Source: Allocoleopsis franciscana PCC 7113
Lineage (GTDB): Bacteria > Cyanobacteriota > Cyanobacteriia > Cyanobacteriales > Coleofasciculaceae
Direction: 5' to 3'
NCBI RefSeq assembly: GCF_000317515.1
Contig: NC_019738.1
Coordinates: forward strand, 1,745,623 to 1,809,622
Length of the DNA: 64,000 nucleotides
Shown: positions 1 through 64,000 of the stretch, in pieces
Layout of the letters: each line of letters starts with the position of its first letter
Position numbering within the stretch: the first letter of the stretch is position 1
Notes under the pieces: generated by a model
What the model saw: the letters and a program-made list of their open reading frames with translations, nothing else
Told to the model about the DNA's origin: nothing
Databases searched by the model: none
Position numbers and translations under genes: made by a program

Positions 1-3000
1 ATTGTGTTTGGCCCCAATGCCAGCTTGAACGTTCCAGCTTCGTTCACCGCGACTACAGCGACGGGTATTGGCCTTGATAATAATCAGTTATTCAGCGCCA
101 CCGAACCCAATAACTACGCGACCTTGGTCGGTCAACCTAGTAACTTCAACTTTGCCACATCCCAGACACCAGGGGCAGTGGTGAATATGGGTCAACTGAG
201 TGTCAGCCAGGGGAACAACTTATCTTTGGTGGGCGGTACGGTAGTCAGTACGGGTCAATTAAATGCGCCAGGAGGACAAATTAACATTACGGCTGTTCCT
301 GGTCAGAGTACAGTACTCCTGAGTGCCCCTGGGAACGTGCTCAGCCTAGAGGTTCCAGCCTCAGAAGTCTCCACGATCACTCCTAGTACCTTACCCCAGC
401 TATTGACAGGCAGCGGTCAATCTACGGGTTTGGCAGTTAATAGTTCAGGTCAGGTAGAACTGACGGGGTCGAATATTCCCATCCACAACGGAGATGTGGT
501 GATCAAAGGAAGTGTAACAGCCCAAACAGCCACGGTGTCCGCTCAAAATAATCTGATTTTAGTAGAAAGCCAGTTGCAAACAACAGGTGACTTGAATCTA
601 CTGGCGCAGAATACAGTGATGGTGAGAGATACAGCCACCAATCCTTTCCTCGCCCAGGCAGGAGGGAACCTTTATATTCAGGGTAATTACGAGATTGACA
701 TCCTGGCACTGAATACTCCATATATACCCCCCTTTCAAAGTGGTGGCAACTTGAGTTTTGTCAGTGATGGAATTATTTCTTTTGATAGTCACTCCCAGAG
801 TGGGGGGAGTATCTTGTTTCACAACTTATCAGGCGGCCCCGCCAACGTCTACAGCTATTATGACCCCATCATTACCTCCGGAGGTAATATTGCCCTAGGC
901 AACTACACAGGGGCGGCTCTCAAGGTAGATTCAGGTGGCACTATTACAGCCGGAGATATTACGATTACCCAACCGGATACTCTCTCGATTCCTACTACCG
1001 ATCCAGATTATGTGATTTTGACCACTACTCCATCGCTGATTCTGAAGGCAGCAGGGAGCATTAATGTAGGGAATATCAATACTTCGGATCAAAGTGTAGG
1101 TGATGCTGGGCATGTGAGGTTGACCGCCCAAGGTAACATTACGACCGGCGATATCAACGCCAGAGATTTGGGTGCGGGAAATGCGGGTTCTGTCTCATTG
1201 TTATCCGCTGGGGGCAACATTCAAGTTGAAAATGTCAATACAACCAACCTGAACGCAGGCAATTCCGGTTCTATAACGATGATCGGCGCTGGCACCGTTA
1301 CACACGGCGAATTGAATTGGAATAACTTTGGAACGGGAAATCAAGCAAGCAGCCCTGTAATCATGCAGAATCTAGGGGGCACCAACACTCCTCCACCAAC
1401 AGGCGGTACGACGACTCCCCCACCAGGCGGCACAACTCCCCCACCAGGCGGCACAACGACTCCTCCACCAACGGGTGGTACCACAACTCCCCCACCAGGC
1501 GGCACAACTCCCCCACCAGGCGGTACCACAACTCCAACACCAACGGGCGGTACCACGACTCCAACACCACCAGGCGGCACAACGACTCCTCCACCAACGG
1601 GTGGTACCACAACTCCCCCACCAGGCGGCACAACTCCCCCACCAGGCGGCACAACGACTCCTCCACCAACGGGTGGTACCACAACTCCCCCACCAGGCGG
1701 TACCACAACTCCAACACCACCAGGCGGTACCACAACTCCAACACCACCAGGCGGTACCACAACTCCAACACCAACAGGTGGTACCACAACTCCAACACCA
1801 ACGGGCGGTACCACAACTCCAACACCAACGGGCGGTACCACAACTCCAACACCAACGGGCGGTACCACAACTCCAACACCAACGGGCGGTACCACAACTC
1901 CAACACCAACGGGTGGTACCACAACTCCAACACCAACGGGCGGTACCACAACTCCAACACCAACAGGCGGTACCACAACTCCAACACCAACAGGCGGTAC
2001 CACAACTCCAACACCAACAGGCGGTACCACAACTCCAACACCAACAGGTGGTACAACGACTCCAACACCAACGGGCGGTACCACAACTCCAACACCAACA
2101 CCTACAGGCGGCAGTAAAACGACTCCTTCATCGGGTAGTACAACGACTACCTCCGGTGACAGTATCACTACTCCCGCCGGAGGTAGTAAAGATAATGCTT
2201 CTGGCGGAAGTACAAACAGTACTTCTAATACCTGTCTATCCTGTACGTCCACTGATAGCACTGTGACTACACCCAGTGGCATCGCAAATCATCAATCTAG
2301 TGCCACTACCAGCACGACATCCCGTAGCAGCACAGTGGCTACATCCGATGGCAGTACACCCAATTCACCCAATAGTGGTGGAGCAAATAATCCATCAGGG
2401 CAGGGGAATACTAATCATGTTCATCTGGGTGGAACCAGCGATTCGCCAACAACGAGCTCATCACCACAACAGTTAGTCGGGAACTCGTCTTCAAGTGAAG
2501 TGAAGCCTAATTTAGTGTCTTCTCTGGAAGAACCTTTGACAAATCAATTCGAGCAATATTTTGGGCACCCTGACAAGACTCCGACTGTAACTCTGGCAGA
2601 CGCTCGTAATATTCTTCGTAAAGTGGAGAAAGCAACTGGCGTCAAACCCGCACTCATTTATGCAACCTTTGTGCCTCAACGGATTGTAGCCAATGGGGTA
2701 AGCAATGTATCAACTCCAGACCAAAACTCAAACCTTGAAACTCCAAATTCTTCATACCAGTTGGAATTAGTGTTGGTGACAGGGGAGGGTGAACCGATTC
2801 GTCGTCAAGTAACTGGAGCAACGCGAGAGAACGTTCTCCAAGTGGTTTATCAATTTCAGTCTGAAGTGACGAATGCTCAAAGTGGACGTGACTACGAGGC
2901 TCCTAGTAAACAACTCTATCAATGGCTAATCGCTCCTCTGGATGCTGAGATCAAAGCACGAGGTATCCAAAATCTGTCTTTCATCATGGATAGCGGCTTG

Positions 3001-3786
3001 CGATCTCTTCCCATCGCGGCTCTTTATGATGGTCAACAGTTTCTGGTTGAGAAATATAGCCTTGGCTTGATGCCTAGTCTCAGTCTGATTACTGATACGA
3101 ACTACAAGAGCATTAAAGACTTACAAGTTCTGGCGATGGGAGCGTCAAAATTCCCAGAGAAAAGCCCTTTACCGGCGGTACCTGTCGAGTTATCGCTCAT
3201 TACACCTTCTTTGTGGCAGGGCAAGGCATTCCTGAACGATAACTTTACCCTAGCGAATCTGAAGGAACAACGAGAGCAAAAGCCTTTTGGATTGATTCAC
3301 CTGGCAACCCATGCCACCTTCCGTGCCGGAGCACCAGGCAACTCTTACATTGAATTTTGGGATACGAAGCTACAGCTAGACCAATTGCCTGGGCTAGGTT
3401 GGGGTAATCCACCTGTGGAGTTGTTGGTATTGAGCGCCTGTAAGACAGCGTTGGGAGATCAGCAAGCCGAGTTAGGTTTTGCGGGGTTAGCCGTACAAGC
3501 TGGGGTAAAATCAGCGATCGCATCCCTCTGGTCTGTGAGTGATGAAGGAACTTTAGCCCTCATGACACAGCTATACCAGCAGTTGAAAGTATCACCCATT
3601 AAAGCAGGAGCGCTGCAACAGGCACAAATAGCGATGCTCAGAGGGCAAGTTTCTCTCAAAGAAGGTAAGCTGTTTTCGGGTAAAGAGACTGTACCTTTAC
3701 CACCAGAACTGGTCAAGCTAGGAACCCGGAATTTGACACATCCCTATTTTTGGGCTGGTTTTACGATGATTGGCAGTCCTTGGTAA
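1..3786 (+). CDS. Large secreted protein, 5'-partial: haemagglutinin/TPS-like N-terminal domain, Thr/Pro-rich repeat linker, C-terminal CHAT (caspase-HetF-like) protease domain
   Basis: The ORF is open to the window start. N-terminal Gly/Asn/Thr-rich beta-helix-like sequence (NASLNVPASF...GQINITAVPG) is typical of cyanobacterial 'filamentous haemagglutinin N-terminal domain' proteins. C-terminal region has CHAT hallmarks: LIHLATHATF...ELLVLSACKTALG gives the His/Cys dyad spacing. Cyanobacteria commonly carry haemagglutinin-domain plus CHAT proteins. Confidence 0.8.
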   Translation: MVFGPNASLNVPASFTATTATGIGLDNNQLFSATEPNNYATLVGQPSNFNFATSQTPGAVVNMGQLSVSQGNNLSLVGGTVVSTGQLNAPGGQINITAVPGQSTVLLSAPGNVLSLEVPASEVSTITPSTLPQLLTGSGQSTGLAVNSSGQVELTGSNIPIHNGDVVIKGSVTAQTATVSAQNNLILVESQLQTTGDLNLLAQNTVMVRDTATNPFLAQAGGNLYIQGNYEIDILALNTPYIPPFQSGGNLSFVSDGIISFDSHSQSGGSILFHNLSGGPANVYSYYDPIITSGGNIALGNYTGAALKVDSGGTITAGDITITQPDTLSIPTTDPDYVILTTTPSLILKAAGSINVGNINTSDQSVGDAGHVRLTAQGNITTGDINARDLGAGNAGSVSLLSAGGNIQVENVNTTNLNAGNSGSITMIGAGTVTHGELNWNNFGTGNQASSPVIMQNLGGTNTPPPTGGTTTPPPGGTTPPPGGTTTPPPTGGTTTPPPGGTTPPPGGTTTPTPTGGTTTPTPPGGTTTPPPTGGTTTPPPGGTTPPPGGTTTPPPTGGTTTPPPGGTTTPTPPGGTTTPTPPGGTTTPTPTGGTTTPTPTGGTTTPTPTGGTTTPTPTGGTTTPTPTGGTTTPTPTGGTTTPTPTGGTTTPTPTGGTTTPTPTGGTTTPTPTGGTTTPTPTGGTTTPTPTGGTTTPTPTPTGGSKTTPSSGSTTTTSGDSITTPAGGSKDNASGGSTNSTSNTCLSCTSTDSTVTTPSGIANHQSSATTSTTSRSSTVATSDGSTPNSPNSGGANNPSGQGNTNHVHLGGTSDSPTTSSSPQQLVGNSSSSEVKPNLVSSLEEPLTNQFEQYFGHPDKTPTVTLADARNILRKVEKATGVKPALIYATFVPQRIVANGVSNVSTPDQNSNLETPNSSYQLELVLVTGEGEPIRRQVTGATRENVLQVVYQFQSEVTNAQSGRDYEAPSKQLYQWLIAPLDAEIKARGIQNLSFIMDSGLRSLPIAALYDGQQFLVEKYSLGLMPSLSLITDTNYKSIKDLQVLAMGASKFPEKSPLPAVPVELSLITPSLWQGKAFLNDNFTLANLKEQREQKPFGLIHLATHATFRAGAPGNSYIEFWDTKLQLDQLPGLGWGNPPVELLVLSACKTALGDQQAELGFAGLAVQAGVKSAIASLWSVSDEGTLALMTQLYQQLKVSPIKAGALQQAQIAMLRGQVSLKEGKLFSGKETVPLPPELVKLGTRNLTHPYFWAGFTMIGSPW
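1384..2110 (+). repeat. Near-perfect 27-bp tandem array of about 26 units (ggcggtaccacaactccaacaccaacg and variants) encoding (TTTPTPTGG)n inside the CHAT protein
   Basis: Directly visible in the sequence. The N-terminal units are a PPGG/PPTGG variant and the later units are identical TPTPTGG copies. The repeat also generates three spurious long ORFs on other frames and strands. Confidence 0.95.
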
Positions 3787-3864
3787 GGAGGAATTTTAGA
3801 TGGGATTGGAGTTTCTCCGACCAGTTTTGCCGCTAGTCATGGGAAAGGAAAATTAATCTCAAAA

Positions 3865-4569
3865 CTAAAATCTAACATGAGTTGAATAGGCGGCAAACTG
3901 CTCAATCCAGGCTGTTCGTACACGACCGGCCTGATTCGCTTGCCAGATTTTACCACTGGTCACATCCAAACACGTTAACCAGCCCTTGCTGTAAACTCTC
4001 GTATCAATACAAATCGCGTGCCCCCGATTGACCGGCAAGCCACTTTTTTGACTCGTATGCCCACAAACCATGGTTTTGCCGGAAATGTGTGGGACTGGAT
4101 TGCCAAATTTCTCCCAGAACAACATGCTTGCGGACTGCTTTGCTAGCGGTATATCGGGATGGACGTTGGCATGGACAAAAAAGTGAGTATCGGTTTCGTA
4201 CCAGTCTACACAGACATTTTCTATAAAGTGCCAGTGGCGAGCGGGGATATCCTTAAGCTTAGCCACTTGGTTCGATTTCGAGTAAGATGTGAGCGTCTCT
4301 TTGCCACCCCGACAGCGCCATAGGGATTCCTCCCTACGACTGAAACGTGCCGCCAGCATCATCAGTTCATGATTGCCTCGTAACGCAACAAGCTGTCCTT
4401 TCTGGTGTAGTTTGATTAACCGATTCAGGATGCCTTTCGAGTTTGGCCCTCGGTCTACATAATCGCCAAGGGTGATGATAGTATCGGTTGGCTGTAGCTT
4501 AACCCTAGAGAGCAGGGTATCAAATGCTGTTGAGCATCCGTGAATATCGCCGATGGCAAGAATACGCAT
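3865..4569 (-). CDS. Metallophosphoesterase, PPP-family Ser/Thr phosphatase or ApaH-like diadenosine tetraphosphatase
   Basis: N-terminal MRILAIGDIHGC...LGDYVDRGP...RGNHE motifs (GDxHG, GDxxDRG, GNHE) are diagnostic of calcineurin-like phosphoesterases. Confidence 0.8.
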   Translation of the reverse strand: MRILAIGDIHGCSTAFDTLLSRVKLQPTDTIITLGDYVDRGPNSKGILNRLIKLHQKGQLVALRGNHELMMLAARFSRREESLWRCRGGKETLTSYSKSNQVAKLKDIPARHWHFIENVCVDWYETDTHFFVHANVHPDIPLAKQSASMLFWEKFGNPVPHISGKTMVCGHTSQKSGLPVNRGHAICIDTRVYSKGWLTCLDVTSGKIWQANQAGRVRTAWIEQFAAYSTHVRF

Positions 4570-4654
4570 GGTTAACTTCGGTCAGATTCATCAATTTCAG
4601 TATTGGGCTTCAGGACTAAGCGCTTACTACAAACTGTGCGATCGCATCACCCCA

Positions 4655-6178
4655 TTAGGCTTCTGACGAGATCAGCGATTCCATCGCTTTTTGCAGGTCT
4701 TCAGTGAGATCCGCCACCGCTTGTCGAGCACCCTGACGACTCGCCTGATACATAGGATAGCGTTCTGAAACCGATAGAGGCTGCCCAATGGTCATCTGTA
4801 CCCGTTGTCGGCCTAAGCGAGGGCGCTGAAAAGGGCTATGACCCTTAATGCGAGTGACCATATCCCATAATAGTAAGGTCGTCTCAGCAAATCGCTCTAC
4901 GGTAGGCTTTTCAATCACGTAGTAGCCAGTAACAGCCACAAACGTTTCCACTAAACGCATGTGCCACATCCGCAAGTTGGCTTCCTCCGCAATGCGATCG
5001 GCTAATCCTCTCTCCAAAGGAGAAATGGCTTTAACATTCTTCAACTCTTCTCGATAGATATAATTCCAGCCTGCTTGCTCTAACCGACGACAGCGATCAA
5101 TTAAACTCCCCTTCGCAGACAAGTCAAAATACTCTTCGGCTACCTGTAGCGCCACGTTGAGTAAGGCTTGGAGGCGAACGGCTAACCCTTCATTGAGGTG
5201 GGTTGCTGACTCTGGGGAGGGAGGAGTGGTATCCCCTGTCACCGTTGGCAAGGTTTGATGATAGAAGCGAGTGTAAAACTCTTCCATGAACGACAATAAG
5301 CGATCGCTCAAACGATAAAGCCTGCAATAAAGCCAGTTTTGAGCTTTCGGGGTTAGGGTTTGAGTGGCAGGGGTTAACTCTAAGCTTCCCTCCTCAACGG
5401 GTAAACCACTCGCCGCTTCTAATTCGCTTAACAGCTTTTCTATGGCTTTCCAGGGCGCTTCAACGTAACGATACTGAATTCCGATGGGTAAAATGCACAC
5501 CTCTTGGGTTCGATCTGCTTTGTGTACATCTTCAGCACACCAAAATCCAAATTGTGCAATCCCCGGTTCTAGGGGACTGATAATCTCATTATGTCCATTC
5601 GTCGCTCCTTCAGGGGAAGCCAACATCGGAAACTGACCATTGGCAAATAAGTGACGAATCGAGCGTAACCCCATCCAATCGGCCTTACCCCGCTGGATCG
5701 GAGTGCCACCCAATCGAGAATAGAGCCAAGCCATTTGTGAACCCGCCCACAGAGGAATGCCCCGATCATAAATAAAATGGCTATGAATGGGGGACTGTAA
5801 CGATATCCCCTGTTGTTTGGCAACCTGGGGTACCAACCGCCACAGCAAGTGAGCCAGACAAAGGGGGTCATCAACACTGGGATGCCGAAACGCCATTAAG
5901 AAACGAATTTTACCCTCCTGAAACTGACGATATAAATCGACCAAAACCTCGACGTTGTCTGCTTCAATTTGGCTAATCGCTGTGTGCCGACGCCTCCACA
6001 TCGGCAGCACTTGTTGGGCGACTCTTAGCACTAAGGGATTAAAATTCGGTGGGATAAATTCTAGAGGGGGCTGAGCCTGAATCATCAAATCTGGCAAGGG
6101 GGTTGTCTCCTGAGTGGCGATCAAATTGGGCAGCAGCACTCGTGTGACGCCGATGCTCCTAACATCACTACTGCACAT
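4655..6178 (-). CDS. Phospholipid/glycerol acyltransferase family protein (PlsC-like HX4D acyltransferase with long C-terminal extension)
   Basis: FRHPSVDDP matches the HX4D catalytic motif, and ASPEGATNGH resembles the FPEGTR block of lysophospholipid acyltransferases. The product is larger than canonical PlsC, so exact substrate is unknown. Confidence 0.55.
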   Translation of the reverse strand: MCSSDVRSIGVTRVLLPNLIATQETTPLPDLMIQAQPPLEFIPPNFNPLVLRVAQQVLPMWRRRHTAISQIEADNVEVLVDLYRQFQEGKIRFLMAFRHPSVDDPLCLAHLLWRLVPQVAKQQGISLQSPIHSHFIYDRGIPLWAGSQMAWLYSRLGGTPIQRGKADWMGLRSIRHLFANGQFPMLASPEGATNGHNEIISPLEPGIAQFGFWCAEDVHKADRTQEVCILPIGIQYRYVEAPWKAIEKLLSELEAASGLPVEEGSLELTPATQTLTPKAQNWLYCRLYRLSDRLLSFMEEFYTRFYHQTLPTVTGDTTPPSPESATHLNEGLAVRLQALLNVALQVAEEYFDLSAKGSLIDRCRRLEQAGWNYIYREELKNVKAISPLERGLADRIAEEANLRMWHMRLVETFVAVTGYYVIEKPTVERFAETTLLLWDMVTRIKGHSPFQRPRLGRQRVQMTIGQPLSVSERYPMYQASRQGARQAVADLTEDLQKAMESLISSEA

Positions 6179-6518
6179 CCTAAGATTTAGCTGAAATAAT
6201 GATTATGCACTCTAGCGATACAACCAGTACCTCGACTGTCATAAATTCTTTGGGTCATGCGGCGGAAAGTTCCGAACAACAAACCCCTATCCAGGAAACA
6301 TGAGCAATTCCAGAAAGCTGATTTCTCTGCCTCATGATTGAGCTTTCGGGTGGTATTTCTCTGGAATTATTGCTAGATTAATCCAGGCTTTTTTGAATTA
6401 GAGAACTCAGTCACCTTTGTAACTGTCACACTCACCACAGCAGGAGTGTATAAAATAGTATTTTTGTCTTGTAGTCCCTCGCAACCAGGGATACATATTA
6501 TCTAAAATTTTCCAACAT

Positions 6519-6556
6519 GAAAAAATAATCTCCTCTCAGACAAAGAGAGGAGATAG
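6519..6556 (-). terminator. Rho-independent terminator hairpin downstream of the carotenoid oxygenase gene
   Basis: Perfect 10-bp stem atctcctctc / gagaggagat (6528-6537 and 6545-6554) with a 7-nt loop, followed on the minus strand by a U-run (plus-strand aaaaaataa). Confidence 0.6.
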
Positions 6557-6590
6557 GTTTTGTGTTTAATAACCTTGACTTACGGATTCA

Positions 6591-8321
6591 TCAACGGTTC
6601 AAAACTTGATCGGGTTGGTTGAAGATAAATTCCCTAGGAACTTTGGCTAAACTCCGCAAAGCACAGGAAACCCGATCAACACGATAGGAAGGAGGAGCAG
6701 AAACCAGCTTCTCAAAATACTCAGAATGTAAGGTGAAGCCAAAGTTAACTGTATCTGGCAGAGTCAGCTTGGCAATCGGGCCGTTCTTGAGGTTATCGGC
6801 AGCAAATAACCAGGCTTCCAGATGATTTTCGGCAAATACTTTCGTGAAAATATATCCCTTACCTTGAGGAATATATTGAATACTGTCGAGAAGACAGTGA
6901 TCGGGGAACACATAAAAATCCAGGAATTCATGCCCTAAGCTCGGTAACTCCCGCTCCGGATGTTCTTGTTGTTCTTTTTCCAACTGCTCGGTCAGCATTT
7001 TCCAATCTTCTGCTAGAGGAATGCGAGCTAAAACAGAAGGTAAATTGTGGGTGGGCAGTTTCTGATCAGTCAGGATACGGTTAGGATGATCCCGGAAAGC
7101 AAGGTACTGACGACGGCAGATAAAATCTCGCCAATACCCACTATAGCCTTGGTAAATTGCCGAATAACCTGAAGCGGTAAACTGCTCCCGTGGGTCAGCC
7201 GTATAGAGCATGGTGGAATACCATCCGGGATGGATAAACGCTTCTTCTTGAATGACTTGACCATCACCAATAACTACTTTACGTAGAACACCTGGGTCAA
7301 AACCAAACATCCAGGGAATGCCCCAATATTCCTCGCTGTAGGGTTTGCCCGTAAAGTGCATAACATCACAGGGTTCCAATGATTGAGTCAGGCTAATTGT
7401 TCCCTGTTGGACAGCCACCATCTGAATGTTTCCATCGTTATGGCGGTAGTTACAGAGGAAATGGTAGCTATCACCTGGAAAGGTAACCAGGCGTGCGGGA
7501 ACTTTATAGTTGGCGGCTGTTAAGTCTTTACGGTCTACGACATAGACCTGAGTATGAGGATAAGCATTGGTGGGTGGAACCTTAAGCCCCATGAGTGTGG
7601 TTAAGCCCATTTGGAAAGGCATATCGGGAATCATCGCGCATTCTTCGGTGAGGATGATGGTATGGGGGCTACCATCGAGTCGAGTTCCATCCAACTCCCA
7701 GTGCTTTAACGTGCCTTTACCGTCCCAAACGGTAATATAAACCTGGCTAATCATGTCATAAAACAATTGCCCTGGACGCGGCACACATTTCAATTCGCAG
7801 CTAATTAACTCACCCGTCTCTGGGTCGTAAAAAGGGTGAGCTGTATTTGCCACCATGGGGAAGAATGAGAGGGGAACACTGATGATATGTTCGTCAAAGT
7901 ATCCCACCGGCGTAATCGTTTCTAGGGTGACCGGATCGATTTCCCAGTAGCGTCCCGCATCGGCGGTGAGAAGCAGTCGCCCATTCATATTGACCACTCC
8001 AGTGTTTGCTGGCTCGGCAATACCAAAGAGACTCATTCTTGCCGGAAAAAAAGCTCGCTGCCGCCAAGTGAGGGGAAGCAAATCTTGCCAAAAACTATCC
8101 CAGGTATTAACTCGTTTGCACAGGAGTTTGACTTTCCCATTTTGTGGAGCCAGATCCCAACGGATAGTGACACCCGCACCCCCAAACAAATGACGTTCTC
8201 CAATTTGGTGATAGGGAGCCGCCACGAAAATATGACCCGATAGTTCCTGAGGCCAAGCTCCAGAGATGGTAGCTTCAAATTGACCAATGCTGGAACGAGT
8301 AAAATTTTGAACAGATACCAT
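6591..8321 (-). CDS. Carotenoid cleavage oxygenase (RPE65/CCD family; apocarotenoid oxygenase-like)
   Basis: Contains the family signature TAHPFYDPETGEL (cf. conserved AHPKxDPxTGEL), plus several conserved His and an N-terminal GHIFVAAPY block in the place of the GPG/NGP block. Length about 576 aa is compatible. Confidence 0.7.
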   Translation of the reverse strand: MVSVQNFTRSSIGQFEATISGAWPQELSGHIFVAAPYHQIGERHLFGGAGVTIRWDLAPQNGKVKLLCKRVNTWDSFWQDLLPLTWRQRAFFPARMSLFGIAEPANTGVVNMNGRLLLTADAGRYWEIDPVTLETITPVGYFDEHIISVPLSFFPMVANTAHPFYDPETGELISCELKCVPRPGQLFYDMISQVYITVWDGKGTLKHWELDGTRLDGSPHTIILTEECAMIPDMPFQMGLTTLMGLKVPPTNAYPHTQVYVVDRKDLTAANYKVPARLVTFPGDSYHFLCNYRHNDGNIQMVAVQQGTISLTQSLEPCDVMHFTGKPYSEEYWGIPWMFGFDPGVLRKVVIGDGQVIQEEAFIHPGWYSTMLYTADPREQFTASGYSAIYQGYSGYWRDFICRRQYLAFRDHPNRILTDQKLPTHNLPSVLARIPLAEDWKMLTEQLEKEQQEHPERELPSLGHEFLDFYVFPDHCLLDSIQYIPQGKGYIFTKVFAENHLEAWLFAADNLKNGPIAKLTLPDTVNFGFTLHSEYFEKLVSAPPSYRVDRVSCALRSLAKVPREFIFNQPDQVLNR

Positions 8322-8534
8322 AGCGATTTCTGACGAAGTGGATGCTTACGGCTGAGTTCGAGATTATTTTTGATTCTGATATGCTAACTTAGCCACTCTT
8401 GGCTGGCATCCCATGGTATCCGGCAATACAACCCTTATCGGTGGAGAGGCGAATAGTGAGGACTAAAGTCGTCTTGTGAGGGGCACTCTTTATGCCTACT
8501 ACGAACAGGGGTGCTCACTCCCTAATCGGCAGGG

Positions 8535-9860
8535 TTAAGAATTTAATTCCTGATCAACTGTCGAATTCCGATTAATGACCACTAACACCTTATCAACTCG
8601 ATTGCCGTCCATATCCATCACTTCCAACCGCATATCCCGCCACTCAAAGCAATCAGTCGCCTTGGGAATACGTCCTAACTGAGTAACAACAAAACCACCC
8701 ACGGTGTGATAGTTTCCTCGATGCTCTCCCAGCAACTCCTCAATGTTAAATAATTCAAAAAACTCCTCCACCGACAACATTCCATCCACCAACCATGAAC
8801 CATCCTCACGCTGTACCGCTTGAGGTTGATCACTGGTATCGACCGAAGGAATATCCCCAACAATCTCTTCTAAAATATCGTTGAGAGTTACCAAACCTTG
8901 AATCACACCATACTCATCAACAACGATCGCAATGTGAGTACTGCTTTGCTTGAACAACTCTAAAATTCGCAACCCAGGTGTGCTTTCTGGAACATAAACC
9001 GGGCGATGCAATGCACTCGTCAAGTCAAGGGGCTTATTCAATAGACAGTTGCTGAGCAAATCGTTGACATGGATGATGCCAAGGACATTATCCAGTTCCC
9101 CCTGGCAGACTAAATATCGAGAATGGGCGCTATCCATCATCACCTGCCGATTCGTTTCCGCTGAGTCGTCTAGATCAAGCCAGACAATTTCAGGGCGAGG
9201 CGTCATCAAAGCCCTCACTCGCCGATCGCCTAAACGAAACACCCGTTCCACCATATCTTGTTCGGCTTCCTCAAAGGTTCCCGCCTCAGTGCCTTGAGCG
9301 ATCAAAACCTTAACTTCTTCTTGGGTTACCAGGGGTTCTGTAGAGGGCGTGATGTTCAACAGCCGCATCATGAGCTCCGTGGAAAGACTCAACAACTGAA
9401 CGATGGGGTAAGTCAGTTTAGACAACATCTGCATCGGCATGGCGACAGCCGAGGCAATTTTTTCCGGGTTGTTTAACGCCAACCGCTTAGGCATCAGTTC
9501 GCCAATCACCAGCGTGAGATAAGTAATAATCAAAATCGCTGAGATCGAAGCGATCGCATCACTAAAGGGTGCCAGTGGAGGAACCCACTTTAACAAAGTC
9601 CCTACTCTCGCCGATATCACCGATTCACCAAAAGCACCGGATATGATTGCCAGAAGCGTTATTCCAATCTGAACGGTACCCAGAAACTGATTGGGGGAAT
9701 TCGCCAGTTGTAAGGCAATACCCGCTTGGATATTCCCCTGGTTGGCTATCTGTTGCAGGCGCACCTTCCGGACTGAGACAATCGCCATCTCTGACATCAC
9801 AAAGATGCCGTTAGCAACGATCAGTAGGAAAACAATTAGAATTTCCACAGGGAAAGACAA
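8535..9860 (-). CDS. HlyC/CorC family transporter (DUF21 membrane domain, tandem CBS, CorC_HlyC C-terminal domain)
   Basis: N-terminal four hydrophobic helices, central CBS-pair region (ILGIIHVNDLL, VVDEYGVIQGLVTLNDILEEIVGDI) and C-terminal transporter-associated domain are typical of the CNNM/CorC family. Confidence 0.85.
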   Translation of the reverse strand: MSFPVEILIVFLLIVANGIFVMSEMAIVSVRKVRLQQIANQGNIQAGIALQLANSPNQFLGTVQIGITLLAIISGAFGESVISARVGTLLKWVPPLAPFSDAIASISAILIITYLTLVIGELMPKRLALNNPEKIASAVAMPMQMLSKLTYPIVQLLSLSTELMMRLLNITPSTEPLVTQEEVKVLIAQGTEAGTFEEAEQDMVERVFRLGDRRVRALMTPRPEIVWLDLDDSAETNRQVMMDSAHSRYLVCQGELDNVLGIIHVNDLLSNCLLNKPLDLTSALHRPVYVPESTPGLRILELFKQSSTHIAIVVDEYGVIQGLVTLNDILEEIVGDIPSVDTSDQPQAVQREDGSWLVDGMLSVEEFFELFNIEELLGEHRGNYHTVGGFVVTQLGRIPKATDCFEWRDMRLEVMDMDGNRVDKVLVVINRNSTVDQELNS

Positions 9861-10154
9861 CCTTCTTTTGCTGGTAGTTTCGGTGAACTGAGCCTAGCTG
9901 ATTTAGTATGCGATATTCCAACCCCCTATTCCAGTTGCAGAAGGCAGAGGTGCGGGGTGCAATGATCAGTGTACATCCAAGATTAAACTTGTGTATTTTG
10001 CCTTTTTACTCCTAGTTCACCCAGGCACAAATCACTCCCTTACTACCCCACTCTGCCTCATCTCATCAATTCCCGGCGGCTTCTTTAAAATGAGTGAGAT
10101 AGGCAGCTAGCTTGCCTGCGTTCGTGATCACCCTCTCACACATTCTGTGGACTC

Positions 10155-13100
10155 ATGGCTTTTTCTTCGATCATTCGGGCACTAGAGCGATCGCCCTTGA
10201 CGGGAGAATTGCTCTCGAAGCTGAATCGCACCTCCTCTCTACATCTGAGTGGTATCCCCCGTCTACCCAAGGGATTGGTGGCTTCTGCTCTTTCCAAAGC
10301 TGGTTCTAGCCACTTGTTCGTCGTCTCTAGCACCCTGGAGGAAGCCAGCCGTTGGGCTACCCAACTCGAAGCGATGGGCTGGGAAACTGTCCATTTATAC
10401 CCAACCTCTGAAGCCTCGCCCTATGAGCCATTTAACCCAGAATCTGAGATGACTTGGGGGCAAATGCAGGTGTTAGCCGATTTGGTGAGAACTCAAGAGT
10501 CACGAGGAGGGACAACGCAGGCGACGGGGGCAACCCATAACGGACCGATGGCGATTGTCGCCACCCAAGCAGCACTACAACCCCACCTCCCCTCTGTAGA
10601 GGCTTTTAAACCTTACTGCTTAACACTCAACCGAGGCATGACTTGGGACTCCAAAACGGTGGATCAGAAGTTGGCGCGGCTGGGTTATGATCGCGTTCCC
10701 CTGGTGGAAACGGAAGGTCAATGGAGTCGGCGGGGTGATATTGTGGATGTTTTCCCCGTCTCCGCTGAATTACCCGTGCGCTTGGAATGGTTTGGCGATG
10801 AACTCGACCAGATGCGAGAGTTTGACCCTGCCACGCAACGCTCTCTCGATAAGATAGAGCAGTTGGTACTCACCCCCACAGATTTTGGCCCGATTGTGGC
10901 TGAGGTGCTGAGTACCTCTGGAGTTGAACAAGTCAAAGCCCATCTCTCTGCTGAAGAACAAGACGCTTTGGAGATGGGGACACCCCCAGAAGGTATCCGC
11001 CGTTTTCTGGGTGTTGCCTTCAATCAACCCGCGTCAATCCTGGATTACCTACCCGAAAATACCTTACTTGCAATCGATGAACCAGACCAATGTAGAGCAC
11101 ATAGCGATCGCGCTTACGAACACGCCGAAGAACAACTGGCGCTGATTACTCCATCACTCCCCAAAATTCATCGTTCTTTCGATGATTCCTTAGCTACCGC
11201 ACAACGTTTTAAGCCAGTGTACCTCTCGGAACTGGCAGACGAACAAGGTCTAAATCTTGCCAGTCGTCCCGTACCCGCCACCCCCCACCAATTTGCCAAA
11301 CTCGCCGAGGTGATTCGTGGGGAACGCGATCGCAACTTCTCGATTTGGTTGATTTCTGCCCAACCCAGTCGTTCCGTCTCCCTCCTACAAGAACACGATT
11401 GTCCGGCACAGTTCGTCCCCAATCCCCGCGATTACCCAGCGATTGACAAGCTGCAAATCCAACACACGCCCATCGCCGTCAAGTATTCCGGATTAGCCGA
11501 ACTCGAAGGCTTTATTCTCCCAACCTACCGGATTGTGGTCGTCACCGACCGCGAATTTTTTGGGCAACATACCTTAGCCACACCCAGTTACGTCCGCAAA
11601 CGACGCCGCGCTGCCTCCAAACAGGTTGACCCCAACAAGTTACAGCAAGGGGATTATGTTGTTCACAAAAATCACGGGATTGGTAAGTTCCTCAAGCTGG
11701 AAAGCTTAACGCTGAATTACGAAACTCGTGAGTATTTGGTGATTCAATATGCCGATGGTTTACTGCGAGTTGCGGCTGATCAGTTAGGGGTACTGTCCCG
11801 ATTTCGCGCCACTGGCGAACGTCCGCCCGAACTGAATAAAATGTCGGGCAAAGCTTGGGAAAAAACCAAGAACCGGGTGCGTAAGGGAATTAAGAAACTC
11901 GCGGTTGATTTACTGCAATTGTATGCCCAGCGATCGCAACGCCAAGGATTTTCTTACCCCCTCGATTCCCCTTGGCAGGAGGAGTTAGAAGATTCCTTCC
12001 CCTATCAACCAACCCCGGATCAGTTGAAGGCGGTGCAGGATGTGAAACGGGATATGATGAGCGATCGCCCGATGGATCGCTTAGTTTGTGGGGATGTGGG
12101 TTTTGGCAAAACGGAAGTCGCGATTCGGGCTATTTTTAAAGCCGTGACAGCCGGTAAACAAGTCGCCTTCCTCGCCCCCACCACCATTCTCACTCAGCAG
12201 CATTATCACACCATTAAAGAACGCTTCGCCCCTTACCCCATTCATGTGGGTTTACTCAACCGCTTCCGCACCGCTGAGGAACGCAAGGAAATTCAAAAGC
12301 GCCTTGCGACTGGGGAATTAGATGTTGTCGTGGGTACGCATCAGTTATTAGGAAAGGGGGTAACGTTCCGGGATTTAGGACTATTAGTCATCGATGAAGA
12401 ACAACGGTTTGGGGTGAATCAGAAGGAGAAGATTAAGTCGCTCAAAACTCAGGTAGACGTTCTCACCCTCAGCGCCACACCGATTCCTCGCACTCTCTAT
12501 ATGTCCTTATCGGGGGTACGAGAGATGAGTTTGATTACCACCCCACCCCCCTCACGCCGCCCGATTAAAACCCACCTTTCTCCCTACGATCCCGAAGCCA
12601 TGCGGACTGCGATTCGCACTGAACTCGATCGCGGGGGTCAGATCTTCTATGTGGTACCCCGGATTGAGGGCATTGAAGAAGTCGGTACCCAATTACGGGA
12701 AATGATACCTGGTTGCCGACTGGCGATCGCCCATGGTCAGATGAATGATGCGGAACTCGAAGCGACGATGCTAGCCTTTGGTAACGGTGAAGCGGATGTT
12801 CTCGTGTGTACCACGATTATTGAATCTGGCTTAGATATCCCCAGAGTCAACACGATCTTAATTGAAGATGCCCATAAGTTTGGTCTAGCTCAGCTTTACC
12901 AATTGCGGGGTCGAGTGGGTCGGGCGGGCATTCAAGCTCACGCTTGGTTATTTTACCCGAAACAGAAGGTACTTTCCGAACAAGCGAGGCAGCGCTTACG
13001 AGCGATTCAGGAATTTACCCAGTTGGGTTCAGGGTATCAATTGGCAACTCGCGACATGGAAATTCGCGGCGTCGGCAATTTGTTGGGTGTGGAACAATCG

Positions 13101-13655
13101 GGACAGATGGAGGCGATTGGTTTTGACCTGTATATGGAAATGCTACAAGAGGCAATCAAAGAGATTCAAGGTCAAGAAATTCCCAAGGTGGATGATACCC
13201 AGATTGACCTTAATCTTACAGCCTTTATCCCGGCTGACTATATCCCCGATTTAGACCAGAAGATGAGTGCTTATCGGGCGGTAGCCTCGGCGGAATCCAA
13301 AGATGAGTTAGTCCAAATTGCCGCCGATTGGAGCGATCGCTATGGCCCAATTCCCACCGCCGCCAATCAGTTACTCCGGGTTGTAGAACTCAAACAAATT
13401 GCCAAATCATTAGGGTTTAGCCGCATTAAACCAGAGGGCAAACAGCACGTTATTTTAGAAACCCCCATGGAGGAACCCGCTTGGAATTTACTCAAAGAAA
13501 AGCTACCCGAACATTTGCGATCGCGCTTAGTTTACACGCCAGGTAAAGTAACCGTTCGAGGGTTAGCTGTCCTCAAAGCAGACCAACAATTAGAAAACCT
13601 GATTAACTTCTTAAGCAAAATGCAAGGAGCACTACCAGAACCCGCTCTCGTTTGA
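10155..13655 (+). CDS. mfd: Transcription-repair coupling factor Mfd
   Basis: 1166 aa. UvrB-homology N-terminus, RNAP-interaction region, DEAD-box/RecG-like helicase motifs ([35 protein letters not shown]) and C-terminal TRCF domain. Confidence 0.95.
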
Positions 13656-13666
13656 AATTAAAATAG

Positions 13667-13712
13667 GTGGGTGTAACATCTTTCTTACACCCACTTTCTT
13701 TCCTCTTTTTCC
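13667..13712. terminator. Bidirectional intrinsic terminator between convergent mfd and clpC
   Basis: Perfect 10-bp inverted repeat gtgggtgtaa (13667-13676) / ttacacccac (13685-13694) with an 8-nt loop. It is followed by a T-rich tract on the plus strand and preceded by an A-rich tract, so it could serve both convergent genes. Confidence 0.65.
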
Positions 13713-13769
13713 TCTCTTTCCTCGGTTTTCTCTGCGCCTCTGGAGTTCGTTAACTAAATTAAATAGCTT

Positions 13770-16253
13770 CTATCCCGCTAAAGCTGTTGGAGGCAATAGC
13801 TCCTGTTTATCGCCCTGCAACACTTTAATTTGCCCCTGATCATCGATATCCACAACAACCGTATCTGCCTCTTGAAGGCGACCGCTTAAAATTTCCTCCG
13901 CGAGGCAATCTTCCAACAACCGAGTGATTGCCCGACGCAAAGGACGTGCGCCATAACTGGGGTCATAACCTTCTTCTACCAAGCGGTCCTTAAACCGTTC
14001 AGTAACCTCCAATGTAATGCCTTGTTCCTTTAACCGACTGAACACTTCGTTTAAAAGGATAGAGGCAATTTGTTTAACTTCATTCTTACTGAGTTGCCGG
14101 AAGACAATGATTTCATCCAAACGATTGAGGAACTCTGGACGGAAATAAGCTTTTAGTTCTTCATTCACCAGAGAACTAATGCCTCTGTATTGAGCATCAG
14201 CTTGATTTTCACTCCAATCAAAACCGAGACCACCGCCACCTTTTTCAATTACTTTAGAACCGATGTTGGAGGTCATAATCAACAACGTATTTCTAAAGTC
14301 CACCGTCCGACCCTTAGTATCACTCAAACGACCATCTTCCAAAATTTGTAGCAGCAGGTTGAACACATCAGGGTGGGCTTTTTCAATTTCGTCAAAGAGT
14401 ACAACGGTATAAGGACGACGGCGAACGGCTTCAGTGAGTTGCCCCCCTTCGTTAAAACCCACATATCCAGGAGGGGAACCGATGAGTTTGGAGACGGTGT
14501 GACGCTCCATGTATTCGGACATATCCAACCGAATCATCGCCGATTCAGAGCCAAAAAAGTAAGCTGCCAATGACTTGGCGAGTTCCGTCTTCCCCACTCC
14601 CGTCGGACCCGAAAAGATAAAACTGGCAATGGGTCGATTGGGGTTACTAATACCCACACGGGCGCGACGAATGGCACGAGAAATCGCCTTGACGGCTTCT
14701 TCTTGACCGACGAGTCGCTGATGTAAAATATCTTCCATTTGAAGCAGCTTAGAAGACTCGGATTCGGTTAATTTGTTCACCGGAATTCCTGTCCAAGAAG
14801 CAACAATGTGGGCAATGTCCTCTTGATTGACGATGGGAGCGTAGTCAACCTCATCAGCATCACTCACGTTAGAGGGTTCATTCTGGATGAGCGCCCGAAT
14901 CTCTGCCTGAATTCTTATCTCTTGAGCACGCATTTGTCCGGCTTTACTAAACTCTTGCAAGCCAATCGCGTCTCCTTTATCTTTAAGCACTTGGCGCAGT
15001 TCTTTTTTAAGACTTTTGGCACTGGATGGTACTTTTGAGTTGAGTATCCGGACGCGGCTTCCGGCTTCATCAATTAAGTCAATGGCTTTGTCGGGTAGAA
15101 AACGGTCTGAGATATATCGGTCGGAGAGTTTAGCGGCAGCTTCGAGAGCCAAGTCTGAGATTTTAATCTGGTGGTGCTGTTCGTAGCGATCGCGCAAACC
15201 ATATAAAATTTCAATGGTTTCTTCTACGCTGGGTTCATCTACCATCACGGGTTGAAAACGACGTTCTAATGCCGCATCCCGCTCAATGTACTTACGGTAT
15301 TCATCCAAGGTGGTGGCACCAATACACTGGATTTCGCCCCGCGCTAAGGCAGGTTTAAGGATATTGGCTGCATCGAGGGAACCTGACACGGCTCCAGCCC
15401 CAACTAAAGTATGAACCTCATCTACCATCAAGATGATATTTTGGCACGACCGAATTTCCTCAATGATTTTCTTGAGGCGCTCTTCAAACTCACCTCGGTA
15501 CTTAGTGCCGGCAAGTAGTGAACCTGTATCCAGGGTAAGAACCTGCTTGCCTTGAAGGCTGATGGGAACATCGTTGTTGATAATGCGCTGAGCGAGTCCC
15601 TCTGCTAGTGCCGTTTTCCCAACTCCTGGCTCTCCGATTAAGATTGGATTGTTCTTGGTGCGACGAACCAGAATTTGAATCATTCGTTCCACTTCTTTCC
15701 GGCGTCCCACGACGGGATCGAGCTTGCCCTGTGCGGCGAGCTGAGTCAAGTTGGTGCCACATTCGTCGAGGGTTGGCGTCTTGGTACGGGTGCGACTGGG
15801 CGCATTGAGGGTCGGTTTCGCTTCGGAAAGCATTTCGATGACTTTAGCCCGAACTTCTTTGGAGTCAACTCCTAGGTTTAAGAGTACTCTTGCCGCCACA
15901 CCTTCTCCATCTCGGATTAAACCCAAAAGTAAGTGTTCGGTGCCAACGTAGTCCTGCCCTAGGGTGCGAGATTCTTCGAGGGATAGTTCAAGGACACGCT
16001 TACTCCTGGGAGTGAAGGGAATTTCAACCGCGACAAAGCCCGAACCCCGACCAATAATTTTTTCAATTTCTTCTCTGACTTCTTGAATCGTGATGCCCAA
16101 AGATTGCAAGACGGTTGCGGCGATACCATCGGCTTCTCCAATCAGACCTAACAAAATCTGCTCTGTACCTACAAAATTGTGACCTAGGCGACGTGCTTCT
16201 TCTTGGGCTAGCCGAATCACCTTAATTGCTGTATCTGTGAAGCGTTCAAACAT
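13770..16253 (-). CDS. clpC: ATP-dependent Clp protease ATP-binding subunit ClpC
   Basis: Starts [40 protein letters not shown]. Two Clp_N repeats, two AAA+ modules ([18 protein letters not shown]), a UVR-like linker and a ClpB_D2-small domain. Confidence 0.95.
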
Positions 16254-16512
16254 GGGGGTGTCCTTGTGGAGGGAGTAATTGCTGTTTTGTCTGGGAGGAG
16301 GATTTTAAGCCAGCCAGTTGAACTAAAGCCTCTCGGTGAAACTGAACCACGCAAGCGGATGATTCCCGATAAGACACAGATGTGGAGACTTTTAGTGTGA
16401 TGTTATGCGGCGTCGAGTCTAGTAACCGTTGTACAGTACAGGCTTGCATCTTCCCCTTACAGTAGGCAACGATGCGATCTCCCACCTTTATTTCTAACGC
16501 TTGAATGTTCAT
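16246..16512 (-). CDS. Hypothetical 88-aa protein immediately upstream of clpC (8-nt overlap)
   Basis: Supported only by the ORF and its coupling to the clpC start. No recognisable domain, so it may be spurious. Confidence 0.3.
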
Positions 16513-16807
16513 TCGTACTCACCCTCATGGTCAAGGAATTGGCTCAGTCAGTCGTATCCAGCCTGTAACACCGTTGATTAACACGACTTTACCGAGCAAG
16601 CCGTTTATTTTCCTAGAGGTGTCCTAGTTCGCTACCGCCCTTATCGCCGAAAGCCCGTCAGATAGGAAGAGTAGTATTTCTCGCTCCTAGCTAATGTAGT
16701 GTTTCTTAAGGGTAGCATGTAAATAAAGGTTGAGATTATATCAAAAAATAAATTTTATCGTCAAGTAATACTGTTATACTGAAATTATTATTCATCCTGG
16801 TTAAAGA

Positions 16808-17011
16808 ATGCTGGCTAAGTTAACGACGCCGCACCAATTGCTGACTCACCTGGCAACTCGTCAAAGTCAGCAAAATAAAGTCATAACTCTTGATTACTCA
16901 ATCATGGGTAAACAGACTTGCCCTTGCTGCTCAGACACCTTGCTGCGTCATATGCGTTTTGGAGGACTGTACTGGCGATGTAGCTCCTGTCATCAAGAAA
17001 TGCCCATCTAG
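16808..17011 (+). CDS. Hypothetical small zinc-ribbon protein (CPCC...CSSC)
   Basis: Two CxxC pairs 18 residues apart at the C-terminus of a 67-aa ORF. Confidence 0.35.
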   Translation: MLAKLTTPHQLLTHLATRQSQQNKVITLDYSIMGKQTCPCCSDTLLRHMRFGGLYWRCSSCHQEMPI

Positions 17012-17045
17012 AAACCAGCGCCACAACAGAACTAGCAACCCTTAA

Positions 17046-17378
17046 ATGAAAACAAAAAAAGCGATGAAGACCAGCGAACTTTTAAGCCGATATGCAGTGG
17101 GACAAAGAGATTTTAGGGGCGCGAATCTGATGGGGGCACAACTAAAAAAGGTCAATCTCAGTTATGCCGATTTTAGTGGTGCAGATTTGAGGGGAGCTAA
17201 CTTAACATCTGCGAATCTTAGTTATGCCAATCTTCAGGAGGCCACCCTGACTGGAGCTAATTTAACCGAAGCTAATCTAACAAAAGTCAACTTAACTCAA
17301 ACCCATATTCATGAGGCTAACTTCAGTCGTGCCAACCTGCGTGGGGCAATTATGCCTGATGGCGTGATTCAAACTTGA
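17046..17378 (+). CDS. Pentapeptide repeat protein
   Basis: Tandem A(D/N)LxG/ANL(S/T)x pentapeptides (ANLMGAQLKKVNLSYADFSGADLRGANLTSANLSYANL...). Confidence 0.75.
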   Translation: MKTKKAMKTSELLSRYAVGQRDFRGANLMGAQLKKVNLSYADFSGADLRGANLTSANLSYANLQEATLTGANLTEANLTKVNLTQTHIHEANFSRANLRGAIMPDGVIQT

Positions 17379-17426
17379 TATATTTGTTAGTAAAATTGGT
17401 CGATTCGCAAGTGACTGGAGAATCGA

Positions 17427-18170
17427 TTGACTCAATTGCAACGATTAGTGATTGCCCCTCAACAGCACAAACAGGGGAAGATTTTCTTAACCTCTTCGCA
17501 ACAGCACTACCTCAGTCGAGTTTTACGATTGAAAGCCGGCGATCGCTTTATTGCGATGGATGGACAGGGTAGCTGGTGGGTAAGCGAGTTAGAAGCCAGT
17601 TTGACTCAAGCTAAAATTCTGGAATCCCTGTGTGTACAAACCGAGTTACCGGTAACGGTGACGTTGATGGCAGCACTGCCCAAAGGGAATGGATTTGATG
17701 ATGTGGTGTATCAAGCAACGGAGTTGGGCGTTGCTTGCATCATTCCCTTAAAGAGCGATCGCACCCTGCTCAATCCCAGTCCCCAAAAGCTCGAACGCTG
17801 GCGACGCTTGACTCAAGAGGCTGCTGAGCAATGTGAACGCCCATTTGTGCCCACCCTTCTCGACCCCATAGACTTTACCGCGAGCCTGCAATTACCTGAA
17901 ACCTCAAACGCCTCCCGCTATATTTGTGTAGCACGGGGTGACGCGCCCCATCTTTTGAGTTGCTTGCTGGAACAAAAATTAGCCTCTTCACCCTCCTCCG
18001 TAGTCATTGCCATCGGTCCCGAAGGGGGATGGACACCTGTGGAAGTAGAACAAGCCACAGGTGCTCGATTCCAACCCGTTTCACTCGGACGCCGTATCCT
18101 CAGAGCTGTCACGGCTCCAATTCTGGCTCTATCTTTGGCCTCATCTGTTTGGGAAACGACTCAAACCTAA
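17427..18170 (+). CDS. rsmE: 16S rRNA (uracil1498-N3)-methyltransferase RsmE
   Basis: N-terminal PUA-like block QRLVIAPQQ...IFLTSSQQHYLSRVLRLKAGDRFIAMDGQG and C-terminal SPOUT fold block IAIGPEGGWTPVEVE are the RsmE signatures. Length 247 aa. Confidence 0.85.
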   Translation: MTQLQRLVIAPQQHKQGKIFLTSSQQHYLSRVLRLKAGDRFIAMDGQGSWWVSELEASLTQAKILESLCVQTELPVTVTLMAALPKGNGFDDVVYQATELGVACIIPLKSDRTLLNPSPQKLERWRRLTQEAAEQCERPFVPTLLDPIDFTASLQLPETSNASRYICVARGDAPHLLSCLLEQKLASSPSSVVIAIGPEGGWTPVEVEQATGARFQPVSLGRRILRAVTAPILALSLASSVWETTQT

Positions 18171-18444
18171 TCCCCCAACTTCTTGCCCAACTAGAAGAGC
18201 GGATTGATGCAAATAATTTTTGCGGAAGATGAAATAAACTTCAAAAAAATTTAGAAGTTTGTACAATAAGCGAAATAACTAGATTTTTTACTTCCTGGTA
18301 AGAAAAGTATTGCAAACCTAATCAAACAAATATTGCAATTTACCTCAAACCCTCAAAAGTTGCCCATAATTTAATCAGGCCAGAGATAGAATTCACTTCA
18401 TCTCAATTTCAGCTCATCCTTCAAATCATCAGGAGAGTCGTTTT

Positions 18445-18597
18445 ATGGGTATTTACAAACTGTTTAACAGTATCACCCAATATATCTCTGAAGCGGTAGT
18501 CAGGATTTTTAGTCCCAGTGACGACGCTTATCCGATCATTGGGGTACAGCCCTTTAGTGGTGAACCTTTACAGGGACATAAGAGAGCTGATTGGTAA
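18445..18597 (+). CDS. Candidate 50-codon small ORF (MGIYKLFNSITQYISEAVVRIFSPSDDAYPIIGVQPFSGEPLQGHKRADW) with strong RBS
   Basis: AGGAGA lies 8 nt upstream of the ATG and the reading frame is clean. It is below the 60-aa cutoff of the ORF track and sits inside an otherwise non-coding AT-rich 1.4 kb island. Confidence 0.3.
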   Translation: MGIYKLFNSITQYISEAVVRIFSPSDDAYPIIGVQPFSGEPLQGHKRADW

Positions 18598-19584
18598 CAA
18601 TCAACAAACAGCCATTTCTGACACTTTTCATCCGTCAAAACCTAAGAAGTTGGTGGAGATTTAGCCATTTTCTCCACCAACTTTTGATCATCTATTTCTT
18701 AAAACCTATTGCATACAAAGTTTTTGTTGCTCCCGATGATTCCCCCTATATTCATTGGGGGAAATTTACAAAAAAAATTTATAATAGAATTCTCGGATCT
18801 GATCGAAAGTCTCGACAGAAACTTGAATAAAATAAAACAGCTAAAGTTAATCAACTCATTTCAAATCTTATTAATCCCCTATTGGTTACCACGACAAAAT
18901 CTCCCCTTGAAATAAAATATAAACCCCTAACTCCCCTGAGAGTCAGAGGTTTAATTTTATATTCATATAGCCAGCCTAAATGATTGGTGAGTGCCTCTAT
19001 TCTCTCGTCTGCGTCCTGTTGTGTCCTCTGCGGTTCATCAAAAAGGTCTGTCTCACAAATCAACGTTAGGTTTGCTATCGGGTTTTTTCAGCTAGACCCC
19101 TAAACGTCTACTACCTCAGACCGCTCTGATGGGGAGTTTAGTCCCCCTTTGGTAGTAATAAGGTGAAGGAAGCGACAAAAACTTCACACCGTTTCTAGTC
19201 AGCCGTTTATTTGCACCGTCTGTATATCTGACGTCGCTCTCCTCCGATATACAGTTATGGGCCACTGCGGTATAACTCCCAACCGGTACGATTTCTATTC
19301 GCCTACTAGACTTACAAAGATGCCAATTTGCTCTATCGCTCTACAGGCAGAAGAGCTAATAACTGGCAGTCAGCCTAGGGGGACAAACTCAATTTCACTA
19401 CTGTAAATAATGGCACAAAGTAGAATGTTCTTTTCTTACAAGATATAAAGTTTTTCCTGAGAGGCAGGAGCAAATGCAACGATACCGTAACATTTACTCC
19501 TGCCGCAGGATAGATGAACTTCTATTGCAACCTTTTTTATTCGAGCAGACAGCTAGACGGGATCAATGTGAGCTGCCTTGAAAA

Positions 19585-20277
19585 TCACAAGGACAACTGC
19601 CGAAGTTGGTACTGTTTCTGATTGAATTGTTTTTGTTCTAACGTTAATAGGTTGTACTCAATCGGGGGTCGCATATCCCACTGGACTTCGGCAAACATCA
19701 ATAAGCTGACCGCCATTATGAGGCCGGTGGAGAGAAACTGCAAACTACCTGTATAGGGTAAAGCCGTAATCCCGCCCAGGTGAACAAGTCCAGCCAGGAT
19801 AAAGGCACGCGATCGCATCCCTACTCCCGTACAAAAGTAACCAAGGGCGCTTAACCCTAACCACAGCGGACACAGACGCATTAAGACTTCTCCCCAACCC
19901 AAGAAGATACTCAAATCCGTTACAACAAGACCTCCTAGCATTAGGCTGACCCAACAATACAGCACCCATCGTAAGCGCTCGACCTTGACCCAAAAGTGAG
20001 TCAAGAACACCATCACACTCGTCCCAATCAGGGTGAGGACTGTCCAAATTACAGCTTGAATCATCCAGCTAATGGGAAGAAATTGAGCCGTAATAAAAAT
20101 AACACCTGAAATCAGACCCCAAAGGATAAAAACTTGGTCAATTCGAGTGTAAAAAGCGGAAATTAGAGTCTTATCTCCAATTCCGATGTGAATACGTAAC
20201 AGCCCTTGACGGTCTTGATAATCGAGTGATTCTTGCTTGTTCCGGAGAATGGGTTCTGTGGGATTGAAGAAAGTCAT
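19585..20277 (-). CDS. Hypothetical polytopic membrane protein
   Basis: 230 aa with about 6 hydrophobic helices and no recognisable motif. Confidence 0.5.
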   Translation of the reverse strand: MTFFNPTEPILRNKQESLDYQDRQGLLRIHIGIGDKTLISAFYTRIDQVFILWGLISGVIFITAQFLPISWMIQAVIWTVLTLIGTSVMVFLTHFWVKVERLRWVLYCWVSLMLGGLVVTDLSIFLGWGEVLMRLCPLWLGLSALGYFCTGVGMRSRAFILAGLVHLGGITALPYTGSLQFLSTGLIMAVSLLMFAEVQWDMRPPIEYNLLTLEQKQFNQKQYQLRQLSL

Positions 20278-20618
20278 CAGGCGTCTATCGTTCGGGATAT
20301 GTTGCTGCGGTTATCAGTCAATTCTGGTAATATATCTTCACCTATCTTAAAGATAGTACATAATCTAAAAGAAAAATTTATCCTAATATTCATTAAGACT
20401 ATTCGTCGGTTTGGGATTTAAGGTGATCAGCGTTGCTAGTGCTGTATGCCGTTAAATCTCTCCAAATTAAGTGGCGTAGGGGAGAGAGTCGGTATCAAAC
20501 TATATAGTTTTGAGTATAGTGGGGAGTTCCACCATCCAACTTCAGCAAAATGGCTGAAAACCCAAAGAGAAATTCAGTACTTTGGCTGAGTATGAAAAAC
20601 CCAAAATACTCTAATGCA

Positions 20619-21329
20619 TCAACTGCCCAAGGGAAGAAGCTGGCTCAAGTAATAACCCAGCGCTGCACTCCCCAAAGGAACGGTGAGATTATCAATACCC
20701 AGCTTGGAGACGGATTCTAAAGCCGTGGCTACAATCGCGATCGCCACGGGCACCAACCAAGTTTGCCAAACGTTTCCCTGGACACTCAACAGAATCAAGC
20801 AACTAACGGCATAGCTTACCAGAGCCATGGTCAAAGAGCCTTCCCAGCTTTTTTTCATCCCCCAGACTTCATAGGGATGTTGACCAAACTTCTGACCGAT
20901 CAGTCCAGCGAGTCCATCACCCCAGGCCATCACCAAAATACCCACAGCGGCATAATGGAATTGCTGGAGTGGCCAAAACCAAGCGACAAGGACGCCAATA
21001 CTAATGGCATAAAAGAATGTGCCCAAGCTTTTGCGCCCGACGCTGTTAATACCGGGCAGGATAGGGATGTAATAAGACAAAAGCGCTATCAGACTGGCGA
21101 TAATTGAAGCCGAGATGCCCACCCAAGCCGGGATTTGCAGCCACCAAGCCACCAAAATCACATTGCCGGTGCCGATATGGACGACCTTACGCGCCAGTTC
21201 TGAACTGTTGCCAGTAAGGCGATGTAGGGTCTCTGCAAATAACACAATGGCTCCTAAGCCGAGTCCAACAATACTAATTTGGAGCCATAATTCTGAATTT
21301 GATTCTAACCAGGGTATAGATTGAAACAA
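20619..21329 (-). CDS. CTP-dependent phytol/dolichol kinase family membrane protein (CTP_transf_1-like, VTE5-like)
   Basis: Polytopic protein with [18 protein letters not shown] and C-terminal Gly-rich [16 protein letters not shown] blocks, typical of the phytol kinase / phosphatidate cytidylyltransferase superfamily found in cyanobacteria. Confidence 0.65.
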
Positions 21330-21389
21330 GGACTTCTTGAAAGAGAAATTACAACCTCTTTATCACTGTATCGAGATTTGGTGCCCAGC

Positions 21390-21626
21390 ATGAAAATCTT
21401 ACTCATTTGGCTAATCCGGGGCTACCGCCGTTTTATTTCTCCCCTCTTTCCACCTGTTTGCCGCTTTCAGCCGACGTGTTCGAGCTATGCAATCCAAGCC
21501 ATCGAACGATTTGGGACTTGGCATGGTAGCTGGCTAGCGATTCAGAGAATCTTGCGCTGTCATCCCTTCCATCCAGGAGGATACGATCCCGTACCCCCTA
21601 AGGTGAGTTGCTCGGACGATGAATAA
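21390..21626 (+). CDS. yidD: Membrane protein insertion efficiency factor YidD
   Basis: [69 protein letters not shown] is a near-canonical YidD. The ORF-track start at 21321 is probably an upstream extension. Confidence 0.85.
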
Positions 21627-21905
21627 ACCCAGCCCTATTTAATGGGTAGCTCTGAAGCTTTTTAATGGCACAGTATGCACCATTTTTGTATCGAAAATTA
21701 TATTAGGCGGTGCCATCGGTGCTTACTCAGGATTAGGTCAGGAAAGGTTAACACTGCGGAGCTGTTAAGATTTGCACCAAGACGTGGAGTGAATGCTGTC
21801 AAGGAATCCTCTGAAGCCATGTAGCCTCAGAGAGAATCGCCACAACCACTCAATGCCTAAACGAAGCAAACCGCCAATACTTTACGCACGACATGAAGCC
21901 ACCAG

Positions 21906-22301
21906 CTAAGAAAGCGCTTGATCACTCGGTGTGGGCAAGGGACAGCAGTTGACATCGTTTATACAAACTTTGCCCCACTGTAAAGCCCAACGGACCAATG
22001 CTACCCGGTTATCGGTCGATGTCTTGGTCAGGATGTTACTAATGTGATTATCGACCGTGCGCTTACTAATTTCTAGCTGCTGGGCAATCTCCTGATTGGT
22101 TAAACCAGCGGCTACTAGTTCGATGATTTGTACTTCGCGATCGCTCAGAGACGCGGGGGTGTATGACTCGCCACCAGCCATAGGTATTTTGCCCTTGGTA
22201 TATCTACTTACCATTTTAGAAGATCGTTGATTGAGACTACCTGAGAGAGACTCCAGCCAAGGAATTGATTCAAACCTCTGAGGTAAGAGCTTCCAGTTCA
22301 A
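21906..22301 (-). CDS. LuxR-family helix-turn-helix transcription regulator (stand-alone HTH; start uncertain, possibly Met at 22214)
   Basis: SLSDREVQIIELVAAGLTNQEIAQQLEISKRTVDNHISNILTKT is a textbook LuxR/GerE HTH. There is no receiver domain upstream. Confidence 0.6.
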   Translation of the reverse strand: MNWKLLPQRFESIPWLESLSGSLNQRSSKMVSRYTKGKIPMAGGESYTPASLSDREVQIIELVAAGLTNQEIAQQLEISKRTVDNHISNILTKTSTDNRVALVRWALQWGKVCINDVNCCPLPTPSDQALS

Positions 22302-22523
22302 CTCCTTATTAGGGTGATGAGGCTGTTAAGCTTGCCTAGTGAGGATTCGCCCCGACGCAAGGAGAAAAATTCCTTGATTTATTAAGTATATATACATGAG
22401 TAAAAATATCTATTTTTTTCTAAAAGATTAACTGGGTGTATGAGAAATTTCCCTCTAAAGATGAAGGAAGCAGGATAGAAAGCAGAAGATCGTCACGCCT
22501 CTGGTAGTCTGAAAGCAGTCGAG

Positions 22524-23507
22524 ATGTATGCAGCCGTGACCAATCCTCGTGTACTCTGCCTGGGTGAAATATTGTTTGATCTTCTAGCCGATCAGCTAGG
22601 GCGATCGCTTGAAAACGTTGAATCTTGGACTCCTTATCCAGGAGGTGCTCCAGCCAATGTTGCCTGTGCCTTAGTGAAACTAGGCACCCCTGCGGGCTTT
22701 ATCGGTTGTGTGGGGCAAGATAAAGCCGGAGACGATTTAGTTCAGCTATTGCAGGACGTTGGGGTGGATAGCACCGGCCTTCAGCGCCATCCAACGGCAC
22801 CCACGCGACAAGTTTACGTCGTGCGTTCTGAGCAGGGAGAGCGCGAGTTTGCCGGGTTTGGCGAACTGGATACCTCGAAATTTGCCGACGCCTTCCTCCA
22901 ATCATCCAAGTTACCGGAGTCCTTATTTGAAGCCGCTGATTTTTTAGTGTTAGGAACGTTGGAGTTAGCTTATCCTCAAACACGAGAAGCGATTCAAAAA
23001 GCCCTACACTTTGCAGAACTGTATGATGTCAAAGTATTAGTGGATATCAACTGGCGTCCCATGTTCTGGCCCGACCCTAGCGAGGCTAAGCCACTGGTTC
23101 AGGAGATGTTGCACAAAGTCGATTTTCTCAAGATTGCCAAGGAAGAAGCGGAGTTATTCTTTGATACTACAGATGCGGGTGCGATTACCCATCGTCTTGG
23201 TTCAGTCGAAGGCGTTTTAGTCACGGATGGAGATAAAGGCTGTGCCTACTGCTTAAGTGACCATGAAGATAATATTCCAGCTTTTTCCATGGCTGCCAAG
23301 GATACAACGGGTGCTGGAGATAGTTTTGTCGCCGGGTTTGTTCATCAGTTGTGTCAACATGGGCTGAAGAGCCTTGTTGATGCTGAATCAGCGAAGAATG
23401 TTGTGAAATATGCTAGTGCAGTAGGGGCACTGACGACCTTGAAACCGGGTGCGATCGCGGCTCAACCTACAGCGCAAGAGGTAGAAGCATTTCTCAAAAA
23501 ACAGTAA
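22524..23507 (+). CDS. PfkB-family carbohydrate kinase (fructokinase-like)
   Basis: N-terminal LCLGEILFDLL...GGAPANVACALVKLG and C-terminal DTTGAGDSFVAGF (anion-hole / DTxGAGD motif) are PfkB ribokinase-family signatures. Confidence 0.8.
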   Translation: MYAAVTNPRVLCLGEILFDLLADQLGRSLENVESWTPYPGGAPANVACALVKLGTPAGFIGCVGQDKAGDDLVQLLQDVGVDSTGLQRHPTAPTRQVYVVRSEQGEREFAGFGELDTSKFADAFLQSSKLPESLFEAADFLVLGTLELAYPQTREAIQKALHFAELYDVKVLVDINWRPMFWPDPSEAKPLVQEMLHKVDFLKIAKEEAELFFDTTDAGAITHRLGSVEGVLVTDGDKGCAYCLSDHEDNIPAFSMAAKDTTGAGDSFVAGFVHQLCQHGLKSLVDAESAKNVVKYASAVGALTTLKPGAIAAQPTAQEVEAFLKKQ

Positions 23508-23636
23508 AACGTTGTCTTTAGTCAGGTGAAATTTTACCTGGCTATGTTGAAAATCAGTCGATAAATCAACAGTTGAAACCCGTCCTAAGACAGCATTTTG
23601 TTAGGCGGGTTTTGTATATTTTAATTTGGAATTAAT

Positions 23637-24896
23637 ATGACTACTGACCAACTCCTGCGAAATATAATTGCCAATAAAATTACCACTGAACCCAACCAGC
23701 GAATTACCTTTGCGGATTACATGGACTTGGCACTTTATCACCCAGAACAGGGTTATTACGCAACAGGTGCCGTCAATATTGGCTCAGAGGGTGACTTTTT
23801 TACCTCACCTCACTTAAGTAGAGATTTTGGGGAGTTATTGGCTGAGCAGTTTGCCCAAATGTGGGATATTTTAGGGCACCCAATGCCTTTTACCTTAATG
23901 GAAATGGGAGCAGGTCAAGGGTTGTTGGCGGCAGATGTCTTGTATTACCTGCATCGGCATTACCCAGATTGTTTTAAGGCGTTAGAGTACATCATTATTG
24001 AAAAAGCAGCAGGACTAATTTATCAGCAACAACAACAGCTACATCGGTTAAAAATAGGGGATAAAGCGTTACCTTTACAATGGTGTTCGTTAGAAGAAAT
24101 ACCCGAAAATTCAATTACAGGTTGCTGTTTCTCCAATGAGCTAATCGATGCCTTTCCTGTGCATCAGGTTGTAATTGAAGGGGGGCAAATCAAGGAAATT
24201 TATCTAACAACAGCGAATACGGGTACTGATAGCTTAGCCTTAGATTCGCAAGCCTCATCTAAGATTAACTTTATTGAAGTCACAGATAGTCTATCAACAT
24301 CTAGAATAACCGAATATTTTGAATTCATCGGTATTGACTTATTATCAGATGCCTACCCGGAAGGTTATCGCACCGAAGTTAATTTCGCCGCTTTAGACTG
24401 GTTAAATACTGTTGCAAATCGACTAAAACGAGGATTTTTATTAACCATTGATTATGGTTATTCGGCTGATCGCTATTATCAGCCAGCGCGTCATCAAGGG
24501 ACGTTGCAATGTTATTACCAGCATCAGCATCATGACAACCCTTATTTGTATATTGGACAGCAGGATATTACTGCCCATGTCAACTTTACCGCCCTAGAAT
24601 ATCAAGGAGAGTTGTGCGGTTTGCGTAAGGTAGGATTCACTCAGCAGGGGTTGTTTTTAATGGCATTGGGATTAGGCGATCGCATTGGGGCACTTTCTGC
24701 CAGGGATAGCGATCGGGGAAATGCGATCGCAAAGGGGCAAGATGTGATGAAACTCATGCAGCGTCGTCAGATTTTACATCAATTGATGGACCCGATGGGA
24801 CTCGGAGGCTTTGGTGTTCTACTTCAGAGTAAGGGCTTGACGCAACAGGAAGAGCAAGTGTCGCTCAAAGGATTAACGGTACCGCCAATGTTTTAA
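23637..24896 (+). CDS. Class I SAM-dependent methyltransferase, MidA/NDUFAF7 (DUF185) family
   Basis: LMEMGAGQGLLAADVL (SAM-binding Gly-rich motif) in a 419-aa architecture with the DUF185-typical layout. Confidence 0.7.
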   Translation: MTTDQLLRNIIANKITTEPNQRITFADYMDLALYHPEQGYYATGAVNIGSEGDFFTSPHLSRDFGELLAEQFAQMWDILGHPMPFTLMEMGAGQGLLAADVLYYLHRHYPDCFKALEYIIIEKAAGLIYQQQQQLHRLKIGDKALPLQWCSLEEIPENSITGCCFSNELIDAFPVHQVVIEGGQIKEIYLTTANTGTDSLALDSQASSKINFIEVTDSLSTSRITEYFEFIGIDLLSDAYPEGYRTEVNFAALDWLNTVANRLKRGFLLTIDYGYSADRYYQPARHQGTLQCYYQHQHHDNPYLYIGQQDITAHVNFTALEYQGELCGLRKVGFTQQGLFLMALGLGDRIGALSARDSDRGNAIAKGQDVMKLMQRRQILHQLMDPMGLGGFGVLLQSKGLTQQEEQVSLKGLTVPPMF

Positions 24897-25113
24897 TCAT
24901 TCTGCTGTACAGCATGAATTTAATGTCACCCACATCCAAAAATTGCCTAGGACTCAACAAAAATTCTACTCCAAAAACTCTGCGTTCCTCTGCGCCTTCC
25001 TCTGTTCCCTCTGCGTTAAAAAAAATATTACGAGACTAACGGATGCGACATAAAATAGAAACTTTTGGATGCCACAGAATCATATATTGAGGCAATATCC
25101 AACCCCATCCCCC

Positions 25114-26163
25114 TCAAATCACACTCACCACTGCCGCAGATTCAGACACTTTCATCAAAGCTTCGCGCACCACCTCAGAACCTGCGCCAAGAATACACGA
25201 ATTTTCCGTTAAATGACGCTTCCAAGCTCTACTTCCCGGTTGTCCTGAAAACAATTGCAGCATGTGTCGGGTAATTTTATTCAGCTTCAGTCCCTTTGCT
25301 ACCCACAAATCAATATAGGAACACATCACTTCAGCGACTTCATGACGAGTTAAAGGTGTACCTTCCTCACCGTAAATCTCAGAATCAGCCGTTGCAAACA
25401 AGTAAGGATTGTCGTAAGCCGCACGTCCAATCATCACCGCATCCACAAGTTTTAGCTGTTCTTTCACCTGTTGTAAATTAGTGAATCCCCCGTTAATTTC
25501 AACGAATAAATGAGGAAATTCTTGCTTGAGACGATGCACATCACCATAACGCAAAGGGGGAATATCCCGATTTTCCTTGGGGCTTAAACCCTGAAGCCAA
25601 GCCTTGCGGGCGTGCACAGTAAAACGCTGACAGCCTGCATCCGAGACAATACGGACAAAGTTAACCATATCCTCATAGCGATCGCACTCATCAATCCCAA
25701 TGCGATGCTTGACCGTAACAGGGATATTCACCGCCTCAATCATCGCTTCTACAGCCTTTGCTACCCGTTCCGGTTGCGCCATCAGGCAAGCCCCAAAGTT
25801 GCCATTTTGTACGCGATCGCTTGGACAACCGACATTGAGGTTAATCTCGTCGTAGCCCATATTCTCGGCAATTCGCGCACATTCCGCTAATTCTTCAGAG
25901 TTATCGCCCCCGACTTGAAGCGCTAGGGGTTTTTCTTCCGGGGAGAAACCGAGTAGATGTTCTTTGTCGCCATGTAGAATTGCCGCACTGGTGACCATCT
26001 CGGTATAGAGTAGGGTGCGCTGGGTGATTTGCCGCATGAAATAGCGAAAGTGGCGATCGGTGCGATCCATCATCGGCGCAACACTTAAGGGGTTACCGTC
26101 TAGGGTAAGTGTGTATTCAGTGCTAACCGGATTGGTAAAAATGGCTGTGTCGAGATGGGACAT
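25114..26163 (-). CDS. dusA: tRNA-dihydrouridine synthase A
   Basis: LSVAPMMDRTDRHFRYFMRQIT...NLNVGCPS...KHRIGID are DusA signatures (TIM-barrel flavoenzyme). Confidence 0.9.
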   Translation of the reverse strand: MSHLDTAIFTNPVSTEYTLTLDGNPLSVAPMMDRTDRHFRYFMRQITQRTLLYTEMVTSAAILHGDKEHLLGFSPEEKPLALQVGGDNSEELAECARIAENMGYDEINLNVGCPSDRVQNGNFGACLMAQPERVAKAVEAMIEAVNIPVTVKHRIGIDECDRYEDMVNFVRIVSDAGCQRFTVHARKAWLQGLSPKENRDIPPLRYGDVHRLKQEFPHLFVEINGGFTNLQQVKEQLKLVDAVMIGRAAYDNPYLFATADSEIYGEEGTPLTRHEVAEVMCSYIDLWVAKGLKLNKITRHMLQLFSGQPGSRAWKRHLTENSCILGAGSEVVREALMKVSESAAVVSVI

Positions 26164-26325
26164 TGGATTGTAGATTATGGATTTTGGATGGTTTCCGCTA
26201 TCCAGGGCTTATTGAAGTGATCGTAGCTCTGCCAGCACCTACAGTGGCATATACCACAGGATAAGGGCACGACATGTCGTGCCCCTACAAACTACTCGTT
26301 ATCTTTGTGATTGCAATAGCGCTCT

Positions 26326-26859
26326 TTATTTTTGAGGAATAGGTGGATATTCTAGCTCTGCTTCCCAGAAATAAACCCGATCGCAATATCTGGATTGATT
26401 AGAACAAACCGTTTCAATCGCCACGTTACTGGTGGGCGTGACATCTAACGTTACAACTTCTCCTTGTCCTGGAGAAACAGTTCTCGCTTCAGCCCTTTGT
26501 CCATCCAAATAAACGTTAACATTCACTGAAGGACTACCTTTGTCATTGTCGCGCATCCCGAACGATAACTTCAGTCGTTGAAAGATGACTCCTCCATCAT
26601 TGGGTTGAAGCCTACAAGTCATTGAGGCAGCACGATTACCCGGCCCCATAAACAGTCTTGATGTGTAAACCGCTTTACCGACAGAAACATCTTCAGTCCG
26701 ACGCAACCAGTTACCGATTCCTGTATTAACACACGGTCGTCGAAGGAGAAATATGGATAGGGGTGCCTCTTGAGCCATTGGCTCACCTTGAGGGGCAAGA
26801 GTCAACAACAGTGCGGTACTGGCAAGGATTGCGCTAATTAACTTGGTCTTTTTTTGCAT
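26326..26859 (-). CDS. Hypothetical secreted protein (signal peptide)
   Basis: N-terminal KKTKLISAILASTALLLTLAP hydrophobic leader. No known domain. Confidence 0.45.
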   Translation of the reverse strand: MQKKTKLISAILASTALLLTLAPQGEPMAQEAPLSIFLLRRPCVNTGIGNWLRRTEDVSVGKAVYTSRLFMGPGNRAASMTCRLQPNDGGVIFQRLKLSFGMRDNDKGSPSVNVNVYLDGQRAEARTVSPGQGEVVTLDVTPTSNVAIETVCSNQSRYCDRVYFWEAELEYPPIPQK

Positions 26860-26952
26860 TGAAAAACCGCAAACGCCAATGGGTGTTTACGTACATCATC
26901 CCATATAGGAATTATTCTCTGGCGTATCGGTAAAAGTCGGCAATTTCCTTAG

Positions 26953-27663
26953 TTATGGGGCAGGTGAGACATCAATGATCGCTTTTTGATAAGCTTTGAC
27001 TTGCAAATCAATCCCAGTAATCGCTGTACCCACCACAACAGCATAGGCTCCTCGTTTCAAGGCTTCTTGAGCCATTTGGGGTGAGGCAATACCGCCCTCA
27101 CAAATGACGGGAACATCCAACTGCTCTACGATCTGACTGAGCAAGTCAAAGCCAGGGGGAGAGAGGTGTTGAGTTTGAGCCGTGTAGCCGTAGAGAGTGG
27201 TACCGACGATATCAGCACCTGCTTTTTGGGATGCGATCGCACTTTCAATCGTATCCACATCTGCCATCACCAGCTTACCCAGTTCATCGTGAATACGCTC
27301 AATTATCGTCTCAATCGTTTCTCCACCAGGGCGTTGACGTAATGTCGCATCAATCGCAATGATATCCGCACCCGCCGATGCGATCGCTTCTGCATGGTGA
27401 AACTGAGGAGTAATATAAACGTCAAACCCTGGTAACTGCTGTTTCCATAACCCAATAATTGGAGTCTTTGGACATTGCCGACGTACTGCCTGAACATGAG
27501 CTGGAGTATCAATCCGAACGGCGACAGCACCCTGATTTACAGACGCCTGTGCCATAGCGGCAATCACCAAGGGGTCGTGTAAAGGTGAGTCAATAGGGGC
27601 TTGACAAGAAACAATTAAACCCTTCAAAAAACTTGGAATTAGATTATTAGAATTCGCTACCAT
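26953..27663 (-). CDS. nanE: Putative N-acetylmannosamine-6-phosphate 2-epimerase
   Basis: LKGLIVSCQAP...DPLVIAAMAQA...AVRIDTPAHVQAVR and the C-terminal GTAIT block match NanE (TIM barrel). Confidence 0.8.
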   Translation of the reverse strand: MVANSNNLIPSFLKGLIVSCQAPIDSPLHDPLVIAAMAQASVNQGAVAVRIDTPAHVQAVRRQCPKTPIIGLWKQQLPGFDVYITPQFHHAEAIASAGADIIAIDATLRQRPGGETIETIIERIHDELGKLVMADVDTIESAIASQKAGADIVGTTLYGYTAQTQHLSPPGFDLLSQIVEQLDVPVICEGGIASPQMAQEALKRGAYAVVVGTAITGIDLQVKAYQKAIIDVSPAP

Positions 27664-27980
27664 ACTAGAGATTGGAAGGGATTAGGGACAGTGCCAAGCA
27701 ATTTTAACCCTAGGGCGTATTTTCCACTCCTTCGTGCCCCCAGTCCTCCTAATTAAAGTTTCGGTTAAGAAGTGGGAAAAAGTCGGTCAAAGTCCCCTTT
27801 TTAAGGCAGAGTTAGGAGAATCTCAATCGGATAGAGGAGTTAAGAAAACACAGAGTAGCGAGTTGGCACTCCAGGGAGCATCACGGCTCAAGTTACTGCA
27901 AATTTTTTGCATATCCTCTGTTCTCTCAAGAGATATAGAAATAGAGGCTTGAAAACGTCATCCATTAAGCCCTGAAGAAT

Positions 27981-30275
27981 ATGGTAATGTCTGACGATAA
28001 GACGCCAAGCGTCTACGAACCACTGACTTCCAGAATTGACAAAGTAAAAGTCTATGCAGCAGGTGCAACGGTTACTCGTGTCGCTGACTTACAGCTAGAC
28101 GCAGGCGAAATCCCAGAACAGGTTGAAATGGCGGGATTACCGCTAGCACTGGATGATAGCAGCGTTCGGGTGCGTGTGGAATCTGCATTGGGCGCGAGTA
28201 CGGCAATTGCCACTGATGTTCGGATTGGTTTAGCGGTTCCCCCACGCCAAGCCGTACAAAATTCACCAACCGATGAGGAGGTGCGGGAAGCGAAGGCTGA
28301 GGTACAACAGCTTGAGGATGCGATCGCTTTAATTGAAAATGAAATCGCCATCCTCTATCAACTAGATGTACCAGAACGCCCCGATGGGGAAGAAGGGAAA
28401 GCTCCCCCGCCTTCGCCTCTGACGGCTAGACTCGCCTTGACGAACTTTAAGGATGAACAAGTTCGTGCCCGCATCACAGAAAAGCGCGAAACGACGGAAA
28501 AGTTACGCCAAGCGCAAGAACATCTCGACGACTTACTGCAAAAACAGGCTCGTGCTTCTAATGCTAAAGAGGTTCGCCCCCATGAGCTTCGCAAGACAGT
28601 CGTTGTTCGGTTAAGTAACGAGGGTGAACCCAGTACCCTTGCAGGGCAAAGGTTAGTTGTAGAGTATTTTGTCCCAGGCGCACGTTGGACACCGACTTAT
28701 ATTTGCCGTTTGGATAGTACGGGAAATCAGGCAACAGTAGCAGTACGAGCCTTAATTTGTCAGCGCACGGGTGAAGATTGGTCGGGAGTCAGCTTGGAAC
28801 TTTCGACGGCTGAACCCCTGTCATGGTGTGAGTTGCCCGAATTGCCCTCTCTACGGCTTGGACGCGCTCAACCCAGGTTAAAAACATCGGGCTGGCGTCT
28901 TCCTCCGGTTGGTGCTGAGATTTTGTTTGAGGATTTTGATCGGCAGAAACAGGTAGCGATTTCTGCTGTATCTGTGCACTCCGTCCTCACGGATATCCCT
29001 TCCCCAAGCGTGCCACCGTTACCCAATTTGGCTGTAGAAGTTCTGAAACATCAGGGAATTGACGCCACACAAGTCCCAAAAAAAATGAGTCAGTCACCCT
29101 TGGACACACAAGAAATCTTTGAGAGAAGTCAGGAACTCCGCAAAGCTTCCTTTTCCCAGCAGAGGAGACGGCAGCGAGTCGAGTTAACAACCGATGAACC
29201 TTCTGCACCACGGGATGAATTTGATATCACCTTGATGTCTCCAGGCATGATCGACGCAGGCGAGTATAGCGGATACGCTGAAAGTATGCCTGCGGCAGCT
29301 CCGGCTGTATTTCGATCCCCTTCTAGACCCAAGACAGCCGCATTCCACGAGTCTCGACAAGCACAAGTGAGGGAAGAGGAAGACGCTTTAACCAATCTCC
29401 TCGCCTATAGCTTAATGCGGATGGGAGCCGCCGATGAACCAACCCAACGCGGTAAGTTGTCGATTGAGCAACGGCAAGAAGTCTATTTAGAAATCCTCAA
29501 ACGCCGGAACGTCGTTGTTAGTTTCAATGTACTCACAATAGTGCAACAGGCTGCAATTGATGCACGCAATTGCATTTATATCAATCTACCTCCCGGTGGA
29601 ATTAATGTGCGACAGGTTGCAGGTTCCTTTGACTATGCCTACAGCGCTGATGGACGTATCGATGTCCCTTCCGATGGTGAATTTCATTCTGTCGCTCTAA
29701 CGAGTAACTCGACAGATGTGGATTTGCGCTATGTGGTGGTACCCCGCGAGGATACCAATGTCTTCCGCATTGCTCAACTCAAGAACCCCTTACAAGCTCC
29801 CCTACTAGCTGGCCCTGCGGATGTGTATGTGGATGGCGAGTATATCTTATCGACTAAGATTACTACAGTGCCACCCAAGGGACAAATGGAGTTAGGTCTA
29901 GGGGTTGAGCAAGCCATCAAAGTAGCCCGGAACACGAGTTATCAGGAAGTTCGTTCCGGTGAAACCCTTGTTGCTTTTAACGAACTGCGCCACAACATTC
30001 AAATTGATATTGCCAACCGTTTACCCAGAGACGCGGCAATTGAGGTACGGGAACGAATTCCCATCCCTGACGCAGATGCCAAGGTTGATGTGCAAATTGA
30101 TCGCGCCTCACCGGAGTGGGAGAAATATGAACAACAAGAACGCGGCATACCGATTCGCGGAGGTTACCGTTGGCGAGTACAAGTGCCAGGGGGAGAGCAA
30201 ACAAAGCTATCAGTACAGTACACAATTAAAACGTTTGTGGATAGTGAGCTAATCGGGGGAAATCGACGGGAATAA
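27981..30275 (+). CDS. DUF4140/DUF4139 (TIGR02231, MuiA-like) family protein carrying a long disordered Pro/Ser/Arg-rich central insertion
   Basis: N-terminal domain (VYAAGATVTRVADLQLDAG...VRV), the conserved central block EYFVPGARWTPTYICRL...CQRTGEDWSGVSLELSTAEP and the C-terminal DUF4139-type beta-rich domain. It is a paralogue of the 31010-32596 product. Confidence 0.6.
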   Translation: MVMSDDKTPSVYEPLTSRIDKVKVYAAGATVTRVADLQLDAGEIPEQVEMAGLPLALDDSSVRVRVESALGASTAIATDVRIGLAVPPRQAVQNSPTDEEVREAKAEVQQLEDAIALIENEIAILYQLDVPERPDGEEGKAPPPSPLTARLALTNFKDEQVRARITEKRETTEKLRQAQEHLDDLLQKQARASNAKEVRPHELRKTVVVRLSNEGEPSTLAGQRLVVEYFVPGARWTPTYICRLDSTGNQATVAVRALICQRTGEDWSGVSLELSTAEPLSWCELPELPSLRLGRAQPRLKTSGWRLPPVGAEILFEDFDRQKQVAISAVSVHSVLTDIPSPSVPPLPNLAVEVLKHQGIDATQVPKKMSQSPLDTQEIFERSQELRKASFSQQRRRQRVELTTDEPSAPRDEFDITLMSPGMIDAGEYSGYAESMPAAAPAVFRSPSRPKTAAFHESRQAQVREEEDALTNLLAYSLMRMGAADEPTQRGKLSIEQRQEVYLEILKRRNVVVSFNVLTIVQQAAIDARNCIYINLPPGGINVRQVAGSFDYAYSADGRIDVPSDGEFHSVALTSNSTDVDLRYVVVPREDTNVFRIAQLKNPLQAPLLAGPADVYVDGEYILSTKITTVPPKGQMELGLGVEQAIKVARNTSYQEVRSGETLVAFNELRHNIQIDIANRLPRDAAIEVRERIPIPDADAKVDVQIDRASPEWEKYEQQERGIPIRGGYRWRVQVPGGEQTKLSVQYTIKTFVDSELIGGNRRE

Positions 30276-30345
30276 CAGAGACTTTCCCCAAATACTTGAC
30301 CGAATGTGTTGAACAAAAATCGAGCATCTACTAGGGACATTCGCT

Positions 30346-30990
30346 ATGCAGTCGGAACACCTACAACAAATCATGGATTATTACATTGAGGATGCTCAAA
30401 ACCATCTTGCTATCATTGAGCAGCATTTGTTGAAGTTGCAAAGTACGATTGAAGACCCAGAAATTGTGAGTGAGTTATTCCGCGCTGCACGTTGCGGAAT
30501 TGTTGGCGGAGCTAACTTGCTACCCATCAGTAGCTTTTATATCAACAGCATTCATAAAACGGGCTTTTGCTTAGTCGATTGTTTAAAAGTCATTCAGCAA
30601 CAGGGTTCGATCAAGATTGACCAAAAGCTAAAAGACCTATTAATGCAGGTATTTTACCGCCTCAAATCATTAATTGAACAATTGCGACAACCTTCTAACT
30701 TAAAGGATGATCAGGCTAAGCAAGTAATATCAGAAATTGAGCCAATTCGAGCAGCACTAATAGCACACCTTCATGGATTAAGCCATCAATCAGGAGGTAT
30801 GAATCGGCAAGAAATCGCCCTAACGAAGTGCTGTAATGTTAGCGACATGACCTTACAAGAGTCAGCACATATCGCATCCGAATTGGACGATGACATTCCC
30901 TCCCTAGAAGAGTTGGAATCACTCTTTGATGAACTCTTCCTCGATAGTTCTTGCGCTAATGTAGCCCCCATCAGTCAGGACGAACTGTAA
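30346..30990 (+). CDS. Hypothetical all-helical protein with a degenerate HPt-like segment (ELFRAARCGIVGGANLL)
   Basis: 214 aa between the two DUF4139 paralogues with 19-bp spacing to the next gene. The segment resembles the HPt/CheA-P1 block LFRAAHTIKGSAGM, but the phospho-accepting His is replaced by Arg. Confidence 0.45.
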   Translation: MQSEHLQQIMDYYIEDAQNHLAIIEQHLLKLQSTIEDPEIVSELFRAARCGIVGGANLLPISSFYINSIHKTGFCLVDCLKVIQQQGSIKIDQKLKDLLMQVFYRLKSLIEQLRQPSNLKDDQAKQVISEIEPIRAALIAHLHGLSHQSGGMNRQEIALTKCCNVSDMTLQESAHIASELDDDIPSLEELESLFDELFLDSSCANVAPISQDEL

Positions 30991-31009
30991 TCCAGAGGAA
31001 ACAATATTA

Positions 31010-32596
31010 ATGATGCAAGCCATTGGGCAATCGCCAAACACCATTCAACAACTCACTCTCGATGCACCTGTAGCTACAGTCACGCTCCTAGAAGACCGTG
31101 CCTTAGTGCGGCGAGTGGGTCAAGTTAACCTAACACAAGGATTATGGCGAATTAAAGTCGAGAACGTTGCGCCCGTACTTTCTGATAAATCCCTACGTGC
31201 CGAGTTTACTGGAGACTATTCAGGGGCAAGAATAGACGATGTTCGCGTTCGCCGCCAGATGCGGGTGTTGGAAGAGGAACGATCCGAAGAAATTAAAGGC
31301 TTGCTGGCAGAATTGCGATCGCTGCAAAACACCTTCAACCATCTTACCGAAGACCGCCAACATCAAGAGTATTCCTTTGAGCAAGTCGGCACCATCTTGG
31401 CGCATAGTTTGCAGGAACTCCCCATCGATGCCGTTTGGGGACAACTCGACCCGAAATCCTGGCGCGACCAATTTCAAACCCTATTTAAGCAGTTGCGCGA
31501 ACTGCGTACCGAAATTTTAAACGGTTATCACAATCAGGAAAAGTTAAGGGAGCTCCTTAATGACTTAGGCACCCGAATCCGCGCCCTGTCCAGCCCTGAA
31601 CTACTCTACACTGCCCACATCGAAGCCGATTTAATGGTGAATCAAGCAGGAGAGTATGCCATTGCTTTCGACTACGTGGTTCCTAATGCCATGTGGCGAC
31701 CGTGGCACCAAGCCCGTTTGCTGTTAGAAGAAAAGCCCTCTCTCTCCTTTCGCGTCGATGGTTGTGTATGGCAACGCACTGGCGAAGATTGGAAGAATGT
31801 GGATTTAGTCTTTTCCACTGCCCGTGCTTCCCTGGGCACCGAACCCCCCTTACTTGCCGATGACCCGTTAAATGTGCGGGAAAAATCCAAACAAATCATC
31901 ATTGAAACCCGCGACCAAAAAATTCAAACCACTGGACTCGGTGCAGGTGCAACACCGGGTACTGTTGAGCTACCGGGTGTGGATGACGGCGGTGAAGTCC
32001 GCAACCTACGACCCGCCAGTAAAGCGACGATTCCCTCTGATGGTCGTCCCTACCGTGTTCCCATCTTCTCCTTCTCCTCAGAAGCGGAGGTGGAGTATGT
32101 TTTGATGCCAGAACTGTCTTGTCAGGTTGTCCTTAAAAGCGAGCAGACCAATACCGCCCAATTCCCCATTCTGGCAGGGCCAGTGGATTTAGTGCGCTCA
32201 TCCGAGTTTGTCGGCAAGACATCGGTCGGATTTATTGCACCCGGAGAGAAGTTTGCCTTGGGATGGGGGCCAGATGGGGCAATGCGTGTGCAACGCACTA
32301 CAACCCAGAAAAGAAAACAAGACCATCTCACCAAGTGGAATACCGTCACAACCACGATTGAGTTATTTATCTCGAATATTGGAGCAGAGTCAAGGACGAT
32401 TAAAACCACAGAACGCGTACCCGTTTCAGAGTTGGAACAGGTGAAGGTAGAAGTGATTGCCCAAAAAACGACAGACGGCGTCCAACCAGATGAGAATGGC
32501 TTCTGTACGTGGCATTTCACCCTAGAACCCTACTCTCAACTTCAGGTTACTTTAGTCTATAAAGTCTCAGCCGCACCAGAGGTTCAAGGCTTCTAA
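31010..32596 (+). CDS. DUF4140/DUF4139 (TIGR02231, MuiA-like) family protein, canonical length
   Basis: Shares the conserved block DYVVPNAMWRPWHQARL...WQRTGEDWKNVDLVFSTARA with the 27981-30275 product. Coiled-coil middle section. Confidence 0.65.
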   Translation: MMQAIGQSPNTIQQLTLDAPVATVTLLEDRALVRRVGQVNLTQGLWRIKVENVAPVLSDKSLRAEFTGDYSGARIDDVRVRRQMRVLEEERSEEIKGLLAELRSLQNTFNHLTEDRQHQEYSFEQVGTILAHSLQELPIDAVWGQLDPKSWRDQFQTLFKQLRELRTEILNGYHNQEKLRELLNDLGTRIRALSSPELLYTAHIEADLMVNQAGEYAIAFDYVVPNAMWRPWHQARLLLEEKPSLSFRVDGCVWQRTGEDWKNVDLVFSTARASLGTEPPLLADDPLNVREKSKQIIIETRDQKIQTTGLGAGATPGTVELPGVDDGGEVRNLRPASKATIPSDGRPYRVPIFSFSSEAEVEYVLMPELSCQVVLKSEQTNTAQFPILAGPVDLVRSSEFVGKTSVGFIAPGEKFALGWGPDGAMRVQRTTTQKRKQDHLTKWNTVTTTIELFISNIGAESRTIKTTERVPVSELEQVKVEVIAQKTTDGVQPDENGFCTWHFTLEPYSQLQVTLVYKVSAAPEVQGF

Positions 32597-32610
32597 CCGC
32601 TTTCATTGGT

Positions 32611-32693
32611 GTAGTGCAAGAAGGCAGAAGGCAGGAGGCAAAAGCAGGAGGTAAGAAAGCTTGTACAGTAAGCTTTTTCACCTTTTTCAACTG
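32611..32693. repeat. Copy A of a dispersed intergenic repeat of about 75-80 bp (gtagtgcaagaaggcag...gtacagtaagctttttcacctttttcaactgg)
   Basis: The reverse complement of 59337-59406 matches at about 90 percent over the ends, with an 11-bp internal indel. Confidence 0.8.
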
Positions 32694-32969
32694 GATAATT
32701 ATTTGCGCCACCCTGTACTAGTGATCGAAATCACACGCTCTGGCAGTATCCCGTCACCGGGCTGAATTATTTGCCGTCACAAAAAAATAGCGTTAATTTC
32801 ACGAGTTGCTATAGGATGCCATCACTGTTGGAGGCGGAGGTTCGTGAGAACTTGAAATTGTTAAGTACAACACAGTCCTCGCAGAGACAGTGAACGTGTA
32901 CATCCTTGCTTACAGGTCTTAGAGCTTCCTTAATCTATTCCCTCTAACGCAAAGGATCGCAGACTGACT

Positions 32970-33239
32970 ATGGCAACTTATGCAATTACCGGATTAACTT
33001 ATCTAGAAATTAAAACATTAATTCAATCTCTAAACGCTCTTCACTGGGAGACCGATTACACAGAGTTTTGTCGAATCTTAGGCTTAAGTGAAGGTACATC
33101 CTATAGCTTGCAGAAATATACCGAGTTTGAAGAGTTGTGCAAAGCCTTGAACAACTTTAATATTCCTACACTCCTGAAGCTGATAGAGGCAGGTGCAATG
33201 GCTGACCAACAACCCAAGAGCGTCAGTCTCTTGGATTGA
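32970..33239 (+). CDS. Hypothetical 89-aa protein
   Basis: ORF only; no recognisable domain. Confidence 0.3.
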   Translation: MATYAITGLTYLEIKTLIQSLNALHWETDYTEFCRILGLSEGTSYSLQKYTEFEELCKALNNFNIPTLLKLIEAGAMADQQPKSVSLLD

Positions 33240-33380
33240 GAGATGGGCATAAAGATTGTAGTACTCATAGAATCTTCACATCATTTCATTGAAACTTCAC
33301 ACCGACTTGTCGTTAAATCACAAAAACTAAGTGATAGGGATAACAGAGGGAAAGACCAAAACAAGCAGGGAAAATTACCT

Positions 33381-33794
33381 ATGTGCCTAGCACTTGTTGT
33401 AGACGACGACCCCACACAACAACTCATCATCTCCAAACTGCTCAAAAAGATTGGGCTAGATGTCATTGTGGCAAATGATGGCATCGAAGCCCTAGAGCGA
33501 GTTCAATCTACCTCTCCAGTCCTCGTAATTTTAGATATTCTGATGCCCCGGATGAATGGCTATGAGGTTTGTCAACGCCTGAAGTCGAATGAAAAAACTC
33601 AGCATTTGCCGGTGTTAATGTATTCTGGGCAAGAACAAGAGTTTAAGGCATTGATGAAGGGGAATAAGTCGGGAGCTGATGCTTACCTCTCTAAGCTTTC
33701 TCATCCTCAAGAACTGATCAACGCCATTTATCAGTTGTTACCCAAAAAAAAGAAATCTTTACCTGAGATTGAACCCATTAGAGTTTTTAAATGA
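33381..33794 (+). CDS. Stand-alone response regulator receiver (CheY-like)
   Basis: LVVDDDPTQQ...VILDILMPRMNGYEVCQRLK...PVLMYSGQ...ADAYLSKL has the DD, D (phospho-acceptor), T/S and K positions of REC domains. Start taken at MCLALV rather than the upstream extension at 33243. Confidence 0.8.
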   Translation: MCLALVVDDDPTQQLIISKLLKKIGLDVIVANDGIEALERVQSTSPVLVILDILMPRMNGYEVCQRLKSNEKTQHLPVLMYSGQEQEFKALMKGNKSGADAYLSKLSHPQELINAIYQLLPKKKKSLPEIEPIRVFK

Positions 33795-33863
33795 AGAAAT
33801 AAAAAAGAATTAAGAGATATCTATAAAGTTTGACGCAGTTTAGCTCAGTTTTTCGCATCAGAG

Positions 33864-36260
33864 CTACTTTGCCATCAATTCTGTCACTTGCTGTAATAAC
33901 TGTAAAGGTTCGACAGGTTTAAGCAAGTAATCATCAATAAAAGCACTAAGTTCGTCCTCTTGGTCTTCAGTAATGGTGGACGTGGTTAAAGCGAGAATTT
34001 TGATTTGTTGAGTAGAAGGGGAGTTACGTAGACAATGGGTGACCTCATAACCATCCATTCCCCGTAATTGCCAATCGACAATGACAACATTGGGTTGAAG
34101 CAATTCAATCTGCTGGAAGGCTGTGGAACCATCAATCAACCAAACCACATGATAACCAGCGGCGGTGAGAATTTCGCAGATCGATGTTGCACTTTCTTCC
34201 TGATCTTCCACTAAGACAATACTGCCTTGAACAATAAAATTGTTCTTTTGAAGAGCAGCTTCTCTCATAGAAGTAGAAGACGTTAAAGGTTGATTGGGCA
34301 ACCAAACCGTAAAAAAAGAACCCTGACCCACTACAGATTCAACTTCAATTCGGCCTCCATGGAGTTCTACCAATTGTTTCGTCAACGCTAAACCCAGACC
34401 GGTTCCTTCATAGTTACGTTGATATACCGTTTCTAACTGCTGAAACTTTTGAAACAGTAAGGGTATGTGTTCTTCTGCAATACCGATACCCGTGTCTTCA
34501 ACTTGAAAGACAACCCAATTCTGCTCTCGCCAGATTCGTAGAATCACCTTACCCCCTGAGGGAGTAAATTTGATGGCATTGCCTAAGAGATTAAACAGAA
34601 TTTGCTTAACCCGGCGTTGATCGGCACAAAAGCGATCTTCCTGCCGCCGTGTGCCGTTCATACTTTGTGATTTAACTTGCAAATCCATTTCCAACTTGAG
34701 TTGGCGAAGGTCTGCTTTTTCCTGAAAAGTTCTGATTGTTTGGTGAGCCAAGTTATTTAGAGAAAACTCGCTAATGTTCAAAATAGCTTTCCCTGCCTCA
34801 ACTTGAGACAAATCCAAAATATCGTTAATTAGCTCTAATAAATGTTCCCCACTCTCTTGAATCGTTTTCAAATAGCGTCGCTGTTTGTGCAGAGGAACTT
34901 GTTGTGTACCTTCTTGACCAAAAGACCAGCGTAACAGCGTCGCCGACATTCCAATCACACAGGTCAAAGGCGTCCGTAATTCATGACTCATTGTAGCCAG
35001 AAATTCACTCTTAGCTCGATCAGCCGCTTGAGCCGCTTGTAAGATATCACGAAGTTCTTGTGTGCGCTCGATCACCCGTTGTTCAAGGGTCGTTTTTTGC
35101 TGCTGTAACTGAGCATACAACTGGGCTTGGTGAATGGCGACAGCCAGATGTTCTGCAATCTGTTTGAGAAATATTTTTTCATTTTCCAGCCAATGGCGCG
35201 GCTGAAAACACTGGTTGGCAATGAGTAAACCCCATAACTTTTCCTGAACGATAATGGGTGTAACCAACTTAGCGCGAACCTGATAACGTCGCATCAGCTC
35301 TAAGATGCAAGAAGAATCTGGGTAAGCGGCTTCGACATCATCAATACTTAAAGTTAGCCCTTGGCGATATTTTGTTCTGCAATTCGGTACCTGAAGTAAA
35401 CAATCTTCCTTTTCCACCAAATTCAGGACGGAAGAAATTGCATCGGAAGCTTTAGCTTCGTAGGTAACACGACCCCAGTAAACGGTAGAGTTAAGGATCG
35501 ACCCTTGAGAGGTAAGACGTAAATTTAATGATTCTGTCTTGTCTTGTGTTGAGGGAATGTTATCTGGGTAGATGGCAGAGACACAATTGAATTCATCAAA
35601 TTGATAGATTAACAGTCGATCAACCTGAAGAAAATTTCGCAATTGCTCAACGGCTGTTTCCAGAATGACCGGTAACTCTAGGCTTTGGCGAATTTGGGTG
35701 GTAACCTGATTCAGGAGTCGTTCCTGCTCAATCTGTTGGCATAGTGCCTCGTCAACCAAGGGCTGACAAACGGCTACAGGGCAATGGGCCGAGTCACTCA
35801 TTTCGCCAGAAGCCAAGATTTCCAGCAATGAGAGTGTAAATTCAGTCTGAAGGGTTGGATCATTGGTTCGCAGACGAGTCTGGGATTGATGTAGCGTATC
35901 CAAGGCAATAGGAGGATGGCTAGCATGACGACTCAGTTGGGTGAGGAAGGAGGCGATCGCCTTCGGCTCGAAGGTCAACCCAACCTGATACAATCTCGAC
36001 TGACCGTCATATCCAGCCACCGAGTCTGGCTCTTGTGGTTCCCCGACTAGCAGTACACTGAATCGTAATGACAGCAGAACAGCAAACCGCTGAGTCTCAA
36101 ATTCTGGAGGCGTTGCACTCTTAGATAGACTCTTCTCGTCGGTCAGGAGTAAAGCTTCCTCACCGAGTCTAGACTTCATCTGCTTTAATAGGTCTTGCAG
36201 CCGCTCAAACATAGCCAATGGCAACGTTCGGCTGAATCTTGGATCACCCAGTATAGGCAT
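33864..36260 (-). CDS. Hybrid sensor histidine kinase (N-terminal sensory region, GAF, HisKA, HATPase_c and C-terminal receiver)
   Basis: H-box SHELRTPLTCVIGMS, N/G boxes (LLGNAIKFTP, DTGIGI, GTGLGLALTKQLVELHGGRIEVES) and a C-terminal REC (IVLVEDQEE...VIVDWQLRGMDGYEV). Confidence 0.9.
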   Translation of the reverse strand: MPILGDPRFSRTLPLAMFERLQDLLKQMKSRLGEEALLLTDEKSLSKSATPPEFETQRFAVLLSLRFSVLLVGEPQEPDSVAGYDGQSRLYQVGLTFEPKAIASFLTQLSRHASHPPIALDTLHQSQTRLRTNDPTLQTEFTLSLLEILASGEMSDSAHCPVAVCQPLVDEALCQQIEQERLLNQVTTQIRQSLELPVILETAVEQLRNFLQVDRLLIYQFDEFNCVSAIYPDNIPSTQDKTESLNLRLTSQGSILNSTVYWGRVTYEAKASDAISSVLNLVEKEDCLLQVPNCRTKYRQGLTLSIDDVEAAYPDSSCILELMRRYQVRAKLVTPIIVQEKLWGLLIANQCFQPRHWLENEKIFLKQIAEHLAVAIHQAQLYAQLQQQKTTLEQRVIERTQELRDILQAAQAADRAKSEFLATMSHELRTPLTCVIGMSATLLRWSFGQEGTQQVPLHKQRRYLKTIQESGEHLLELINDILDLSQVEAGKAILNISEFSLNNLAHQTIRTFQEKADLRQLKLEMDLQVKSQSMNGTRRQEDRFCADQRRVKQILFNLLGNAIKFTPSGGKVILRIWREQNWVVFQVEDTGIGIAEEHIPLLFQKFQQLETVYQRNYEGTGLGLALTKQLVELHGGRIEVESVVGQGSFFTVWLPNQPLTSSTSMREAALQKNNFIVQGSIVLVEDQEESATSICEILTAAGYHVVWLIDGSTAFQQIELLQPNVVIVDWQLRGMDGYEVTHCLRNSPSTQQIKILALTTSTITEDQEDELSAFIDDYLLKPVEPLQLLQQVTELMAK

Positions 36261-36425
36261 TGCTTTCGTCTATGTGTGACGCTTCTCTCCTTCGTTGATG
36301 CTATTCGAGACTCGGTGACCCACTTGTAATATATTCTTCAATCTTTATCATTAGCTTCTACCCGCAGACTAAAACAAGAGATAACACATTGCACTTGTCA
36401 TTCGACGAAGCCAGAGGACTACACC

Positions 36426-39400
36426 ATGCACCGTATCGCCGCAACGCCAGGAGGGTGGAACCCTCAAGCCGAAGGCGTCATTTTCATTGAACAGTCAGCA
36501 GCACCCATCGTTTTCCTTACAGCAGCGGACACAGATATTCAGACTCTGGCAGCATCAACATCTCAATTGCCAGTGGGTTTCCCTGGGCTACGGGTAGTCA
36601 ATCTGTTGCAGTTGCAGCAGCAACTCACAATTGATACCTATGCAGAAAATGTCTTATCGTCTGCTCAGATCATTATTTTACGGGTCTTGGGCGGACGTGC
36701 CTACTGGTCTTATGGATTAGAAGTGGTGCTAGACACGGTGCAGCAAACGAGTGCTGCCTTGATTGTGTTGCCTGGAGATGACCGCCCCGACCCCGATCTC
36801 ATGAGTCACTCTACAGTATCACTGACCGTGGTGAATCAGGTCTGGCGCTATCTCACGGAAGGGGGCGTTGAGAATTTTGTAAACGCCCTTAAATTTGTGG
36901 CGGATGTCTGTCTGGAGCAAACTTATCATCCACCCGCGCCAAAACCTGTGCCTCGTGTTGGGCTTTATTCCTGGGGAATTGGGAAGGGGGACAAGGGGGA
37001 CAAGGGGGACAAGGGTGATAATTCTCTCTCTCGCCTTCCTCATCCAAAATCCAAAATCCAAAATCTAAAATCCAAAGTTGGGATTCTGTTCTACCGTGCT
37101 CATTACTTGGCGGGAAACTTATCACCTATTGATGCACTTTGTCAAGCTTTAGCTAAACGACAGTTGGAACCTGTACCTATATTTGTCTCTTCGTTACGTG
37201 ACTCAGATGTGCAAGCAGAATTGTTGACGTATTTTCAGCCCAAAGAGGGTTTTGGAATTGACCTGTTACTGAATACAACTAGTTTTTCTCTAGCGAAATT
37301 GAACGCGGAAACCCCTCAGTTGGAGTTGTGGAAGCGTCTGGATGTGCCCGTGTTGCAGGTTATCTTCAGTAGCGGCACGGTGGAACAGTGGGATTCGCAG
37401 TTTCAGGGACTTACAGCCCGTGATACGGCGATGAATGTAGCACTGCCAGAGGTGGATGGGCGTATCATCAGCCGTGCGGTTTCGTTTAAGTCGGTGCAAT
37501 CCTGGAACCCTGATTTGGAAACCGATGTGGTAGTTTATGAGCCGGTGCCTTGTCGGATTAATTTTGTCGCTGATTTAGCCGCGAGTTGGGTACAATTACG
37601 GCAAACCCCACCCCCTGAACGACGCATTGCTCTGATTTTGGCTAATTATCCGAATCGTGATGGACGCCTTGCTAATGGTGTGGGATTGGATACGCCGGCT
37701 AGCTGTGTGGAGATTCTGAAGGGGTTGCAGCAGGCAGGTTATCGGGTTGAGGATATTCCGGAAACGGGGGATGAGTTGATTGGACGGCTGACGGCTGGGG
37801 TGACGAATGATCCGGAAGGGCGGGATTTTCGCTTGGTGCGGCAGGAGTTGTCTTGGGAAGAGTATGGGGAGTATTTTGAGGGGTTGCCTGCGGAGGTTCA
37901 CAAAGGAATAGGCGATCGCTGGGGAAATCTTGAGCAGAGGACTGAAAATCCTCGTGTCCCATTCCCTATTTCAGGAATTCAGTTGGGGAATGTGTTTGTT
38001 GGGATTCAGCCGTCGCGTGGGTATGATGTTGACCCTAGTTTGAATTATCATGCGCCGGATTTGGAGCCGACTCATGCTTATCTGGCGTTTTATTATTGGC
38101 TGCGGCAGCATTTTGGAATGCAGGCGGTGGTGCATGTGGGGAAGCATGGAAATCTAGAGTGGTTGCCGGGTAAAAGTGTGGCGCTGTCGGGTAAGTGTTA
38201 TCCAGAGGTGGCGTTGGGGGCAATGCCTCATTTATATCCGTTTATTGTGAATGATCCGGGTGAGGGGTCTCAGGCAAAGCGTCGTTCGCAAGCGGTGATT
38301 ATTGACCACTTGACACCGCCGATGACTCGTGCACAGTTGTATGGCCCGTTGCAAAAGTTAGAAGGATTGATGGATGAGTATTATGAGGCGCAAAGTTTAG
38401 ATCCGAAGCGATTGGGTGTGATTAGCGATCGCATTACTCAACTGATCATCCAAGAAAATCTCCACCAAGATTTAGGAATCGAAACGGACGAAATCCAAAA
38501 CCCAGATTCTAATATTCAAAATCGGATTGATGGCTACCTTTGTGAGTTAAAGGAAGCCCAAATTCGAGATGGTCTTCATATTTTTGGACATTGTCCCGAT
38601 GGGCGTCAATTGCGAGATTTAATTGTAGCGATTGCCCGTCATCCAAGTCATGATCGTATCGGTTTAACTCGTGCTTTAGCTGAGGATTTGGGATGGGATT
38701 TCGACCCACTTACGGCTGATTTGTCAGGAGTAGGGGATAATAATTACCGCACGATTGGGGACATGGTTGAAGCACTTGAACAACAAGCGGCTGAATTGGT
38801 AGAACAACTGATCCAAAATCAGATCCCCCCCTTACTAAGGGGGGATAGCGTAGGCAGGGGGTTAGGAGAGGCAAGCAAACGAGAATTAGAATGGATATGC
38901 GATCGCCTCTTGCCTTCTCTGCAACAAACTAACCAAGAAATTACCCAGTTATTACGAGGATTGGATGGGCGATATATCGAAAGTGGGCCATCTGGTGCAC
39001 CAACACGAGGACGCCCAGAAGTCTTACCCACAGGACGCAACTTTTATTCCGTTGATATTCGTGCGATTCCCACAGAAACAGCTTGGGCGGTGGGACGAAA
39101 GGCGGCTGAAGTATTAATTGAACGCTATACCCAAGAAAATGGTGAATATCCCAAAACATTAGGACTCTCAGTTTGGGGAACCTCAACCATGCGTACTGGC
39201 GGTGATGATTTAGCGGAGGCATTAGCTTTATTGGGGGTTCAACCCATTTGGGATTATCCTTCGCGTCGAGTGGTGGATTTTGAAATCTTGCCTGTGTCAG
39301 TTTTGGGGCGTCCTCGTGTGGATGTAACGTTGCGAATTTCTGGCTTTTTCCGCGATGCTTTTCCGAACTTAATTAGTTTATTTGACCAAGCGGTTGCAGC

Positions 39401-40409
39401 CGTTGCCGCTTTGGCTGAACCGCCGGAGGATAATCCTTTAGCTGCCCAAGTTCAGCAAGAAGCCGAGATGTGGCTATCCCAAGGGTTGAGTCAGGAAGAG
39501 GCAAATGTGCGATCGCGCTATCGGATCTTTGGTTCTAAACCCGGTGCTTATGGGGCTGGATTACAAGGTTTAATTGAATCTCAAAATTGGACAGATGAGC
39601 AAGATATCGCCCGCGCTTATATTAATTGGAGTAGTTACGCCTACACGAGTAGCCCCCCTAGGGCGTGTTTTCAAACTTCCCCGCAAAATTCAGATCCCCC
39701 CCTGCCCTCCTTAACAAGGGGGGAGAATTCAATCAAAGTCCCCCTTAAAAAGGGGGATTTAGGGGGATCTCCGGGTTTGAAAGCAGACTCCAACCCTCTG
39801 GGTGGACTAGGGGGGGTAGCCGCACCTGAAGCCTTTAATCAACGTTTGAAACAGATGCAAGTTGTACTGCACAACCAGGATAACCGGGAACACGATTTGC
39901 TAGATTCTGATGATTATTACCAATTCCAAGGGGGTTTAACGGCGGCGGTGCGGGCTTTAACGGGCAAGAATCCCACCATCTATTTTGGCGATCATTCCAT
40001 TCCTGAAAACCCGAAAGTTCGGCAACTCCGAGAAGAAATTGCACGAGTCTATCGTTCTCGTGTTGTCAATCCGAAGTGGATTGAAGGGGTAATGCGGCAC
40101 GGTTACAAAGGTGCGTTTGAAATGTCAGCTACCGTTGATTACTTATTCGCATACGATGCCACGACTACTTGTGTAGAAGACTATATGTATCAAGGTGTAG
40201 CCGAGGCATATTTATTCGACTCAAAGGTACAGGAATTTATCCAACAAAAGAATCCTTGGGTTTTGCGAGATATGGCTGAACGATTGCTGGAAGCCAATCA
40301 ACGAGGGTTATGGAAAGAAGTGAAGGGGGAAGTTTTGGAAGAATTAAGAGCGATCGCGTTGCAAGCGGAGGCGGTGATTGAAGGGACTCATGATCAATCT
40401 TTGAGGTAA
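36426..40409 (+). CDS. cobN: Cobaltochelatase subunit CobN (CobN/Mg-chelatase H family), carrying several in-frame repeat insertions
   Basis: 1327 aa with family-typical N-terminus (IFIEQSAAPIVFLTAADTDIQTLA), central GLDTP...ANYPNRDGRLANGVGLDTPAS and C-terminal blocks. Extra low-complexity segments (GDKGDKGDKGD, HPKSKIQNLKSK, IPPLLRGDSVGRGLG, and about 55 aa at 39650-39830) coincide with repeat DNA. Confidence 0.9.
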   Translation: MHRIAATPGGWNPQAEGVIFIEQSAAPIVFLTAADTDIQTLAASTSQLPVGFPGLRVVNLLQLQQQLTIDTYAENVLSSAQIIILRVLGGRAYWSYGLEVVLDTVQQTSAALIVLPGDDRPDPDLMSHSTVSLTVVNQVWRYLTEGGVENFVNALKFVADVCLEQTYHPPAPKPVPRVGLYSWGIGKGDKGDKGDKGDNSLSRLPHPKSKIQNLKSKVGILFYRAHYLAGNLSPIDALCQALAKRQLEPVPIFVSSLRDSDVQAELLTYFQPKEGFGIDLLLNTTSFSLAKLNAETPQLELWKRLDVPVLQVIFSSGTVEQWDSQFQGLTARDTAMNVALPEVDGRIISRAVSFKSVQSWNPDLETDVVVYEPVPCRINFVADLAASWVQLRQTPPPERRIALILANYPNRDGRLANGVGLDTPASCVEILKGLQQAGYRVEDIPETGDELIGRLTAGVTNDPEGRDFRLVRQELSWEEYGEYFEGLPAEVHKGIGDRWGNLEQRTENPRVPFPISGIQLGNVFVGIQPSRGYDVDPSLNYHAPDLEPTHAYLAFYYWLRQHFGMQAVVHVGKHGNLEWLPGKSVALSGKCYPEVALGAMPHLYPFIVNDPGEGSQAKRRSQAVIIDHLTPPMTRAQLYGPLQKLEGLMDEYYEAQSLDPKRLGVISDRITQLIIQENLHQDLGIETDEIQNPDSNIQNRIDGYLCELKEAQIRDGLHIFGHCPDGRQLRDLIVAIARHPSHDRIGLTRALAEDLGWDFDPLTADLSGVGDNNYRTIGDMVEALEQQAAELVEQLIQNQIPPLLRGDSVGRGLGEASKRELEWICDRLLPSLQQTNQEITQLLRGLDGRYIESGPSGAPTRGRPEVLPTGRNFYSVDIRAIPTETAWAVGRKAAEVLIERYTQENGEYPKTLGLSVWGTSTMRTGGDDLAEALALLGVQPIWDYPSRRVVDFEILPVSVLGRPRVDVTLRISGFFRDAFPNLISLFDQAVAAVAALAEPPEDNPLAAQVQQEAEMWLSQGLSQEEANVRSRYRIFGSKPGAYGAGLQGLIESQNWTDEQDIARAYINWSSYAYTSSPPRACFQTSPQNSDPPLPSLTRGENSIKVPLKKGDLGGSPGLKADSNPLGGLGGVAAPEAFNQRLKQMQVVLHNQDNREHDLLDSDDYYQFQGGLTAAVRALTGKNPTIYFGDHSIPENPKVRQLREEIARVYRSRVVNPKWIEGVMRHGYKGAFEMSATVDYLFAYDATTTCVEDYMYQGVAEAYLFDSKVQEFIQQKNPWVLRDMAERLLEANQRGLWKEVKGEVLEELRAIALQAEAVIEGTHDQSLR
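36981..37080 (+). repeat. Intragenic short tandem repeats in cobN: 9-bp (ggggacaag)x3 followed by a heptanucleotide STRR-like array (ccaaaat x4-5)
   Basis: Directly visible: aagggggacaagggggacaagggggacaagg then tccaaaatccaaaatccaaaatctaaaatccaaag. The reading frame is retained. Confidence 0.9.
38821..38870 (+). repeat. G/C-rich palindromic mini-repeat (agatcccccccttactaaggggggatagcgtaggcagggggttagg) inserted in frame in cobN
   Basis: Hairpin C7-TT-act-AA-G6 followed by aGGGGGtta. Same family as 39691-39817 and 56107-56166. Confidence 0.8.
39691..39817 (+). repeat. Composite of two or three G/C-rich palindromic mini-repeats inserted in frame in cobN
   Basis: cagatcccccccctgccctccttaacaagggggg..., then cccccttaaaaaggggg, then atttagggggatctccggg, then ctagggggggtagc. 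Each is a short hairpin with C5-7 and G5-7 arms. Confidence 0.8.
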
Positions 40410-40525
40410 TCGGTTGAGCATCCTACGACGGTTTAGCTAGATTTTGATGGGTTTGTGGTGAGCGTTTTGGCGCTAAAGCGCCCACTACGAACGGGGCGAT
40501 CGCATCAGCATGTTTCAGGTTATTT

Positions 40526-40972
40526 TTATAACTTTTCAGCTTCTTCACCGATGGCTGAACGGTCAAGCCCCTGTTTAATCCAACTGATACATTCCTGCTC
40601 TGATGTGAAAATTTTGGGTGCAGCAACATTATTTAAATGGTCAGGCTTATAGTGGTCATAAAAATATTTTCCACCTGTTTCATAGACAATAATTAAATTG
40701 TTGCGATACGTATAACGACGTTTAAAGTAATCATCACTACTGACAACCTCTGAATTTTGATCGAGATGTTCTTTGGCAATGGCAATACTACCCTCCAAAC
40801 TACTCGAATAAATACCCACCGGATTTTCTGATTTATGAAATTTGCCTTTATGTCCTAATTCAGATAGTAATTTGTAAGAATAAATAGATTGATTATCAGC
40901 TATGCCAAAAACAAAAGGAATAATTAAATAACCTTTATAAGAAACTGATTTTTCGTAAAGTAACCGACTCAT
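40526..40972 (-). CDS. Hypothetical protein, compositionally atypical (AT-rich) ORF
   Basis: 148-aa ORF with markedly lower GC than its neighbours and no recognisable domain. Convergent with cobN. Confidence 0.4.
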   Translation of the reverse strand: MSRLLYEKSVSYKGYLIIPFVFGIADNQSIYSYKLLSELGHKGKFHKSENPVGIYSSSLEGSIAIAKEHLDQNSEVVSSDDYFKRRYTYRNNLIIVYETGGKYFYDHYKPDHLNNVAAPKIFTSEQECISWIKQGLDRSAIGEEAEKL

Positions 40973-41049
40973 TTTAAAATTCTGTCTTAAGGGTTGCGGT
41001 TAGGGATAAGCTGCGGCGCATCTAAATTGGATATGAAAATTTTTGAAAG

Positions 41050-41077
41050 GGGTGTGGGGTGTAGGGTGTGGGGTGTG
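41050..41077. repeat. STRR-like heptanucleotide tandem repeat (GGGTGTG/GGGTGTA x4)
   Basis: ggggtgtggggtgtagggtgtggggtgtg in the intergenic region upstream of the AT-rich ORF. Confidence 0.85.
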
Positions 41078-41135
41078 AAGGTATACAAATTAAATGCGTA
41101 ACAGCTTACTGATTCAAAATCATATTTTGGGAAAA

Positions 41136-41477
41136 TTAATTAGCCTGAACTGGATTCGTATTCAAGTAGAGTGACGATTTATATAAAACTTGTTCTTGAT
41201 GAGTTTCTAAAGTGCAATCAGACACAGGGTAAGCGACGCAGGTGACGGTGTACCCAGCGGCTAATTCCGATGGTTGCAAAAACTTTTGTTCGCTTTGATC
41301 CACCTCACCACTGACTAGTTTGGCGATACAGGAGGAACAGGTTCCTTCGCGGCACCCCGCAGGTAAACGAATACCCGCTTCCTCTGCCATATCCAGAATA
41401 TATTGATCATCGGGTACCGAGATGGTGCACTCAAGATTGAGTGTTGGATTGACTAACCGAACTTGATAAACAGCCAT
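41136..41477 (-). CDS. Plant-type [2Fe-2S] ferredoxin
   Basis: CREGTCSSCIAKL...TCVAYP has the four Cys spacing and context of plant-type ferredoxins (CRAGxCSxCAGK...TCV). 113 aa with a C-terminal extension. Confidence 0.85.
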   Translation of the reverse strand: MAVYQVRLVNPTLNLECTISVPDDQYILDMAEEAGIRLPAGCREGTCSSCIAKLVSGEVDQSEQKFLQPSELAAGYTVTCVAYPVSDCTLETHQEQVLYKSSLYLNTNPVQAN

Positions 41478-41668
41478 CTGTTATTTCTCCATCGCTCCTA
41501 TTCTCTGTTAAGCCAATTTTGCCAGAAATCCTGAATAAGTTTGTCCAGACTTCCCATCGCTGGAGATTACTCTGAATTGTTTAGATTTTCTCCCTTGACA
41601 TTTTGAAAGTCTTAGGCAGTAGTGATAGGCTATGTAACGAATACGACCAATGACCATCCCCAGGATAG

Positions 41669-42538
41669 ATGACAAATCAAAAGCATATTGAATTACTTGC
41701 TCAAGGAGTAAATGTATGGAATGCTTGGATGGAAAAAAATCACCATTTAATACCTAATCTCCGAGAAGCCAACCTGAGGGAAGCTCACCTCCGATATGTC
41801 AATTTGTGTACAGCGGATTTATCCGAAGCAGATTTGTTTAATGCTAAGCTCAGCGGTGCCGACCTGACGGGAGCGAACCTCACTAGAGCGAACCTCTTTT
41901 TAGTCGATTTCTCAACAGCCGACCTCACGAGAGTTGATCTCACTGGAGCGAACCTCACTAGAGCGAACCTGTTTTTCACCAATCTCACGGGAGCTAATTT
42001 GACGGGAGCTAATTTGACGGGAGCTAACCTCAAAGAAGCCAATTTTAGCAATGCCGGCCTCTGTCGTGCTGACCTTAGTGGTGCTAATCTCAATAGAGCT
42101 GACCTCAGTAAAGCCGACCTAAGAAATATCAACCTGAGTGGTGCTGACCTGAGTGGTGCTAACCTTGGTAAAGCCAACCTGAGTGGTGCTAACCTCTGCG
42201 CGGCTAACCTCAGTGGTGCCAACCTCTGCGCGGCTAACCTGAGTGGTACTAACCTCTGCGCTGCTAACTTCAAAAGAGCTAACCTTAGTGGTGCCAGTTT
42301 GAGCAATACTCATGCGTTGGGTACGAACTTTGAACAGGCAAGACTCACGGGTGTTGAGCTAGAAGATTGGAGTATTAACTCTGACTCCAATTTTGATGGT
42401 GTGATTTGTGACTATGTTTATTTGAAGGCGCAGCATCAAGATCGTCTCCCTATGAGTAGAAAATTTGTCCCAGGAGAGTTCATCAGTTTATTTTCCCGAC
42501 AAATGAACTACCCGAATCTATATTCCAAAGGCGCATAA
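41669..42538 (+). CDS. Pentapeptide repeat protein
   Basis: About 35 consecutive A(D/N)L(S/T)GA-type pentapeptides. The minus-strand ORF 41785-42306 is its mirror-image artefact. Confidence 0.85.
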   Translation: MTNQKHIELLAQGVNVWNAWMEKNHHLIPNLREANLREAHLRYVNLCTADLSEADLFNAKLSGADLTGANLTRANLFLVDFSTADLTRVDLTGANLTRANLFFTNLTGANLTGANLTGANLKEANFSNAGLCRADLSGANLNRADLSKADLRNINLSGADLSGANLGKANLSGANLCAANLSGANLCAANLSGTNLCAANFKRANLSGASLSNTHALGTNFEQARLTGVELEDWSINSDSNFDGVICDYVYLKAQHQDRLPMSRKFVPGEFISLFSRQMNYPNLYSKGA

Positions 42539-42564
42539 GTCGAGTCTCCAATGATGACCGCCTA

Positions 42565-43206
42565 TCAGCTTACATAACTTAAAATCGGTTCCGACAGCGC
42601 CGTCACGACCGCCTTGAGACATCGATCATCAGTCAACATCCAGGAATGGAGGCGAACTGGTACCGTCACCTCTTTCCCAACAGGCATCTGCGAACTATTC
42701 GACGGGACAATGATTAAATCGTAAGGCGTCCAGATCACGGTAAAGTTCAGACGTCCGAGGATACTGATAGCATCTCGATTCAAATCCTGTAAAAACGCAC
42801 TATCTGGACGCATCTGAACACAGCCAGGACGCCAAGACAGATAGCCGGCTAAAGTGCCGTTGTTGGGAGCCGATATACTCACGAAGCGCTTGACTCGCTC
42901 AGCACCCCCCAATCGTTGAATATAGTATCGCGACACCAGACCTCCCATGCTGAAACCAACAATATCAATGGGTTGTTTGGGGTCAAAAGTCTGAGCCACA
43001 TAATCAGCCACTTGCTTGGCCAATAGGTCAAGGCAGCAGTCGCCGTTGTTGGGTATCATGTTGAAGTGATGTACTGACCAACCCCGTCGGCTCAGAGCAG
43101 GAGCCATTTTGCTAAAGACAGCAATTGTGTCGGTAATGCCGTGAATCAGCAATACAGGGTTGCGTTCGGGTTGTGTACGCCTCGTGTAATCGCTTGCACC
43201 ATTCAT
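42565..43206 (-). CDS. Alpha/beta-hydrolase (lipase/esterase-like, GxSxG)
   Basis: VLLIHGITDT...IDIVGFSMGGLVSRYY is a nucleophile elbow (GFSMG) in a compact 213-aa alpha/beta-hydrolase. Confidence 0.7.
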   Translation of the reverse strand: MNGASDYTRRTQPERNPVLLIHGITDTIAVFSKMAPALSRRGWSVHHFNMIPNNGDCCLDLLAKQVADYVAQTFDPKQPIDIVGFSMGGLVSRYYIQRLGGAERVKRFVSISAPNNGTLAGYLSWRPGCVQMRPDSAFLQDLNRDAISILGRLNFTVIWTPYDLIIVPSNSSQMPVGKEVTVPVRLHSWMLTDDRCLKAVVTALSEPILSYVS

Positions 43207-43363
43207 AATTGCTCAAATAACTCATTTAATCTAAGCTTAGTCATCTGTTGATCGATGACTGGGCGAATGTGGTACAGCTACCTCAGTGGCCTAGGTTTGG
43301 CACCAAAGTATGAGATGATTGTAAATATACATAAACAATATGAGCAGCTCTCCCACGCGAAAT

Positions 43364-43377
43364 GTAAACCTGTATAC
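43364..43377 (+). promoter_or_regulatory. Candidate NtcA-type binding site GTA-N8-TAC (tGTAaacctgtaTACt)
   Basis: Exact GTAN8TAC match embedded in an AT-rich region full of TGTAAA/TTTACA half-sites, about 235 nt upstream of the 43610 ORF. Motif match only. Confidence 0.25.
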
Positions 43378-43609
43378 TATTTACAATTTAATTGTAAACT
43401 TTTGCAAAGAAGACCTCACGAGCCTTGCACTGTGTCGCCGTAAAAATTCATAATTCAATCTGGCAGCAACTTTTGGGAAGCTTCATTATTAGAAGTAGCC
43501 ACCGGGGATTGGCAGCCGTAATATATAGTCTTGTATCAAAGATGGCAGAATATTCTTCCATATTTGGCATCTCACATAAATTCATCTAAAAGCGCAGGAG
43601 TATCTGTAA

Positions 43610-44098
43610 ATGTTTGGTTTTATCAAAAACTTGTTCGGCGGAATCGCTGCATTTTTTAGCGGACTTTTCAGTGGTAAAAAATCCAAAGATGGTGAGTCAG
43701 CTCCTAAGGCGAAAAAATCGAAAGAGTACTTCTTGGAGCTAGACGATAGTGGGAGTGTTCCATCAGCTCCTGAAGCCAAAAAGTCGGAACCCATCAAAGC
43801 GAAGGCAGCGGCTCCCGCGAAACAGGCAGAATCGTCTTCTAAATCCGCTGTCGCAACACTTGAACGCCCCAAAACTTCGACCGTTAATGAAGTCCCTTCT
43901 GGGAACGAGAAAGTAAAGGTCGAAGCGCAGCCTAACCCCCCAGCCGCAGCTACCAATGGCAAAGTCGCACCCCAAGAGGCATCGACGTTTGCTCCTAACT
44001 ACTTAATGCCCACGCCTACCAATAGTCGGCGTCGTCCAGGTCCGAACATGGATATGTTCCGGGATATGGCACGTCAGGTCAAAACACCGAATCGATAG
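43610..44098 (+). CDS. Hypothetical Lys/Ala/Pro-rich intrinsically disordered protein with N-terminal amphipathic helix
   Basis: MFGFIKNLFGGIAAFFSGLFSG then low-complexity KAKKSKE/AKAAAPAKQAE sequence. GGAG RBS 8 nt upstream. Confidence 0.45.
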   Translation: MFGFIKNLFGGIAAFFSGLFSGKKSKDGESAPKAKKSKEYFLELDDSGSVPSAPEAKKSEPIKAKAAAPAKQAESSSKSAVATLERPKTSTVNEVPSGNEKVKVEAQPNPPAAATNGKVAPQEASTFAPNYLMPTPTNSRRRPGPNMDMFRDMARQVKTPNR

Positions 44099-44111
44099 TA
44101 CCTCAGGTTTT

Positions 44112-45239
44112 TCATTTTTCCTGAGAAGAATTCTTCAGGAAAACCAATCCACTATATAACTGAAATGCTGGGTCCCAAGGCGTCTCTTTTCGACGGAACA
44201 AGTCGATATGAGAAGGCAGGTTACCCAGCATTTCTCTAAAATCGGTCGCGGTTTCGGCAAAAGTTTTGAAATCTGACCAAACTGGAACTTGAGGTAAGTT
44301 TTGGTTCAGGAAATCGACTAAGTGATTCCAGTTTTTTTGGGTCGTTCCTTGTTCGAGTGAAAGCGCTTTGGACTTCCGGCGTTGATCGGCAAGGGGCTTT
44401 GGAGAAAGAGCGAGTCCCTGCTGGAACTGATAGTTACGAGCGCCGAAACGCAGGATACTCCCTCGCTCTGGTAAATGCAGGTCACAAAACTGGACGTAAT
44501 CCAGAGTTTGGGTTTTGCGCTTAAAATTGCCACGAGCATCCCGATCCACCACTTCGTCAAACAGCGGCAATAGTCCTTCCACTCTTTGAGTGACTTCTGA
44601 CCAGTCGAAAGTCAGAGAACCCAACTGTCCCTGCTCGTTTTTGCAAACCACGGTGGGTTGAGAAGACTGGCTCTCTGGGGAAAAATAATGAACGTTAAAC
44701 ACGTTAATTTTTTTGATATCAGCGATCGCGGCACAAAAGCAAGGAATTGACGCCTCACGCAGAGATGAAACATAAAAGTTGAGTTCTCCCACAGACCCCG
44801 TGCGATACAAGCGCCAGCCGCGCATCGGTAGCTGTAACCGGGCGCTGTAGGCATCGAGTTGCATGATGCGGGCAAACTTTTGCACGGCTTCCGCTTTCGT
44901 TTCAGCCTGGATTGGTTCCAGTACCAAAACCCCCACTTGCCCACTATTCGGGTCAGCCGTTGCCTCCGCCAGAGCTTGTCGCCGTCGCTCTTTCTCCATC
45001 GCTTCTAAGCGCCCCAGTCCCTGACGGGCTTGAGATATGATTTTAGGATTAGTCGTACCCCGTAATAACTGCCGATAGACATTTTCAGCCGATTCCTGCT
45101 TGCCCGTCGCTTCATGCAATCGTCCGATATAAAGCTGAACCCAAAGGTTCTTCGGCTCCTGTTTGACCCACTGCTTGAGTAATCGGGCAGCAGTTCGATA
45201 ATCTTTACGTTCAAAGGCATCAGCCACTTGGTCAATCAT
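44112..45239 (-). CDS. Hypothetical protein with N-terminal TPR-like repeats
   Basis: AFERKDYRTAARLLKQWVKQEPKNLWVQLYIGRLHEATGKQESAENVYRQLL are TPR-type helices. The remaining 280 aa are unassigned. Confidence 0.5.
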   Translation of the reverse strand: MIDQVADAFERKDYRTAARLLKQWVKQEPKNLWVQLYIGRLHEATGKQESAENVYRQLLRGTTNPKIISQARQGLGRLEAMEKERRRQALAEATADPNSGQVGVLVLEPIQAETKAEAVQKFARIMQLDAYSARLQLPMRGWRLYRTGSVGELNFYVSSLREASIPCFCAAIADIKKINVFNVHYFSPESQSSQPTVVCKNEQGQLGSLTFDWSEVTQRVEGLLPLFDEVVDRDARGNFKRKTQTLDYVQFCDLHLPERGSILRFGARNYQFQQGLALSPKPLADQRRKSKALSLEQGTTQKNWNHLVDFLNQNLPQVPVWSDFKTFAETATDFREMLGNLPSHIDLFRRKETPWDPAFQLYSGLVFLKNSSQEK

Positions 45240-45639
45240 GACAGCTCAGGAGTGGGTAGTCACCGCTTGCTAGTTTTCCGGTTGGGCTAGCGAGTCGCAT
45301 CTCGCCTCAAGTTTCCCAGGACGGGGGGAGTCCATACATTCCCTCCTATTGTAAAAGTTTGACCTAGGACAATGATTTTTCGGACAAAAAACCATTAATA
45401 TTTTTGTACAATTTATAAAAATATTTATAAATTCCCTGAGATTTGTGATCGATTCTGTTTAAACGCAACCTCAGATCAAGCGTCCTCTTGGCTCGGAACG
45501 TTAGACAGGCAAAACGAGAGTTGAAACCCTTTATTTTTGGTAATTTTTACTATAATTAAAACCAGAGACTCACTCTTAACGGCGCAAACAACACTTGCCC
45601 ACGAGGACTCTGCCTGCACCCAGACCATCTTCCTGAACT

Positions 45640-47013
45640 ATGAACATTGAAGACCAGGAACTGATACTCGGCGCTGAAGATTACAGTCTGTTGACTGACC
45701 TTTACCAGCTCACGATGGCAGCTTGCTATACGGGCGAAGGTTTTTTTGCTCGACCCGCCTCCTTTGAGCTATTTGTGCGGCAGTTACCCAAAGGCTTTGG
45801 CTATCTGATTGCCATGGGGTTAGCACAGGCGCTGGCATACCTGGAAAAGTTTCGTTTCACTCACAGTCAGTTGGAGGCTTTGCAAGCCACAGGTATTTTT
45901 GCGGGAGTTCCGGAGCAATTCTGGTCAATCCTGGCGGATGGGCGTTTTACAGGCGATATCTGGGCGGTGCCAGAGGGAACAGCGATTTTTGCCTCAGAGC
46001 CATTGTTGCGGGTAGAGGCCCCCCTGTGGCAAGCGCAGATTGTGGAAACCTATCTGTTGAATACGATTAACTATCAGACTTTAGTGGCGACAAGAGCCGC
46101 ACGGATACGAGATGTGGCGGGGCCAGAGGCGCAGTTACTGGAGTTTGGGACGAGGCGGGCGTTTAGCCCTCAAGGCTCTATATGGGCAGCGCGGGCGGCA
46201 ATGGCGGCGGGGTTGGATGCAACCTCAAATGTGCTGGCGGCGCTGAAGTTAGGGCGAAAGCCGAGTGGGACAATGGCTCATGCCTTGGTGATGGCGATTT
46301 CTGCCATAGAAGGTAGTGAGCAAGATGCGTTTAGTGCGTTTTATCGCTATTTTCCCAATGCTGCCTTACTGATTGATACCTACGATACGATCGCAGCGGC
46401 CGAGAAGTTGGCACAACGGGAAAAGGCTGGAGAAATCCAAGTGGCGGGTGTGCGACTGGATTCTGGGGATTTAGTGACTTTGTCCCAAAAAGTGCGATCG
46501 CTCCTTCCCAATGCGACAATCTTTGCCAGTGGTGATTTGGATGAGTATGAAATTGCCAGACTCCAACAAGAAGGCGCTTGCATCGATGGCTATGGACTGG
46601 GAACGCGACTGGTTACCGGAACGCCTGTGAATGGAATCTATAAGCTGGTCGAAATTGATGGCATTGCCACCATGAAGGAATCGAATAACAAAGCCACTTA
46701 TCCCGGACGCAAGCAAATCTATCGTCAAATCATCAAGGGTAAGCTGATCCAAGACCGATTAGCACTCTTTGGGGAAACACCTCTGGAAAATGAGCAGCCT
46801 TTGTTGCAACTGGTGATGAAACAAGGTGAACGGGTACAGCCACCAGAACCTTTAACAGAAATTTCCCAGCGTACCGCCGCCTCTGTGGCAACACTTTCTA
46901 CCTCAATCCGCCAACTGGATGACCCAACTCCACTTGCCGTACAAATCTCAGATCACCTTTTGCAGCTAACTCAAGCGACTCAGCGAAGGCAGATTAGCCA
47001 GTTAACAAGCTAG
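45640..47013 (+). CDS. pncB: Nicotinate phosphoribosyltransferase
   Basis: ILGAEDYSLLTDLYQLTMAACY... followed by the family blocks GTMAHALVMA and VRLDSGDL. 457 aa. Confidence 0.85.
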   Translation: MNIEDQELILGAEDYSLLTDLYQLTMAACYTGEGFFARPASFELFVRQLPKGFGYLIAMGLAQALAYLEKFRFTHSQLEALQATGIFAGVPEQFWSILADGRFTGDIWAVPEGTAIFASEPLLRVEAPLWQAQIVETYLLNTINYQTLVATRAARIRDVAGPEAQLLEFGTRRAFSPQGSIWAARAAMAAGLDATSNVLAALKLGRKPSGTMAHALVMAISAIEGSEQDAFSAFYRYFPNAALLIDTYDTIAAAEKLAQREKAGEIQVAGVRLDSGDLVTLSQKVRSLLPNATIFASGDLDEYEIARLQQEGACIDGYGLGTRLVTGTPVNGIYKLVEIDGIATMKESNNKATYPGRKQIYRQIIKGKLIQDRLALFGETPLENEQPLLQLVMKQGERVQPPEPLTEISQRTAASVATLSTSIRQLDDPTPLAVQISDHLLQLTQATQRRQISQLTS

Positions 47014-47075
47014 CGAGTTATTTCCTCAATCTTCAACGTTCAACCTAAAAAACCATCAACCCTCAACCCTTTTTT

Positions 47076-47666
47076 ATGGTTAACATTGCTTTATTCGGTA
47101 CCAGTGCCGATCCACCAACTGCCGCTCATCAAGTCATTATCAACTGGTTATCTGATCACTATGACTATGTAGCGGTTTGGGCATCGGATAATCCCTTTAA
47201 GTCTCATCAGACACCGTTAGAACATCGATCGCAGATGTTACGGTTATTGATCGAGGGGATTGAACCGCCTCGACGCAACGTGACGCTACACCAAGCCTTA
47301 AGCAGTCCCAGAACCTTGGAAACGCTGGAAAAAGCCAGAGAACACTGGGGAGATCAAGTCAGCTTTAGCCTCGTGATTGGTGCTGACTTAATTAGCCAGA
47401 TGCCGCGTTGGTATCAAATTGATCAATTGTTAAAACAAGTGGAATTGCTCGTGGTACCGCGTCCAGGTTATGAAATAGACGAGGTAGGTTTAGAGGAGTT
47501 GAGGAAACTTGGAGCAAAAGTGGCGATCGCAGACCTGAAAGCACCCGCCGTTTCCTCCACAGCGTATCGTGAGAATGGAGATACACAAGCTGTGACACCT
47601 CCCGTTGAGGACTATATTCATCGAGAACAATTGTACACATGCCAGGACGCGGCACCCAGAAGGTAA
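47076..47666 (+). CDS. nadD: Nicotinate-nucleotide adenylyltransferase
   Basis: [16 protein letters not shown] is an (H/T)xGH-type nucleotidyltransferase motif, and the size and neighbourhood next to pncB fit NadD. Confidence 0.85.
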
Positions 47667-48373
47667 ATAAAAAAGCACTAGCTGACTTTAAAGTTGGAGT
47701 TGATAATGTAATTTTTTCGGTCGATACTCAGCAAAATCGGCTACTTGTGCTGTTGGTGATGCGCCAAGATCAGCCATTCTTAGGTCAGTGGAGTTTGCCA
47801 GGGACATTAGTACGCAATGGAGAATCGTTAGAAGATGGTGCTCATCGAATTTTGGCTGAGAAAATTCGGGTGAATAATTTGTACTTGGAGCAACTCTACA
47901 CCTTTGGCGGGCCAAGTCGTGACCCACGAGAATCCCCTTCTAGCTTTGGTGTGCGATACCTATCGGTTAGTTACTTTGCATTAGTGCGGTTTGAAGAAGC
48001 CGAATTAATCGCGGATGGCGTCAGTGGAATTGCTTGGTATCCCATTAAGCAGGTGCCAAAACTTGCCTTTGATCATAATGAAATTTTGGAGTATGGTTAT
48101 CGCCGTTTACGCAATAAGTTAGAGTATAGTCCTGTTGCTTTTGATGTGTTGCCGGAAGTATTTACTTTAAGTGACCTTTATCAGCTTTATACGACTATTT
48201 TGGGAGAAAACTTTGCCGATTATTCTAATTTCCGCGCTCGTCTTTTGAAGCTGGGTTTTTTGTCGGATACAGGTCTTAAGGTATCACGAGGAGCTGGTCG
48301 TCCGGCGAGTTTGTATCGTTTTGATGCGGAGGCATTTGCACCTTTGAAGGATAAACCCTTGGTATTTATTTAA
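47639..48373 (+). CDS. NUDIX hydrolase with C-terminal winged-helix-like domain (NrtR-like ADP-ribose pyrophosphatase/regulator)
   Basis: Nudix box region [30 protein letters not shown]. The two-domain size and genomic coupling to pncB-nadD (28-nt overlap with nadD) are characteristic of NrtR-family proteins. Confidence 0.7.
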
Positions 48374-48416
48374 AGTCAGAGTAAGCAATGCGTCGAAAAG
48401 AGCGATCGCACTCCAG

Positions 48417-48641
48417 CTACTTTTTTGTATTCTGGCTTTGTGGAGTATCATCAGTAGGCGATTGAGCTGCCTGTTCTGGCAGAGGCGTCATAATCTCCAG
48501 CGTTCCCATATCATAAGCCAGTCGTGCTGCGCGATGTTCTCCCAACTCCTGCAAAATCGTTTCAAATTCTTGCCAACTGACATCTCGTAACAAAACTCGC
48601 TGTCCTGGTGGTACCGATAAACGCTGGAGTTCTAACAGCAT
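48417..48641 (-). pseudogene. Uma2-family (DUF820) endonuclease N-terminal fragment
   Basis: 74-aa ORF ...LLRDVSWQEFETILQELGEHRAARLAYDMGTLEIMTPLPE matches only the N-terminal 60 residues or so of Uma2-family proteins. It is truncated relative to the full-length copy at 56651-57478. Confidence 0.45.
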
Positions 48642-48708
48642 TGTTCAAACCCATTCAATAGTTTTCGTTGAGTAATATCTAGATTTTTTGTACACTATTG
48701 TCTAATAA

Positions 48709-49188
48709 TTACCGATTAGATAAATAATCTTGTAAATCTTTGGTGCGTTGTTTCGTCAATCGCTCTAAACATCCATTGCGGAAAATTTCATAACCTGTCC
48801 CACCCCGGTTGGGATAGACTTCAAAATTACAATTGTTATCGCGAAATCGAATCCATGCCTGTTGTGCCGTCGTCAATAACCCCTTCTGCTCACCTTTTAT
48901 CGATGAAATAACTTTTTGATAAGCCTGATTCAGTTGTTTGTCTGCGGCTTGATAATACTGTTGAGAACAATACTTCATTTCGACTGTAGTTTGTGCGTTA
49001 GAACAGTCAACTCTTTGTGCGATCGCGAAGTTATTGGTGATAGGGGAATTCGCCGCTTGTGATACAGAAGGCGTGGAACTCGCCAAACTTAAGCAGAACG
49101 CGATTATCACCAACATAGATACATGAATCAATTTTTTATACATGGCTCTAATTGAATCCTTAGTATTTGAGCAATTATTTACTAGCAT
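48709..49188 (-). CDS. Lysozyme-inhibitor LprI-like (DUF1311) secreted protein
   Basis: Signal peptide then MKYCSQQYYQAADKQLNQAYQKV...QQAWIRFRDNNC, the DUF1311 helical motif. Confidence 0.65.
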   Translation of the reverse strand: MLVNNCSNTKDSIRAMYKKLIHVSMLVIIAFCLSLASSTPSVSQAANSPITNNFAIAQRVDCSNAQTTVEMKYCSQQYYQAADKQLNQAYQKVISSIKGEQKGLLTTAQQAWIRFRDNNCNFEVYPNRGGTGYEIFRNGCLERLTKQRTKDLQDYLSNR

Positions 49189-49336
49189 TACCTACCCTAC
49201 TACATGACTGAGTGCTAATGACTCGCAGACCCTTGAGCCTAGAATTTCTCCGAAAGTGGAACAAATTACTCTAAAATAAGGTCATTTTAAAATCTCAGTA
49301 ATATCTTCCCTCAGAGAGTAGACAGGGTTACGTCGA

Positions 49337-50737
49337 ATGCAACTCCGTTTCTTAAGCCAGCTATCGCTGTTTCTCGTTATCCTCACTTTCCCTTACTTCC
49401 TGCCTGCCACCCCCAAAGTTATTCGGTGTACGTTTCTGGCTTGGAATGCCCAAGCGAGTGATTTTGGACGGGATGGTCGAAATGGCTCTGATGGGCAAAC
49501 TGGACGACGGGGACGAGATGGTCAAAGTCAAACCATTTTTGCCAACGGTTCTCCGGTGAATTTGGATTTGTCCGGGGAGGATGGCTTGGATGGGGATGAT
49601 GGCAGAGAGGGTGACGATGCCGACTGTGGTAGGCAGCCGCGAGATGTTGACCGTAACCTACGTGCGGCTGATGGCGGGAAAGGTGGCAATGGGGGTAATG
49701 GTGGGGATGGGGGTAATGGCGGTTCGTTGACAATTTATTACACCAATCCCGCCGACTTAAAACAAATCTTTGTGCGTGCGACAGGGGGTAGAGGAGCCAG
49801 AGGTGGTCGAAGGGCTGAGGGGGGTAGGGGTTGCAATTGTCGCGATCGCAACTGGGAAATCCAAACCTGTAAGGGGACTCCAGGAAGTCCTGACTATAGT
49901 TGCAAAACTCGTAAGTTCTCTTGCGAAGATGGTCGGGATGGTAGTAATGGCAGCGATGGGAAGGATGGGAGTGATGGCACTCTGGGTCGCATCACATTGA
50001 TTCAGCGGAGTGAGACACTTGCGGCAGATAACCCAACAGTAACGGTGGGAATGGCTCAACTCAAAGACCAGGTTTTTCCACTGTCTAAAAATATATTCCA
50101 AACTCGCAAGGGTGCATCATCTGTTTTAGCACCCGGTTCGGTGATGGCGGATCAATACCTGGAGTTTGTAGAACGTGCGGAAAGTTCATTTCAGGTGGTC
50201 TGGAATGCCACGCGACCGATTACTGATTTTGCCAGGGAACAGGTAAAGGTGAGTCTGGAAGATGACAAACAGGTCAAGGTTTCTTTCCCGGAAGAGGTTT
50301 GGGTGGATGGTACAACCTCCCAGCAAGGTGGAACGACTCAGTTTATTGCCAGTAATGTCATCCTCAAAAAAGAAGCCACTCAGCTCAAACGAGCCGATTT
50401 TTCGGGGAGTGGGACAGACCTGAATTTTGCTGTAATCGACGCTGCCGGAAAGTCCGATCTGATTACGACTCAGTTTCGGATTAAGTATAAAGTATCCGAA
50501 TCGGGCGATCGCTTTCGTGATCGCTTTGATTATCGCACCCGTTATGAAGGCGATATTCCAGCAGAATTGGTGACTCGTAGCAACAATCGCTTCGTGATCA
50601 ATATCGGTAAATTGCCGATTTCCCCCCAGTACCTCAAATCGGGATTACCCGTGGAAATCGAATTAGTGGCAACTCGCTCTTTTGCGGGACGTTCTGCGGA
50701 GCAAAAAATTGAATGGCGGGGAGAAATCCGGCGCTGA
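49337..50737 (+). CDS. Hypothetical secreted protein with short collagen-like G-x-x triplet runs and Gly/Asn-rich stretch
   Basis: Signal peptide; GRDGRNGSDGQTGRRGRDGQ, GEDGLDGDDGREGDD, GGKGGNGGNGGDGGNGG, DGRDGSNGSDGKDGSDG; Cys-rich segment; about 230-aa C-terminal domain of unknown fold. Confidence 0.5.
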   Translation: MQLRFLSQLSLFLVILTFPYFLPATPKVIRCTFLAWNAQASDFGRDGRNGSDGQTGRRGRDGQSQTIFANGSPVNLDLSGEDGLDGDDGREGDDADCGRQPRDVDRNLRAADGGKGGNGGNGGDGGNGGSLTIYYTNPADLKQIFVRATGGRGARGGRRAEGGRGCNCRDRNWEIQTCKGTPGSPDYSCKTRKFSCEDGRDGSNGSDGKDGSDGTLGRITLIQRSETLAADNPTVTVGMAQLKDQVFPLSKNIFQTRKGASSVLAPGSVMADQYLEFVERAESSFQVVWNATRPITDFAREQVKVSLEDDKQVKVSFPEEVWVDGTTSQQGGTTQFIASNVILKKEATQLKRADFSGSGTDLNFAVIDAAGKSDLITTQFRIKYKVSESGDRFRDRFDYRTRYEGDIPAELVTRSNNRFVINIGKLPISPQYLKSGLPVEIELVATRSFAGRSAEQKIEWRGEIRR

Positions 50738-51022
50738 GATGTTCCTAGAGGAGGATGCGATCTGAAAGAGTAAGTGAAATGCATACTATAGATAAAAATC
50801 AATAGTTGCTATTACTCTTTGCCTATATAAGCAGACGTTACGGTCATGATTATCAAATTCTTTAATTTAATCCTTTTTTTTTTGCCAATCCACTAGTACA
50901 CTCAGTAACAAAGCTTAAAAAAAAATTAATCTAGCGCATTCATCAGTTCTGGTAGTAACAGAACTGGCTCACCATTGCTTTCACAGACGTGAGCATTTCT
51001 CCCTTCAAAACAGGTAAGCTCG

Positions 51023-52888
51023 ATGGCTCAATTCTTCTTGGAAACGGCTTGGTTAATACCTTGCTATGCGTTGATGGGTTCGATTTTAGCGATACCTTGG
51101 TCTCCTAGCCTTATCCGTCGCACGGGACCTAGACCAGCAGGTTACATCAATGCATTAATGACCCTCGTCGCCTTCTTACACGGTTTAATTGCTTTATCGG
51201 CGACTTGGAATCAACCCGCACAAGAAATACTAATTCCTTGGCTTCAAGTGGTCGATCTCGATCTGACCATTCCCTTGGAATTTTCTTCGATTACCATTGG
51301 CGCGACTCTTGTCATTTCAGGAATAAACCTGCTGGCACAAATCTACGCTATTGGTTACATGGAAATGGATTGGGGTTGGGCACGCTTCTATTCGCTACTG
51401 GCATTATTTGAAGCTGGGATGTGTGCGCTTGTCCTCTGCAACTCGTTGTTTTTCAGCTACATTATTCTGGAAGTCCTCACCCTCGGAACTTACCTCTTAG
51501 TCGGGTTTTGGTTCAATCAGTCTTTAGTGGTTACAGGTGCTAGAGATGCATTCTTAACCAAGCGGGTGGGCGATTTATTTCTGCTGATGGGGGTTATTGC
51601 TCTCTATCCCTTGGCAGGAACCTGGAATTTTTCGGAACTCGCCGAATGGGCAAGTACGGCGAACGTAGACCCAAAAGTTGCGGCGCTATTAGGTTTGGCT
51701 TTAATTGCAGGACCGATGGGCAAATGTGCCCAGTTTCCTCTCCATCTGTGGCTGGATTTAGCAATGGAAGGACCAGTTCCCAGCACGATTTTGCGGAACG
51801 CAGTGGTTGTCTGCACCGGTGCTTGGGTACTCATTAAGCTTGAACCCATTATCGCGCTTTCTCCCTTGGCGGCATCAGCCACATTAATTATTGGTGCCGT
51901 GACAGCGTTGGGCGGTACGATGGTTGCGATCGCGCAAATTGACATCAAACGCACCCTTTCCTATCTGGTTAGCGCTTACATGGGTTTGGTGTTTATTGCC
52001 GTCGGCACTGGACAGAGCGAAACGGCCCTAACATTAATGTTGACCTACGCCGTATCAATGGCTCTGCTGGTCATGAGCATCGGTGGTATTGTCTGGAACA
52101 GCATCACCCAAGATGTTACTAAGTTAGGGGGGCTATGGGCTAAAAGACCAGCTTCGGCATTCTCCTACCTCGTCGGTGCTGCTGGCTTAGTGGCGGTACC
52201 TCCTCTAGGTGGTTTCTTTGCTCTATTGCAAGTAGGCGACCATCTTTCTAGCACTTACCCCTGGTTTCTGGGATTATTGCTACTGGTGAATGGTCTAGCG
52301 ACCTTTAGCTTAACCCGTGTATTCGGCTTAGTGTTTGGCGGCAAACCCAAGCCAATGAGTGAGCGATCGCCCGAAGTTCACTGGCCGATGGCGTTACCCA
52401 TGTTGCTCTTAATGGGCTTTACCCTCCACGTTCCGCTCATCCTCCTGCAATGGCAACTGATACCAGACTGGTCAACCTTGAATACAACGGTTGCTGGCCT
52501 GCTAGTTTTGTCTAGTGCAGTGGGTTGTACTCTTGGGTCATTCATTTATCTCAACAACGGCTTTGCCAAACCCGTGCGCTTTGGCAACAAATCCCTGCAA
52601 GACCTCTTTGCCTACGACTTTTACACCCAGAAGGTTTACCGCTTAACCATTGTATTTGTGGTTGACCTAGTCTCCAGAGCTATTTCCTGGGCTGACCGCT
52701 ATATCGTTGACGGTGTGGTCAATTTAGTAGGGATATTAACCGTATTCAGCGGACAGAGCTTAAAGTACAACGTTTCCGGTCAGACCCAGTTTTATGCCCT
52801 AACGATTCTATTTGGAATAGTGTTGTTTGGAATTGTCGTGAGCTGGCCTTTGTTGGCTCGTCTGTCGCTGATCGTTAATGGCTTTTGA
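51023..52888 (+). CDS. ndhF3: NAD(P)H-quinone oxidoreductase subunit F, CO2-uptake type (NdhF3)
   Basis: MAQFFLETAWLIPCYALMGS... polytopic NuoL/NdhF antiporter-like protein of 621 aa, heading an ndhD3-cupA operon. Confidence 0.8.
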   Translation: MAQFFLETAWLIPCYALMGSILAIPWSPSLIRRTGPRPAGYINALMTLVAFLHGLIALSATWNQPAQEILIPWLQVVDLDLTIPLEFSSITIGATLVISGINLLAQIYAIGYMEMDWGWARFYSLLALFEAGMCALVLCNSLFFSYIILEVLTLGTYLLVGFWFNQSLVVTGARDAFLTKRVGDLFLLMGVIALYPLAGTWNFSELAEWASTANVDPKVAALLGLALIAGPMGKCAQFPLHLWLDLAMEGPVPSTILRNAVVVCTGAWVLIKLEPIIALSPLAASATLIIGAVTALGGTMVAIAQIDIKRTLSYLVSAYMGLVFIAVGTGQSETALTLMLTYAVSMALLVMSIGGIVWNSITQDVTKLGGLWAKRPASAFSYLVGAAGLVAVPPLGGFFALLQVGDHLSSTYPWFLGLLLLVNGLATFSLTRVFGLVFGGKPKPMSERSPEVHWPMALPMLLLMGFTLHVPLILLQWQLIPDWSTLNTTVAGLLVLSSAVGCTLGSFIYLNNGFAKPVRFGNKSLQDLFAYDFYTQKVYRLTIVFVVDLVSRAISWADRYIVDGVVNLVGILTVFSGQSLKYNVSGQTQFYALTILFGIVLFGIVVSWPLLARLSLIVNGF

Positions 52889-52975
52889 AACTCGTTTTGG
52901 TCATGAGTCATTAGTGAATCGTTAATGGCAACTACTAACTACTAACAGCTAACAACGAAAAACAAACAAGAATCT

Positions 52976-54493
52976 ATGCTGAGTACCTTGATTTGGCTAC
53001 CCTTATTAGGAGCTGCAATAATTGGGTTTTTCCCAGGAAATGCAGCGGGGACGCGGATACGTTCTATCGCAATTGCGATCGCCGCCGCTATCTTATTGGT
53101 TACGATTTGGCTTGGTTTTCAGTTTGATATAACCAATTCAGGAATGCAGTTTCAAGAATCTTTGCCCTGGATTCCCCAAATTGGCTTAACCTATAAACTG
53201 GGCGTTGATGGGTTATCCTTTCCCTTACTAGCTCTTAGCAATTTGCTGACATTAATCGTCATCTTTAGCGGTCGGATTGAGCTCGATCGTTCTCGCCTCA
53301 AATACGCTCTAATTCTGCTCGTTAATGCTGGTGTTGCCGGAGCGTTTCTCGCCCAGAATTTACTGCTGTTTCTCCTGTTCTACGAAGTAATCTTAATTCC
53401 CCTCTACCTATTAATTGCAATTTGGGGAGGTGAGAAGCGGGAATATGCAGCGATGAAGTTTCTCATCTATACAGCAGTATCCGGGATTCTGATTCTGGGT
53501 GCATTCTTGGGGATAACGTGGCTTTCCCACTCCACCAGTTTCGACTATGGCGCAATTAACACGCAAGGATTATCCTTAACGGTTCAGCTCATTCTCTTAA
53601 CCGCGATTTTGGTGGGATTTGGGATCAAAATTCCACTGGTTCCCTTGCATACCTGGATGCCAGATGCTTATGTTGAAGCTTCTCCAGTGGTAGCGATTAT
53701 TTTAGGTGGCATGGTTGCTAAGTTGGGAACTTATGGTTTGGTAAGGTTTGGCTTGCAGCTATTTCCCGAAACTTGGGCACTTGTGGCTCCGGGACTATCG
53801 ATTATTGGCGTAATCAGCGTAATGTATGGGGCACTGAGTGCGATCTCGCAAAAAGACATCAAGCGCATGGTCGCTTATAGCTCCATCGGTCACATGGGCT
53901 ATATCGTTGTCGCCGCTGCCGCACTTACGCCATTAAGCCTCTTGGGTGCTGTTTCCCAGATGGTGAGTCACGGTTTAATCCTGGCAATTTTGTTTTATTT
54001 GGTTGGTATTATCGAAGCCAAAGTTGGCACCCGCGACTTGGATGTTCTCAATGGTTTGATGAATCCCACGCGAGGTTTACCCTTAGTCAGCGCCCTCCTC
54101 ATTTTAAGTGGAATGGCTAGCGCCGGAATTCCTGGTTTAGTGGGTTTTGTCGCTGAATTTATGGTGTTCCAAGGCAGTTATCTGGCTTTCCCTTGGCAAA
54201 CGCTGTTGTGTATTTTTGCCTCTGGCTTAACTGCCGTTTACTTCGTGATTTTGCTAAACCGCACCTGCTTTGGCAAACTCGACAACAAAACATCGTACTA
54301 TCCCAAAGTCCTGTTCCCTGAAAAAGCCCCTGCTTTCGTTTTAGCCGCCCTCATCTTGTTACTAGGAATACAACCGACTTGGTTAGTGCGCTGGATGGAG
54401 CCGACTACCACAGCAATTATTGCTGCGGCTTCAACTGGAAATAATCAGCAACTAGCGCTCAACTCTCAGCCAAACGTGGCAACAAACAAATAG
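52976..54493 (+). CDS. ndhD3: NAD(P)H-quinone oxidoreductase subunit D, CO2-uptake type (NdhD3)
   Basis: NuoM/NdhD-like 505-aa membrane protein (WLPDAYVEASPV, KRMVAYSSIGHMG) between ndhF3 and cupA. Confidence 0.8.
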   Translation: MLSTLIWLPLLGAAIIGFFPGNAAGTRIRSIAIAIAAAILLVTIWLGFQFDITNSGMQFQESLPWIPQIGLTYKLGVDGLSFPLLALSNLLTLIVIFSGRIELDRSRLKYALILLVNAGVAGAFLAQNLLLFLLFYEVILIPLYLLIAIWGGEKREYAAMKFLIYTAVSGILILGAFLGITWLSHSTSFDYGAINTQGLSLTVQLILLTAILVGFGIKIPLVPLHTWMPDAYVEASPVVAIILGGMVAKLGTYGLVRFGLQLFPETWALVAPGLSIIGVISVMYGALSAISQKDIKRMVAYSSIGHMGYIVVAAAALTPLSLLGAVSQMVSHGLILAILFYLVGIIEAKVGTRDLDVLNGLMNPTRGLPLVSALLILSGMASAGIPGLVGFVAEFMVFQGSYLAFPWQTLLCIFASGLTAVYFVILLNRTCFGKLDNKTSYYPKVLFPEKAPAFVLAALILLLGIQPTWLVRWMEPTTTAIIAAASTGNNQQLALNSQPNVATNK

Positions 54494-54500
54494 CAAGTCT

Positions 54501-54550
54501 CGCAGGGAATTAATTCCCTGCGTCATAGCTAAAGTCCTCTTAAGAGGACT
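54501..54550 (+). promoter_or_regulatory. Two perfect palindromes in the ndhD3-cupA intercistronic region (cgcagggaattaattccctgcg; agtcctcttaagaggact)
   Basis: A 22-bp and an 18-bp perfect inverted repeat start 8 nt after the ndhD3 stop. They are not followed by a U-run on the sense strand, so they are more likely processing/stability or protein-binding elements than terminators. Confidence 0.5.
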
Positions 54551-54764
54551 AAAAAGCAAAATTTAGGACTATCCAAAAAGTGGATTTGAGTTTTGAAACC
54601 ACAGATATCCAGTGATTACTTAAAGAATTTTTCGGATGGGTTATTAGTCTACTAAAGTGGACTTGAGCTATGAGCCGAGAAATTAATTCCTCAGCTGGTG
54701 AAAGCGATAGGTGCAAGATTGGCAACCAGCAAAATCATCATTCTAAGCAAGAGAAATTAAGACC

Positions 54765-56105
54765 ATGACTACAACTCTAGATAAATCTACGGCCAGTGAA
54801 CCAACTAAACCTAAATTACCCCCTTCTAAGCACGAATTTGCTGATGTCATTCACCGCCTAGAAGCAGGTGGTGCCATGATACCGGATACGCCAGAGAATC
54901 TCATGCAAATTATCGGCATTTGGAAGGCGTATGCTGTACCGATGGATTTTTACTGGCGCGACTTGCTTTATATAGGGGAACGTGTCTTTTTAGATCCCCT
55001 TCCCTTCTTTAAATACTTCCTACCCAAAGAGTATTTAGAACTGCACAATCATTACGCTGGCGATGATGCAGACTTGCGAATTTGGCGGGGAGAAGCCACT
55101 GCTCATCCCGAACTTTTGGAGTTTATCGAGAAGGGTGAAACAGGCAAAATGCCCAAGTTGCTCCATCACTTGTGGCATGACCGGATTAATATGGAGTTCG
55201 CTGAAGCTTGTATGCGGGCGATGCTTTGGCATCGGAATATGTATGCGCCAGTGAATCAATTTGACCCCTACTTAGATTCGGAAGAATACAAAGCCAACGC
55301 AGATAGAGCAATTAAGGCTTACTTTAAGGGCAATCCAGTGATGCTGGGACTCCATAAGATGTTCCCAGAGATGTTTTTGGAGCAGTGCCGTCAGGCGTCT
55401 TATTACAGTAACTTAGGGCTATTCTGGGAAGTGATGGCTCCGGTTTTCTTTGAAGTTTCCGACCTTTATGATGAGGGGAAAATTACAACAGTTCCGGAGG
55501 CGATGAACTTTTTGGTAAATGGAATTTTTGCGATCGCCGGTCGTCCCATTTACCACCACGTCTACATCCGGGGTGAATGCTACGAAATTATCCCCAAATC
55601 GAAGGGCTTCACCTGGTTGTATGAAGCCGCACTTCCTTACGTTGAAGCTGTTTTTTATCGCACTGCACCATTTAGGGGAACGAAATCTTATAATGCTCAA
55701 GCTGGAGAAGTTCCGGACGATCAGAAAGACTTCCACTATGGGGTTCTCTACGCCGATAAATTCCCGGTTGGTACGGCGGGTATTCCTCCCACATTACTGA
55801 TGCAGGATATGCTGCATTTCCTACCTCCTTATCTCAAGGAATTTTATGCCAAGCGTTGTCGGGATGAGGATGATATTTTAAATCAAATTGCGGTAACGTT
55901 CCAGCGATCGATGTACTGTGTTACCTCTGCGGTATTCCAAGCGTTGCGGACGGCGTTGCTTTATCCGTTAGATGACCCAAATCCGAAGCATTTGCAAGCC
56001 AATCGGGCGTTTTTTGAGGCGCAATTGGATCGGTTCTGTCGTCCGGAGTATGGGATGCGGAATGCGGCGCGTTTAGGGGCTATTCAGACGGCGGATTATC
56101 GGTAG
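54765..56105 (+). CDS. cupA: CO2 hydration protein CupA/ChpY
   Basis: 446 aa with HRLEAGGAMIPDTPENLMQIIGIWKAYAVP...WHDRINMEFAEACMRAM, typical of the ChpY/CupA family. Position after ndhF3-ndhD3. Confidence 0.85.
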   Translation: MTTTLDKSTASEPTKPKLPPSKHEFADVIHRLEAGGAMIPDTPENLMQIIGIWKAYAVPMDFYWRDLLYIGERVFLDPLPFFKYFLPKEYLELHNHYAGDDADLRIWRGEATAHPELLEFIEKGETGKMPKLLHHLWHDRINMEFAEACMRAMLWHRNMYAPVNQFDPYLDSEEYKANADRAIKAYFKGNPVMLGLHKMFPEMFLEQCRQASYYSNLGLFWEVMAPVFFEVSDLYDEGKITTVPEAMNFLVNGIFAIAGRPIYHHVYIRGECYEIIPKSKGFTWLYEAALPYVEAVFYRTAPFRGTKSYNAQAGEVPDDQKDFHYGVLYADKFPVGTAGIPPTLLMQDMLHFLPPYLKEFYAKRCRDEDDILNQIAVTFQRSMYCVTSAVFQALRTALLYPLDDPNPKHLQANRAFFEAQLDRFCRPEYGMRNAARLGAIQTADYR

Positions 56106-56106
56106 G

Positions 56107-56166
56107 AAGATCCCCCCAACCCTCAATAACATCATATTCCCCCCTTGATAAGGGGGGTTAGGGGGT
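56107..56166 (+). repeat. Third copy of the AGATCCCCCC-type palindromic mini-repeat (gatccccccaaccctc...ttccccccttgataaggggggttagggggtaa), immediately after the cupA stop
   Basis: Same hairpin-plus-AGGGGGTA architecture as the two cobN insertions. Confidence 0.8.
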
Positions 56167-56650
56167 AAAGCGATCACATCTCAAACAAACAGAAAACCTT
56201 ATTCCCGCAGACTGGAAGTCTGGGGCTATACAAACGAAGCCTGCCTCCGCAGGCTCTAAAACTTTTGTTTTCCCTAGGGATTGAGTGACTCTATCGGAGA
56301 TAAGCCTTGATGGGGATTTTGAGCTACATTCAAAATAGTCTCTTGTGTCTTATTTTTGGTTTGAGTTTGACAAGATTCTAGGAGAGATTTATATAGATTT
56401 TTCACTTCCTGCTTCTGAGAAATATGATAAGGAAAATTGCGAATAGAATATCTTTGTGTCGAGGATGAAGGTGAATGCTTTCTAGAGGGGAAATACGGAA
56501 TTATTTTGCTGCCTCAAAAAGTGTTTCCGTGATTATACGGTTGTTATCTCTGGCGAGAGGCGATCGCACTTTAAACTTCTGGCTGGTAGCAATTTCTGTT
56601 TGATGCTAGTGAAAGAGGGAGAAAAAGCGATCGCCCACAACTCCCAAATC

Positions 56651-57478
56651 TCAATTCAGCATTTCAGCATCAATTCCCAAAGCTTGAAGTTGTTCCGGAG
56701 TGAGCGATTTAAGCCGCTGTGCCAACTGCTGCCGCTTTTGCTGCTCTTGCTCTAACTGTTGCAAGGCTTGCTCTTTCTCCTGGCGCTCAATATCTACTTG
56801 CTCATGTCCCGTTAACAACAAATTTCCATCTAAGTCCCACCAACGCAACCAGAGTTGTTCTGGGTTATTCAAGAAGATTCCCCGCCACACTCCCAACTCT
56901 ACTTGCATCGGAGTAATGGAATAGTGTCCCCGCTCATTGGGAGTCATCCTCTCATAGGAGGTATTAACCAAGTGATACATCTCCAGAGTGCCGTGGCTAA
57001 CTATATAGATGCCATAGTAAGGAATTCGCATCACCCGCTCGTAGACCCAAAACTTACCCGGTTTTGTGACTTCTCCCATTTCAGAGCGAGATAACGGAGT
57101 TCTATCTCGTTCCTCACTGCCATCACCAGAGGCAAACTCTAAGGCAATGGTAGGTGTAATGTACTCTCGCCACAGCACATAGGAGCGGCGAATTACACCA
57201 TCTAATCGAGGTGGCACATTCGGCACATAAAACCAGTCAGGTGCCTCTGCTCCTTTCTCCGGTGGTTCAGTCTCTCGCCAGTAAATACCGCAATCTTGTC
57301 CAATGCAATATTGTCCATCTGGATGCAGTCGTTGCAAGGTGGAATTGATTGAATCCGTCAGAATCAGGCTTTGGGGATGCTCCTGAAAATTTTTCACGAA
57401 ACTACCATCGGATTCTGGCAACTGAGTATGGTCGGGGAATGGAGGTGGTAGAGCAATTTCATTTAGTATCTCAGTCAT
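56651..57478 (-). CDS. Uma2-family (DUF820) endonuclease with C-terminal coiled-coil extension
   Basis: N-terminal ...SDGSFVKNFQEHPQSLILTDSINSTLQRL... and the PD-(D/E)xK-like core IALEFASGD; C-terminal Q/E-rich coiled coil ending LGIDAEMLN. Homologous to the fragments at 48417-48641 and 63574-63969. Confidence 0.7.
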   Translation of the reverse strand: MTEILNEIALPPPFPDHTQLPESDGSFVKNFQEHPQSLILTDSINSTLQRLHPDGQYCIGQDCGIYWRETEPPEKGAEAPDWFYVPNVPPRLDGVIRRSYVLWREYITPTIALEFASGDGSEERDRTPLSRSEMGEVTKPGKFWVYERVMRIPYYGIYIVSHGTLEMYHLVNTSYERMTPNERGHYSITPMQVELGVWRGIFLNNPEQLWLRWWDLDGNLLLTGHEQVDIERQEKEQALQQLEQEQQKRQQLAQRLKSLTPEQLQALGIDAEMLN

Positions 57479-57736
57479 ATCAGAGATGAATATTGCAGCA
57501 ACTTACTACTACCATCTTGCCCAATCTACCAAGTTTAGGCTTGCAATCGCCTTGGCTTCAGCTATCTGGAGTACAGGGGATTTTTTAGTAAATCCCCTAG
57601 AACTTTTTCATCCGAGTATCACAAACTGGCGGAGAATTACTCTTTAGAAACTGGTAGCTGATAACTGATTTCCATCGCTTCGGTATGTCATTTTTGGACG
57701 GAACACGAAAAATTCTCTACTTAATCGAAGGTTCAC

Positions 57737-58138
57737 CTATCCCATCAGAATTACTGTATCAATAACATGAATGACACCGTTATCAGCTTCGATATCTGCG
57801 GCTAGAACCGTGGCATTTTTTACCTCAAAACCATCAGAGGTATCAATCCTAATCGATGAACCTTCAACAGAGGTAACTGAATCCACTTTTTCCAAATCAG
57901 CTTTTGTTAACTTGCCAGAGACGACGTGATACTTCAAAATTCGAGTTAGCTGAGGAATGTTCTGCACGAGGGTTTGTATTGTTCCCGGTGGGAGTTTGGC
58001 AAAAGCATCGTCATTCGGTGCAAAGACAGTAAAAGGGCCGGGACTTTTCAGTGTCTCTACTAATCCAGCCGCTTTGACAGCGGTTACTAGAGTCTCGAAA
58101 GAACCCGCGCTAACCGCAATATCAACAATATCAGGCAC
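57737..58138 (-). CDS. Fasciclin (FAS1) domain protein
   Basis: [43 protein letters not shown]...YHVV...TSVEG...AT are the FAS1 H1/H2 signature blocks in a 133-aa single-domain protein. Confidence 0.85.
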
Positions 58139-58304
58139 TTATTTATCCTCAGTTAAAAATGGCTAAAAATCTAATTTATTATTTTACTGGTTAAGGCACA
58201 CAGAAAGCTGTTTTTAGAGATTAATTTTATTGATAAGCTGATAAAGTTTTTGATAAATCTGAATAATTTCTCTTTTGCCCCGAATCCAATAATCATGTAA
58301 ACTA

Positions 58305-59258
58305 TTAGCAATTAGAGAGCGTTTCTAACGCTAACAAGCCAGCCCCATAGGCAGGTTCGTAACGAGGAGAAACTATCTTTACCCCAGGCTTGTGGGTGAC
58401 AAAAGCTGCTTCAAATTGCTCACGCATTAAAGAAAAACCCTGCCATACACTTCCTGTTGTCACCACTTCAACAATGTCGGAAGGGCTAAAAAGGCTATCA
58501 ACAACTACTTGTGTAGCTTTGACTAATTCTTTAACAGCCTCTTCAATAATACCAAGGGCAACCGCGTCTCCTGAGGTCGCTTCTTGAGCCACAATCGGTG
58601 CTAACGCCGCTATGTCTTTAACACTCCACCCTGGCTGATAGATGACATTGACTAACTCTTCTAAACTCGATAAACCGAGATGCTGTTTAAATCGCTCTTG
58701 AAGAGTGGTGGCAGCATCGCATCCATCATAAGCTTTCAGTGCCGATCGCAAACCCGAAATAGCAAGATGATAAGCGCCGCCAGCGTCTCCTAAAAGATGC
58801 CCCCAGCCTCCTACTCGCTTGGTACATCCGGTTGAATTTCGCCCAAAAATAATGGAACCGGTGCCTGCGATCGCAACTACTCCGACACAATGACCCAGTC
58901 CTCCCACTAAGGCAATCAACGCATCGTTCCCAATTACAATCGTTGAGGGTCGCAAAGCCCAAGTGATAGGAAGTGAGTCGCTCAACTGTAACTGTTGTAC
59001 GAAAGTCTCAACGACTTGGATATCGGCGGGGCGATCGACACCGGCTACTCCCAAACAAATGGCTTCAACTGGGACAGCCTGGAAGCTAGCCGTTGCCTGA
59101 GTAATAGCCGATTCAATGGAACACAAAGCCGCTGACTTACCGACACTCTGATAATTAGACGCACCCGCTTCACCCCGTCCCAGCACTTGACCGGTATCGT
59201 TCATGAGGACACAAACTGTTTTGGTTCCTCCCCCATCAATGCCTAACACCAAGCTCAT
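58305..59258 (-). CDS. BadF/BadG/BcrA/BcrD-type ATPase (N-acetylglucosamine kinase-like)
   Basis: LVLGIDGGGTKTVCVL (phosphate-1) and AGTGSI (phosphate-2) motifs of the ASKHA sugar-kinase fold. 317 aa. Confidence 0.75.
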   Translation of the reverse strand: MSLVLGIDGGGTKTVCVLMNDTGQVLGRGEAGASNYQSVGKSAALCSIESAITQATASFQAVPVEAICLGVAGVDRPADIQVVETFVQQLQLSDSLPITWALRPSTIVIGNDALIALVGGLGHCVGVVAIAGTGSIIFGRNSTGCTKRVGGWGHLLGDAGGAYHLAISGLRSALKAYDGCDAATTLQERFKQHLGLSSLEELVNVIYQPGWSVKDIAALAPIVAQEATSGDAVALGIIEEAVKELVKATQVVVDSLFSPSDIVEVVTTGSVWQGFSLMREQFEAAFVTHKPGVKIVSPRYEPAYGAGLLALETLSNC

Positions 59259-59336
59259 GGGACTTTACCCCTTTTACCCAGATTCTCCACCCTCAAGTGT
59301 CACACAAACTAGTGCAGCGTGGCAGAAATAACTATC

Positions 59337-59406
59337 CAGTTGAAAAAGGTTAAAAAGCTTACTGTACAAACTTTCTTGCCTTCTGCCTCCTGCCTTCTTG
59401 CACTAG
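59337..59406. repeat. Copy B of the dispersed repeat of about 75 bp, opposite orientation to copy A, flanked by 11-bp inverted repeats aaactagtgca / tgcactagttt (59307-59317 and 59399-59409)
   Basis: The reverse complement aligns to 32611-32693. It lies in the divergent promoter region between the sugar kinase and the lipoprotein gene. Confidence 0.8.
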
Positions 59407-59596
59407 TTTATGGAAATGGGGAACCCTTATAGTTTTTTCGGGAGTCTATCTATCTATCTTGAGTAGAGGACGCTCTGCGTCTTTACCTGAAAGCCAAGCT
59501 GACATAGGCTATTGCTAGCATAGAAACAGGCAAGGACAAATCTACAGAGAACGCATACAGCAAGGATTTGTTTAAGACAAAAAATTTTGGAGAGAC

Positions 59597-60580
59597 TTGA
59601 TGCAAAAATCATTGTTCGTTGGCTGTCTCGTTCTGCTTATGGCTGGATGCGCCCAAAAGCCTCCCTCTACAACCACCAGTGCTGAAAGTCCGTCCAAGAG
59701 TGCACAGCTTTCCCAGGAGTCCGCCAAAACCCCTGCCGCTGCACAAAGTAACGTCGAACTGATTAATGCCGGAACTGAACCTAAGCAGCAACTGCGTTTC
59801 ACACCTGGGGCGAACACCAAGCAAACGCTACAAATGACTATGGATATGGACATGGCAATGTCTGTAGGAGGGCAAACTCAGCCAGCCTTTGATAGTCCAC
59901 CCATTAAGATGACGATGGAGTCGGAAGTCACAAAAGTGGATGCTAACGGGGATATTCACACAGATTTTTCCTATTCGGATGCAGATGTTGTTGCGGCTAA
60001 GAATACCCCACCTGAACTGGTTAACGCGATGCGATCGCAAGTTAAAAAGCTGGTTGGCTTACGCGGTTCTATGATTGTCGATAACCAGGGAAACACGAAA
60101 CAGGCAAACTTTAATACGCCTGAGACACTCGACCCCAACACGAAAAAAATGGTTGAGCAAATGGTGACTTCCCTCAAGCAACTTTCCTCACCCGTTCCCT
60201 CAGAAGCCGTTGGAGTGGGTGCCAAGTGGAAGATTCCGAACTCGGTTACGGCTAATGGCATGACGATGAATCAGAGTTCCACCTATGAGTTAGTTGATTT
60301 AAAGGATAATGTCGCCTCCTTGCAAGTGAGCATGGAACAGCAGGCAGGAGAACAAAAAATCAACCCACAAGGTTTACCTCCTGGTGCTTCTATTGACCTC
60401 AAATCCATGAATTCTCAAGGCAATGGGAAGCTCAAGTTGGCGTTGAATAAAGTCATGCCCGTTAGTTCCACCATGTCCATGCGTTCTAAGTCACAGATGA
60501 GTGTGAAAGACCCGAACAGTGAAAAATCCACAGCAATGGATATGAATGTATCGGTTGAGATGGCTCTCGAATCTAAGTGA
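59597..60580 (+). CDS. Hypothetical lipoprotein
   Basis: Lipobox LLMAGC after a hydrophobic leader. Ser/Thr/Met-rich mature protein with no recognisable domain. 90 bp upstream of the caspase-like gene. Confidence 0.5.
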   Translation: MMQKSLFVGCLVLLMAGCAQKPPSTTTSAESPSKSAQLSQESAKTPAAAQSNVELINAGTEPKQQLRFTPGANTKQTLQMTMDMDMAMSVGGQTQPAFDSPPIKMTMESEVTKVDANGDIHTDFSYSDADVVAAKNTPPELVNAMRSQVKKLVGLRGSMIVDNQGNTKQANFNTPETLDPNTKKMVEQMVTSLKQLSSPVPSEAVGVGAKWKIPNSVTANGMTMNQSSTYELVDLKDNVASLQVSMEQQAGEQKINPQGLPPGASIDLKSMNSQGNGKLKLALNKVMPVSSTMSMRSKSQMSVKDPNSEKSTAMDMNVSVEMALESK

Positions 60581-60670
60581 TGAGGATGCATTGAGTTTTA
60601 GGGTAGGGGTGCATGGCTGTGCGCCCTTACAGAAGTTTTCTCTTCAAAATACACCCTTTAAAATTAAACA

Positions 60671-61732
60671 GTGGAACACAATCAACAGGATTGGGAACCA
60701 GAGAAAACATGGATTTTTGCGGTAGGAATTCTCGAATGGGAATATGGAGAAACCTGGGCACCTTTCCCAGATGCGGTGGAAGGTCGGTTTGATGAAAAAC
60801 TCGTCGATTTCTTCTATTCTAAGGGAGTTCCAGAGGAACAAATCGTTTACTTGCAAGATGGAGAGGCGACTTTAGATCAGATTCAAGAAAGCTTGACTGA
60901 ACTGTTGTCGAATACCAACGAAGATGACTTATTTATTTTGTATTTTGCGGGTCACGGAGATTGGGATTCTGAATCAGGTGAACATTATTTTATCAATTAC
61001 GATGCCAACCCCGACGACCGAGATAACTATTGGTCTATTCCTTCAATTTATGACGACATTGAGAGCAATTTCAATGGCTCTAAAGTGTTGCTTTTGGCGG
61101 ATTGTTGCTTTTCTGGGGGGTTGATTGATGAACTGAAAAAGCGAGAGACAGACCTTGCTTATGCTTGTGTGACTTCAGCTTATTCTCATAACAGTTCAAC
61201 GGGTGAGTGGACGTTCACAGAGGCTTTATACAAGGGTTTGTTGGGCGATCCAGTGGTTGATTTAGATGGCGATCATATCGTGACGCTCTATGATTTTGCT
61301 CGATATGCTGAATTGGAAATGGCTTTTATCGAGGAACAAAAATCGATGTTTCTCACCACCCATGATTTTGACCCGCAGATGCAGTTAGCCAGTGTGTCAG
61401 ATGAGATTGAACCCATAGAGGGAAAGCGGGTAGAGGTTGAGTACGAAGAAGAATGGTATAAAGCGAAGACTCTGGAACGAAATAATGGTGAAACTTTAAT
61501 TCAGTATCTTGGCTATGATCAGGAACAAGAATGGGTGGACGAGGAGCGAATTCGTCCCTACAAACCGGAAATGTTTGGCATTGGTGAAGCGGTAGAGGTG
61601 GAATATGGAGAAGAATGGTATTCTGCCACTGTAAAAAAGGCTTGGTATGGCCTCCACTGTGTCAGTTATGATGATTTTTCGGAAGAGTGGGATGAATGGG
61701 TAGGGAGCGATCGCATCCGAGAACCCCAATAG
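60671..61732 (+). CDS. Caspase-family (peptidase C14/orthocaspase-like) domain fused to two C-terminal Tudor/Agenet-like repeats
   Basis: Catalytic dyad context LFILYFAGHGD (His) and VLLLADCCFSGG (Cys). The C-terminus has two copies of a motif of about 50 aa: KRVEVEYEEEWYKAKTL...IQYLGYDQEQEWVDEERIRPYK and EAVEVEYGEEWYSATVKK...VSYDDFSEEWDEWVGSDRIREPQ. Confidence 0.65.
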   Translation: MEHNQQDWEPEKTWIFAVGILEWEYGETWAPFPDAVEGRFDEKLVDFFYSKGVPEEQIVYLQDGEATLDQIQESLTELLSNTNEDDLFILYFAGHGDWDSESGEHYFINYDANPDDRDNYWSIPSIYDDIESNFNGSKVLLLADCCFSGGLIDELKKRETDLAYACVTSAYSHNSSTGEWTFTEALYKGLLGDPVVDLDGDHIVTLYDFARYAELEMAFIEEQKSMFLTTHDFDPQMQLASVSDEIEPIEGKRVEVEYEEEWYKAKTLERNNGETLIQYLGYDQEQEWVDEERIRPYKPEMFGIGEAVEVEYGEEWYSATVKKAWYGLHCVSYDDFSEEWDEWVGSDRIREPQ

Positions 61733-61790
61733 TTTTGCACAGCCAAGCTACCACTGCTGAAAAATGGAATATTTTCGGATTTTGTTAAAG

Positions 61791-63573
61791 CCCACATTCC
61801 GCCCTTTGACTGTCACAAGTAGATAATTTAGTGGAGGCAATCGAGGCAAACGCAACGTAAGTGGAGTTAAAGATAGCCTAGCCAGCTTTTTGGCCGAAAC
61901 AGGATAATTGAACGGGAGTGGAAGGGCTAAGTCTTGGGGAGGGGGTGTGAAAGCAGCAGAAATGCAGGTAATGAACCTCGACCACTTGGGTCTGGTGGCA
62001 GGTATTATTGACGAAATCGGGCTGGTGGAACAAATAGACCTGCGGTTGGGGCAAGACAGCCGAGGAAAAGTCAGTGCAGGTCTTGTGGTCAAAGCAATGA
62101 TTCTCAACGGACTGGGCTTTGTGTCAGCCCCACTGTACTTATTTAGTCGATTTTTTGAAGGGAAAGCTACAGAACACCTGATTGGAACCGGAGTCAAGCC
62201 AGAACATCTCAATGATGACCGCCTGGGACGAGTGCTTGATGAACTGTTCCTGGCAGGACTAACCCGTTGCTTCGTCAGCATTGCCATGAAAGCTATCGCC
62301 AAGTTTGGAGTGAGTATTGAGACAGCGCACTTAGACTCGACCTCATTTCATCTGCATGGCGAGTATGAAACAGCCAATGACGAAGTGGTAGTCACTCAAA
62401 AGACAGAAGATGGCACAAGAGTAGAAATTGAGGTAGCGCCGAAAGCGATTCACCTAACGTATGGATATTCTCGTGACCATAGAAGTGACCTCAAACAATT
62501 CGTGATGAATCTGATATGTGGTGGAGAGGGTGGTATACCGTTATTTTTAGAGATGGCAGATGGCAATCAAGACGACAAGACAAAGTTTGCCCATCTGTTT
62601 GAGGAGTTTCAGAAACAGTGGACTTTTGAGGGAATACACATAGCAGATAGTGCTTTGTACACTGCCGACAACCTCAAGCGGATGAAGCAGTTGAAATATC
62701 ACACCCTAGAAGCAGTAGAAATCATTGAGCAAGACCATTACTCCCAACCGGGAAGACCAGCAAAGCAAACTCGACCCACTCACAAAACCTATCACATTCA
62801 AGCCACATTGGTAGTCAATGAAACTGTCCTAGAACAACAAAGACAGCAAGCGGGACGATTCATTCTCGCCACCAATGTCCTAGACAAGGAACAATTGAAT
62901 AATGATGCAGTCCTGAGTGAGTACAAAGAGCAGCAGAGTACGGAACGGGGCTTTAGCTTTCTCAAAGACCCTCTGTTTTTTGCTGATAGTGTTTTCCTGA
63001 AAGACCCAGGTCGCATTGCTGCTGTAGGGATGGTTATGGGATTGTGTCTGTTGGTCTACAACTTGGGACAGGCAGCTTTACGTCAAGCCTTAGTTCAAGC
63101 TGATGAAAGCCTCCCTAATCAATTAAAAAAGCCGACTCAGCGTCCCACCCTCCGCTGGATATTTCAGTGTTTCCAAGCGGTGCATTTGTTAGTGATTGAT
63201 GGGGTTGAGCAAATTGCCAATCTTACCGATGAACGCTTAAAGATTTTGCGCTTTTTCTCTCAAGCTTGCCGGGACTACTATCTATTGTGCTGAGTTCTTC
63301 AAGTCATTGAAATACTTCAACAATTATTTCAGCAAAGTGATGCGTAGACGAGCTTTTTAGTTAACGCATCAGGCTTTTCCTGATAGGAAACAGTTCACTT
63401 TATGTTGCCAGTTACTTGACTTTTTATTGCTACTTGCTGCTTTTTGAGAACAAGCACCCGAAAAAAGTTAGCATCTCTCATCTCTAGAACGTTTCACTCG
63501 ATTGAACTGGCCTGTGTTAGCCTTCAGTTCCACACAATTATCCGCTTGTGACAGTCAAAGGGCGGAATGTGGG
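61791..63573 (+). mobile_element. Intact IS1634-like (IS4 superfamily) insertion sequence with 29-bp perfect terminal inverted repeats and 6-bp TTAAAG target-site duplication
   Basis: Left IR cccacattccgccctttgactgtcacaag (61791-61819); right IR cttgtgacagtcaaagggcggaatgtggg (63545-63573). ttaaag directly flanks both ends (61785-61790 and 63574-63579). A single transposase ORF lies inside. Confidence 0.8.
61908..63293 (+). CDS. IS1634/IS4-family DDE transposase
   Basis: 461 aa. N-terminal MNLDHLGLVAGIIDEIGLVEQIDLRL is typical of IS1634-family transposases. It sits between the terminal inverted repeats. Confidence 0.8.
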   Translation: MNGSGRAKSWGGGVKAAEMQVMNLDHLGLVAGIIDEIGLVEQIDLRLGQDSRGKVSAGLVVKAMILNGLGFVSAPLYLFSRFFEGKATEHLIGTGVKPEHLNDDRLGRVLDELFLAGLTRCFVSIAMKAIAKFGVSIETAHLDSTSFHLHGEYETANDEVVVTQKTEDGTRVEIEVAPKAIHLTYGYSRDHRSDLKQFVMNLICGGEGGIPLFLEMADGNQDDKTKFAHLFEEFQKQWTFEGIHIADSALYTADNLKRMKQLKYHTLEAVEIIEQDHYSQPGRPAKQTRPTHKTYHIQATLVVNETVLEQQRQQAGRFILATNVLDKEQLNNDAVLSEYKEQQSTERGFSFLKDPLFFADSVFLKDPGRIAAVGMVMGLCLLVYNLGQAALRQALVQADESLPNQLKKPTQRPTLRWIFQCFQAVHLLVIDGVEQIANLTDERLKILRFFSQACRDYYLLC

Positions 63574-63969
63574 TTAAAGGGTATCTGGGTCGATATTCAA
63601 CTCCCGTAGTTTCGCGGCTAATCGCTCAGCCCGTTGTGTTTCCTGTTCAGCCCGTTGTGTTTCCTGTTCAGCTCGTTGTGTTTCCTGTTCAGCTCGTTGT
63701 GTTGCCTGTTCAGCCCGTTGTATTTCTTGTTCGGCTACTTCTTCCGGTGTGGGAACTAGCTCACCTTCTGCGGTGAAAAAGCGTAATTGTCTTTGATGAA
63801 TTCCCAAATATAACTGTAGTTGTTGACTCCACAACAATCCTTGAGAATTAGGTTCTAGCGATTGGTATTCACCATCTAATAAATGGAATCCCTCAAATTC
63901 TAAGCTGTCCGGGTCAAACCAAAAGTAATCCGGTGTGCGAAATGTATCTTGATATATTTGCTTTTTCAA
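63574..63969 (-). CDS. C-terminal part of an Uma2-family-like protein with (QRAEQET)n repeats; probably 5'-partial because the N-terminus runs off the window
   Basis: RTPDYFWFDPDSLEFEGFHLLDGEYQSLEPN aligns with RIPYYGIYIVSHGTLEMYHLVNTSYERMTPN of the 56651-57478 product, and both end in L(G/N)IDxxxL. The stop codon lies inside the IS target duplication. Confidence 0.5.
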   Translation of the reverse strand: MKKQIYQDTFRTPDYFWFDPDSLEFEGFHLLDGEYQSLEPNSQGLLWSQQLQLYLGIHQRQLRFFTAEGELVPTPEEVAEQEIQRAEQATQRAEQETQRAEQETQRAEQETQRAERLAAKLRELNIDPDTL

Positions 63970-64000
63970 TCCTCTATCGGTGGCGGCTGTTGAAGAGGAG

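Follow-up and report, generated by a model that had tools for sequence, protein, structure and literature searches.

A long tandem repeat lies inside a protein-coding gene at the left edge of a 64,000-nucleotide stretch of the Allocoleopsis franciscana PCC 7113 chromosome (hereafter the window), and it raises the question of whether such an array is a working part of the encoded protein, a tolerated product of slippage or an error of assembly. The array is a real but ordinary variable linker, a known kind of feature. With a probability of roughly three in four, it is a variable-number repeat in coding sequence, serving as a proline-rich tether between the two-partner secretion (TPS)/beta-helix part of the protein and its C-terminal CHAT module.

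When parsed in the coding frame, the array occupies positions 1381-2112 of the + strand (732 bp) and consists of 28 in-frame units encoding 244 residues; the units measure 21, 24, 27 or 33 bp, all multiples of 3. TRF run on the 64-kb window returned it as by far the strongest repeat present (1387-2100, period 27, 27.6 copies, 85% matches, score 875). The first-pass annotation had described about 26 near-identical 27-bp units. Both TRF and the unit parsing find the array where that annotation placed it, but the units number 28 and are of mixed length, and their homogeneity had been overstated. Only fifteen units differ from the 27-bp consensus ACCACAACTCCAACACCAACGGGCGGT by 3 mismatches or fewer, and 100 dinucleotide-preserving shuffles contain no such match.

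The array has two distinct zones (Table 1). The proximal units are of the types TTTPPPTGG, TTTPPPGG and TTPPPGG, together with TTTPTPTGG and TTTPTPPGG, and units 1-13 form a 72-bp higher-order repeat, such that 1453-1524 and 1579-1650 are identical at 71 of 72 positions. In the distal zone TTTPTPTGG occurs twelve times (1756-2079), alongside two TTTPTPPGG units and a terminal 33-bp unit encoding TTTPTPTPTGG. Over the whole array, 13 units (unit 7 and units 16-27) encode TTTPTPTGG exactly. Mean pairwise unit identity is 95% among units 16-27 versus 80% among units 1-13.

Table 1. Features of the repeat-bearing gene and of the overlapping open reading frames (positions in the window)
Feature	Position	Strand	Basis
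C-terminal part of TPS (two-partner secretion) domain	1-456	+	Pfam PF05860
Beta-helix shaft of TpsA-like passenger, Gly/Thr/Asn/Ser-rich	457-1380	+	homologues, orthologue alignment
Proximal zone of array, units 1-13 (27/24/21 bp)	1381-1701	+	unit parsing
Distal homogenised zone of array, units 14-28	1702-2112	+	unit parsing, consensus matching
Non-repetitive Ser/Thr/Gly/Asn-rich linker continuation, aa 705-835	2113-2505	+	composition
Predicted CHAT (caspase-like, clan CD) module	2506-3783	+	Pfam PF12770, predicted fold
Stop codon of gene	3784-3786	+	ORF analysis
Artefactual ORF, 313 aa	1341-2282	-	low-complexity translation
Artefactual ORF	1361-2101	-	low-complexity translation
Artefactual ORF	1475-2266	+	low-complexity translation

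The pattern of variation identifies the coding frame. The frame 1 ORF is open from base 1 through the whole array to the stop codon at 3784-3786, and the frame is likewise intact across the arrays of the orthologues L003, L013 and L017, where unit lengths are again multiples of 3. Units 16-27 vary only at unit positions 3, 6, 21 and 24, all of which are third-codon positions and synonymous in frame 1; a random single change in the unit has a one-in-three chance of being synonymous, so four out of four would be expected by chance only about 1% of the time. Variation between units is synonymous in frame +1 only, and the translations of the three long ORFs on other frames are low-complexity repeats (V/G/P, L/V/E/W/Y/R and Q/L/V/P/H) confined to the array. 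Coding on other frames or on the opposite strand is ruled out by these two observations, and the earlier view of the three ORFs as artefacts of the repeat holds. A phase-variation switch is ruled out as well, because unit changes in multiples of 3 nt never shift the frame.

The array encodes threonine, proline and glycine alone, apart from one asparagine (T 48%, P 29%, G 23%; 117 threonines). Ser/Thr and Pro dominate and hydrophobic residues are absent, and a 244-residue Thr/Pro/Gly segment of this kind is therefore non-globular. The linker then continues without repeats through a stretch rich in serine (27%), threonine (21%), glycine (11%) and asparagine (8%). This continuation contains indels between orthologues (49-51 gap positions), and C-terminal homologue fragments begin just past it (77% query coverage). 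Composition and Pfam matches agree with the original description of a Thr/Pro-rich linker that has a TPS-type part on one side and a CHAT part on the other.

The whole protein of PCC 7113 has about 1,416 residues, and its orthologues are laid out as signal peptide, TPS domain, beta-helix, linker and a CHAT module of about 430 residues. Within the window, PF05860 scores 42.5 bits (cut-off 33.5), with aa 1-152 corresponding to profile positions 96-250 of 252. The domain is complete in L003, L013 and L017 (142.9 bits in L003), and the N-terminal part of L003 matches the HMW1 secretion domain 2ODL (E=4.4e-8). The orthologues carry about 155 additional N-terminal residues; in this region, which lies outside the window, are found a signal peptide ending in LSLLPWVACLICPWNVAQA/QP (AQA/QP) and the motifs NPNQ[FL]D and MNPAGIVFG. 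The window opens at IVFG, directly after the second motif, and these residues correspond to residue 156 of the L013 protein. A gene start inside the window had been named as grounds for doubting the TPS assignment; the truncated profile match and the longer orthologues place the start upstream of it.

The expectation of a TpsB-type partner encoded next to the gene was not borne out, either in the window or in any orthologue examined. ShlB and POTRA searches gave no match in the 60 kb downstream within the window (all ORFs of at least 400 aa and some smaller ones) and none within 10 kb of L003-L007, L013 and L017. At the more distant TPS loci L008-L010 and L012 there was again no TpsB, and TPR and TPR-CHAT genes were found instead; location of tpsB outside the tpsA operon is a known arrangement (PMC5422565). 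In L010 and L012, both distant cyanobacterial loci, the TPR-CHAT genes have signal-peptide-like N-termini and lie directly downstream of genes for TPS proteins. The fusion seen here, the adjacency of TPS and signal-peptide-bearing TPR-CHAT genes in those two loci, and the lack of an adjacent TpsB at every locus examined are all compatible with a TPS-CHAT partnership. The 10 kb upstream of the gene in orthologues encodes an S8 subtilase and an ADC-like protein. Downstream lies a convergent metallophosphoesterase gene whose synteny is conserved, and further neighbours encode RPE65 and a protein with a weak, sub-threshold match to Pfam Acyltransferase (E=0.004). The maturation of FHA is treated in PMC5422565; maturation of the SphB1 type by the conserved upstream subtilase was set aside, since a signal peptide is not apparent in that protein.

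The C-terminal module is a predicted CHAT, or clan CD caspase-like, protease. Pfam PF12770 matches it with 238 bits at 2899-3777, and PDB sequence searches with the module, by single sequence and by profile, returned no relative, so that the fold search alone succeeded. The AlphaFold2 model (pLDDT 72, pTM 0.79) has its best Foldseek match in Csx29/TPR-CHAT of Craspase (E=4e-13, TMq 0.57), followed by separase (E=8e-10), DdvA and SAVED-CHAT. The candidate catalytic residues are His1104 (3310-3312, in HLATHA) and Cys1147 (3439-3441, in LSACKT), which are invariant in 32 aligned homologues and which, from what is known of the CHAT family, we take to be the predicted dyad. Profile, fold match and the invariant His and Cys thus liken the module to known CHAT proteases, but those are cytoplasmic signalling or defence proteins with TPR, SAVED or transmembrane partners, whereas this one forms the C-terminal end of a protein that carries a secretion domain. 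No discussion of a TPS and CHAT combination was found in the literature searched.

The architecture can be set against two kinds of secreted protein. Like the TpsA exoproteins FHA/FhaB, HMW1 and CdiA (PMC5422565), the protein has a TPS domain, preceded in its orthologues by a signal peptide, a beta-helix shaft and a C-terminal module; unlike them, it has no adjacent tpsB, and a C-terminal CHAT protease is not listed in the review of TPS systems (PMC5422565). A caspase-fold peptidase in the C-terminal-most position of a large secreted filamentous protein is also known among the polymorphic toxins (Zhang et al. 2012, PMC3482391), although neither T5SS delivery of caspase-domain toxins nor cyanobacteria among the T5SS-toxin lineages are listed there. 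The gene does not fit a CDI or polymorphic toxin: the translation has no VENN-type pretoxin motif, conservation is the same in the C-terminal module as elsewhere in the gene (88-90% nt identity), so that the module is not polymorphic, and the gene that follows is the syntenic metallophosphoesterase rather than an immunity-like gene.

Comparison of alleles provides the most direct view of how the array changes. Homologue searches with the N-terminal and C-terminal parts yielded mostly fragments of less than 950 aa and did not list the PCC 7113 protein, and the useful syntenic orthologues, namely L003, L013 (FACHB-53), L017 (FACHB-1 / ZQ-A2) and P0278, came from look-ups of the neighbouring metallophosphoesterase and of exact clusters. 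A JGI metagenome search for near-identical alleles returned 2 distant loci only, one of them apparently from the same organism as L005. Among five orthologous alleles the array encodes 244, 186, 155, 146 and 129 aa between collinear flanks (732, 558, 465 and 438 nt in four alleles; the 129-aa array is that of P0278). The 1380 nt preceding the array align with 0-1 gaps among four orthologues, and in one 90%-identity cluster the differences between proteins of 1327, 1318 and 1301 aa are fully explained by the array. An identical array length across strains had been named as the outcome that would argue against active expansion; the lengths were found to differ.

Two strains with nearly identical flanks differ by whole units. 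FACHB-53 has 18 units and FACHB-1 has 17, as counted in short-read assemblies, between flanks that are 99.5% and 98.2% identical. The two arrays differ by one extra TTAPPTSGG unit and two fewer TTTTPPT[SG]G units, and a hybrid unit lies at the junction. Short-read assemblies do not give reliable unit counts for perfectly homogeneous blocks, and FACHB-53 contains 216 bp of identical units; the extra TTAPPTSGG unit, however, sits in the resolvable part of the array. Within PCC 7113, all 28 units find their best match inside their own array at an identity of 0.79-1.00, as against 0.70-0.86 to the 88%-identical orthologue L003, and mean unit identity is 0.82 within the array versus 0.70 between these orthologues. 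An exact twin exists within the array for 20 of the 28 units, and the first three units are positionally common to this array and that of L003. The TTTPTPTGG type of the distal block is absent from L003, L013, L017 and P0278, each lineage having its own homogenised unit type. The differing allele lengths, the whole-unit differences and the lineage-specific unit types support recent expansion, concerted evolution and length hypervariability of the array, and here the first-pass annotation stands.

A simple mechanism can be proposed for these changes and for the function of the segment. Whole units would be gained or lost in the DNA by replication slippage or by unequal recombination between units; the steps are all multiples of 3 nt, and the reading frame is therefore always kept. 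Such turnover would generate what is seen, namely lineage-specific homogenised blocks and differing unit numbers in close strains. In the protein, the array and the roughly 130 Ser/Thr-rich residues after it would join the TPS/beta-helix part to the CHAT module, most likely as an extended, proline-stiffened tether that spaces the protease module from the beta-helix and mechanically uncouples the two. On polyproline-II geometry, the contour length gained with each 9-residue unit would be about 3 nm at most. Selection apparently maintains the proline-rich hydrophilic composition and the frame, and probably not the exact sequence or length; threonine glycosylation may also occur.

There are precedents for a linker of this kind. 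The Ser-Asp stalks of staphylococcal ClfA/Sdr proteins (PMC3794999) are also long in-frame low-complexity repeats that link a domain to a secreted protein, and their repeat number also varies between strains. The repeats here are Thr/Pro/Gly nonapeptides rather than Ser-Asp dipeptides, and the carrier is a TpsA-type protein of a diderm cyanobacterium rather than a sortase-anchored protein. The PT linkers of bacterial and fungal cellulases (PMC3490864, PMC6151902) are likewise inter-domain spacers of Pro and Thr/Ser with no hydrophobic residues, poorly conserved in sequence and maintained in length and composition. However, they usually measure 20-60 residues and are not recent perfect DNA repeats, whereas the array has 244 residues and 27-bp units up to 100% identical.

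The same data could be read without any function for length. The array might be a slippage product in an inter-domain linker that was already disordered, with selection removing only frameshifts and hydrophobic or stop-creating variants. We consider this unlikely, but it fits the lack of constraint on linker sequence and length across orthologues and paralogues and the short linkers of some relatives, such as PVTPVTPVT in L006. It accounts less well for the presence of a proline-rich stretch ahead of CHAT in most family members examined, even on different N-terminal scaffolds, or for the purely synonymous variation of the homogeneous block, although neutrality of length remains compatible with both. 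Homologues named [quoted passage not shown] number 274, and proteins with several kinds of N-terminal scaffold share the CHAT module. In the wider family the position of the linker is conserved and its sequence is not: relatives carry (TNPDPDPD)n, (GNGNGGTTTPP)n, (PT)n+(AE)n, (SPSPEP)n or (GTGTNTGGN)n. Free variation of linker composition across the family is just what would also be expected if a tolerated low-complexity stretch were drifting neutrally.

The tether might instead owe its stiffness to sugars. According to this proposal, which is doubtful and goes back to the first-pass annotation, where the stalk was also taken to be probably surface-exposed, O-glycans on the 117 threonines would stiffen the linker and shield it from proteases, making it a mucin-like stalk comparable to cellulase PT linkers and staphylococcal SD repeats. 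Thr and Pro together make up 77% of the array, and glycosylated P/S/T linkers and repeat stalks are documented in other systems (PMC3490864, PMC6151902, PMC3794999), as is glycosylation of some TpsA proteins, for example HMW1 by HMW1C (PMC5422565). Glycosylation of the cellulase linkers has been demonstrated. A GT2 glycosyltransferase domain is fused upstream of the TPS part in the homologues P0075 and P0049, but both are distant and the fusions are confined to them. Against the proposal, neither the window nor any of five syntenic orthologues has a glycosyltransferase gene beside this one, whereas the dedicated glycosyltransferases SdgA/SdgB are encoded near the SD repeats. Orthologous linkers with few or no hydroxyl residues also exist, such as (TNPDPDPD)n in L005, so glycosylation is not a general requirement.

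It is improbable that the array, although real, was assembled with the wrong number or order of units. Contigs assembled from short reads (k=31) of two independent runs match the window at 100% identity, and both break off inside the array, at 2071. The CHAT gene is also cut short in ten more short-read contigs, which come from related strains, 4 of the 10 at the distal array end, and many database homologues are labelled "partial" and end in their linkers; an N-gap lies inside the array of L004. The window, however, comes from a finished chromosome, that of PCC 7113, to which four neighbouring proteins match exactly; independent reads confirm the 3' junction, the reading frame stays open across 28 of 28 units, and the heterogeneous proximal half has enough unique variants for assembly. 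For PCC 7113, the figure of 28 units depends on a single finished assembly.

A final alternative assigns the linker a role in export. TpsA proteins are exported N-terminus first, and the C-terminal parts of FhaB and CdiA are kept in the periplasm. CHAT might stay periplasmic in the way that the FhaB prodomain or CdiA's C-terminal half does, with the linker as an unfoldable segment that threads through or pauses in the outer-membrane transporter and whose length matches the thickness of the envelope. The exported-type TPR-CHAT genes beside TPS genes in L010 and L012 suggest that exported CHAT proteases work with TPS proteins. Nevertheless, no TpsB transporter lies near any locus searched, nothing in the sequence marks an arrest element, and we regard secretion arrest as quite unlikely.

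The proline-rich tether is thus the preferred reading, and the array has some direct consequences. It explains why most short-read assemblies contain broken or "partial" genes of this family, with contigs ending in the linker, and it provides a ready strain-typing marker for Allocoleopsis and Microcoleus. It is also an example of rapid concerted evolution in a cyanobacterial gene for a secreted protein, with unit turnover between strains whose flanks are 98-99.5% identical. As a long shot, TPS-CHAT proteins might be exported caspase-like proteases that act on the envelope or on neighbouring cells or filaments, with the repeat linker tuning a strain-specific reach. If so, they could have roles in, for example, kin discrimination, programmed cell death or sheath remodelling, and a rapidly evolving linker would set the reach of the protease through a thick envelope and sheath. 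The earlier proposal that unit number would change the reach of the protease head presupposes an extracellular CHAT module. Beyond the repeat itself, the array points to a large and uncharacterised family in which a type Vb secretion domain is joined to a predicted caspase-like CHAT protease.

The Thr/Pro/Gly array that lies between the two-partner secretion (TPS)/beta-helix part of the TPS-CHAT protein and its caspase-like CHAT module is a variable-number coding repeat, and its product is a linker rich in proline. The gene is open in frame 1 from window base 1 to a stop at 3784-3786. Its start lies outside the window, so the start position that would have made the TPS assignment doubtful does not apply: in orthologues the protein extends about 155 residues further at the N-terminus, with a signal peptide and the complete TPS domain. 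Pfam places TPS before the array and CHAT after it, which upholds the original proposal of a Thr/Pro linker between haemagglutinin-like and CHAT parts. Residues 153-460 gave 274 matches among cyanobacterial proteins, with the source name [quoted passage not shown], and about 130 non-repetitive Ser/Thr/Gly/Asn-rich residues directly follow the array.

Orthologues were used because the window begins inside the gene. A MAG labelled Stenomitos (L003) was retrieved by a search with the protein's N-terminal region, Microcoleus sp. FACHB-53 (L013) and FACHB-1 (L017; the ZQ-A2 protein is identical) through the neighbouring metallophosphoesterase, and a JGI metagenome allele (P0278) from an exact cluster look-up. 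All four loci are syntenic, with the shared order S8 subtilase with P-domain, ADC-like protein (about 225 aa between the subtilase and TPS-CHAT genes in L003, L013 and L017), TPS-CHAT, convergent metallophosphoesterase, a 480/507-residue protein and RPE65. The subtilase lacks an obvious signal peptide. On the finished PCC 7113 chromosome the gene immediately precedes AFZ17383; four proteins encoded beside it in the window are exact matches to AFZ17383, AFZ17384, AFZ17387 and AFZ17388. The extra N-terminus of the orthologues consists of a GTG start, a conserved extension and a signal peptide ending AQA (next residues QP), ahead of a TPS domain that scores 142.9 bits and has the motifs NPNQ[FL]D and MNPAGIVFG. 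Among solved structures, the HMW1 secretion domain 2ODL is a match for the N-terminal part (E=4.4e-8). The extension is about 40 residues long and lies ahead of the signal peptide's hydrophobic core; it may resemble the extended signal peptides found in TpsA and autotransporter proteins.

The model of the roughly 430-residue CHAT module (AlphaFold2; pLDDT 72, pTM 0.79) has as its best fold match Csx29/TPR-CHAT of Craspase (E=4e-13, TMq 0.57), with further matches to separase, the anti-sigma factor DdvA and SAVED-CHAT; PDB sequence searches with the module gave no match. His1104 (HLATHA) and Cys1147 (LSACKT) are unchanged in all 32 aligned homologues. They are candidate catalytic residues and fit the His/Cys dyad of clan CD peptidases. 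Profile, predicted fold and the His/Cys pair all point to a CHAT protease.

Features of the TPS-CHAT locus, its relatives and other repeats in the window (window positions unless a locus is named)
Feature	Location	Strand	Remarks
TPS secretion domain, C-terminal 155 positions	residues 1-152	+	Pfam 42.5 bits, cut-off 33.5; clipped by window edge
Array units 1-13	1381-1701	+	TTTPPPTGG, TTTPPPGG, TTPPPGG variants in 72-bp higher-order repeat
Array units 14-28, homogeneous part	1702-2112	+	TTTPTPPGG x2, TTTPTPTGG x12, terminal 33-bp unit
Other-frame ORFs over array	1341-2282; 1361-2101; 1475-2266	-; -; +	V/G/P, L/V/E/W/Y/R, Q/L/V/P/H repeats
CHAT domain	residues 967-1259	+	Pfam 238 bits; within the conserved module
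Protein of 507 residues conserved beside locus	4655-6178	-	no Pfam match above threshold, sole match weak Acyltransferase (E=0.004); source names "Glutamate mutase subunit E" or "1-acyl-sn-glycerol-3-phosphate acyltransferase"; start sites vary (480, 494, 507 aa)
Pentapeptide-repeat protein	41669-42538	+	source of 15-, 30-, 45-, 75-bp TRF cluster at 41864-42294
21-bp tandem repeat	63626-63732		5.1 copies, 93% matches; within ORF 63574-63969 (-), ORF without Pfam match
Conserved N-terminal extension	L003 9536-9730; L013 14540-14730; L004 9518-9720	L013 minus	VF[RT]ISGWLVTNPAE...IIP[EK]G
S8 subtilase with proprotein-convertase P-domain	L003 5928-8970; L004 5999-8188; L005 5715-7826; L013 15181-18111; L017 15154-18084		704-730 aa; upstream of TPS-CHAT gene
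GT2-like remnant	L006 9320-9700		in frame upstream of L006 gene
CHASE2-CHAT protein	L007 5538-8051	-	divergent, upstream of L007 TPS-CHAT gene
TPS-protein gene, then separate TPR-CHAT gene	L010 9596-18533; L012 2-5696		signal-peptide-like N-termini of TPR-CHAT proteins
TPS-protein gene, then TPR protein gene	L008 1920-9085
Linker repeats by locus	L004; L005; L006; L007		(GNGNGGTTTPP)n; (TNPDPDPD)n; PVTPVTPVT; (PT)n then (AE)n
Linker repeats in partial proteins			(SPSPEP)n, (SP)n, (GTGTNTGGN)n, S/N/T-rich repeats

Tandem Repeats Finder places a single array at 1387-2100 (period 27, 27.6 copies, 85% matches), and its score of 875 is unapproached by any other repeat within the 64-kb window. The first-pass annotation counted about 26 near-identical units. 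The array is indeed present, but codon-by-codon parsing gives 28 units across 1381-2112 (732 bp, 244 residues), and near-identity is confined to the distal half. The proximal half is differently built, with a higher-order structure in which the copies at 1453-1524 and 1579-1650 are identical at 71 of 72 positions. Units measure 27, 24, 21 or 33 bp, every one a multiple of three. Fifteen have at most three mismatches to the 27-bp consensus ACCACAACTCCAACACCAACGGGCGGT, against none in dinucleotide-preserving shuffles of the window. Within the twelve-unit TTTPTPTGG block only unit positions 3, 6, 21 and 24 vary; each is the third position of a codon, and the changes are synonymous in frame 1. The array encodes 48% Thr, 29% Pro and 23% Gly and not a single hydrophobic residue, and its DNA has 61% G+C versus 48% in the remainder of the gene. 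The three long other-frame ORFs are by-products of the repeat, as first proposed, each translating into a low-complexity repeat.

Outside the array, PCC 7113 DNA is 88-90% identical to L003, L013 and L017, and the 1380 nt preceding it align with zero or one gap. Array length was predicted to be hypervariable, and comparison across strains agrees: 732 nt in PCC 7113, 558, 465 and 438 nt in L003, L013 and L017, and 129 residues in the JGI allele. Between PCC 7113 and L003, positional sharing is limited to the first three units; beyond these each lineage has its own dominant unit, namely TTTPTPTGG (x12) in PCC 7113, a 99-bp higher-order unit of TTTPPPSGG, TTTPPSTGG and TTSPPPGG in L003, and TTTTPPTSG (x8, x7 or x4, with DNA copies 100% identical) in the FACHB/JGI lineage. 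Every one of the 28 PCC 7113 units finds its best match within its own array (0.79-1.00; an exact twin for 20), and none is closer to L003 (0.70-0.86), a pattern characteristic of concerted evolution with recent local duplication. The evolutionary part of the earlier interpretation is well supported.

Unit-number polymorphism is observed even between close strains, because the arrays of FACHB-53 and FACHB-1 differ, as do protein lengths in their 90%-identity cluster. The flanks of the two arrays are 99.5% and 98.2% identical, and FACHB-1 has one additional TTAPPTSGG unit; its TTTTPPT[SG]G units are fewer by two, and a hybrid unit marks the site of loss. The lengths of 1327, 1318 and 1301 residues in the FACHB/JGI cluster differ by exactly the array. 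Short-read unit counts are unreliable in perfectly homogeneous blocks (216 bp in FACHB-53); the extra TTAPPTSGG lies in the resolvable part. The 28-unit count itself rests on one finished assembly, because short-read contigs and homologue records break at the array. Contigs assembled at k=31 from two independent runs, SRR610358 and SRR29904084, match the window with 100% identity across 12.5 and 7.2 kb, and both end at window position 2071, the last with a unique 31-mer. Ten more short-read contigs from the FACHB lineage end with the CHAT gene truncated (four at the distal end of the array), the array of L004 contains an N-gap, and the homologues in databases are mostly fragments with one end at the linker.

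The array is thus shown to be an in-frame coding variable-number tandem repeat, with whole units gained or lost and homogenised per lineage. Replication slippage or unequal recombination is the probable source of these changes. The Thr/Pro/Gly segment probably forms an extended tether, stiffened by proline, which holds the CHAT module apart from the beta-helix and uncouples the two; each nonapeptide would add no more than about 3 nm of contour length. Variable repeat stalks of surface proteins (PMC3794999) and the P/T linkers of cellulases (PMC3490864, PMC6151902) work in a similar way.

Across the wider family, the position of the linker between beta-helix and CHAT module is conserved and its sequence is not. 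The CHAT module also follows other scaffolds of extracellular type, namely Big_1, DUF11, cadherin-like (Cadherin_5), PF18886 and HAF-repeat scaffolds (P0247, P0249, P0259, P0270 and P0235), in each case after a low-complexity stretch that is proline-rich in most. In most of the 42 matches that have 60 or more residues upstream, proline ranks among the four most frequent residues immediately before the module. Because linker sequences differ while proline recurs across scaffolds, the conserved property appears to be a hydrophilic, proline-rich, unfoldable stretch and not a motif. A hydroxyl-rich linker sequence is not required, because the orthologous linker of L005 is composed of the residues Asp, Pro and Asn alone or nearly so.

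The glycosylation, surface-exposure and TpsB parts of the earlier interpretation are not supported. No glycosyltransferase gene adjoins the TPS-CHAT gene in the window or at the orthologue loci. In two distant homologues (P0075 and P0049), a GT2 glycosyltransferase domain, with a degenerate DxD motif in one, precedes the signal peptide and TPS domain as an in-frame fusion; these fusions are no more than a lead on linker glycosylation. As a TpsA passenger the protein has the profile, and its orthologues show the motifs, but an adjacent TpsB transporter gene is lacking: none turned up among ORFs scanned in 60 kb of the window, nor in the 10 kb around any of the orthologues. Since non-operon TpsA/TpsB arrangements are known (PMC5422565), the transporter gene may lie at another site in the genome.

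A rival reading, by analogy with the FhaB prodomain, is that the CHAT module would be retained in the periplasm. It gains a little from two more distant cyanobacterial loci (L010 and L012), where genes for TPR-CHAT proteins with signal-peptide-like N-termini lie directly downstream of TPS genes. With these two loci, TPS and CHAT recur together, either fused or as neighbouring genes. Caspase-like C-terminal domains occur in polymorphic toxins (Zhang et al., PMC3482391); that survey lists neither type V delivery for caspase-like toxins nor cyanobacteria as carriers of type V toxins. The protein here does not fit a CDI or polymorphic toxin, as it lacks a pretoxin motif, its C-terminus is conserved and no immunity gene comes after it. 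In the literature searched, no paper joins "CHAT domain" to hemagglutinin or two-partner secretion.

Follow-up and report, generated by a model that had tools for sequence, protein, structure and literature searches.

Genes of the locus

The window, by which we mean the whole 64,000-nt stretch of DNA that was analysed, comes from Allocoleopsis franciscana PCC 7113 and carries three genes, Mic7113_1528-1530, here called A, B and C (Table 1). They lie on a single strand with spacers of 70 bp (A-B) and 19 bp (B-C), and the ORFs, lengths and spacers given by an earlier sequence-only reading of this DNA proved exact. No promoter or terminator signals delimiting an operon rose above background. The same reading had placed a receiver (REC) and a convergent GAF-HisKA-HATPase-REC kinase immediately downstream of C: both are recovered with Pfam, but an 89-aa ORF separates C from REC. 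This ORF has tblastn matches in genomes L001 (93% identity) and L003 (73%), and an 81-aa gene occupies the equivalent position in L031; it is missing from L007 and matched no family in Pfam or NCBIfam, and its membership of the module is uncertain. The genome's own giant CheA and the other genes of its hmp/pil cluster lie outside the window.

Table 1. Features of the locus, in window coordinates
Feature	Coordinates	Strand	Product or basis
A, long DUF4140+DUF4139 (MuiA/TIGR02231) paralogue	27981..30275	+	764 aa, Mic7113_1528
Variable low-complexity loop of A, residues ~319-470	28935..29390	+	orthologue alignment, composition
B	30346-30990	+	214 aa, Mic7113_1529
B residues 1-149, predicted degenerate CheA-P1-type HPt (pseudo-HPt)	30346..30792	+	AlphaFold, Foldseek, hhalign, profile matches
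B residues 186-200, acidic amphipathic C-terminal peptide	30901..30945	+	conservation in family alignment
C, short DUF4140+DUF4139 (MuiA/TIGR02231) paralogue	31010..32596	+	528 aa, Mic7113_1530
C residues 272-330, conserved low-pLDDT loop	31823..31999	+	model and alignment
ORF between C and REC	32970..33239	+	89 aa; tblastn in relatives
REC, stand-alone CheY-like receiver, PilH/HmpB-type	33381..33794	+	137 aa from M47; ORF opens at 33243
Convergent hybrid kinase, N-terminal region-GAF-HisKA-HATPase_c-REC	33864..36260	-	Pfam

The DUF4140-DUF4139 pair

Both A and C match DUF4140 (Pfam, E 5e-15 and 3e-15, respectively), DUF4139 (E 1e-32 and 9e-33) and the NCBIfam model TIGR02231, 'MuiA family' (209 bits for A and 266 for C; cutoff 112.6). 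The two proteins are 26-29% identical and have in common the block (F/Y)xVPxAxWxP...QRTGEDWxxVxLxxSTA, already quoted in the earlier reading, which took them for DUF4139/TIGR02231 paralogues. Judged by these matches, A and C are distant paralogues of DUF4140+DUF4139/TIGR02231 architecture. A is the longer by ~260 residues, and the disordered insertion of about 200 aa once attributed to it stands only in part: ~150 of the extra residues (roughly 319-470) are variable, low in complexity, rich in S/A/P/E/R/Q and unalignable among A orthologues, but the flanks of the supposed insertion are conserved among them. In genomes L031 and L036 the corresponding loop holds an RpoA alpha-CTD-like HhH domain.

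Across cyanobacterial orders, C orthologues share 59-94% identity (120 matches listed of 1373). The model of C consists of a beta-sandwich, a coiled-coil hairpin (residues 93-193) and beta-domains. Its loop 272-330 has a pLDDT of 29-36 and invariant columns that include S274, L275, G276, P279-L282, G309, V324, D326-G328, V330 and R331, making it a candidate partner-binding segment. The architecture of the pair, a beta-sandwich body with a 100-residue coiled-coil hairpin and this conserved unmodelled loop, suggests a protein-binding scaffold and not an enzyme; we looked for a solved structural relative and found none. Neither a signal peptide nor a TM segment was detected in A, B or C, and all three are acidic. 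They appear to be cytoplasmic, and the envelope module that had been suggested is therefore unlikely.

To our knowledge, the mechanism is known for no member of the MuiA family. The namesake of TIGR02231, Pseudomonas aeruginosa MuiA (PA1494), shares both the family model and the DUF4140+DUF4139 architecture with A and C; it is reportedly periplasmic, whereas the cyanobacterial proteins form a paralogous pair and lack signal peptides. As a single gene, MuiA belongs to the sigma-SbrI envelope-stress regulon; inhibition of alginate, less swarming and increased biofilm have been linked to it (PMC10418997).

B resembles a CheA phosphotransfer domain that has lost its histidine

B is all-helical, and its residues 1-149 form five helices with pLDDT >90 in the AlphaFold model. 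CheA P1 chains make up eight of its ten best Foldseek matches, with TM-scores (normalised to the target) of 0.48-0.80, or 0.69-0.80 for P1-only chains, and hhalign aligns B with E. coli CheA P1 at 94% probability, setting R49 opposite H48. The earlier view of B, which contains FRAARCGIVGGANLL, as an all-helical, HPt/CheA-P1-like protein with Arg in place of the active His is borne out by the model, the Foldseek matches and R49. The whole phosphotransfer tetrad is affected, H48/K51/H67/E70 of CheA corresponding to R49/V53/F74/V77 in B. The phospho-accepting His is missing from every listed member of the stand-alone B family, where the site is occupied by R (40), K (4), N and S, and it is present in 118/118 giant kinases. 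As modelled, B is a CheA-P1 fold without the phospho-accepting His.

A variable linker of ~35 residues leads to a C-terminal peptide, residues 186-200 (SLEELESLFDELFLD; family consensus SLEDLESLIDELSLD), for which a helix (187-201) is predicted at low confidence. Virtually every full-length degenerate stand-alone HPt1-like protein has the peptide, which co-occurs strictly with the degenerate tetrad; it is not present in His-bearing short sequences or in the giant kinases.

The origin of B can be traced with its profile, which matches (E ~1e-40) the N-terminal ~150 aa of proteins of 1,600-2,500 aa with the architecture Hpt-H-kinase_dim-HATPase_c-CheW-REC, one of them encoded in a PatA-RR/CheY/CheW/MCP/CheA locus. 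B is 39-49% identical over 145-150 residues to the HPt1 domains of seven sampled cyanobacterial ChpA/HmpE/PilL/PixL kinases (47-49% for the closest) and has in common with them the five-helix P1 fold, the GGA turn and a conserved helix A (17/33 positions shared). It differs in being a free 214-aa protein and not the N-terminus of a very long one, in a one-residue insertion (C50) and a six-residue loop insertion, and in conserved Cys residues (C50, C75, C79) and the acidic C-terminal peptide, which the kinases do not have. At the level of sequence, these comparisons show B to be a stand-alone paralogue of the first HPt of giant ChpA/HmpE/PilL-type CheA kinases.

Plant pseudo-HPt proteins (Arabidopsis AHP6, rice PHPs) likewise have an HPt fold without the phospho-accepting His, and are expected to modulate phosphorelays by binding receivers without phosphotransfer. 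B differs from them in its independent origin, from CheA P1 and not an AHP-type HPt, in having lost K/H/E as well, in its extra docking peptide and in its genomic link to DUF4139. Among the 20 matches listed of 30, 'pseudo-HPt' and its variants appear in the full-text literature for plants only.

The receiver is of the PilH/HmpB type

REC matches Response_reg (Pfam, E 7e-24) and most likely starts at M47, as do its orthologues. It shares 57% identity with the 121-aa CheY of a canonical hmp/pil locus, against 27-36% with the other RECs compared, and keeps D12, D13, D57, S87, Y106 and K109, with P110 replaced by L. These features show it to be a PilH/HmpB-type CheY paralogue whose phosphorylation pocket is intact. 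Unlike the PilH/PixH/HmpB regulators, it is encoded outside any CheW/MCP/CheA cluster, has KGNKSGA in the alpha4-beta5 region where PilH/HmpB-type CheY proteins have WGMKQGA, and carries a basic C-terminal tail. In the pilus chemosensory systems of cyanobacteria, PixH/PilH play an antagonistic or phosphate-sink role (PMC11181946).

Gene order in other genomes

Of the 14 C-bearing loci examined, 11 have an A orthologue 5' of C, either adjacent or with only B or an unrelated insert (L030) between them. In Pseudanabaena, Oscillatoria, Scytonema and other genomes, A and C are neighbours with no B at the locus, and the pair is shown to be a two-gene unit in most cyanobacterial loci sampled; in most of the loci outside the A-B-C group, B, REC and the kinase are all missing, and there is no HPt-like partner or recurrent signalling neighbour. 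The arrangement A-B-C was found in ~7 genomes of Coleofasciculaceae type (the window, L001, L003, L007, L031, L004 and L012), with B proteins 50-89% identical to that of the window. The full order DUF4139-HPt-DUF4139-REC-HK is not conserved across cyanobacteria and is limited to a narrow clade of this type: the window, L001, L003, L007 and L031. In L021, A persists only as a remnant. Since unrelated genes occupy the A-C gap in Coleofasciculus FACHB-SPT9, the gap tolerates insertions.

B is single-copy and lies away from A and C in ~16/24 genomes; outside the A-B-C genomes it adjoins another PilH-like REC or stands alone. In ~10 other genomes it has 120-aa RECs beside it that share 47-52% identity with the hmp-locus CheY. 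Because both REC paralogues resemble this CheY, B can be said to adjoin a PilH-like REC in ~15/24 loci. In L008 and L011, B has no A, C or REC nearby, and the hybrid kinase stays beside CobN and near B. The kinase thus goes with CobN and not with A/C; we regard it as a neighbour and a possible phosphodonor, and only as a putative member of the arrangement.

In two metagenomic proteins (P0070 and P0072) a His-less HPt1 is fused to C, giving HPt1::DUF4139, and the fusion was verified on contig L024. It is rare, with two protein clusters, both from metagenomes/MAGs. The fused domain is 50-57% identical to giant-kinase HPt1 and 36-38% to B, carries F or S where the His would be and, on these identities, is derived separately from B. 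The 'Xpt' domains of P. aeruginosa ChpA, which carry Ser/Thr instead of His, offer a bacterial comparison: they too are His-less HPt-like domains of a pilus chemosensory CheA, and one fusion has Ser. They lie inside the kinase polypeptide, however, whereas B and the fusion domains no longer belong to it and are tied genomically or covalently to DUF4139.

A possible adaptor between a receiver and the DUF4139 pair

We tentatively favour a reading in which B serves as a non-phosphorylatable adaptor or decoy and connects the DUF4139 pair with a CheY-like receiver. From its degenerate site we infer that B is unable to carry phosphate. Its P1-like bundle would dock a CheY-like receiver, the likeliest partner being the neighbouring PilH paralogue, and the tethered C-terminal peptide would make a second contact, most likely with an A/C complex (a partner that is a guess) or alternatively with the alpha4-beta5-alpha5 face of the receiver. 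The phosphorylation state of a pilus-chemosensory-type CheY, with phosphate from the giant CheA or the adjacent hybrid kinase, would thereby be coupled to a DUF4139 heterocomplex. A second lineage may have made the link permanent by fusing a His-less HPt1 to the N-terminus of C.

It is rather unlikely that B is instead a phosphorelay decoy or competitive inhibitor like AHP6, acting on the receiver of the adjacent hybrid kinase, that of the giant CheA or the PilH-like CheY, with its place between A and C accidental and the DUF4139 pair unrelated. Such inhibitors are established in plants, and the HPt fold of B is complete but devoid of phosphotransfer residues. B adjoins a PilH-like REC or a kinase more often than A/C and stays near the hybrid kinase without A/C in two genomes, and the A-C gap can take in unrelated genes. 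A-B-C is nevertheless kept in seven genomes despite the divergence of B, an independently derived His-less HPt1 is covalently joined to C, and a simple decoy leaves the conserved C-terminal peptide without a role.

We find it improbable that A/C, B, REC and the kinase are independent genes in a chance or lineage-specific juxtaposition. Large filamentous cyanobacteria have so many two-component genes in their genomes that chance alone should yield signalling neighbours; the full order is found in one narrow clade only, A/C, B and HK-CobN are each found apart in other genomes, and nothing above background marks an operon. Against this, the spacers are short and on one strand, the proteins of which B and REC are paralogues, CheA HPt and CheY, are known partners, two different REC paralogues put a PilH-like REC beside B, and the HPt1::C fusion exists.

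Still less probable is that B is a CheZ-like auxiliary phosphatase or CheY~P-binding protein on an HPt scaffold, with D97-x3-Q101 on helix D and the acidic peptide capturing the phosphorylated PilH-like receiver. CheZ captures CheY~P with a C-terminal peptide and FliM with an N-terminal one, and we take the stretch LESLIDEL to resemble CheZ 'VDDLLDSL' and FliM 'EIDALL'; D97 and Q101 are near-invariant in the B family (S and R in giant-kinase HPt1), the linker and amphipathic peptide recall the layout of CheZ, and B and REC are often adjacent. But B matches CheZ, CheC/X and Spo0E neither in sequence nor in fold, the motif is short enough to arise by chance, and helix D is not part of the face that HPt domains normally show to receivers (P1-CheY complexes, e.g. 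3kyj). Finally, phosphotransfer through a non-canonical acceptor such as the conserved C50 or H20 is very improbable: R49-C50 is near-invariant, C75/C79 are conserved close by, one fusion has Ser at the site and the Spt/Tpt ('Xpt') domains are a precedent, but the acceptor-activating K51, H67 and E70 of CheA P1 are all hydrophobic in B, and the varying site residue of the wider peptide-bearing family (R, K, S, N, once H) speaks against a conserved chemistry.

The giant ChpA/HmpE/PilL-type CheA, from whose first HPt B derives, controls type IV pilus motility. With a dead copy of that domain between A and C and a paralogue of the pathway's CheY downstream, the locus provides a first functional lead, though a circumstantial one, for the DUF4139 family.

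The A-C pair and its surroundings in the window

The sequence-only reading of this DNA had placed three ORFs at 27981-32596, two DUF4139/TIGR02231 paralogues flanking a helical protein, and all three were found with coordinates and spacers exactly as claimed. A, B and C lie on the same strand, with 70 bp between A and B and 19 bp between B and C. The family assignment of the outer two was borne out by profile searches: A and C scored 209.4 and 266 bits against TIGR02231, the NCBIfam 'mucoidy inhibitor MuiA family' (cutoff 112.6), and 113.7 and 114.2 bits against Pfam DUF4139 (cutoff 31.8), placing both inside the family by curated cutoffs. In each, a DUF4140 domain stands N-terminal to DUF4139, at residues 22-124 of A with 56.1 bits and at residues 24-120 of C with 57 bits, against a cutoff of 27. 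The two are distant paralogues (26-29% identity) that share, as had been noticed, the block VPxAxWxP...QRTGEDW...STA. Their public labels already read 'DUF4139/MuiA family', and B is a 'hypothetical protein' at NCBI and an 'HPt domain-containing protein' in UniRef; we found no mention of these Allocoleopsis franciscana PCC 7113 genes, Mic7113_1528-1530, in the literature searched. The family labels are therefore not new, and three points appear to be: the origin of B, the identity of the neighbouring receiver, and the double attachment described below.

Features of the window and of homologous loci in other genomes or contigs (L numbers)
Feature	Position	Strand	Length	Description
A	27981-30275	+	764 aa	Mic7113_1528, long DUF4140+DUF4139 paralogue
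B	30346-30990	+	214 aa	Mic7113_1529, HPt-like protein lacking the acceptor His
C	31010-32596	+	528 aa	Mic7113_1530, short DUF4140+DUF4139 paralogue
C loop	31823-31999			residues 272-330 of C
Small ORF	32970-33239		89 aa	acidic
REC	33381-33794			single-domain, CheY-like receiver
CobN	36426-40409			CobN/Mg-chelatase-type protein
CyVA-1	19213-19289	-		Rfam RF02965 sRNA, full length
Edge ORF	4-3786	+	1,260 aa	enters from the window edge
L008 locus	L008:7923-9815			NanE-B-membrane protein-HK-CobN
L025 cluster	L025:1-3517			chemotaxis genes, Oscillatoria princeps
L030 A-C gap	L030:7131-7971			two-gene insert
L031 A-type gene	L031:4920-7310			with RNA_pol_A_CTD domain
L036 A-type gene	L036:122-2476			with RNA_pol_A_CTD domain

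The predicted structure of C opens with a beta-sandwich at residues 13-84, continues through an antiparallel coiled-coil hairpin of 100 residues (93-193) and a beta-domain at 200-269, and closes with a C-terminal beta-sandwich at 339-521; no solved structure resembled it beyond the coiled coil. The C loop, modelled with a pLDDT of ~30, ranks among the most sequence-conserved parts of C across cyanobacteria (LGTEPPLL..., PGVDDGGEVRNLR); its folding may require a partner. A follows the same plan with a larger insert at the position of this loop, the flanks of which are conserved and a ~150-residue segment of which is variable. A-type proteins from two distant hosts, a Coleofasciculaceae-type 9.3-Mb genome (L031) and Scytonema sp. 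UIC 10036 (L036), carry an RpoA alpha-CTD-like HhH domain (Pfam RNA_pol_A_CTD) in the variable loop; this domain is absent from A of the window.

TIGR02231 proteins occur in many bacteria and in eukaryotes (nematodes, fungi, kinetoplastids), and we know of no member of the DUF4139/TIGR02231 family with a known mechanism. MuiA of P. aeruginosa is periplasmic. In contrast, no signal peptide or TM segment was predicted in A, B or C, all of which are acidic, and the cyanobacterial module is predicted to be cytoplasmic; for this reason the envelope role suggested earlier is unlikely. The literature searched on DUF4139, DUF4140 and TIGR02231 yielded nothing functional beyond MuiA, for which data from P. 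aeruginosa concern envelope stress, alginate and swarming, the regulon phenotype including reduced swarming (PMC10418997). PF13598, which is listed among histidine-kinase domains in an A. fumigatus kinome paper, is apparently a mis-cited accession there.

On the 3' side of C, the window contains the small ORF, REC, a convergent GAF-HisKA-HATPase_c-REC hybrid kinase (HK) and then CobN. The small ORF matched no family. It has counterparts with 93% and 73% identity in the homologous loci L001 and L003, its site is taken by a small 81-aa gene in L031, and it is missing from L007. A defence system was dismissed, PADLOC giving zero matches for A, B, C and the small ORF, as were operon signals, the promoter and terminator scan giving no more than the shuffle expectation. 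The CobN protein bears a GDKGDKGDKGD tripeptide-repeat insertion at residues ~186-200. Elsewhere in the window, the CyVA-1 sRNA scored 81.8 bits (gathering score 41.4), and the edge ORF has a TPS domain fragment at its start and a CHAT protease-like C-terminus; further CHAT-domain genes lie close to homologues of B or C in L027 and L036, which is probably a coincidence.

B resembles the first HPt domain of pilus CheA kinases

The AlphaFold model of B (32 homologues) has a pLDDT above 90 over residues 1-149, which form five helices; beyond them the chain runs through a disordered linker into a short C-terminal helix. The HPt/CheA-P1 resemblance proposed from the sequence held when this model was compared with known folds: CheA P1 chains made up eight of the ten best Foldseek matches, the CheA P1 matches being 3kyi and 3kyj (both CheA3-P1 with CheY6), 8c5v, 2lp4, 1i5n (four chains) and 1tqg. 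TM-scores on the target were 0.48-0.80 (0.69-0.80 in P1-only chains), and the probability was 1.0 for the top matches 3kyi, 3kyj, 8c5v, 1i5n and 1tqg. Aligned by hhalign to E. coli CheA P1, B gave 94% probability with R49 opposite H48, in agreement with the claim that its active His is replaced by Arg. Pfam Hpt (PF01627) did not match B itself; the B-family profile matched the Pfam-Hpt-positive N-termini of giant CheA kinases at E ~1e-40. R49 is nearly invariant within the family site motif A-R-C-G-I-V-G-G, and the loss extends to all phosphotransfer residues: R49, V53, F74 and V77 replace H48, K51, H67 and E70, the CheA tetrad. An equivalence between H70 of B and CheA H67 was dropped, as the family alignment puts F74 at H67. 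Also rejected was a relationship to tyrosyl-tRNA synthetases, engineered versions of which were the top phmmer matches in the PDB (E ~1e-3, residues 89-143): these matches are short and helical with per-domain E-values of 1.6-16, while CheA P1 is backed by fold and profile.

When the B-family profile was searched against 1.84 billion representative proteins, it gave 569 matches, most of them to the N-terminal ~150 residues of 1,600-2,500-aa proteins (E ~1e-40). In these giant kinases (CheA of the ChpA/HmpE/PilL type) a linker of ~1,200 aa separates Hpt from H-kinase_dim, after which come HATPase_c, CheW and REC. One lies within a textbook locus, L029, comprising a PatA-type response regulator, a 121-aa CheY, CheW, MCP and CheA; the hmpA-E / pilG-L clusters of type IV pilus chemosensory systems in cyanobacteria have this arrangement. 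In a family-versus-family comparison the first HPt domain of the giants (HPt1) has the H/K/H/E tetrad whole. The acceptor position is His in 118 of 118 giant kinases and R (40), K (4), N or S in the stand-alone family; the homologous protein P0288 retains the acceptor His and has lost K, H and E. Helix A is best preserved: the B family and giant HPt1 both conserve 17 of 33 positions there. Several features of B have no counterpart in the kinases: an extra C50, a six-residue loop insertion, conserved cysteines at C75 and C79, a D97-x3-Q101 pair that is specific to the family, and a C-terminal peptide that is acidic and amphipathic (consensus SLEDLESLIDELSLD).

Stand-alone relatives that bear the peptide always have a degenerate tetrad (RVFV, KKQE, KNRE, SISR, HTGK, NTCK), and short sequences with an intact HKHE tetrad are all without it, so that B belongs to a definable family of stand-alone, degenerate HPt1 domains with an acidic C-terminal peptide. 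Recognition of B as a putatively catalytically dead, stand-alone copy of a pilus-CheA HPt1 with a family-defining peptide appears to be new; the literature on pseudo-HPts, among the matches listed, concerned plants throughout.

The neighbouring receiver is related to the pilus CheY

REC scored 84.5 bits against Pfam Response_reg, and its start at M47 corresponds to the start of its orthologues. Counted from M47, it shares 57% identity with the 121-aa CheY of L029 and 27-36%, in a small comparison set, with the 120-aa receivers that adjoin B elsewhere (REC120), the PatA-type response regulator and the REC domains of giant CheA and HK. Since it retains the pocket residues D12, D13, D57, S87, Y106 and K109 (aligned to E. 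coli CheY), REC should be phosphorylatable. In REC and its orthologues (L003, L031) the almost universal K109-P110 is changed to K-L, the WGMKQGA segment is altered and a basic C-terminal tail, KKKK, is added, which suggests an altered output face. Of the ORFs covered by a non-exhaustive scan of the 64-kb window, none encoded CheW, MCP or CheA. REC thus stands outside a PatA-RR/CheY/CheW/MCP/CheA cluster, which makes it a satellite paralogue and not the pilus pathway's own CheY. That the receiver next to B is a paralogue of the PilH/HmpB type appears not to have been noted before.

In about ten other genomes, REC120, which is 47-52% identical to hmp CheY, lies ~400 bp after B. B therefore adjoins a PilH-like receiver by way of two different REC paralogues, as expected if an interacting HPt1-CheY pair had been duplicated and then kept together; the ancestry of HPt1 and CheY copies is co-duplicated. 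PixH/PilH, the CheY-like partner in the pilus systems of cyanobacteria, works as an antagonist or as a sink for phosphate (PMC11181946).

Gene order in other genomes

A search with the B alignment recovered 22 loci, one per genome and all from Coleofasciculaceae-type cyanobacteria, onto which the window proteins were mapped and in which ORFs were inspected. Seven genomes have A-B-C (window, L001, L003, L004, L007, L012, L031). REC and a convergent HK follow in five (window, L001, L003, L007, L031), and CobN follows HK in the four that extend far enough (window, L001, L007, L031); CobN orthologues adjoin the hybrid kinase in every related locus of sufficient extent. Conservation of the order DUF4139-helical protein-DUF4139-REC-HK, which the earlier reading had put up for testing, is thus limited to five genomes among the loci examined, and A-C occurs elsewhere without B, REC and HK. 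L008 and L011 share the layout NanE-B-(398-aa multi-pass membrane protein)-HK-CobN and lack A, C, the small ORF and REC. In L021 a 180-aa ORF directly 5' of B is a C-terminal remnant of A only, and REC120 lies ~2.4 kb 3' of B. These three look like decayed A-B-C loci that retain B. B precedes REC120 with neither A nor C nearby in L009 and L013-L020, and has unrelated surroundings in five loci; a K-type relative lies downstream of a PAS-GAF kinase. B is single-copy, and its family tree shows no separation by genomic context.

Within cyanobacteria DUF4139 proteins show very strong conservation: orthologues of C are numerous and extend across orders, from Pseudanabaena to Scytonema, at 59-94% identity among the 120 listed of 1373 matches. 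An A-type gene lies 5' of C in seven of the nine further C-bearing loci sampled through them: directly before it in Pseudanabaena, Oscillatoria princeps, a 7.6-Mb genome, Scytonema and the fusion locus L024, and apart from it in L030 (Coleofasciculus FACHB-SPT9) and L031, by an unrelated two-gene insert and by B, respectively. The gene upstream of C in Oxynema and Leptolyngbya was not recognisable as A. Except for L031, none of these A-preceded loci contains B, REC or HK. The A-C pair is thus the conserved core; B represents a lineage-specific insertion, and HK goes with CobN. Insertions seem to recur in the A-C gap. In L030 its occupants are a DUF6193 protein of 189 aa, with a hydrophobic segment at the N-terminus, and a repeat ORF of 85 aa whose two halves are nearly identical (NPVDYSAFA...PLSVNGEG(V/I)GVRFQ). 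No neighbour of A-C recurs across the ten contexts examined. In Oscillatoria princeps (L025), a CheW-CheR-CHASE3/HAMP-MCP cluster with PatX lies 0.7-5 kb upstream of A-C on the opposite strand, and L024 has a CheB gene at its edge; such chemotaxis genes were not repeated in other contexts and may be there by chance.

HPt1-like domains fused to C

Two C-type proteins of metagenome or MAG origin, P0070 (698 aa) and P0072 (697 aa), begin with an HPt-like domain, and one fusion was confirmed on its contig, L024, directly 3' of an A-type gene. The domain is 50-57% identical to giant-kinase HPt1 and 36-38% identical to B; its His position is occupied by F/gap or S, and it comes without the acidic peptide. 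Most simply read, these sequences show that DUF4139-C recruited a His-less HPt1 copy a second time, independently, and such a twofold attachment to the DUF4139 pair appears to be new. The fusion is rare: a metagenome scan with its HPt-like domain gave one further convincing locus, L032, apparently P0072's own contig, with which it shares a length of 7,454 bp, and a protein search gave none at E <=1e-10, the word index probably being limiting.

A possible adaptor function for B

Tentatively, we favour a model in which B, unable to relay phosphate, would function either as adaptor or as decoy. With its P1-like bundle it would bind a CheY-like receiver, for which the PilH paralogue next to it is the likeliest candidate, and its tethered acidic peptide would provide a second contact. 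The A/C complex is favoured as the target of the peptide because another lineage has covalent fusion to C as its alternative solution. The peptide may also resemble CheY-binding peptides such as the FliM N-terminus and the CheZ C-terminus. The receiver could obtain its phosphate from either the giant CheA or the adjacent hybrid kinase. Within the adaptor model, it is quite probable that B works with a PilH-like REC, and a partnership with A/C is somewhat favoured.

Receiver binding with interference in phosphotransfer is a candidate function of B, to which the conserved helix A and the adjacency of REC point indirectly. B might do this as a decoy like AHP6, with A/C unrelated: the plant pseudo-HPts of that class likewise have an HPt fold without the acceptor His, and B occurs in several loci away from A and C. 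Nothing speaks more strongly than the fusions for a physical relationship behind the A-B-C arrangement, and with them in mind we regard an unrelated decoy as rather unlikely. Chance juxtaposition, which the varied surroundings of B would suit, is distinctly unlikely on the same grounds. A CheZ-like phosphatase built on an HPt scaffold would have a candidate catalytic D-x3-Q in D97-x3-Q101 and would fit the possible likeness of the peptide to CheZ; B matched no CheZ homologue in Pfam, NCBIfam or the PDB, and we consider such a phosphatase highly unlikely. Non-canonical phosphotransfer through C50, a residue particular to the B family, or through another residue is extremely improbable given the degenerate tetrad.

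Extended further, the adaptor model leads to a proposal that we hold to be doubtful: the A/C heterocomplex would be a so far unrecognised accessory or output of the Hmp/Pil/Tax type IV pilus chemosensory pathway and would recognise the HPt1-CheY pair. In some lineages it would be served by dedicated HPt1 copies without catalytic function, some of them free proteins with a docking peptide and others fusions to C, and these would recruit a PilH-like CheY depending on whether it is phosphorylated.

A stand-alone bacterial pseudo-HPt family, defined by a degenerate tetrad and an acidic peptide, appears to be undescribed and would carry 'dead' signalling domains, as adaptors or decoys, into bacterial chemosensory systems. 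Two apparently independent attachments of a disabled pilus-kinase HPt, together with a co-duplicated CheY, lead to a testable hypothesis connecting the DUF4139 family with pilus-motility signalling, which is of interest for a widespread family without an assigned function. If true, it would offer the first mechanistic handle on the DUF4139 family, so far known only through P. aeruginosa MuiA.

What the first reader, a model, noticed from the sequence alone, without database searches (positions are those of the whole stretch)
32611..32693. Dispersed repeat of about 75 bp present twice in opposite orientation (second copy 59337-59406), MITE- or sRNA-like
The two copies are about 90 percent identical (gtagtgcaagaaggcag...gtacagtaagcttttt(c/a)acctttttcaactgg). 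One lies just downstream of the DUF4139 operon and the other sits in a divergent promoter region. Copy B is bracketed by an 11-bp inverted repeat (aaactagtgca / tgcactagttt). These are the features of a miniature mobile element or a conserved structured sRNA or terminator module, and the CT/AG-rich core could fold.
Basis: seen in the sequence. Interest (0 to 1): 0.5.

Follow-up and report, generated by a model that had tools for sequence, protein, structure and literature searches.

The report
Small mobile repeat (MITE) in cyanobacteria
The two repeats are copies of a roughly 100-base non-coding mobile element (a MITE) that inserted recently at CTAG sites in this cyanobacterial genome and is widespread in cyanobacteria, so it is real but of an ordinary kind.

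Summary
The repeat is real but longer than reported. Copy A is 32611-32721 (+, 111 nt) and copy B is 59309-59406 (-, 98 nt). They are 90% identical and differ by one 13-nt indel in a (GGCAGRA)n tract. Each copy has TGCA...TGCA ends flanked by CTAG; in copy A the left CTAG reads GTAG.

Close relatives, whose flanking proteins are 90-94% identical, have the same intergenic regions without the element. Three of the five empty sites hold a single CTAG exactly at the insertion point. Both copies are therefore recent insertions with a CTAG (or TA) target duplication.

An 18-mer from the core found about 75 further copies in Nostocales, Coleofasciculaceae, Leptolyngbyaceae/Stenomitos, Chroococcales and Pleurocapsales genomes. 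These copies have sharp CTAG boundaries, and two have CTNAG direct repeats. 52 of 53 are intergenic, with no orientation bias.

The element can fold into a long hairpin, but there is no covariation, no Rfam match and no promoter-like or terminator-like site.

Verdict: a non-autonomous MITE carrying an internal heptamer minisatellite. No transposase partner was found and no name for the family turned up in the searchable literature. Interest is low to moderate.

The parts
32611..32721 (+). MITE copy A including both flanking 4-mers (111 nt)
   Evidence: Alignment with copy B. nhmmer E=1e-31. The element is absent from the orthologous intergenic region of L127 and L128.
32611..32614 (+). Left target-site copy of A, now GTAG (one change from CTAG)
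   Evidence: The empty sites in L127 and L128 have a single CTAG here.
32615..32717 (+). Body of copy A (103 nt), TGCAAG...CCTGTA, with 5'-TG...(C/T)A-3' ends
32623..32651 (+). Heptamer minisatellite (GGCAGRA)n inside copy A. It holds the 13-nt length difference from copy B.
   Evidence: The tract varies from about 2 to 6 units across the family.
32653..32678 (+). Central AT-rich hairpin AAGAAAGCTTG-TACAG-TAAGCTTTTT
   Evidence: Folds. No covariation was found. It does not meet the terminator scan criteria.
32718..32721 (+). Right target-site copy of A (CTAG)
59309..59406 (-). MITE copy B including both CTAG copies (98 nt)
   Evidence: nhmmer E=4e-30. The element is absent from the orthologous region in L131, L132 and L134. 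The short-read contig L126 ends inside it.
59313..59402 (-). Body of copy B (90 nt)
59309..59312 (.). CTAG target duplication of copy B (right end of the element)
   Evidence: L132 has AAA-CTAG-TTT once at this point.
59403..59406 (.). CTAG target duplication of copy B (left end of the element)
31010..32596 (+). Context: DUF4140/DUF4139 gene. Copy A starts 15 nt after its stop codon.
58305..59258 (-). Context: BadF/BadG/BcrA/BcrD-type ATPase gene. Copy B lies about 50 nt upstream of its start codon.

Best explanation
[quoted passage not shown] The body is about 90-105 nt and non-coding. It starts with TGCAAGAAGGCAG and ends with GCCAYGCTGCA, an imperfect terminal inverted repeat TGCAnnnnGGCnGAA with TG...CA tips. 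Internally it carries a variable (GGCAGRA)n heptamer minisatellite, a central AT-rich hairpin, and a conserved right arm, TTTTTCAACTGGATAGTTATTTCYGCC.

Shown: the element inserts at CTAG, and one CTAG is found on each side afterwards. This is either a 4-bp duplication, or a TA duplication with G/C belonging to the ends. Both window copies arose after this lineage split from relatives that are 90-94% identical in the flanking proteins. The same family occurs in many copies in several cyanobacterial orders.

Inferred: the element is moved in trans by a DDE-type transposase encoded elsewhere, which recognises the short terminal repeats. Its hairpin potential follows from its palindromic build and is not a selected RNA structure. 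Any effect on neighbouring genes is incidental. Copy A lies in the 3' region of a DUF4139 gene, and copy B lies about 50 nt upstream of a BadF-type ATPase gene.
For: Empty versus filled sites for copy A: L127 and L128 read ...GC|CTAG|TGATCG... where the window reads ...GT|GTAG|[103-nt body]|CTAG|TGATCG. The flanks are otherwise collinear.

Empty versus filled sites for copy B: L132 has AAA|CTAG|TTT. L131 and L134 (a Stenomitos MAG) also lack the element.

Family: 46 full-length copies of 91-201 nt were extracted. Most have sharp CTAG...CTAG boundaries next to unrelated flanks.

Direct repeats that cannot be explained as TIR: L046 has CTGAG on both sides and L072 has CTTAG on both sides.

Tandem copies share one CTAG.

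52 of 53 copies are intergenic, with no orientation bias: the upstream gene runs the same way in 21 and the opposite way in 23, and the downstream gene in 26 and 20.

A short-read contig breaks inside copy B, as expected for a multi-copy repeat.

Old orthologous copies in seven Nostoc MAGs show that copies are also inherited vertically and decay, mainly in the heptamer half.
Against: No autonomous parent element with these ends was found. None of about 75 right ends in the fetched loci belongs to a full-length IS. The only IS in the window, at 61791-63573, has unrelated ends. Trans-mobilisation is therefore inferred, not shown.

The exact size of the duplication cannot be fixed, because CTAG is palindromic: it could be 4-bp CTAG or 2-bp TA.

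Several host genomes are MAGs from one soil data set, so part of the taxonomic breadth could reflect binning error. Cultured strains in the Nostocales (Halotia UHCC 0503) and Coleofasciculaceae (LEGE 07092) do carry a full-length copy. Nostoc minutum NIES-26, Scytonema HK-05 and Plectonema radiosum NIES-515 carry only the conserved right-hand part, and Heteroscytonema crispum UTEX LB 1556, which has full-length copies, is recorded as a MAG.
Confidence: 0.88

Rival explanations
1. The element is a gene for, or module of, a conserved structured small RNA. The repeat is kept because the transcript folds into the long hairpin.
For: Copy B folds much better than shuffled sequence on both strands (z = -4.7 and -2.9). 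Some stem positions show G-U type variation. The sequence is conserved across orders.
Against: Copy A folds no better than shuffles (z = -0.6 and -0.9). RNAalifold keeps only the terminal stem, and its covariation term is +0.13. An explicit 35-pair model has a covariation score of 0.082 against a shuffled mean of 0.089, with 480 of 500 shuffles at least as high. There is no Rfam match at either threshold. The element is absent from close relatives at both loci. Orientation is random relative to neighbouring genes.
Confidence: 0.04
2. The element is an exapted transcription terminator, an mRNA 3'-end hairpin, or a portable promoter that regulates the adjacent genes.
For: Copy A lies 15 nt after a stop codon, in the orientation where the central hairpin is followed by T-runs. 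Several family members abut stop codons, with the TAG of CTAG serving as the stop. Other bacterial MITEs are known to have such side effects (reviewed in PMC10969869 and PMC3184786).
Against: The consensus scans find no terminator-like or promoter-like site in either copy region. The central stem has only 2 G-C pairs. Orientation relative to upstream or downstream genes is unbiased across 53 copies. Both window insertions are recent and absent in relatives with the same genes. Abutting stop codons is expected anyway from a CTAG target.
Confidence: 0.1
3. The element is a REP/REPIN-type or IS200/IS605-type palindromic element. It would be moved as single-stranded DNA by a tyrosine (Y1/RAYT) transposase, with no true target duplication.
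For: The whole element is an imperfect palindrome that can form one long hairpin. Copy A begins with GTAG, which resembles the GTAG tag of REPs (PMC3733652). REPINs have been reported in Nostoc punctiforme (PMC3116915).
Against: The family consensus end is CTAG, not GTAG, and GTAG in copy A is a single variant. The two arms are not inverted copies of one 20-40-nt REP unit: one is a heptamer tract and the other is unique sequence. Two copies are flanked by direct repeats that differ from the consensus in the same way on both sides, CTGAG/CTGAG and CTTAG/CTTAG. That pattern indicates staggered-cut duplication. No RAYT or TnpA gene was seen next to any copy, although this was not searched systematically.
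Confidence: 0.04
4. The repeat is a simple local segmental duplication within this genome, with no mobility.
For: Only two copies are present in the 64-kb window.
Against: About 75 copies were found in dozens of other cyanobacterial genomes, next to unrelated flanks. Relatives have precise empty sites. Similarity stops exactly at CTAG on both sides.
Confidence: 0.01

Closest known systems
Bacterial MITEs in general (for example Correia/NEMIS of Neisseria, ERIC, RUP, MaeMITEs of Microcystis)
   Same: The element is small (about 100 nt) and non-coding. It has terminal inverted repeats and a short target duplication. It is multi-copy, mostly intergenic, able to form a hairpin, and shows filled/empty polymorphism between close relatives.
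   Different: No parent IS has been identified. The inverted symmetry is weak beyond the first 8-15 nt or so. It carries an internal heptamer minisatellite and a right arm that is conserved across cyanobacterial orders.
Nezha MITE of Anabaena variabilis / Nostoc PCC 7120 (Zhou et al. 2008, as summarised in PMC3184786)
   Same: Both are cyanobacterial MITEs whose recent mobility was shown by empty and filled orthologous sites.
   Different: Nezha is about 130-170 bp and shares its TIR and direct repeats with ISNpu3 (PMC3184786). From my memory of the Nezha abstract, it prefers A+T-rich targets. This element is 98-112 nt with a CTAG target. No hit was found on PCC 7120 plasmids in PLSDB.
P. gingivalis MITE containing a minisatellite (PMC4596501)
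   Same: Both are MITEs whose length varies through an internal tandem repeat.
   Different: The sequences and host phyla are unrelated. Here the repeat unit is 7 nt and also acts as a hot spot for nested insertions.
IS630/Tc1-mariner-derived MITEs (TA duplication; from my memory of Tenzen et al. 1990, IS630 itself prefers CTAG), and IS5-family ISL2/IS1031 groups (TA/TNA) or IS481-type elements (TG...CA ends, NCTAGN target)
   Same: The target is CTAG, with TA or CTAG found on both sides. The CTNAG (= TNA) variants fit IS5-type duplications. The TG...CA tips fit IS3/IS481-type ends. The TA duplication of the IS630 family is documented in PMC2170065.
   Different: None of these links was tested against a real transposase. 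Strict TA duplication does not explain the CTGAG and CTTAG repeats. A 6-bp NCTAGN duplication is not seen, because the bases outside CTAG differ between the two sides. The ends of the IS701 family (---YACT, 4-bp duplication; PMC2266710) do not match.
Small dispersed repeats (SDR) of Nostoc punctiforme (Elhai et al. 2008; cited in PMC3116915)
   Same: Both belong to the world of very small mobile repeats in filamentous cyanobacteria. The 20-35-nt inserts nested in the heptamer tract of some copies may be of that kind.
   Different: As I recall, SDRs are 21-27 nt, whereas this element is about 100 nt with TIR and TSD. The paper could not be read here, so identity with anything described there is untested.

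Membership tests
MITE (miniature inverted-repeat transposable element) | Small size (tens to a few hundred bp) with no coding capacity | tested here: met
   Copies are 98 and 111 nt, and the family mode is 98-113 nt. No ORF of 60 aa or more overlaps either copy.
MITE (miniature inverted-repeat transposable element) | Terminal inverted repeats | tested here: met
   The ends are TGCA...TGCA, or (CTAG)TGCA/TGCA(CTAG), extending imperfectly as TGCAnnnnGGCnGAA. The terminal stem is 94% paired across 27 copies.
MITE (miniature inverted-repeat transposable element) | Target-site duplication flanking the element | tested here: met
   Three of the five empty sites (L127, L128 for copy A; L132 for copy B) hold one CTAG; L131 and L134 read ATGAG/ATGAA there. 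Filled sites hold two. CTGAG and CTTAG direct repeats occur in L046 and L072.
MITE (miniature inverted-repeat transposable element) | Multiple dispersed copies | tested here: met
   There are two copies in 64 kb. An assembly breaks inside copy B. The copy number in the source genome was not measured.
MITE (miniature inverted-repeat transposable element) | Presence/absence polymorphism at orthologous sites (evidence of mobility) | tested here: met
   Copy A is absent in L127 and L128. Copy B is absent in L131, L132 and L134.
MITE (miniature inverted-repeat transposable element) | A related autonomous IS with the same ends that encodes the transposase | tested here: inconclusive
   None was found among about 0.9 Mb of fetched loci, the window, or the PLSDB plasmids. 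Whole genomes and ISfinder could not be searched.
Nezha MITE | Length about 130-170 bp, with TIR/DR shared with ISNpu3 | tested here: not met
   The length is 98-113 nt. The Nezha figures come from PMC3184786. A direct sequence comparison was not possible.
REP / REPIN (RAYT-mobilised) | 20-40-bp palindromic units tagged by GTAG or CGTC, arranged as inverted doublets, with no target duplication | tested here: not met
   The consensus end is CTAG. The arms are not two copies of one REP unit. Direct repeats CTNAG flank two copies. The definition is from PMC3733652 and PMC3116915.
Any Rfam RNA family | Score at or above the family's gathering threshold | tested here: not met
   There was no hit on the element at the gathering threshold. 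The only hit at E up to 10 was CRISPR-DR65, at 16.7 bits against a threshold of 43.
Conserved structured RNA (generic) | Compensatory base changes that maintain helices | tested here: not met
   Covariation equals the shuffled control: 2 pairs have double changes against a shuffled mean of 2.5. The RNAalifold covariation term is +0.13.
Intrinsic terminator | G+C-rich stem-loop followed by a T-run | tested here: not met
   No site was found in either region on either strand. The central stem has 2 G-C pairs.
IS481-type element derivative | TG...CA ends with a 6-bp NCTAGN duplication (from memory for IS481) | tested here: inconclusive
   The TG...CA tips and the CTAG core are present. The bases outside CTAG are not duplicated. 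No rve-type transposase was linked to the element.
IS630/Tc1-mariner-derived MITE | Strict TA target duplication (PMC2170065) | tested here: inconclusive
   Most copies are compatible with C-TA-G, and L035 with T-TA-A. The L046 and L072 flanks imply a 3- or 5-bp duplication.

The most novel reading that the evidence does not exclude
This MITE family has kept an almost unchanged 60-nt right arm across several cyanobacterial orders, and no parent IS is detectable. It might therefore not be a mere parasite. It could be maintained or moved by a host-encoded or domesticated CTAG-specific transposase, or its hairpin with multiple AGGAGG (Shine-Dalgarno-like) heptamers could have a host function, for example in mRNA stability or in sequestering ribosomes or the anti-SD sequence. 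Its heptamer tract also appears to be a preferred landing site for even smaller mobile repeats, which would give a three-level nesting of mobile DNA.
Probability: 0.08. Interest if true: 0.55.

Novelty: new member of a known kind. Interest (0 to 1): 0.27.

Why it matters
For annotating this window, the result settles three things. The two repeats are insertions, not genes. The '11-bp inverted repeat' is insertion anatomy. Copy B has recently been placed about 50 nt upstream of a BadF-type ATPase gene and could alter its expression relative to sister strains.

More broadly, the family is a convenient marker of recent transposition and of strain-level differences in filamentous cyanobacteria, because relatives provide filled and empty sites. 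It is also a cause of assembly breaks. Its CTAG specificity gives a concrete handle for finding the transposase that moves it. It does not change what is known about MITE biology, and MITEs are already known to be abundant in cyanobacteria (PMC11602168).

Tried and rejected
Rfam at the gathering and E-value thresholds found nothing on the element.

Promoter and terminator consensus scans found nothing.

The consensus RNA structure and an explicit 35-pair model showed no covariation.

The search for a parent IS failed by every route tried:
- No left and right ends 0.4-4 kb apart enclosed a transposase. The L094 and L095 pairs are two separate copies around ordinary genes such as an NlpC/P60-like gene.
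- The 'solo' right ends in L034, L085, L071, L049 and L116 are 5'-truncated copies next to asparagine-synthase-like, NRPS/monooxygenase-like and NTPase-like genes (gene labels are my reading of the translations, not tool results).
- An all-against-all BLAST of the loci found no shared IS-sized repeat, only orthologous Nostoc loci.
- BLAST against PLSDB plasmids gave only six partial, diverged MITE-like hits.

An IMG/VR viral scan gave 0 hits.

Full-text searches for the sequence itself gave 0 relevant papers. Searches on MITE/CTAG/cyanobacteria and on STRR/heptanucleotide found no description of this family. Elhai et al. 2008 (PMC2527708) could not be opened.

The window's own IS (61791-63573, DUF4277 + DDE) was considered as the partner and rejected, because its ends are unrelated.

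The metagenome scan was not used. No pattern could separate a rare parent IS from the far more numerous MITE copies.

Full report
**Observation**

Reading the two places and aligning them shows that the repeat is real.

- Copy A runs from 32611 to 32721 on the + strand: GTAG-TGCAAG...CCTGTA-CTAG, 111 nt.
- Copy B runs from 59309 to 59406 on the - strand: CTAG-TGCAAG...GCTGCA-CTAG, 98 nt.
- They agree at 89 of 99 aligned positions (90%).
- They differ by one 13-nt gap inside a purine-rich tract of GGCAGRA heptamers.
- The 35-nt core occurs twice, against 0 expected in shuffled sequence.
- A profile built from 35 family members finds these two copies and nothing else in the window.
- Copy A begins 15 nt after the stop codon of a DUF4140/DUF4139 gene.
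- Copy B lies between a BadF/BadG-type ATPase gene (-) and a DUF6263 gene (+).

**Family**

A BLAST of copy B against plasmids gave partial hits in Nostoc, Brasilonema and Calothrix plasmids.

I then made one exact-pattern scan of the species-representative genome collection with the 18-mer TTTTTCAACTGGATARTT. About 75 of the loci are cyanobacterial and carry the same element. The rest are chance matches in unrelated bacteria, with no similarity outside the 18-mer.

The hosts include the following:
- Nostocales: Halotia UHCC 0503 and Heteroscytonema crispum UTEX LB 1556 with full-length copies; Nostoc minutum NIES-26, Scytonema HK-05, Plectonema radiosum NIES-515 and many Nostoc MAGs, most with only the conserved right-hand part detected.
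- Coleofasciculaceae: Coleofasciculus LEGE 07092 and S288, Allocoleopsis, Symplocastrum.
- Leptolyngbyaceae/Stenomitos, Chroococcales and Waterburya MAGs.

Several of these MAGs come from one soil data set. The breadth is therefore best regarded as secure for Nostocales and Coleofasciculaceae and probable for the others.

Forty-six full-length copies could be delimited. They are 91-201 nt long, with modes at 98 and 112-113 nt. Their consensus is CTAG TGCAAGAAGGCAG (RAGGCAG)n AAGAAAGCTTGTACAGTAAGCTTTTTAACCTTTTTCAACTGGATAGTTATTTCYGCCAYGCTGCA CTAG. Similarity to the flanks stops exactly at the outer CTAGs.

**Mobility**

This is the decisive evidence. I fetched contigs that encode close homologues of the flanking proteins.

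Copy A. Two assemblies have a DUF4139 protein 94% identical to the window's (P0001, P0002). They carry the same intergenic region, collinear on both sides. The only difference is that a single CTAG stands where the window has GTAG + 103-nt body + CTAG.

Copy B. Three assemblies have a BadF-type protein 90-92% identical to the window's. One of them is the Stenomitos sp. MAG GCA_036704025.1. All three lack the element. One of them reads AAA-CTAG-TTT at the exact point of insertion.

It is the palindromic target AAACTAGTTT split by the insertion, plus the element's TGCA ends.

An assembly with the identical DUF4139 protein (L125) has the filled site. A short-read contig ends inside copy B, which is how assemblers behave at multi-copy repeats.

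The nearest named relative of the window's proteins is 'Stenomitos sp.' at 90% identity. The source is therefore a Leptolyngbyaceae-like filamentous cyanobacterium. HIP1 (GCGATCGC) sites and pentapeptide-repeat genes fit this.

**Target duplication**

CTAG is palindromic. The family consensus alone therefore cannot say whether CTAG is duplicated target or part of the inverted repeat.

- Three of the five empty sites (L127, L128, L132) show that one CTAG pre-exists; L131 and L134 have ATGAG/ATGAA at that point.
- Two copies have variant flanks that match as direct repeats: CTGAG on both sides in L046 and CTTAG on both sides in L072. Inverted-repeat symmetry cannot produce this. It points to a staggered cut with duplication.
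- Tandem copies share one CTAG.
- L035 has TTAG...CTAA. This fits a TA duplication inside a TTAA target better than a 4-bp duplication.
- Overall, the data allow CTAG/CTNAG with TGCA...TGCA ends, or TA/TNA with GTGCA...TGCAC ends.
- A 6-bp NCTAGN duplication is excluded, because the bases outside CTAG differ between the two sides.

**What it is not**

Not a known RNA. Rfam finds nothing on the element.

Not a selected RNA structure.
- Copy B folds into one long hairpin well below shuffled controls (z = -4.7), but copy A does not (z = -0.6).
- Across 27 copies, RNAalifold retains only the terminal stem, with a covariation term of +0.13.
- I also wrote out a full 35-pair hairpin model: terminal stem, GGCAGRA/TYYCTGCC, AGAAGG/CCTTTT, central hairpin and side hairpin.
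- Under that model 87.5% of cells are paired, which equals the shuffled control at 87.6%.
- The covariation score is 0.082 against a shuffled mean of 0.089, and 480 of 500 shuffles are at least as high.
- The pairing potential therefore belongs to the consensus sequence and is not maintained by compensatory change.

Not a promoter or terminator. The consensus scans find nothing in either region.

Not a directional module. Of 53 copies, 52 are intergenic. Orientation relative to the nearest long ORFs is random: the upstream gene runs the same way in 21 and the opposite way in 23, and the downstream gene in 26 and 20. A terminator or promoter module would be expected to be oriented.

Many copies abut stop codons. 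This follows from the target, since CTAG contains TAG.

**Internal anatomy and decay**

The heptamer tract varies from about two to six units.

In other genomes the tract contains nested inserts of 10-35 nt, for example:
- GCAGCTATGCTG
- GGCAGTTCGCGCAGCGTTCTCCGCAGGAGTAGGC
- GGCAGCACTTCGACACGCTCAGTGACCAG
- GGCTTTTATGAAAG

Seven Nostoc MAG loci turned out to be one orthologous locus. There an old copy sits on the TAG stop codon of the upstream gene. In that copy:
- The left, heptamer half has been remodelled by large insertions and deletions, including GGGACTG-type heptamers.
- The right half is about as conserved as the surrounding intergenic DNA.
- This conservation is partly due to ascertainment, because the loci were picked by an exact 18-mer.

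Copies are thus both spread by insertion and inherited vertically.

**Mechanism and partner**

The anatomy consists of short imperfect terminal repeats, TG...CA tips, a 2-5-bp duplication at a CTAG/TA target, and no coding capacity. This is the anatomy of a non-autonomous element moved in trans by a DDE transposase. That step is an inference.

I could not find the partner:
- None of about 75 right ends in the loci belongs to a full-length IS.
- The five right ends without a left end are truncated copies beside ordinary genes.
- No IS-sized repeat is shared among loci of the same genome.
- The window's own IS, at 61791-63573, has 45-nt TIRs and a DUF4277 + DDE_Tnp_1 transposase, and its ends are unrelated.

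Candidate families rest on established knowledge and were not tested here:
- IS630/Tc1-mariner: TA duplication (PMC2170065). From memory, IS630 itself prefers CTAG.
- IS5-family groups with TA/TNA duplications (from memory).
- IS481-type elements with TG...CA ends and a CTAG-containing target (from memory).
- IS701 makes exactly 4-bp duplications, but its published end consensus (---YACT) does not match (PMC2266710).

**Comparison with what is known**

MITEs are known to be very abundant in Nostocales and Oscillatoriales (PMC11602168).

Named cyanobacterial MITEs include Nezha, at 130-170 bp with ISNpu3-type ends (PMC3184786), and the MaeMITEs of Microcystis. The present element differs from Nezha in size and, as far as I recall, in target. 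A direct sequence comparison was not possible.

No paper in the searchable library contains any of ten diagnostic 12-16-mers from the element. The paper most likely to mention related repeats, Elhai et al. 2008 on small dispersed repeats, could not be opened.

I therefore file the element as a new, or at least unnamed, member of a known kind, and not as a new kind.

**Verdict**

The MITE interpretation is supported by direct filled/empty-site evidence for both copies. The sRNA and terminator interpretations have no support. The finding is useful for annotation and as a strain marker. It is mildly interesting for three reasons: its cross-order conservation, its CTAG specificity and its internal minisatellite that attracts nested inserts. 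It remains an ordinary class of feature, and I score interest at 0.27.

Noticed in passing
window 61791-63573: A probable complete insertion sequence. It has 45-nt terminal inverted repeats (91% complementary) around a 461-aa ORF (61908-63293, +) with DUF4277 and DDE_Tnp_1 domains, an IS4/IS1634-like architecture. Its ends are unrelated to the MITE.
   Followed up: partly
window 19213-19289 (-): A full-length match to the Rfam family CyVA-1 RNA (RF02965): 81.8 bits against a gathering score of 41.4.
   Followed up: no
window 59407-59596: The part of the BadF/DUF6263 divergent intergenic region not occupied by the MITE is almost invariant in relatives whose flanking proteins are only 90-93% identical (alignment A5). 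It may be a conserved non-coding element or a 5' leader of the DUF6263 gene.
   Followed up: no
window 1374-2190: A long array of 24/27-nt tandem repeats (CCACCAACAGGCGGTACCACAACTCCAAC-like), apparently coding a Pro/Thr/Gly-rich repeat region.
   Followed up: no
window 41750-42310 and 17150-17265: 15-nt periodic repeats typical of genes for pentapeptide-repeat proteins.
   Followed up: no
window 63605-63757: Six tandem copies of a 21-nt unit (TCAGCCCGTTGTGTTTCCTGT), just outside the right end of the IS.
   Followed up: no
L047, L053, L057, L061, L088, L093, L108 (Nostoc MAGs), around the 18-mer match: These seven loci are one orthologous locus. An old copy of the element sits on the TAG stop codon of the upstream gene (...IQNGH*) in all of them. 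Its left, heptamer half is remodelled by large insertions and deletions, including GGGACTG-type heptamer repeats. Its right half is conserved about as well as the flanks.
   Followed up: partly
L022 5621-5781; L084; L096; L103; L097; L105; L117; L095; L119 (element copies): Small inserts of 10-35 nt are nested in the heptamer tract, and the same few sequences recur: GGCAGTTCGCG.AGCGTTCTCC..GAGTAGGC; GGCAGCACTTCGACACGCTCAGTGACCAG; GGCAGTGGTTCGACA.GCTCACCAATCGGG; GCAGCTATGCTG; GGCTTTTATGAAAG. They may be even smaller mobile repeats that target the tract.
   Followed up: no
L018 4413-4626; L079 2038-2240; L083 1687-1910: Tandem pairs of elements share a single CTAG. The partner copies belong to variant subfamilies in which the TTTTTCAACTGGATAGTT segment is replaced, for example by TTTTGGGTGGATT or GTTTTGGACGGGTGAGTT. 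The family is therefore broader than the seed used here.
   Followed up: partly
window 27981-32596: Two paralogous DUF4140/DUF4139 (MuiA-like, TIGR02231) genes, of 764 and 528 aa, lie in tandem with a 214-aa ORF of no known family between them. The arrangement is conserved in relatives (L125, L127, L128).
   Followed up: no
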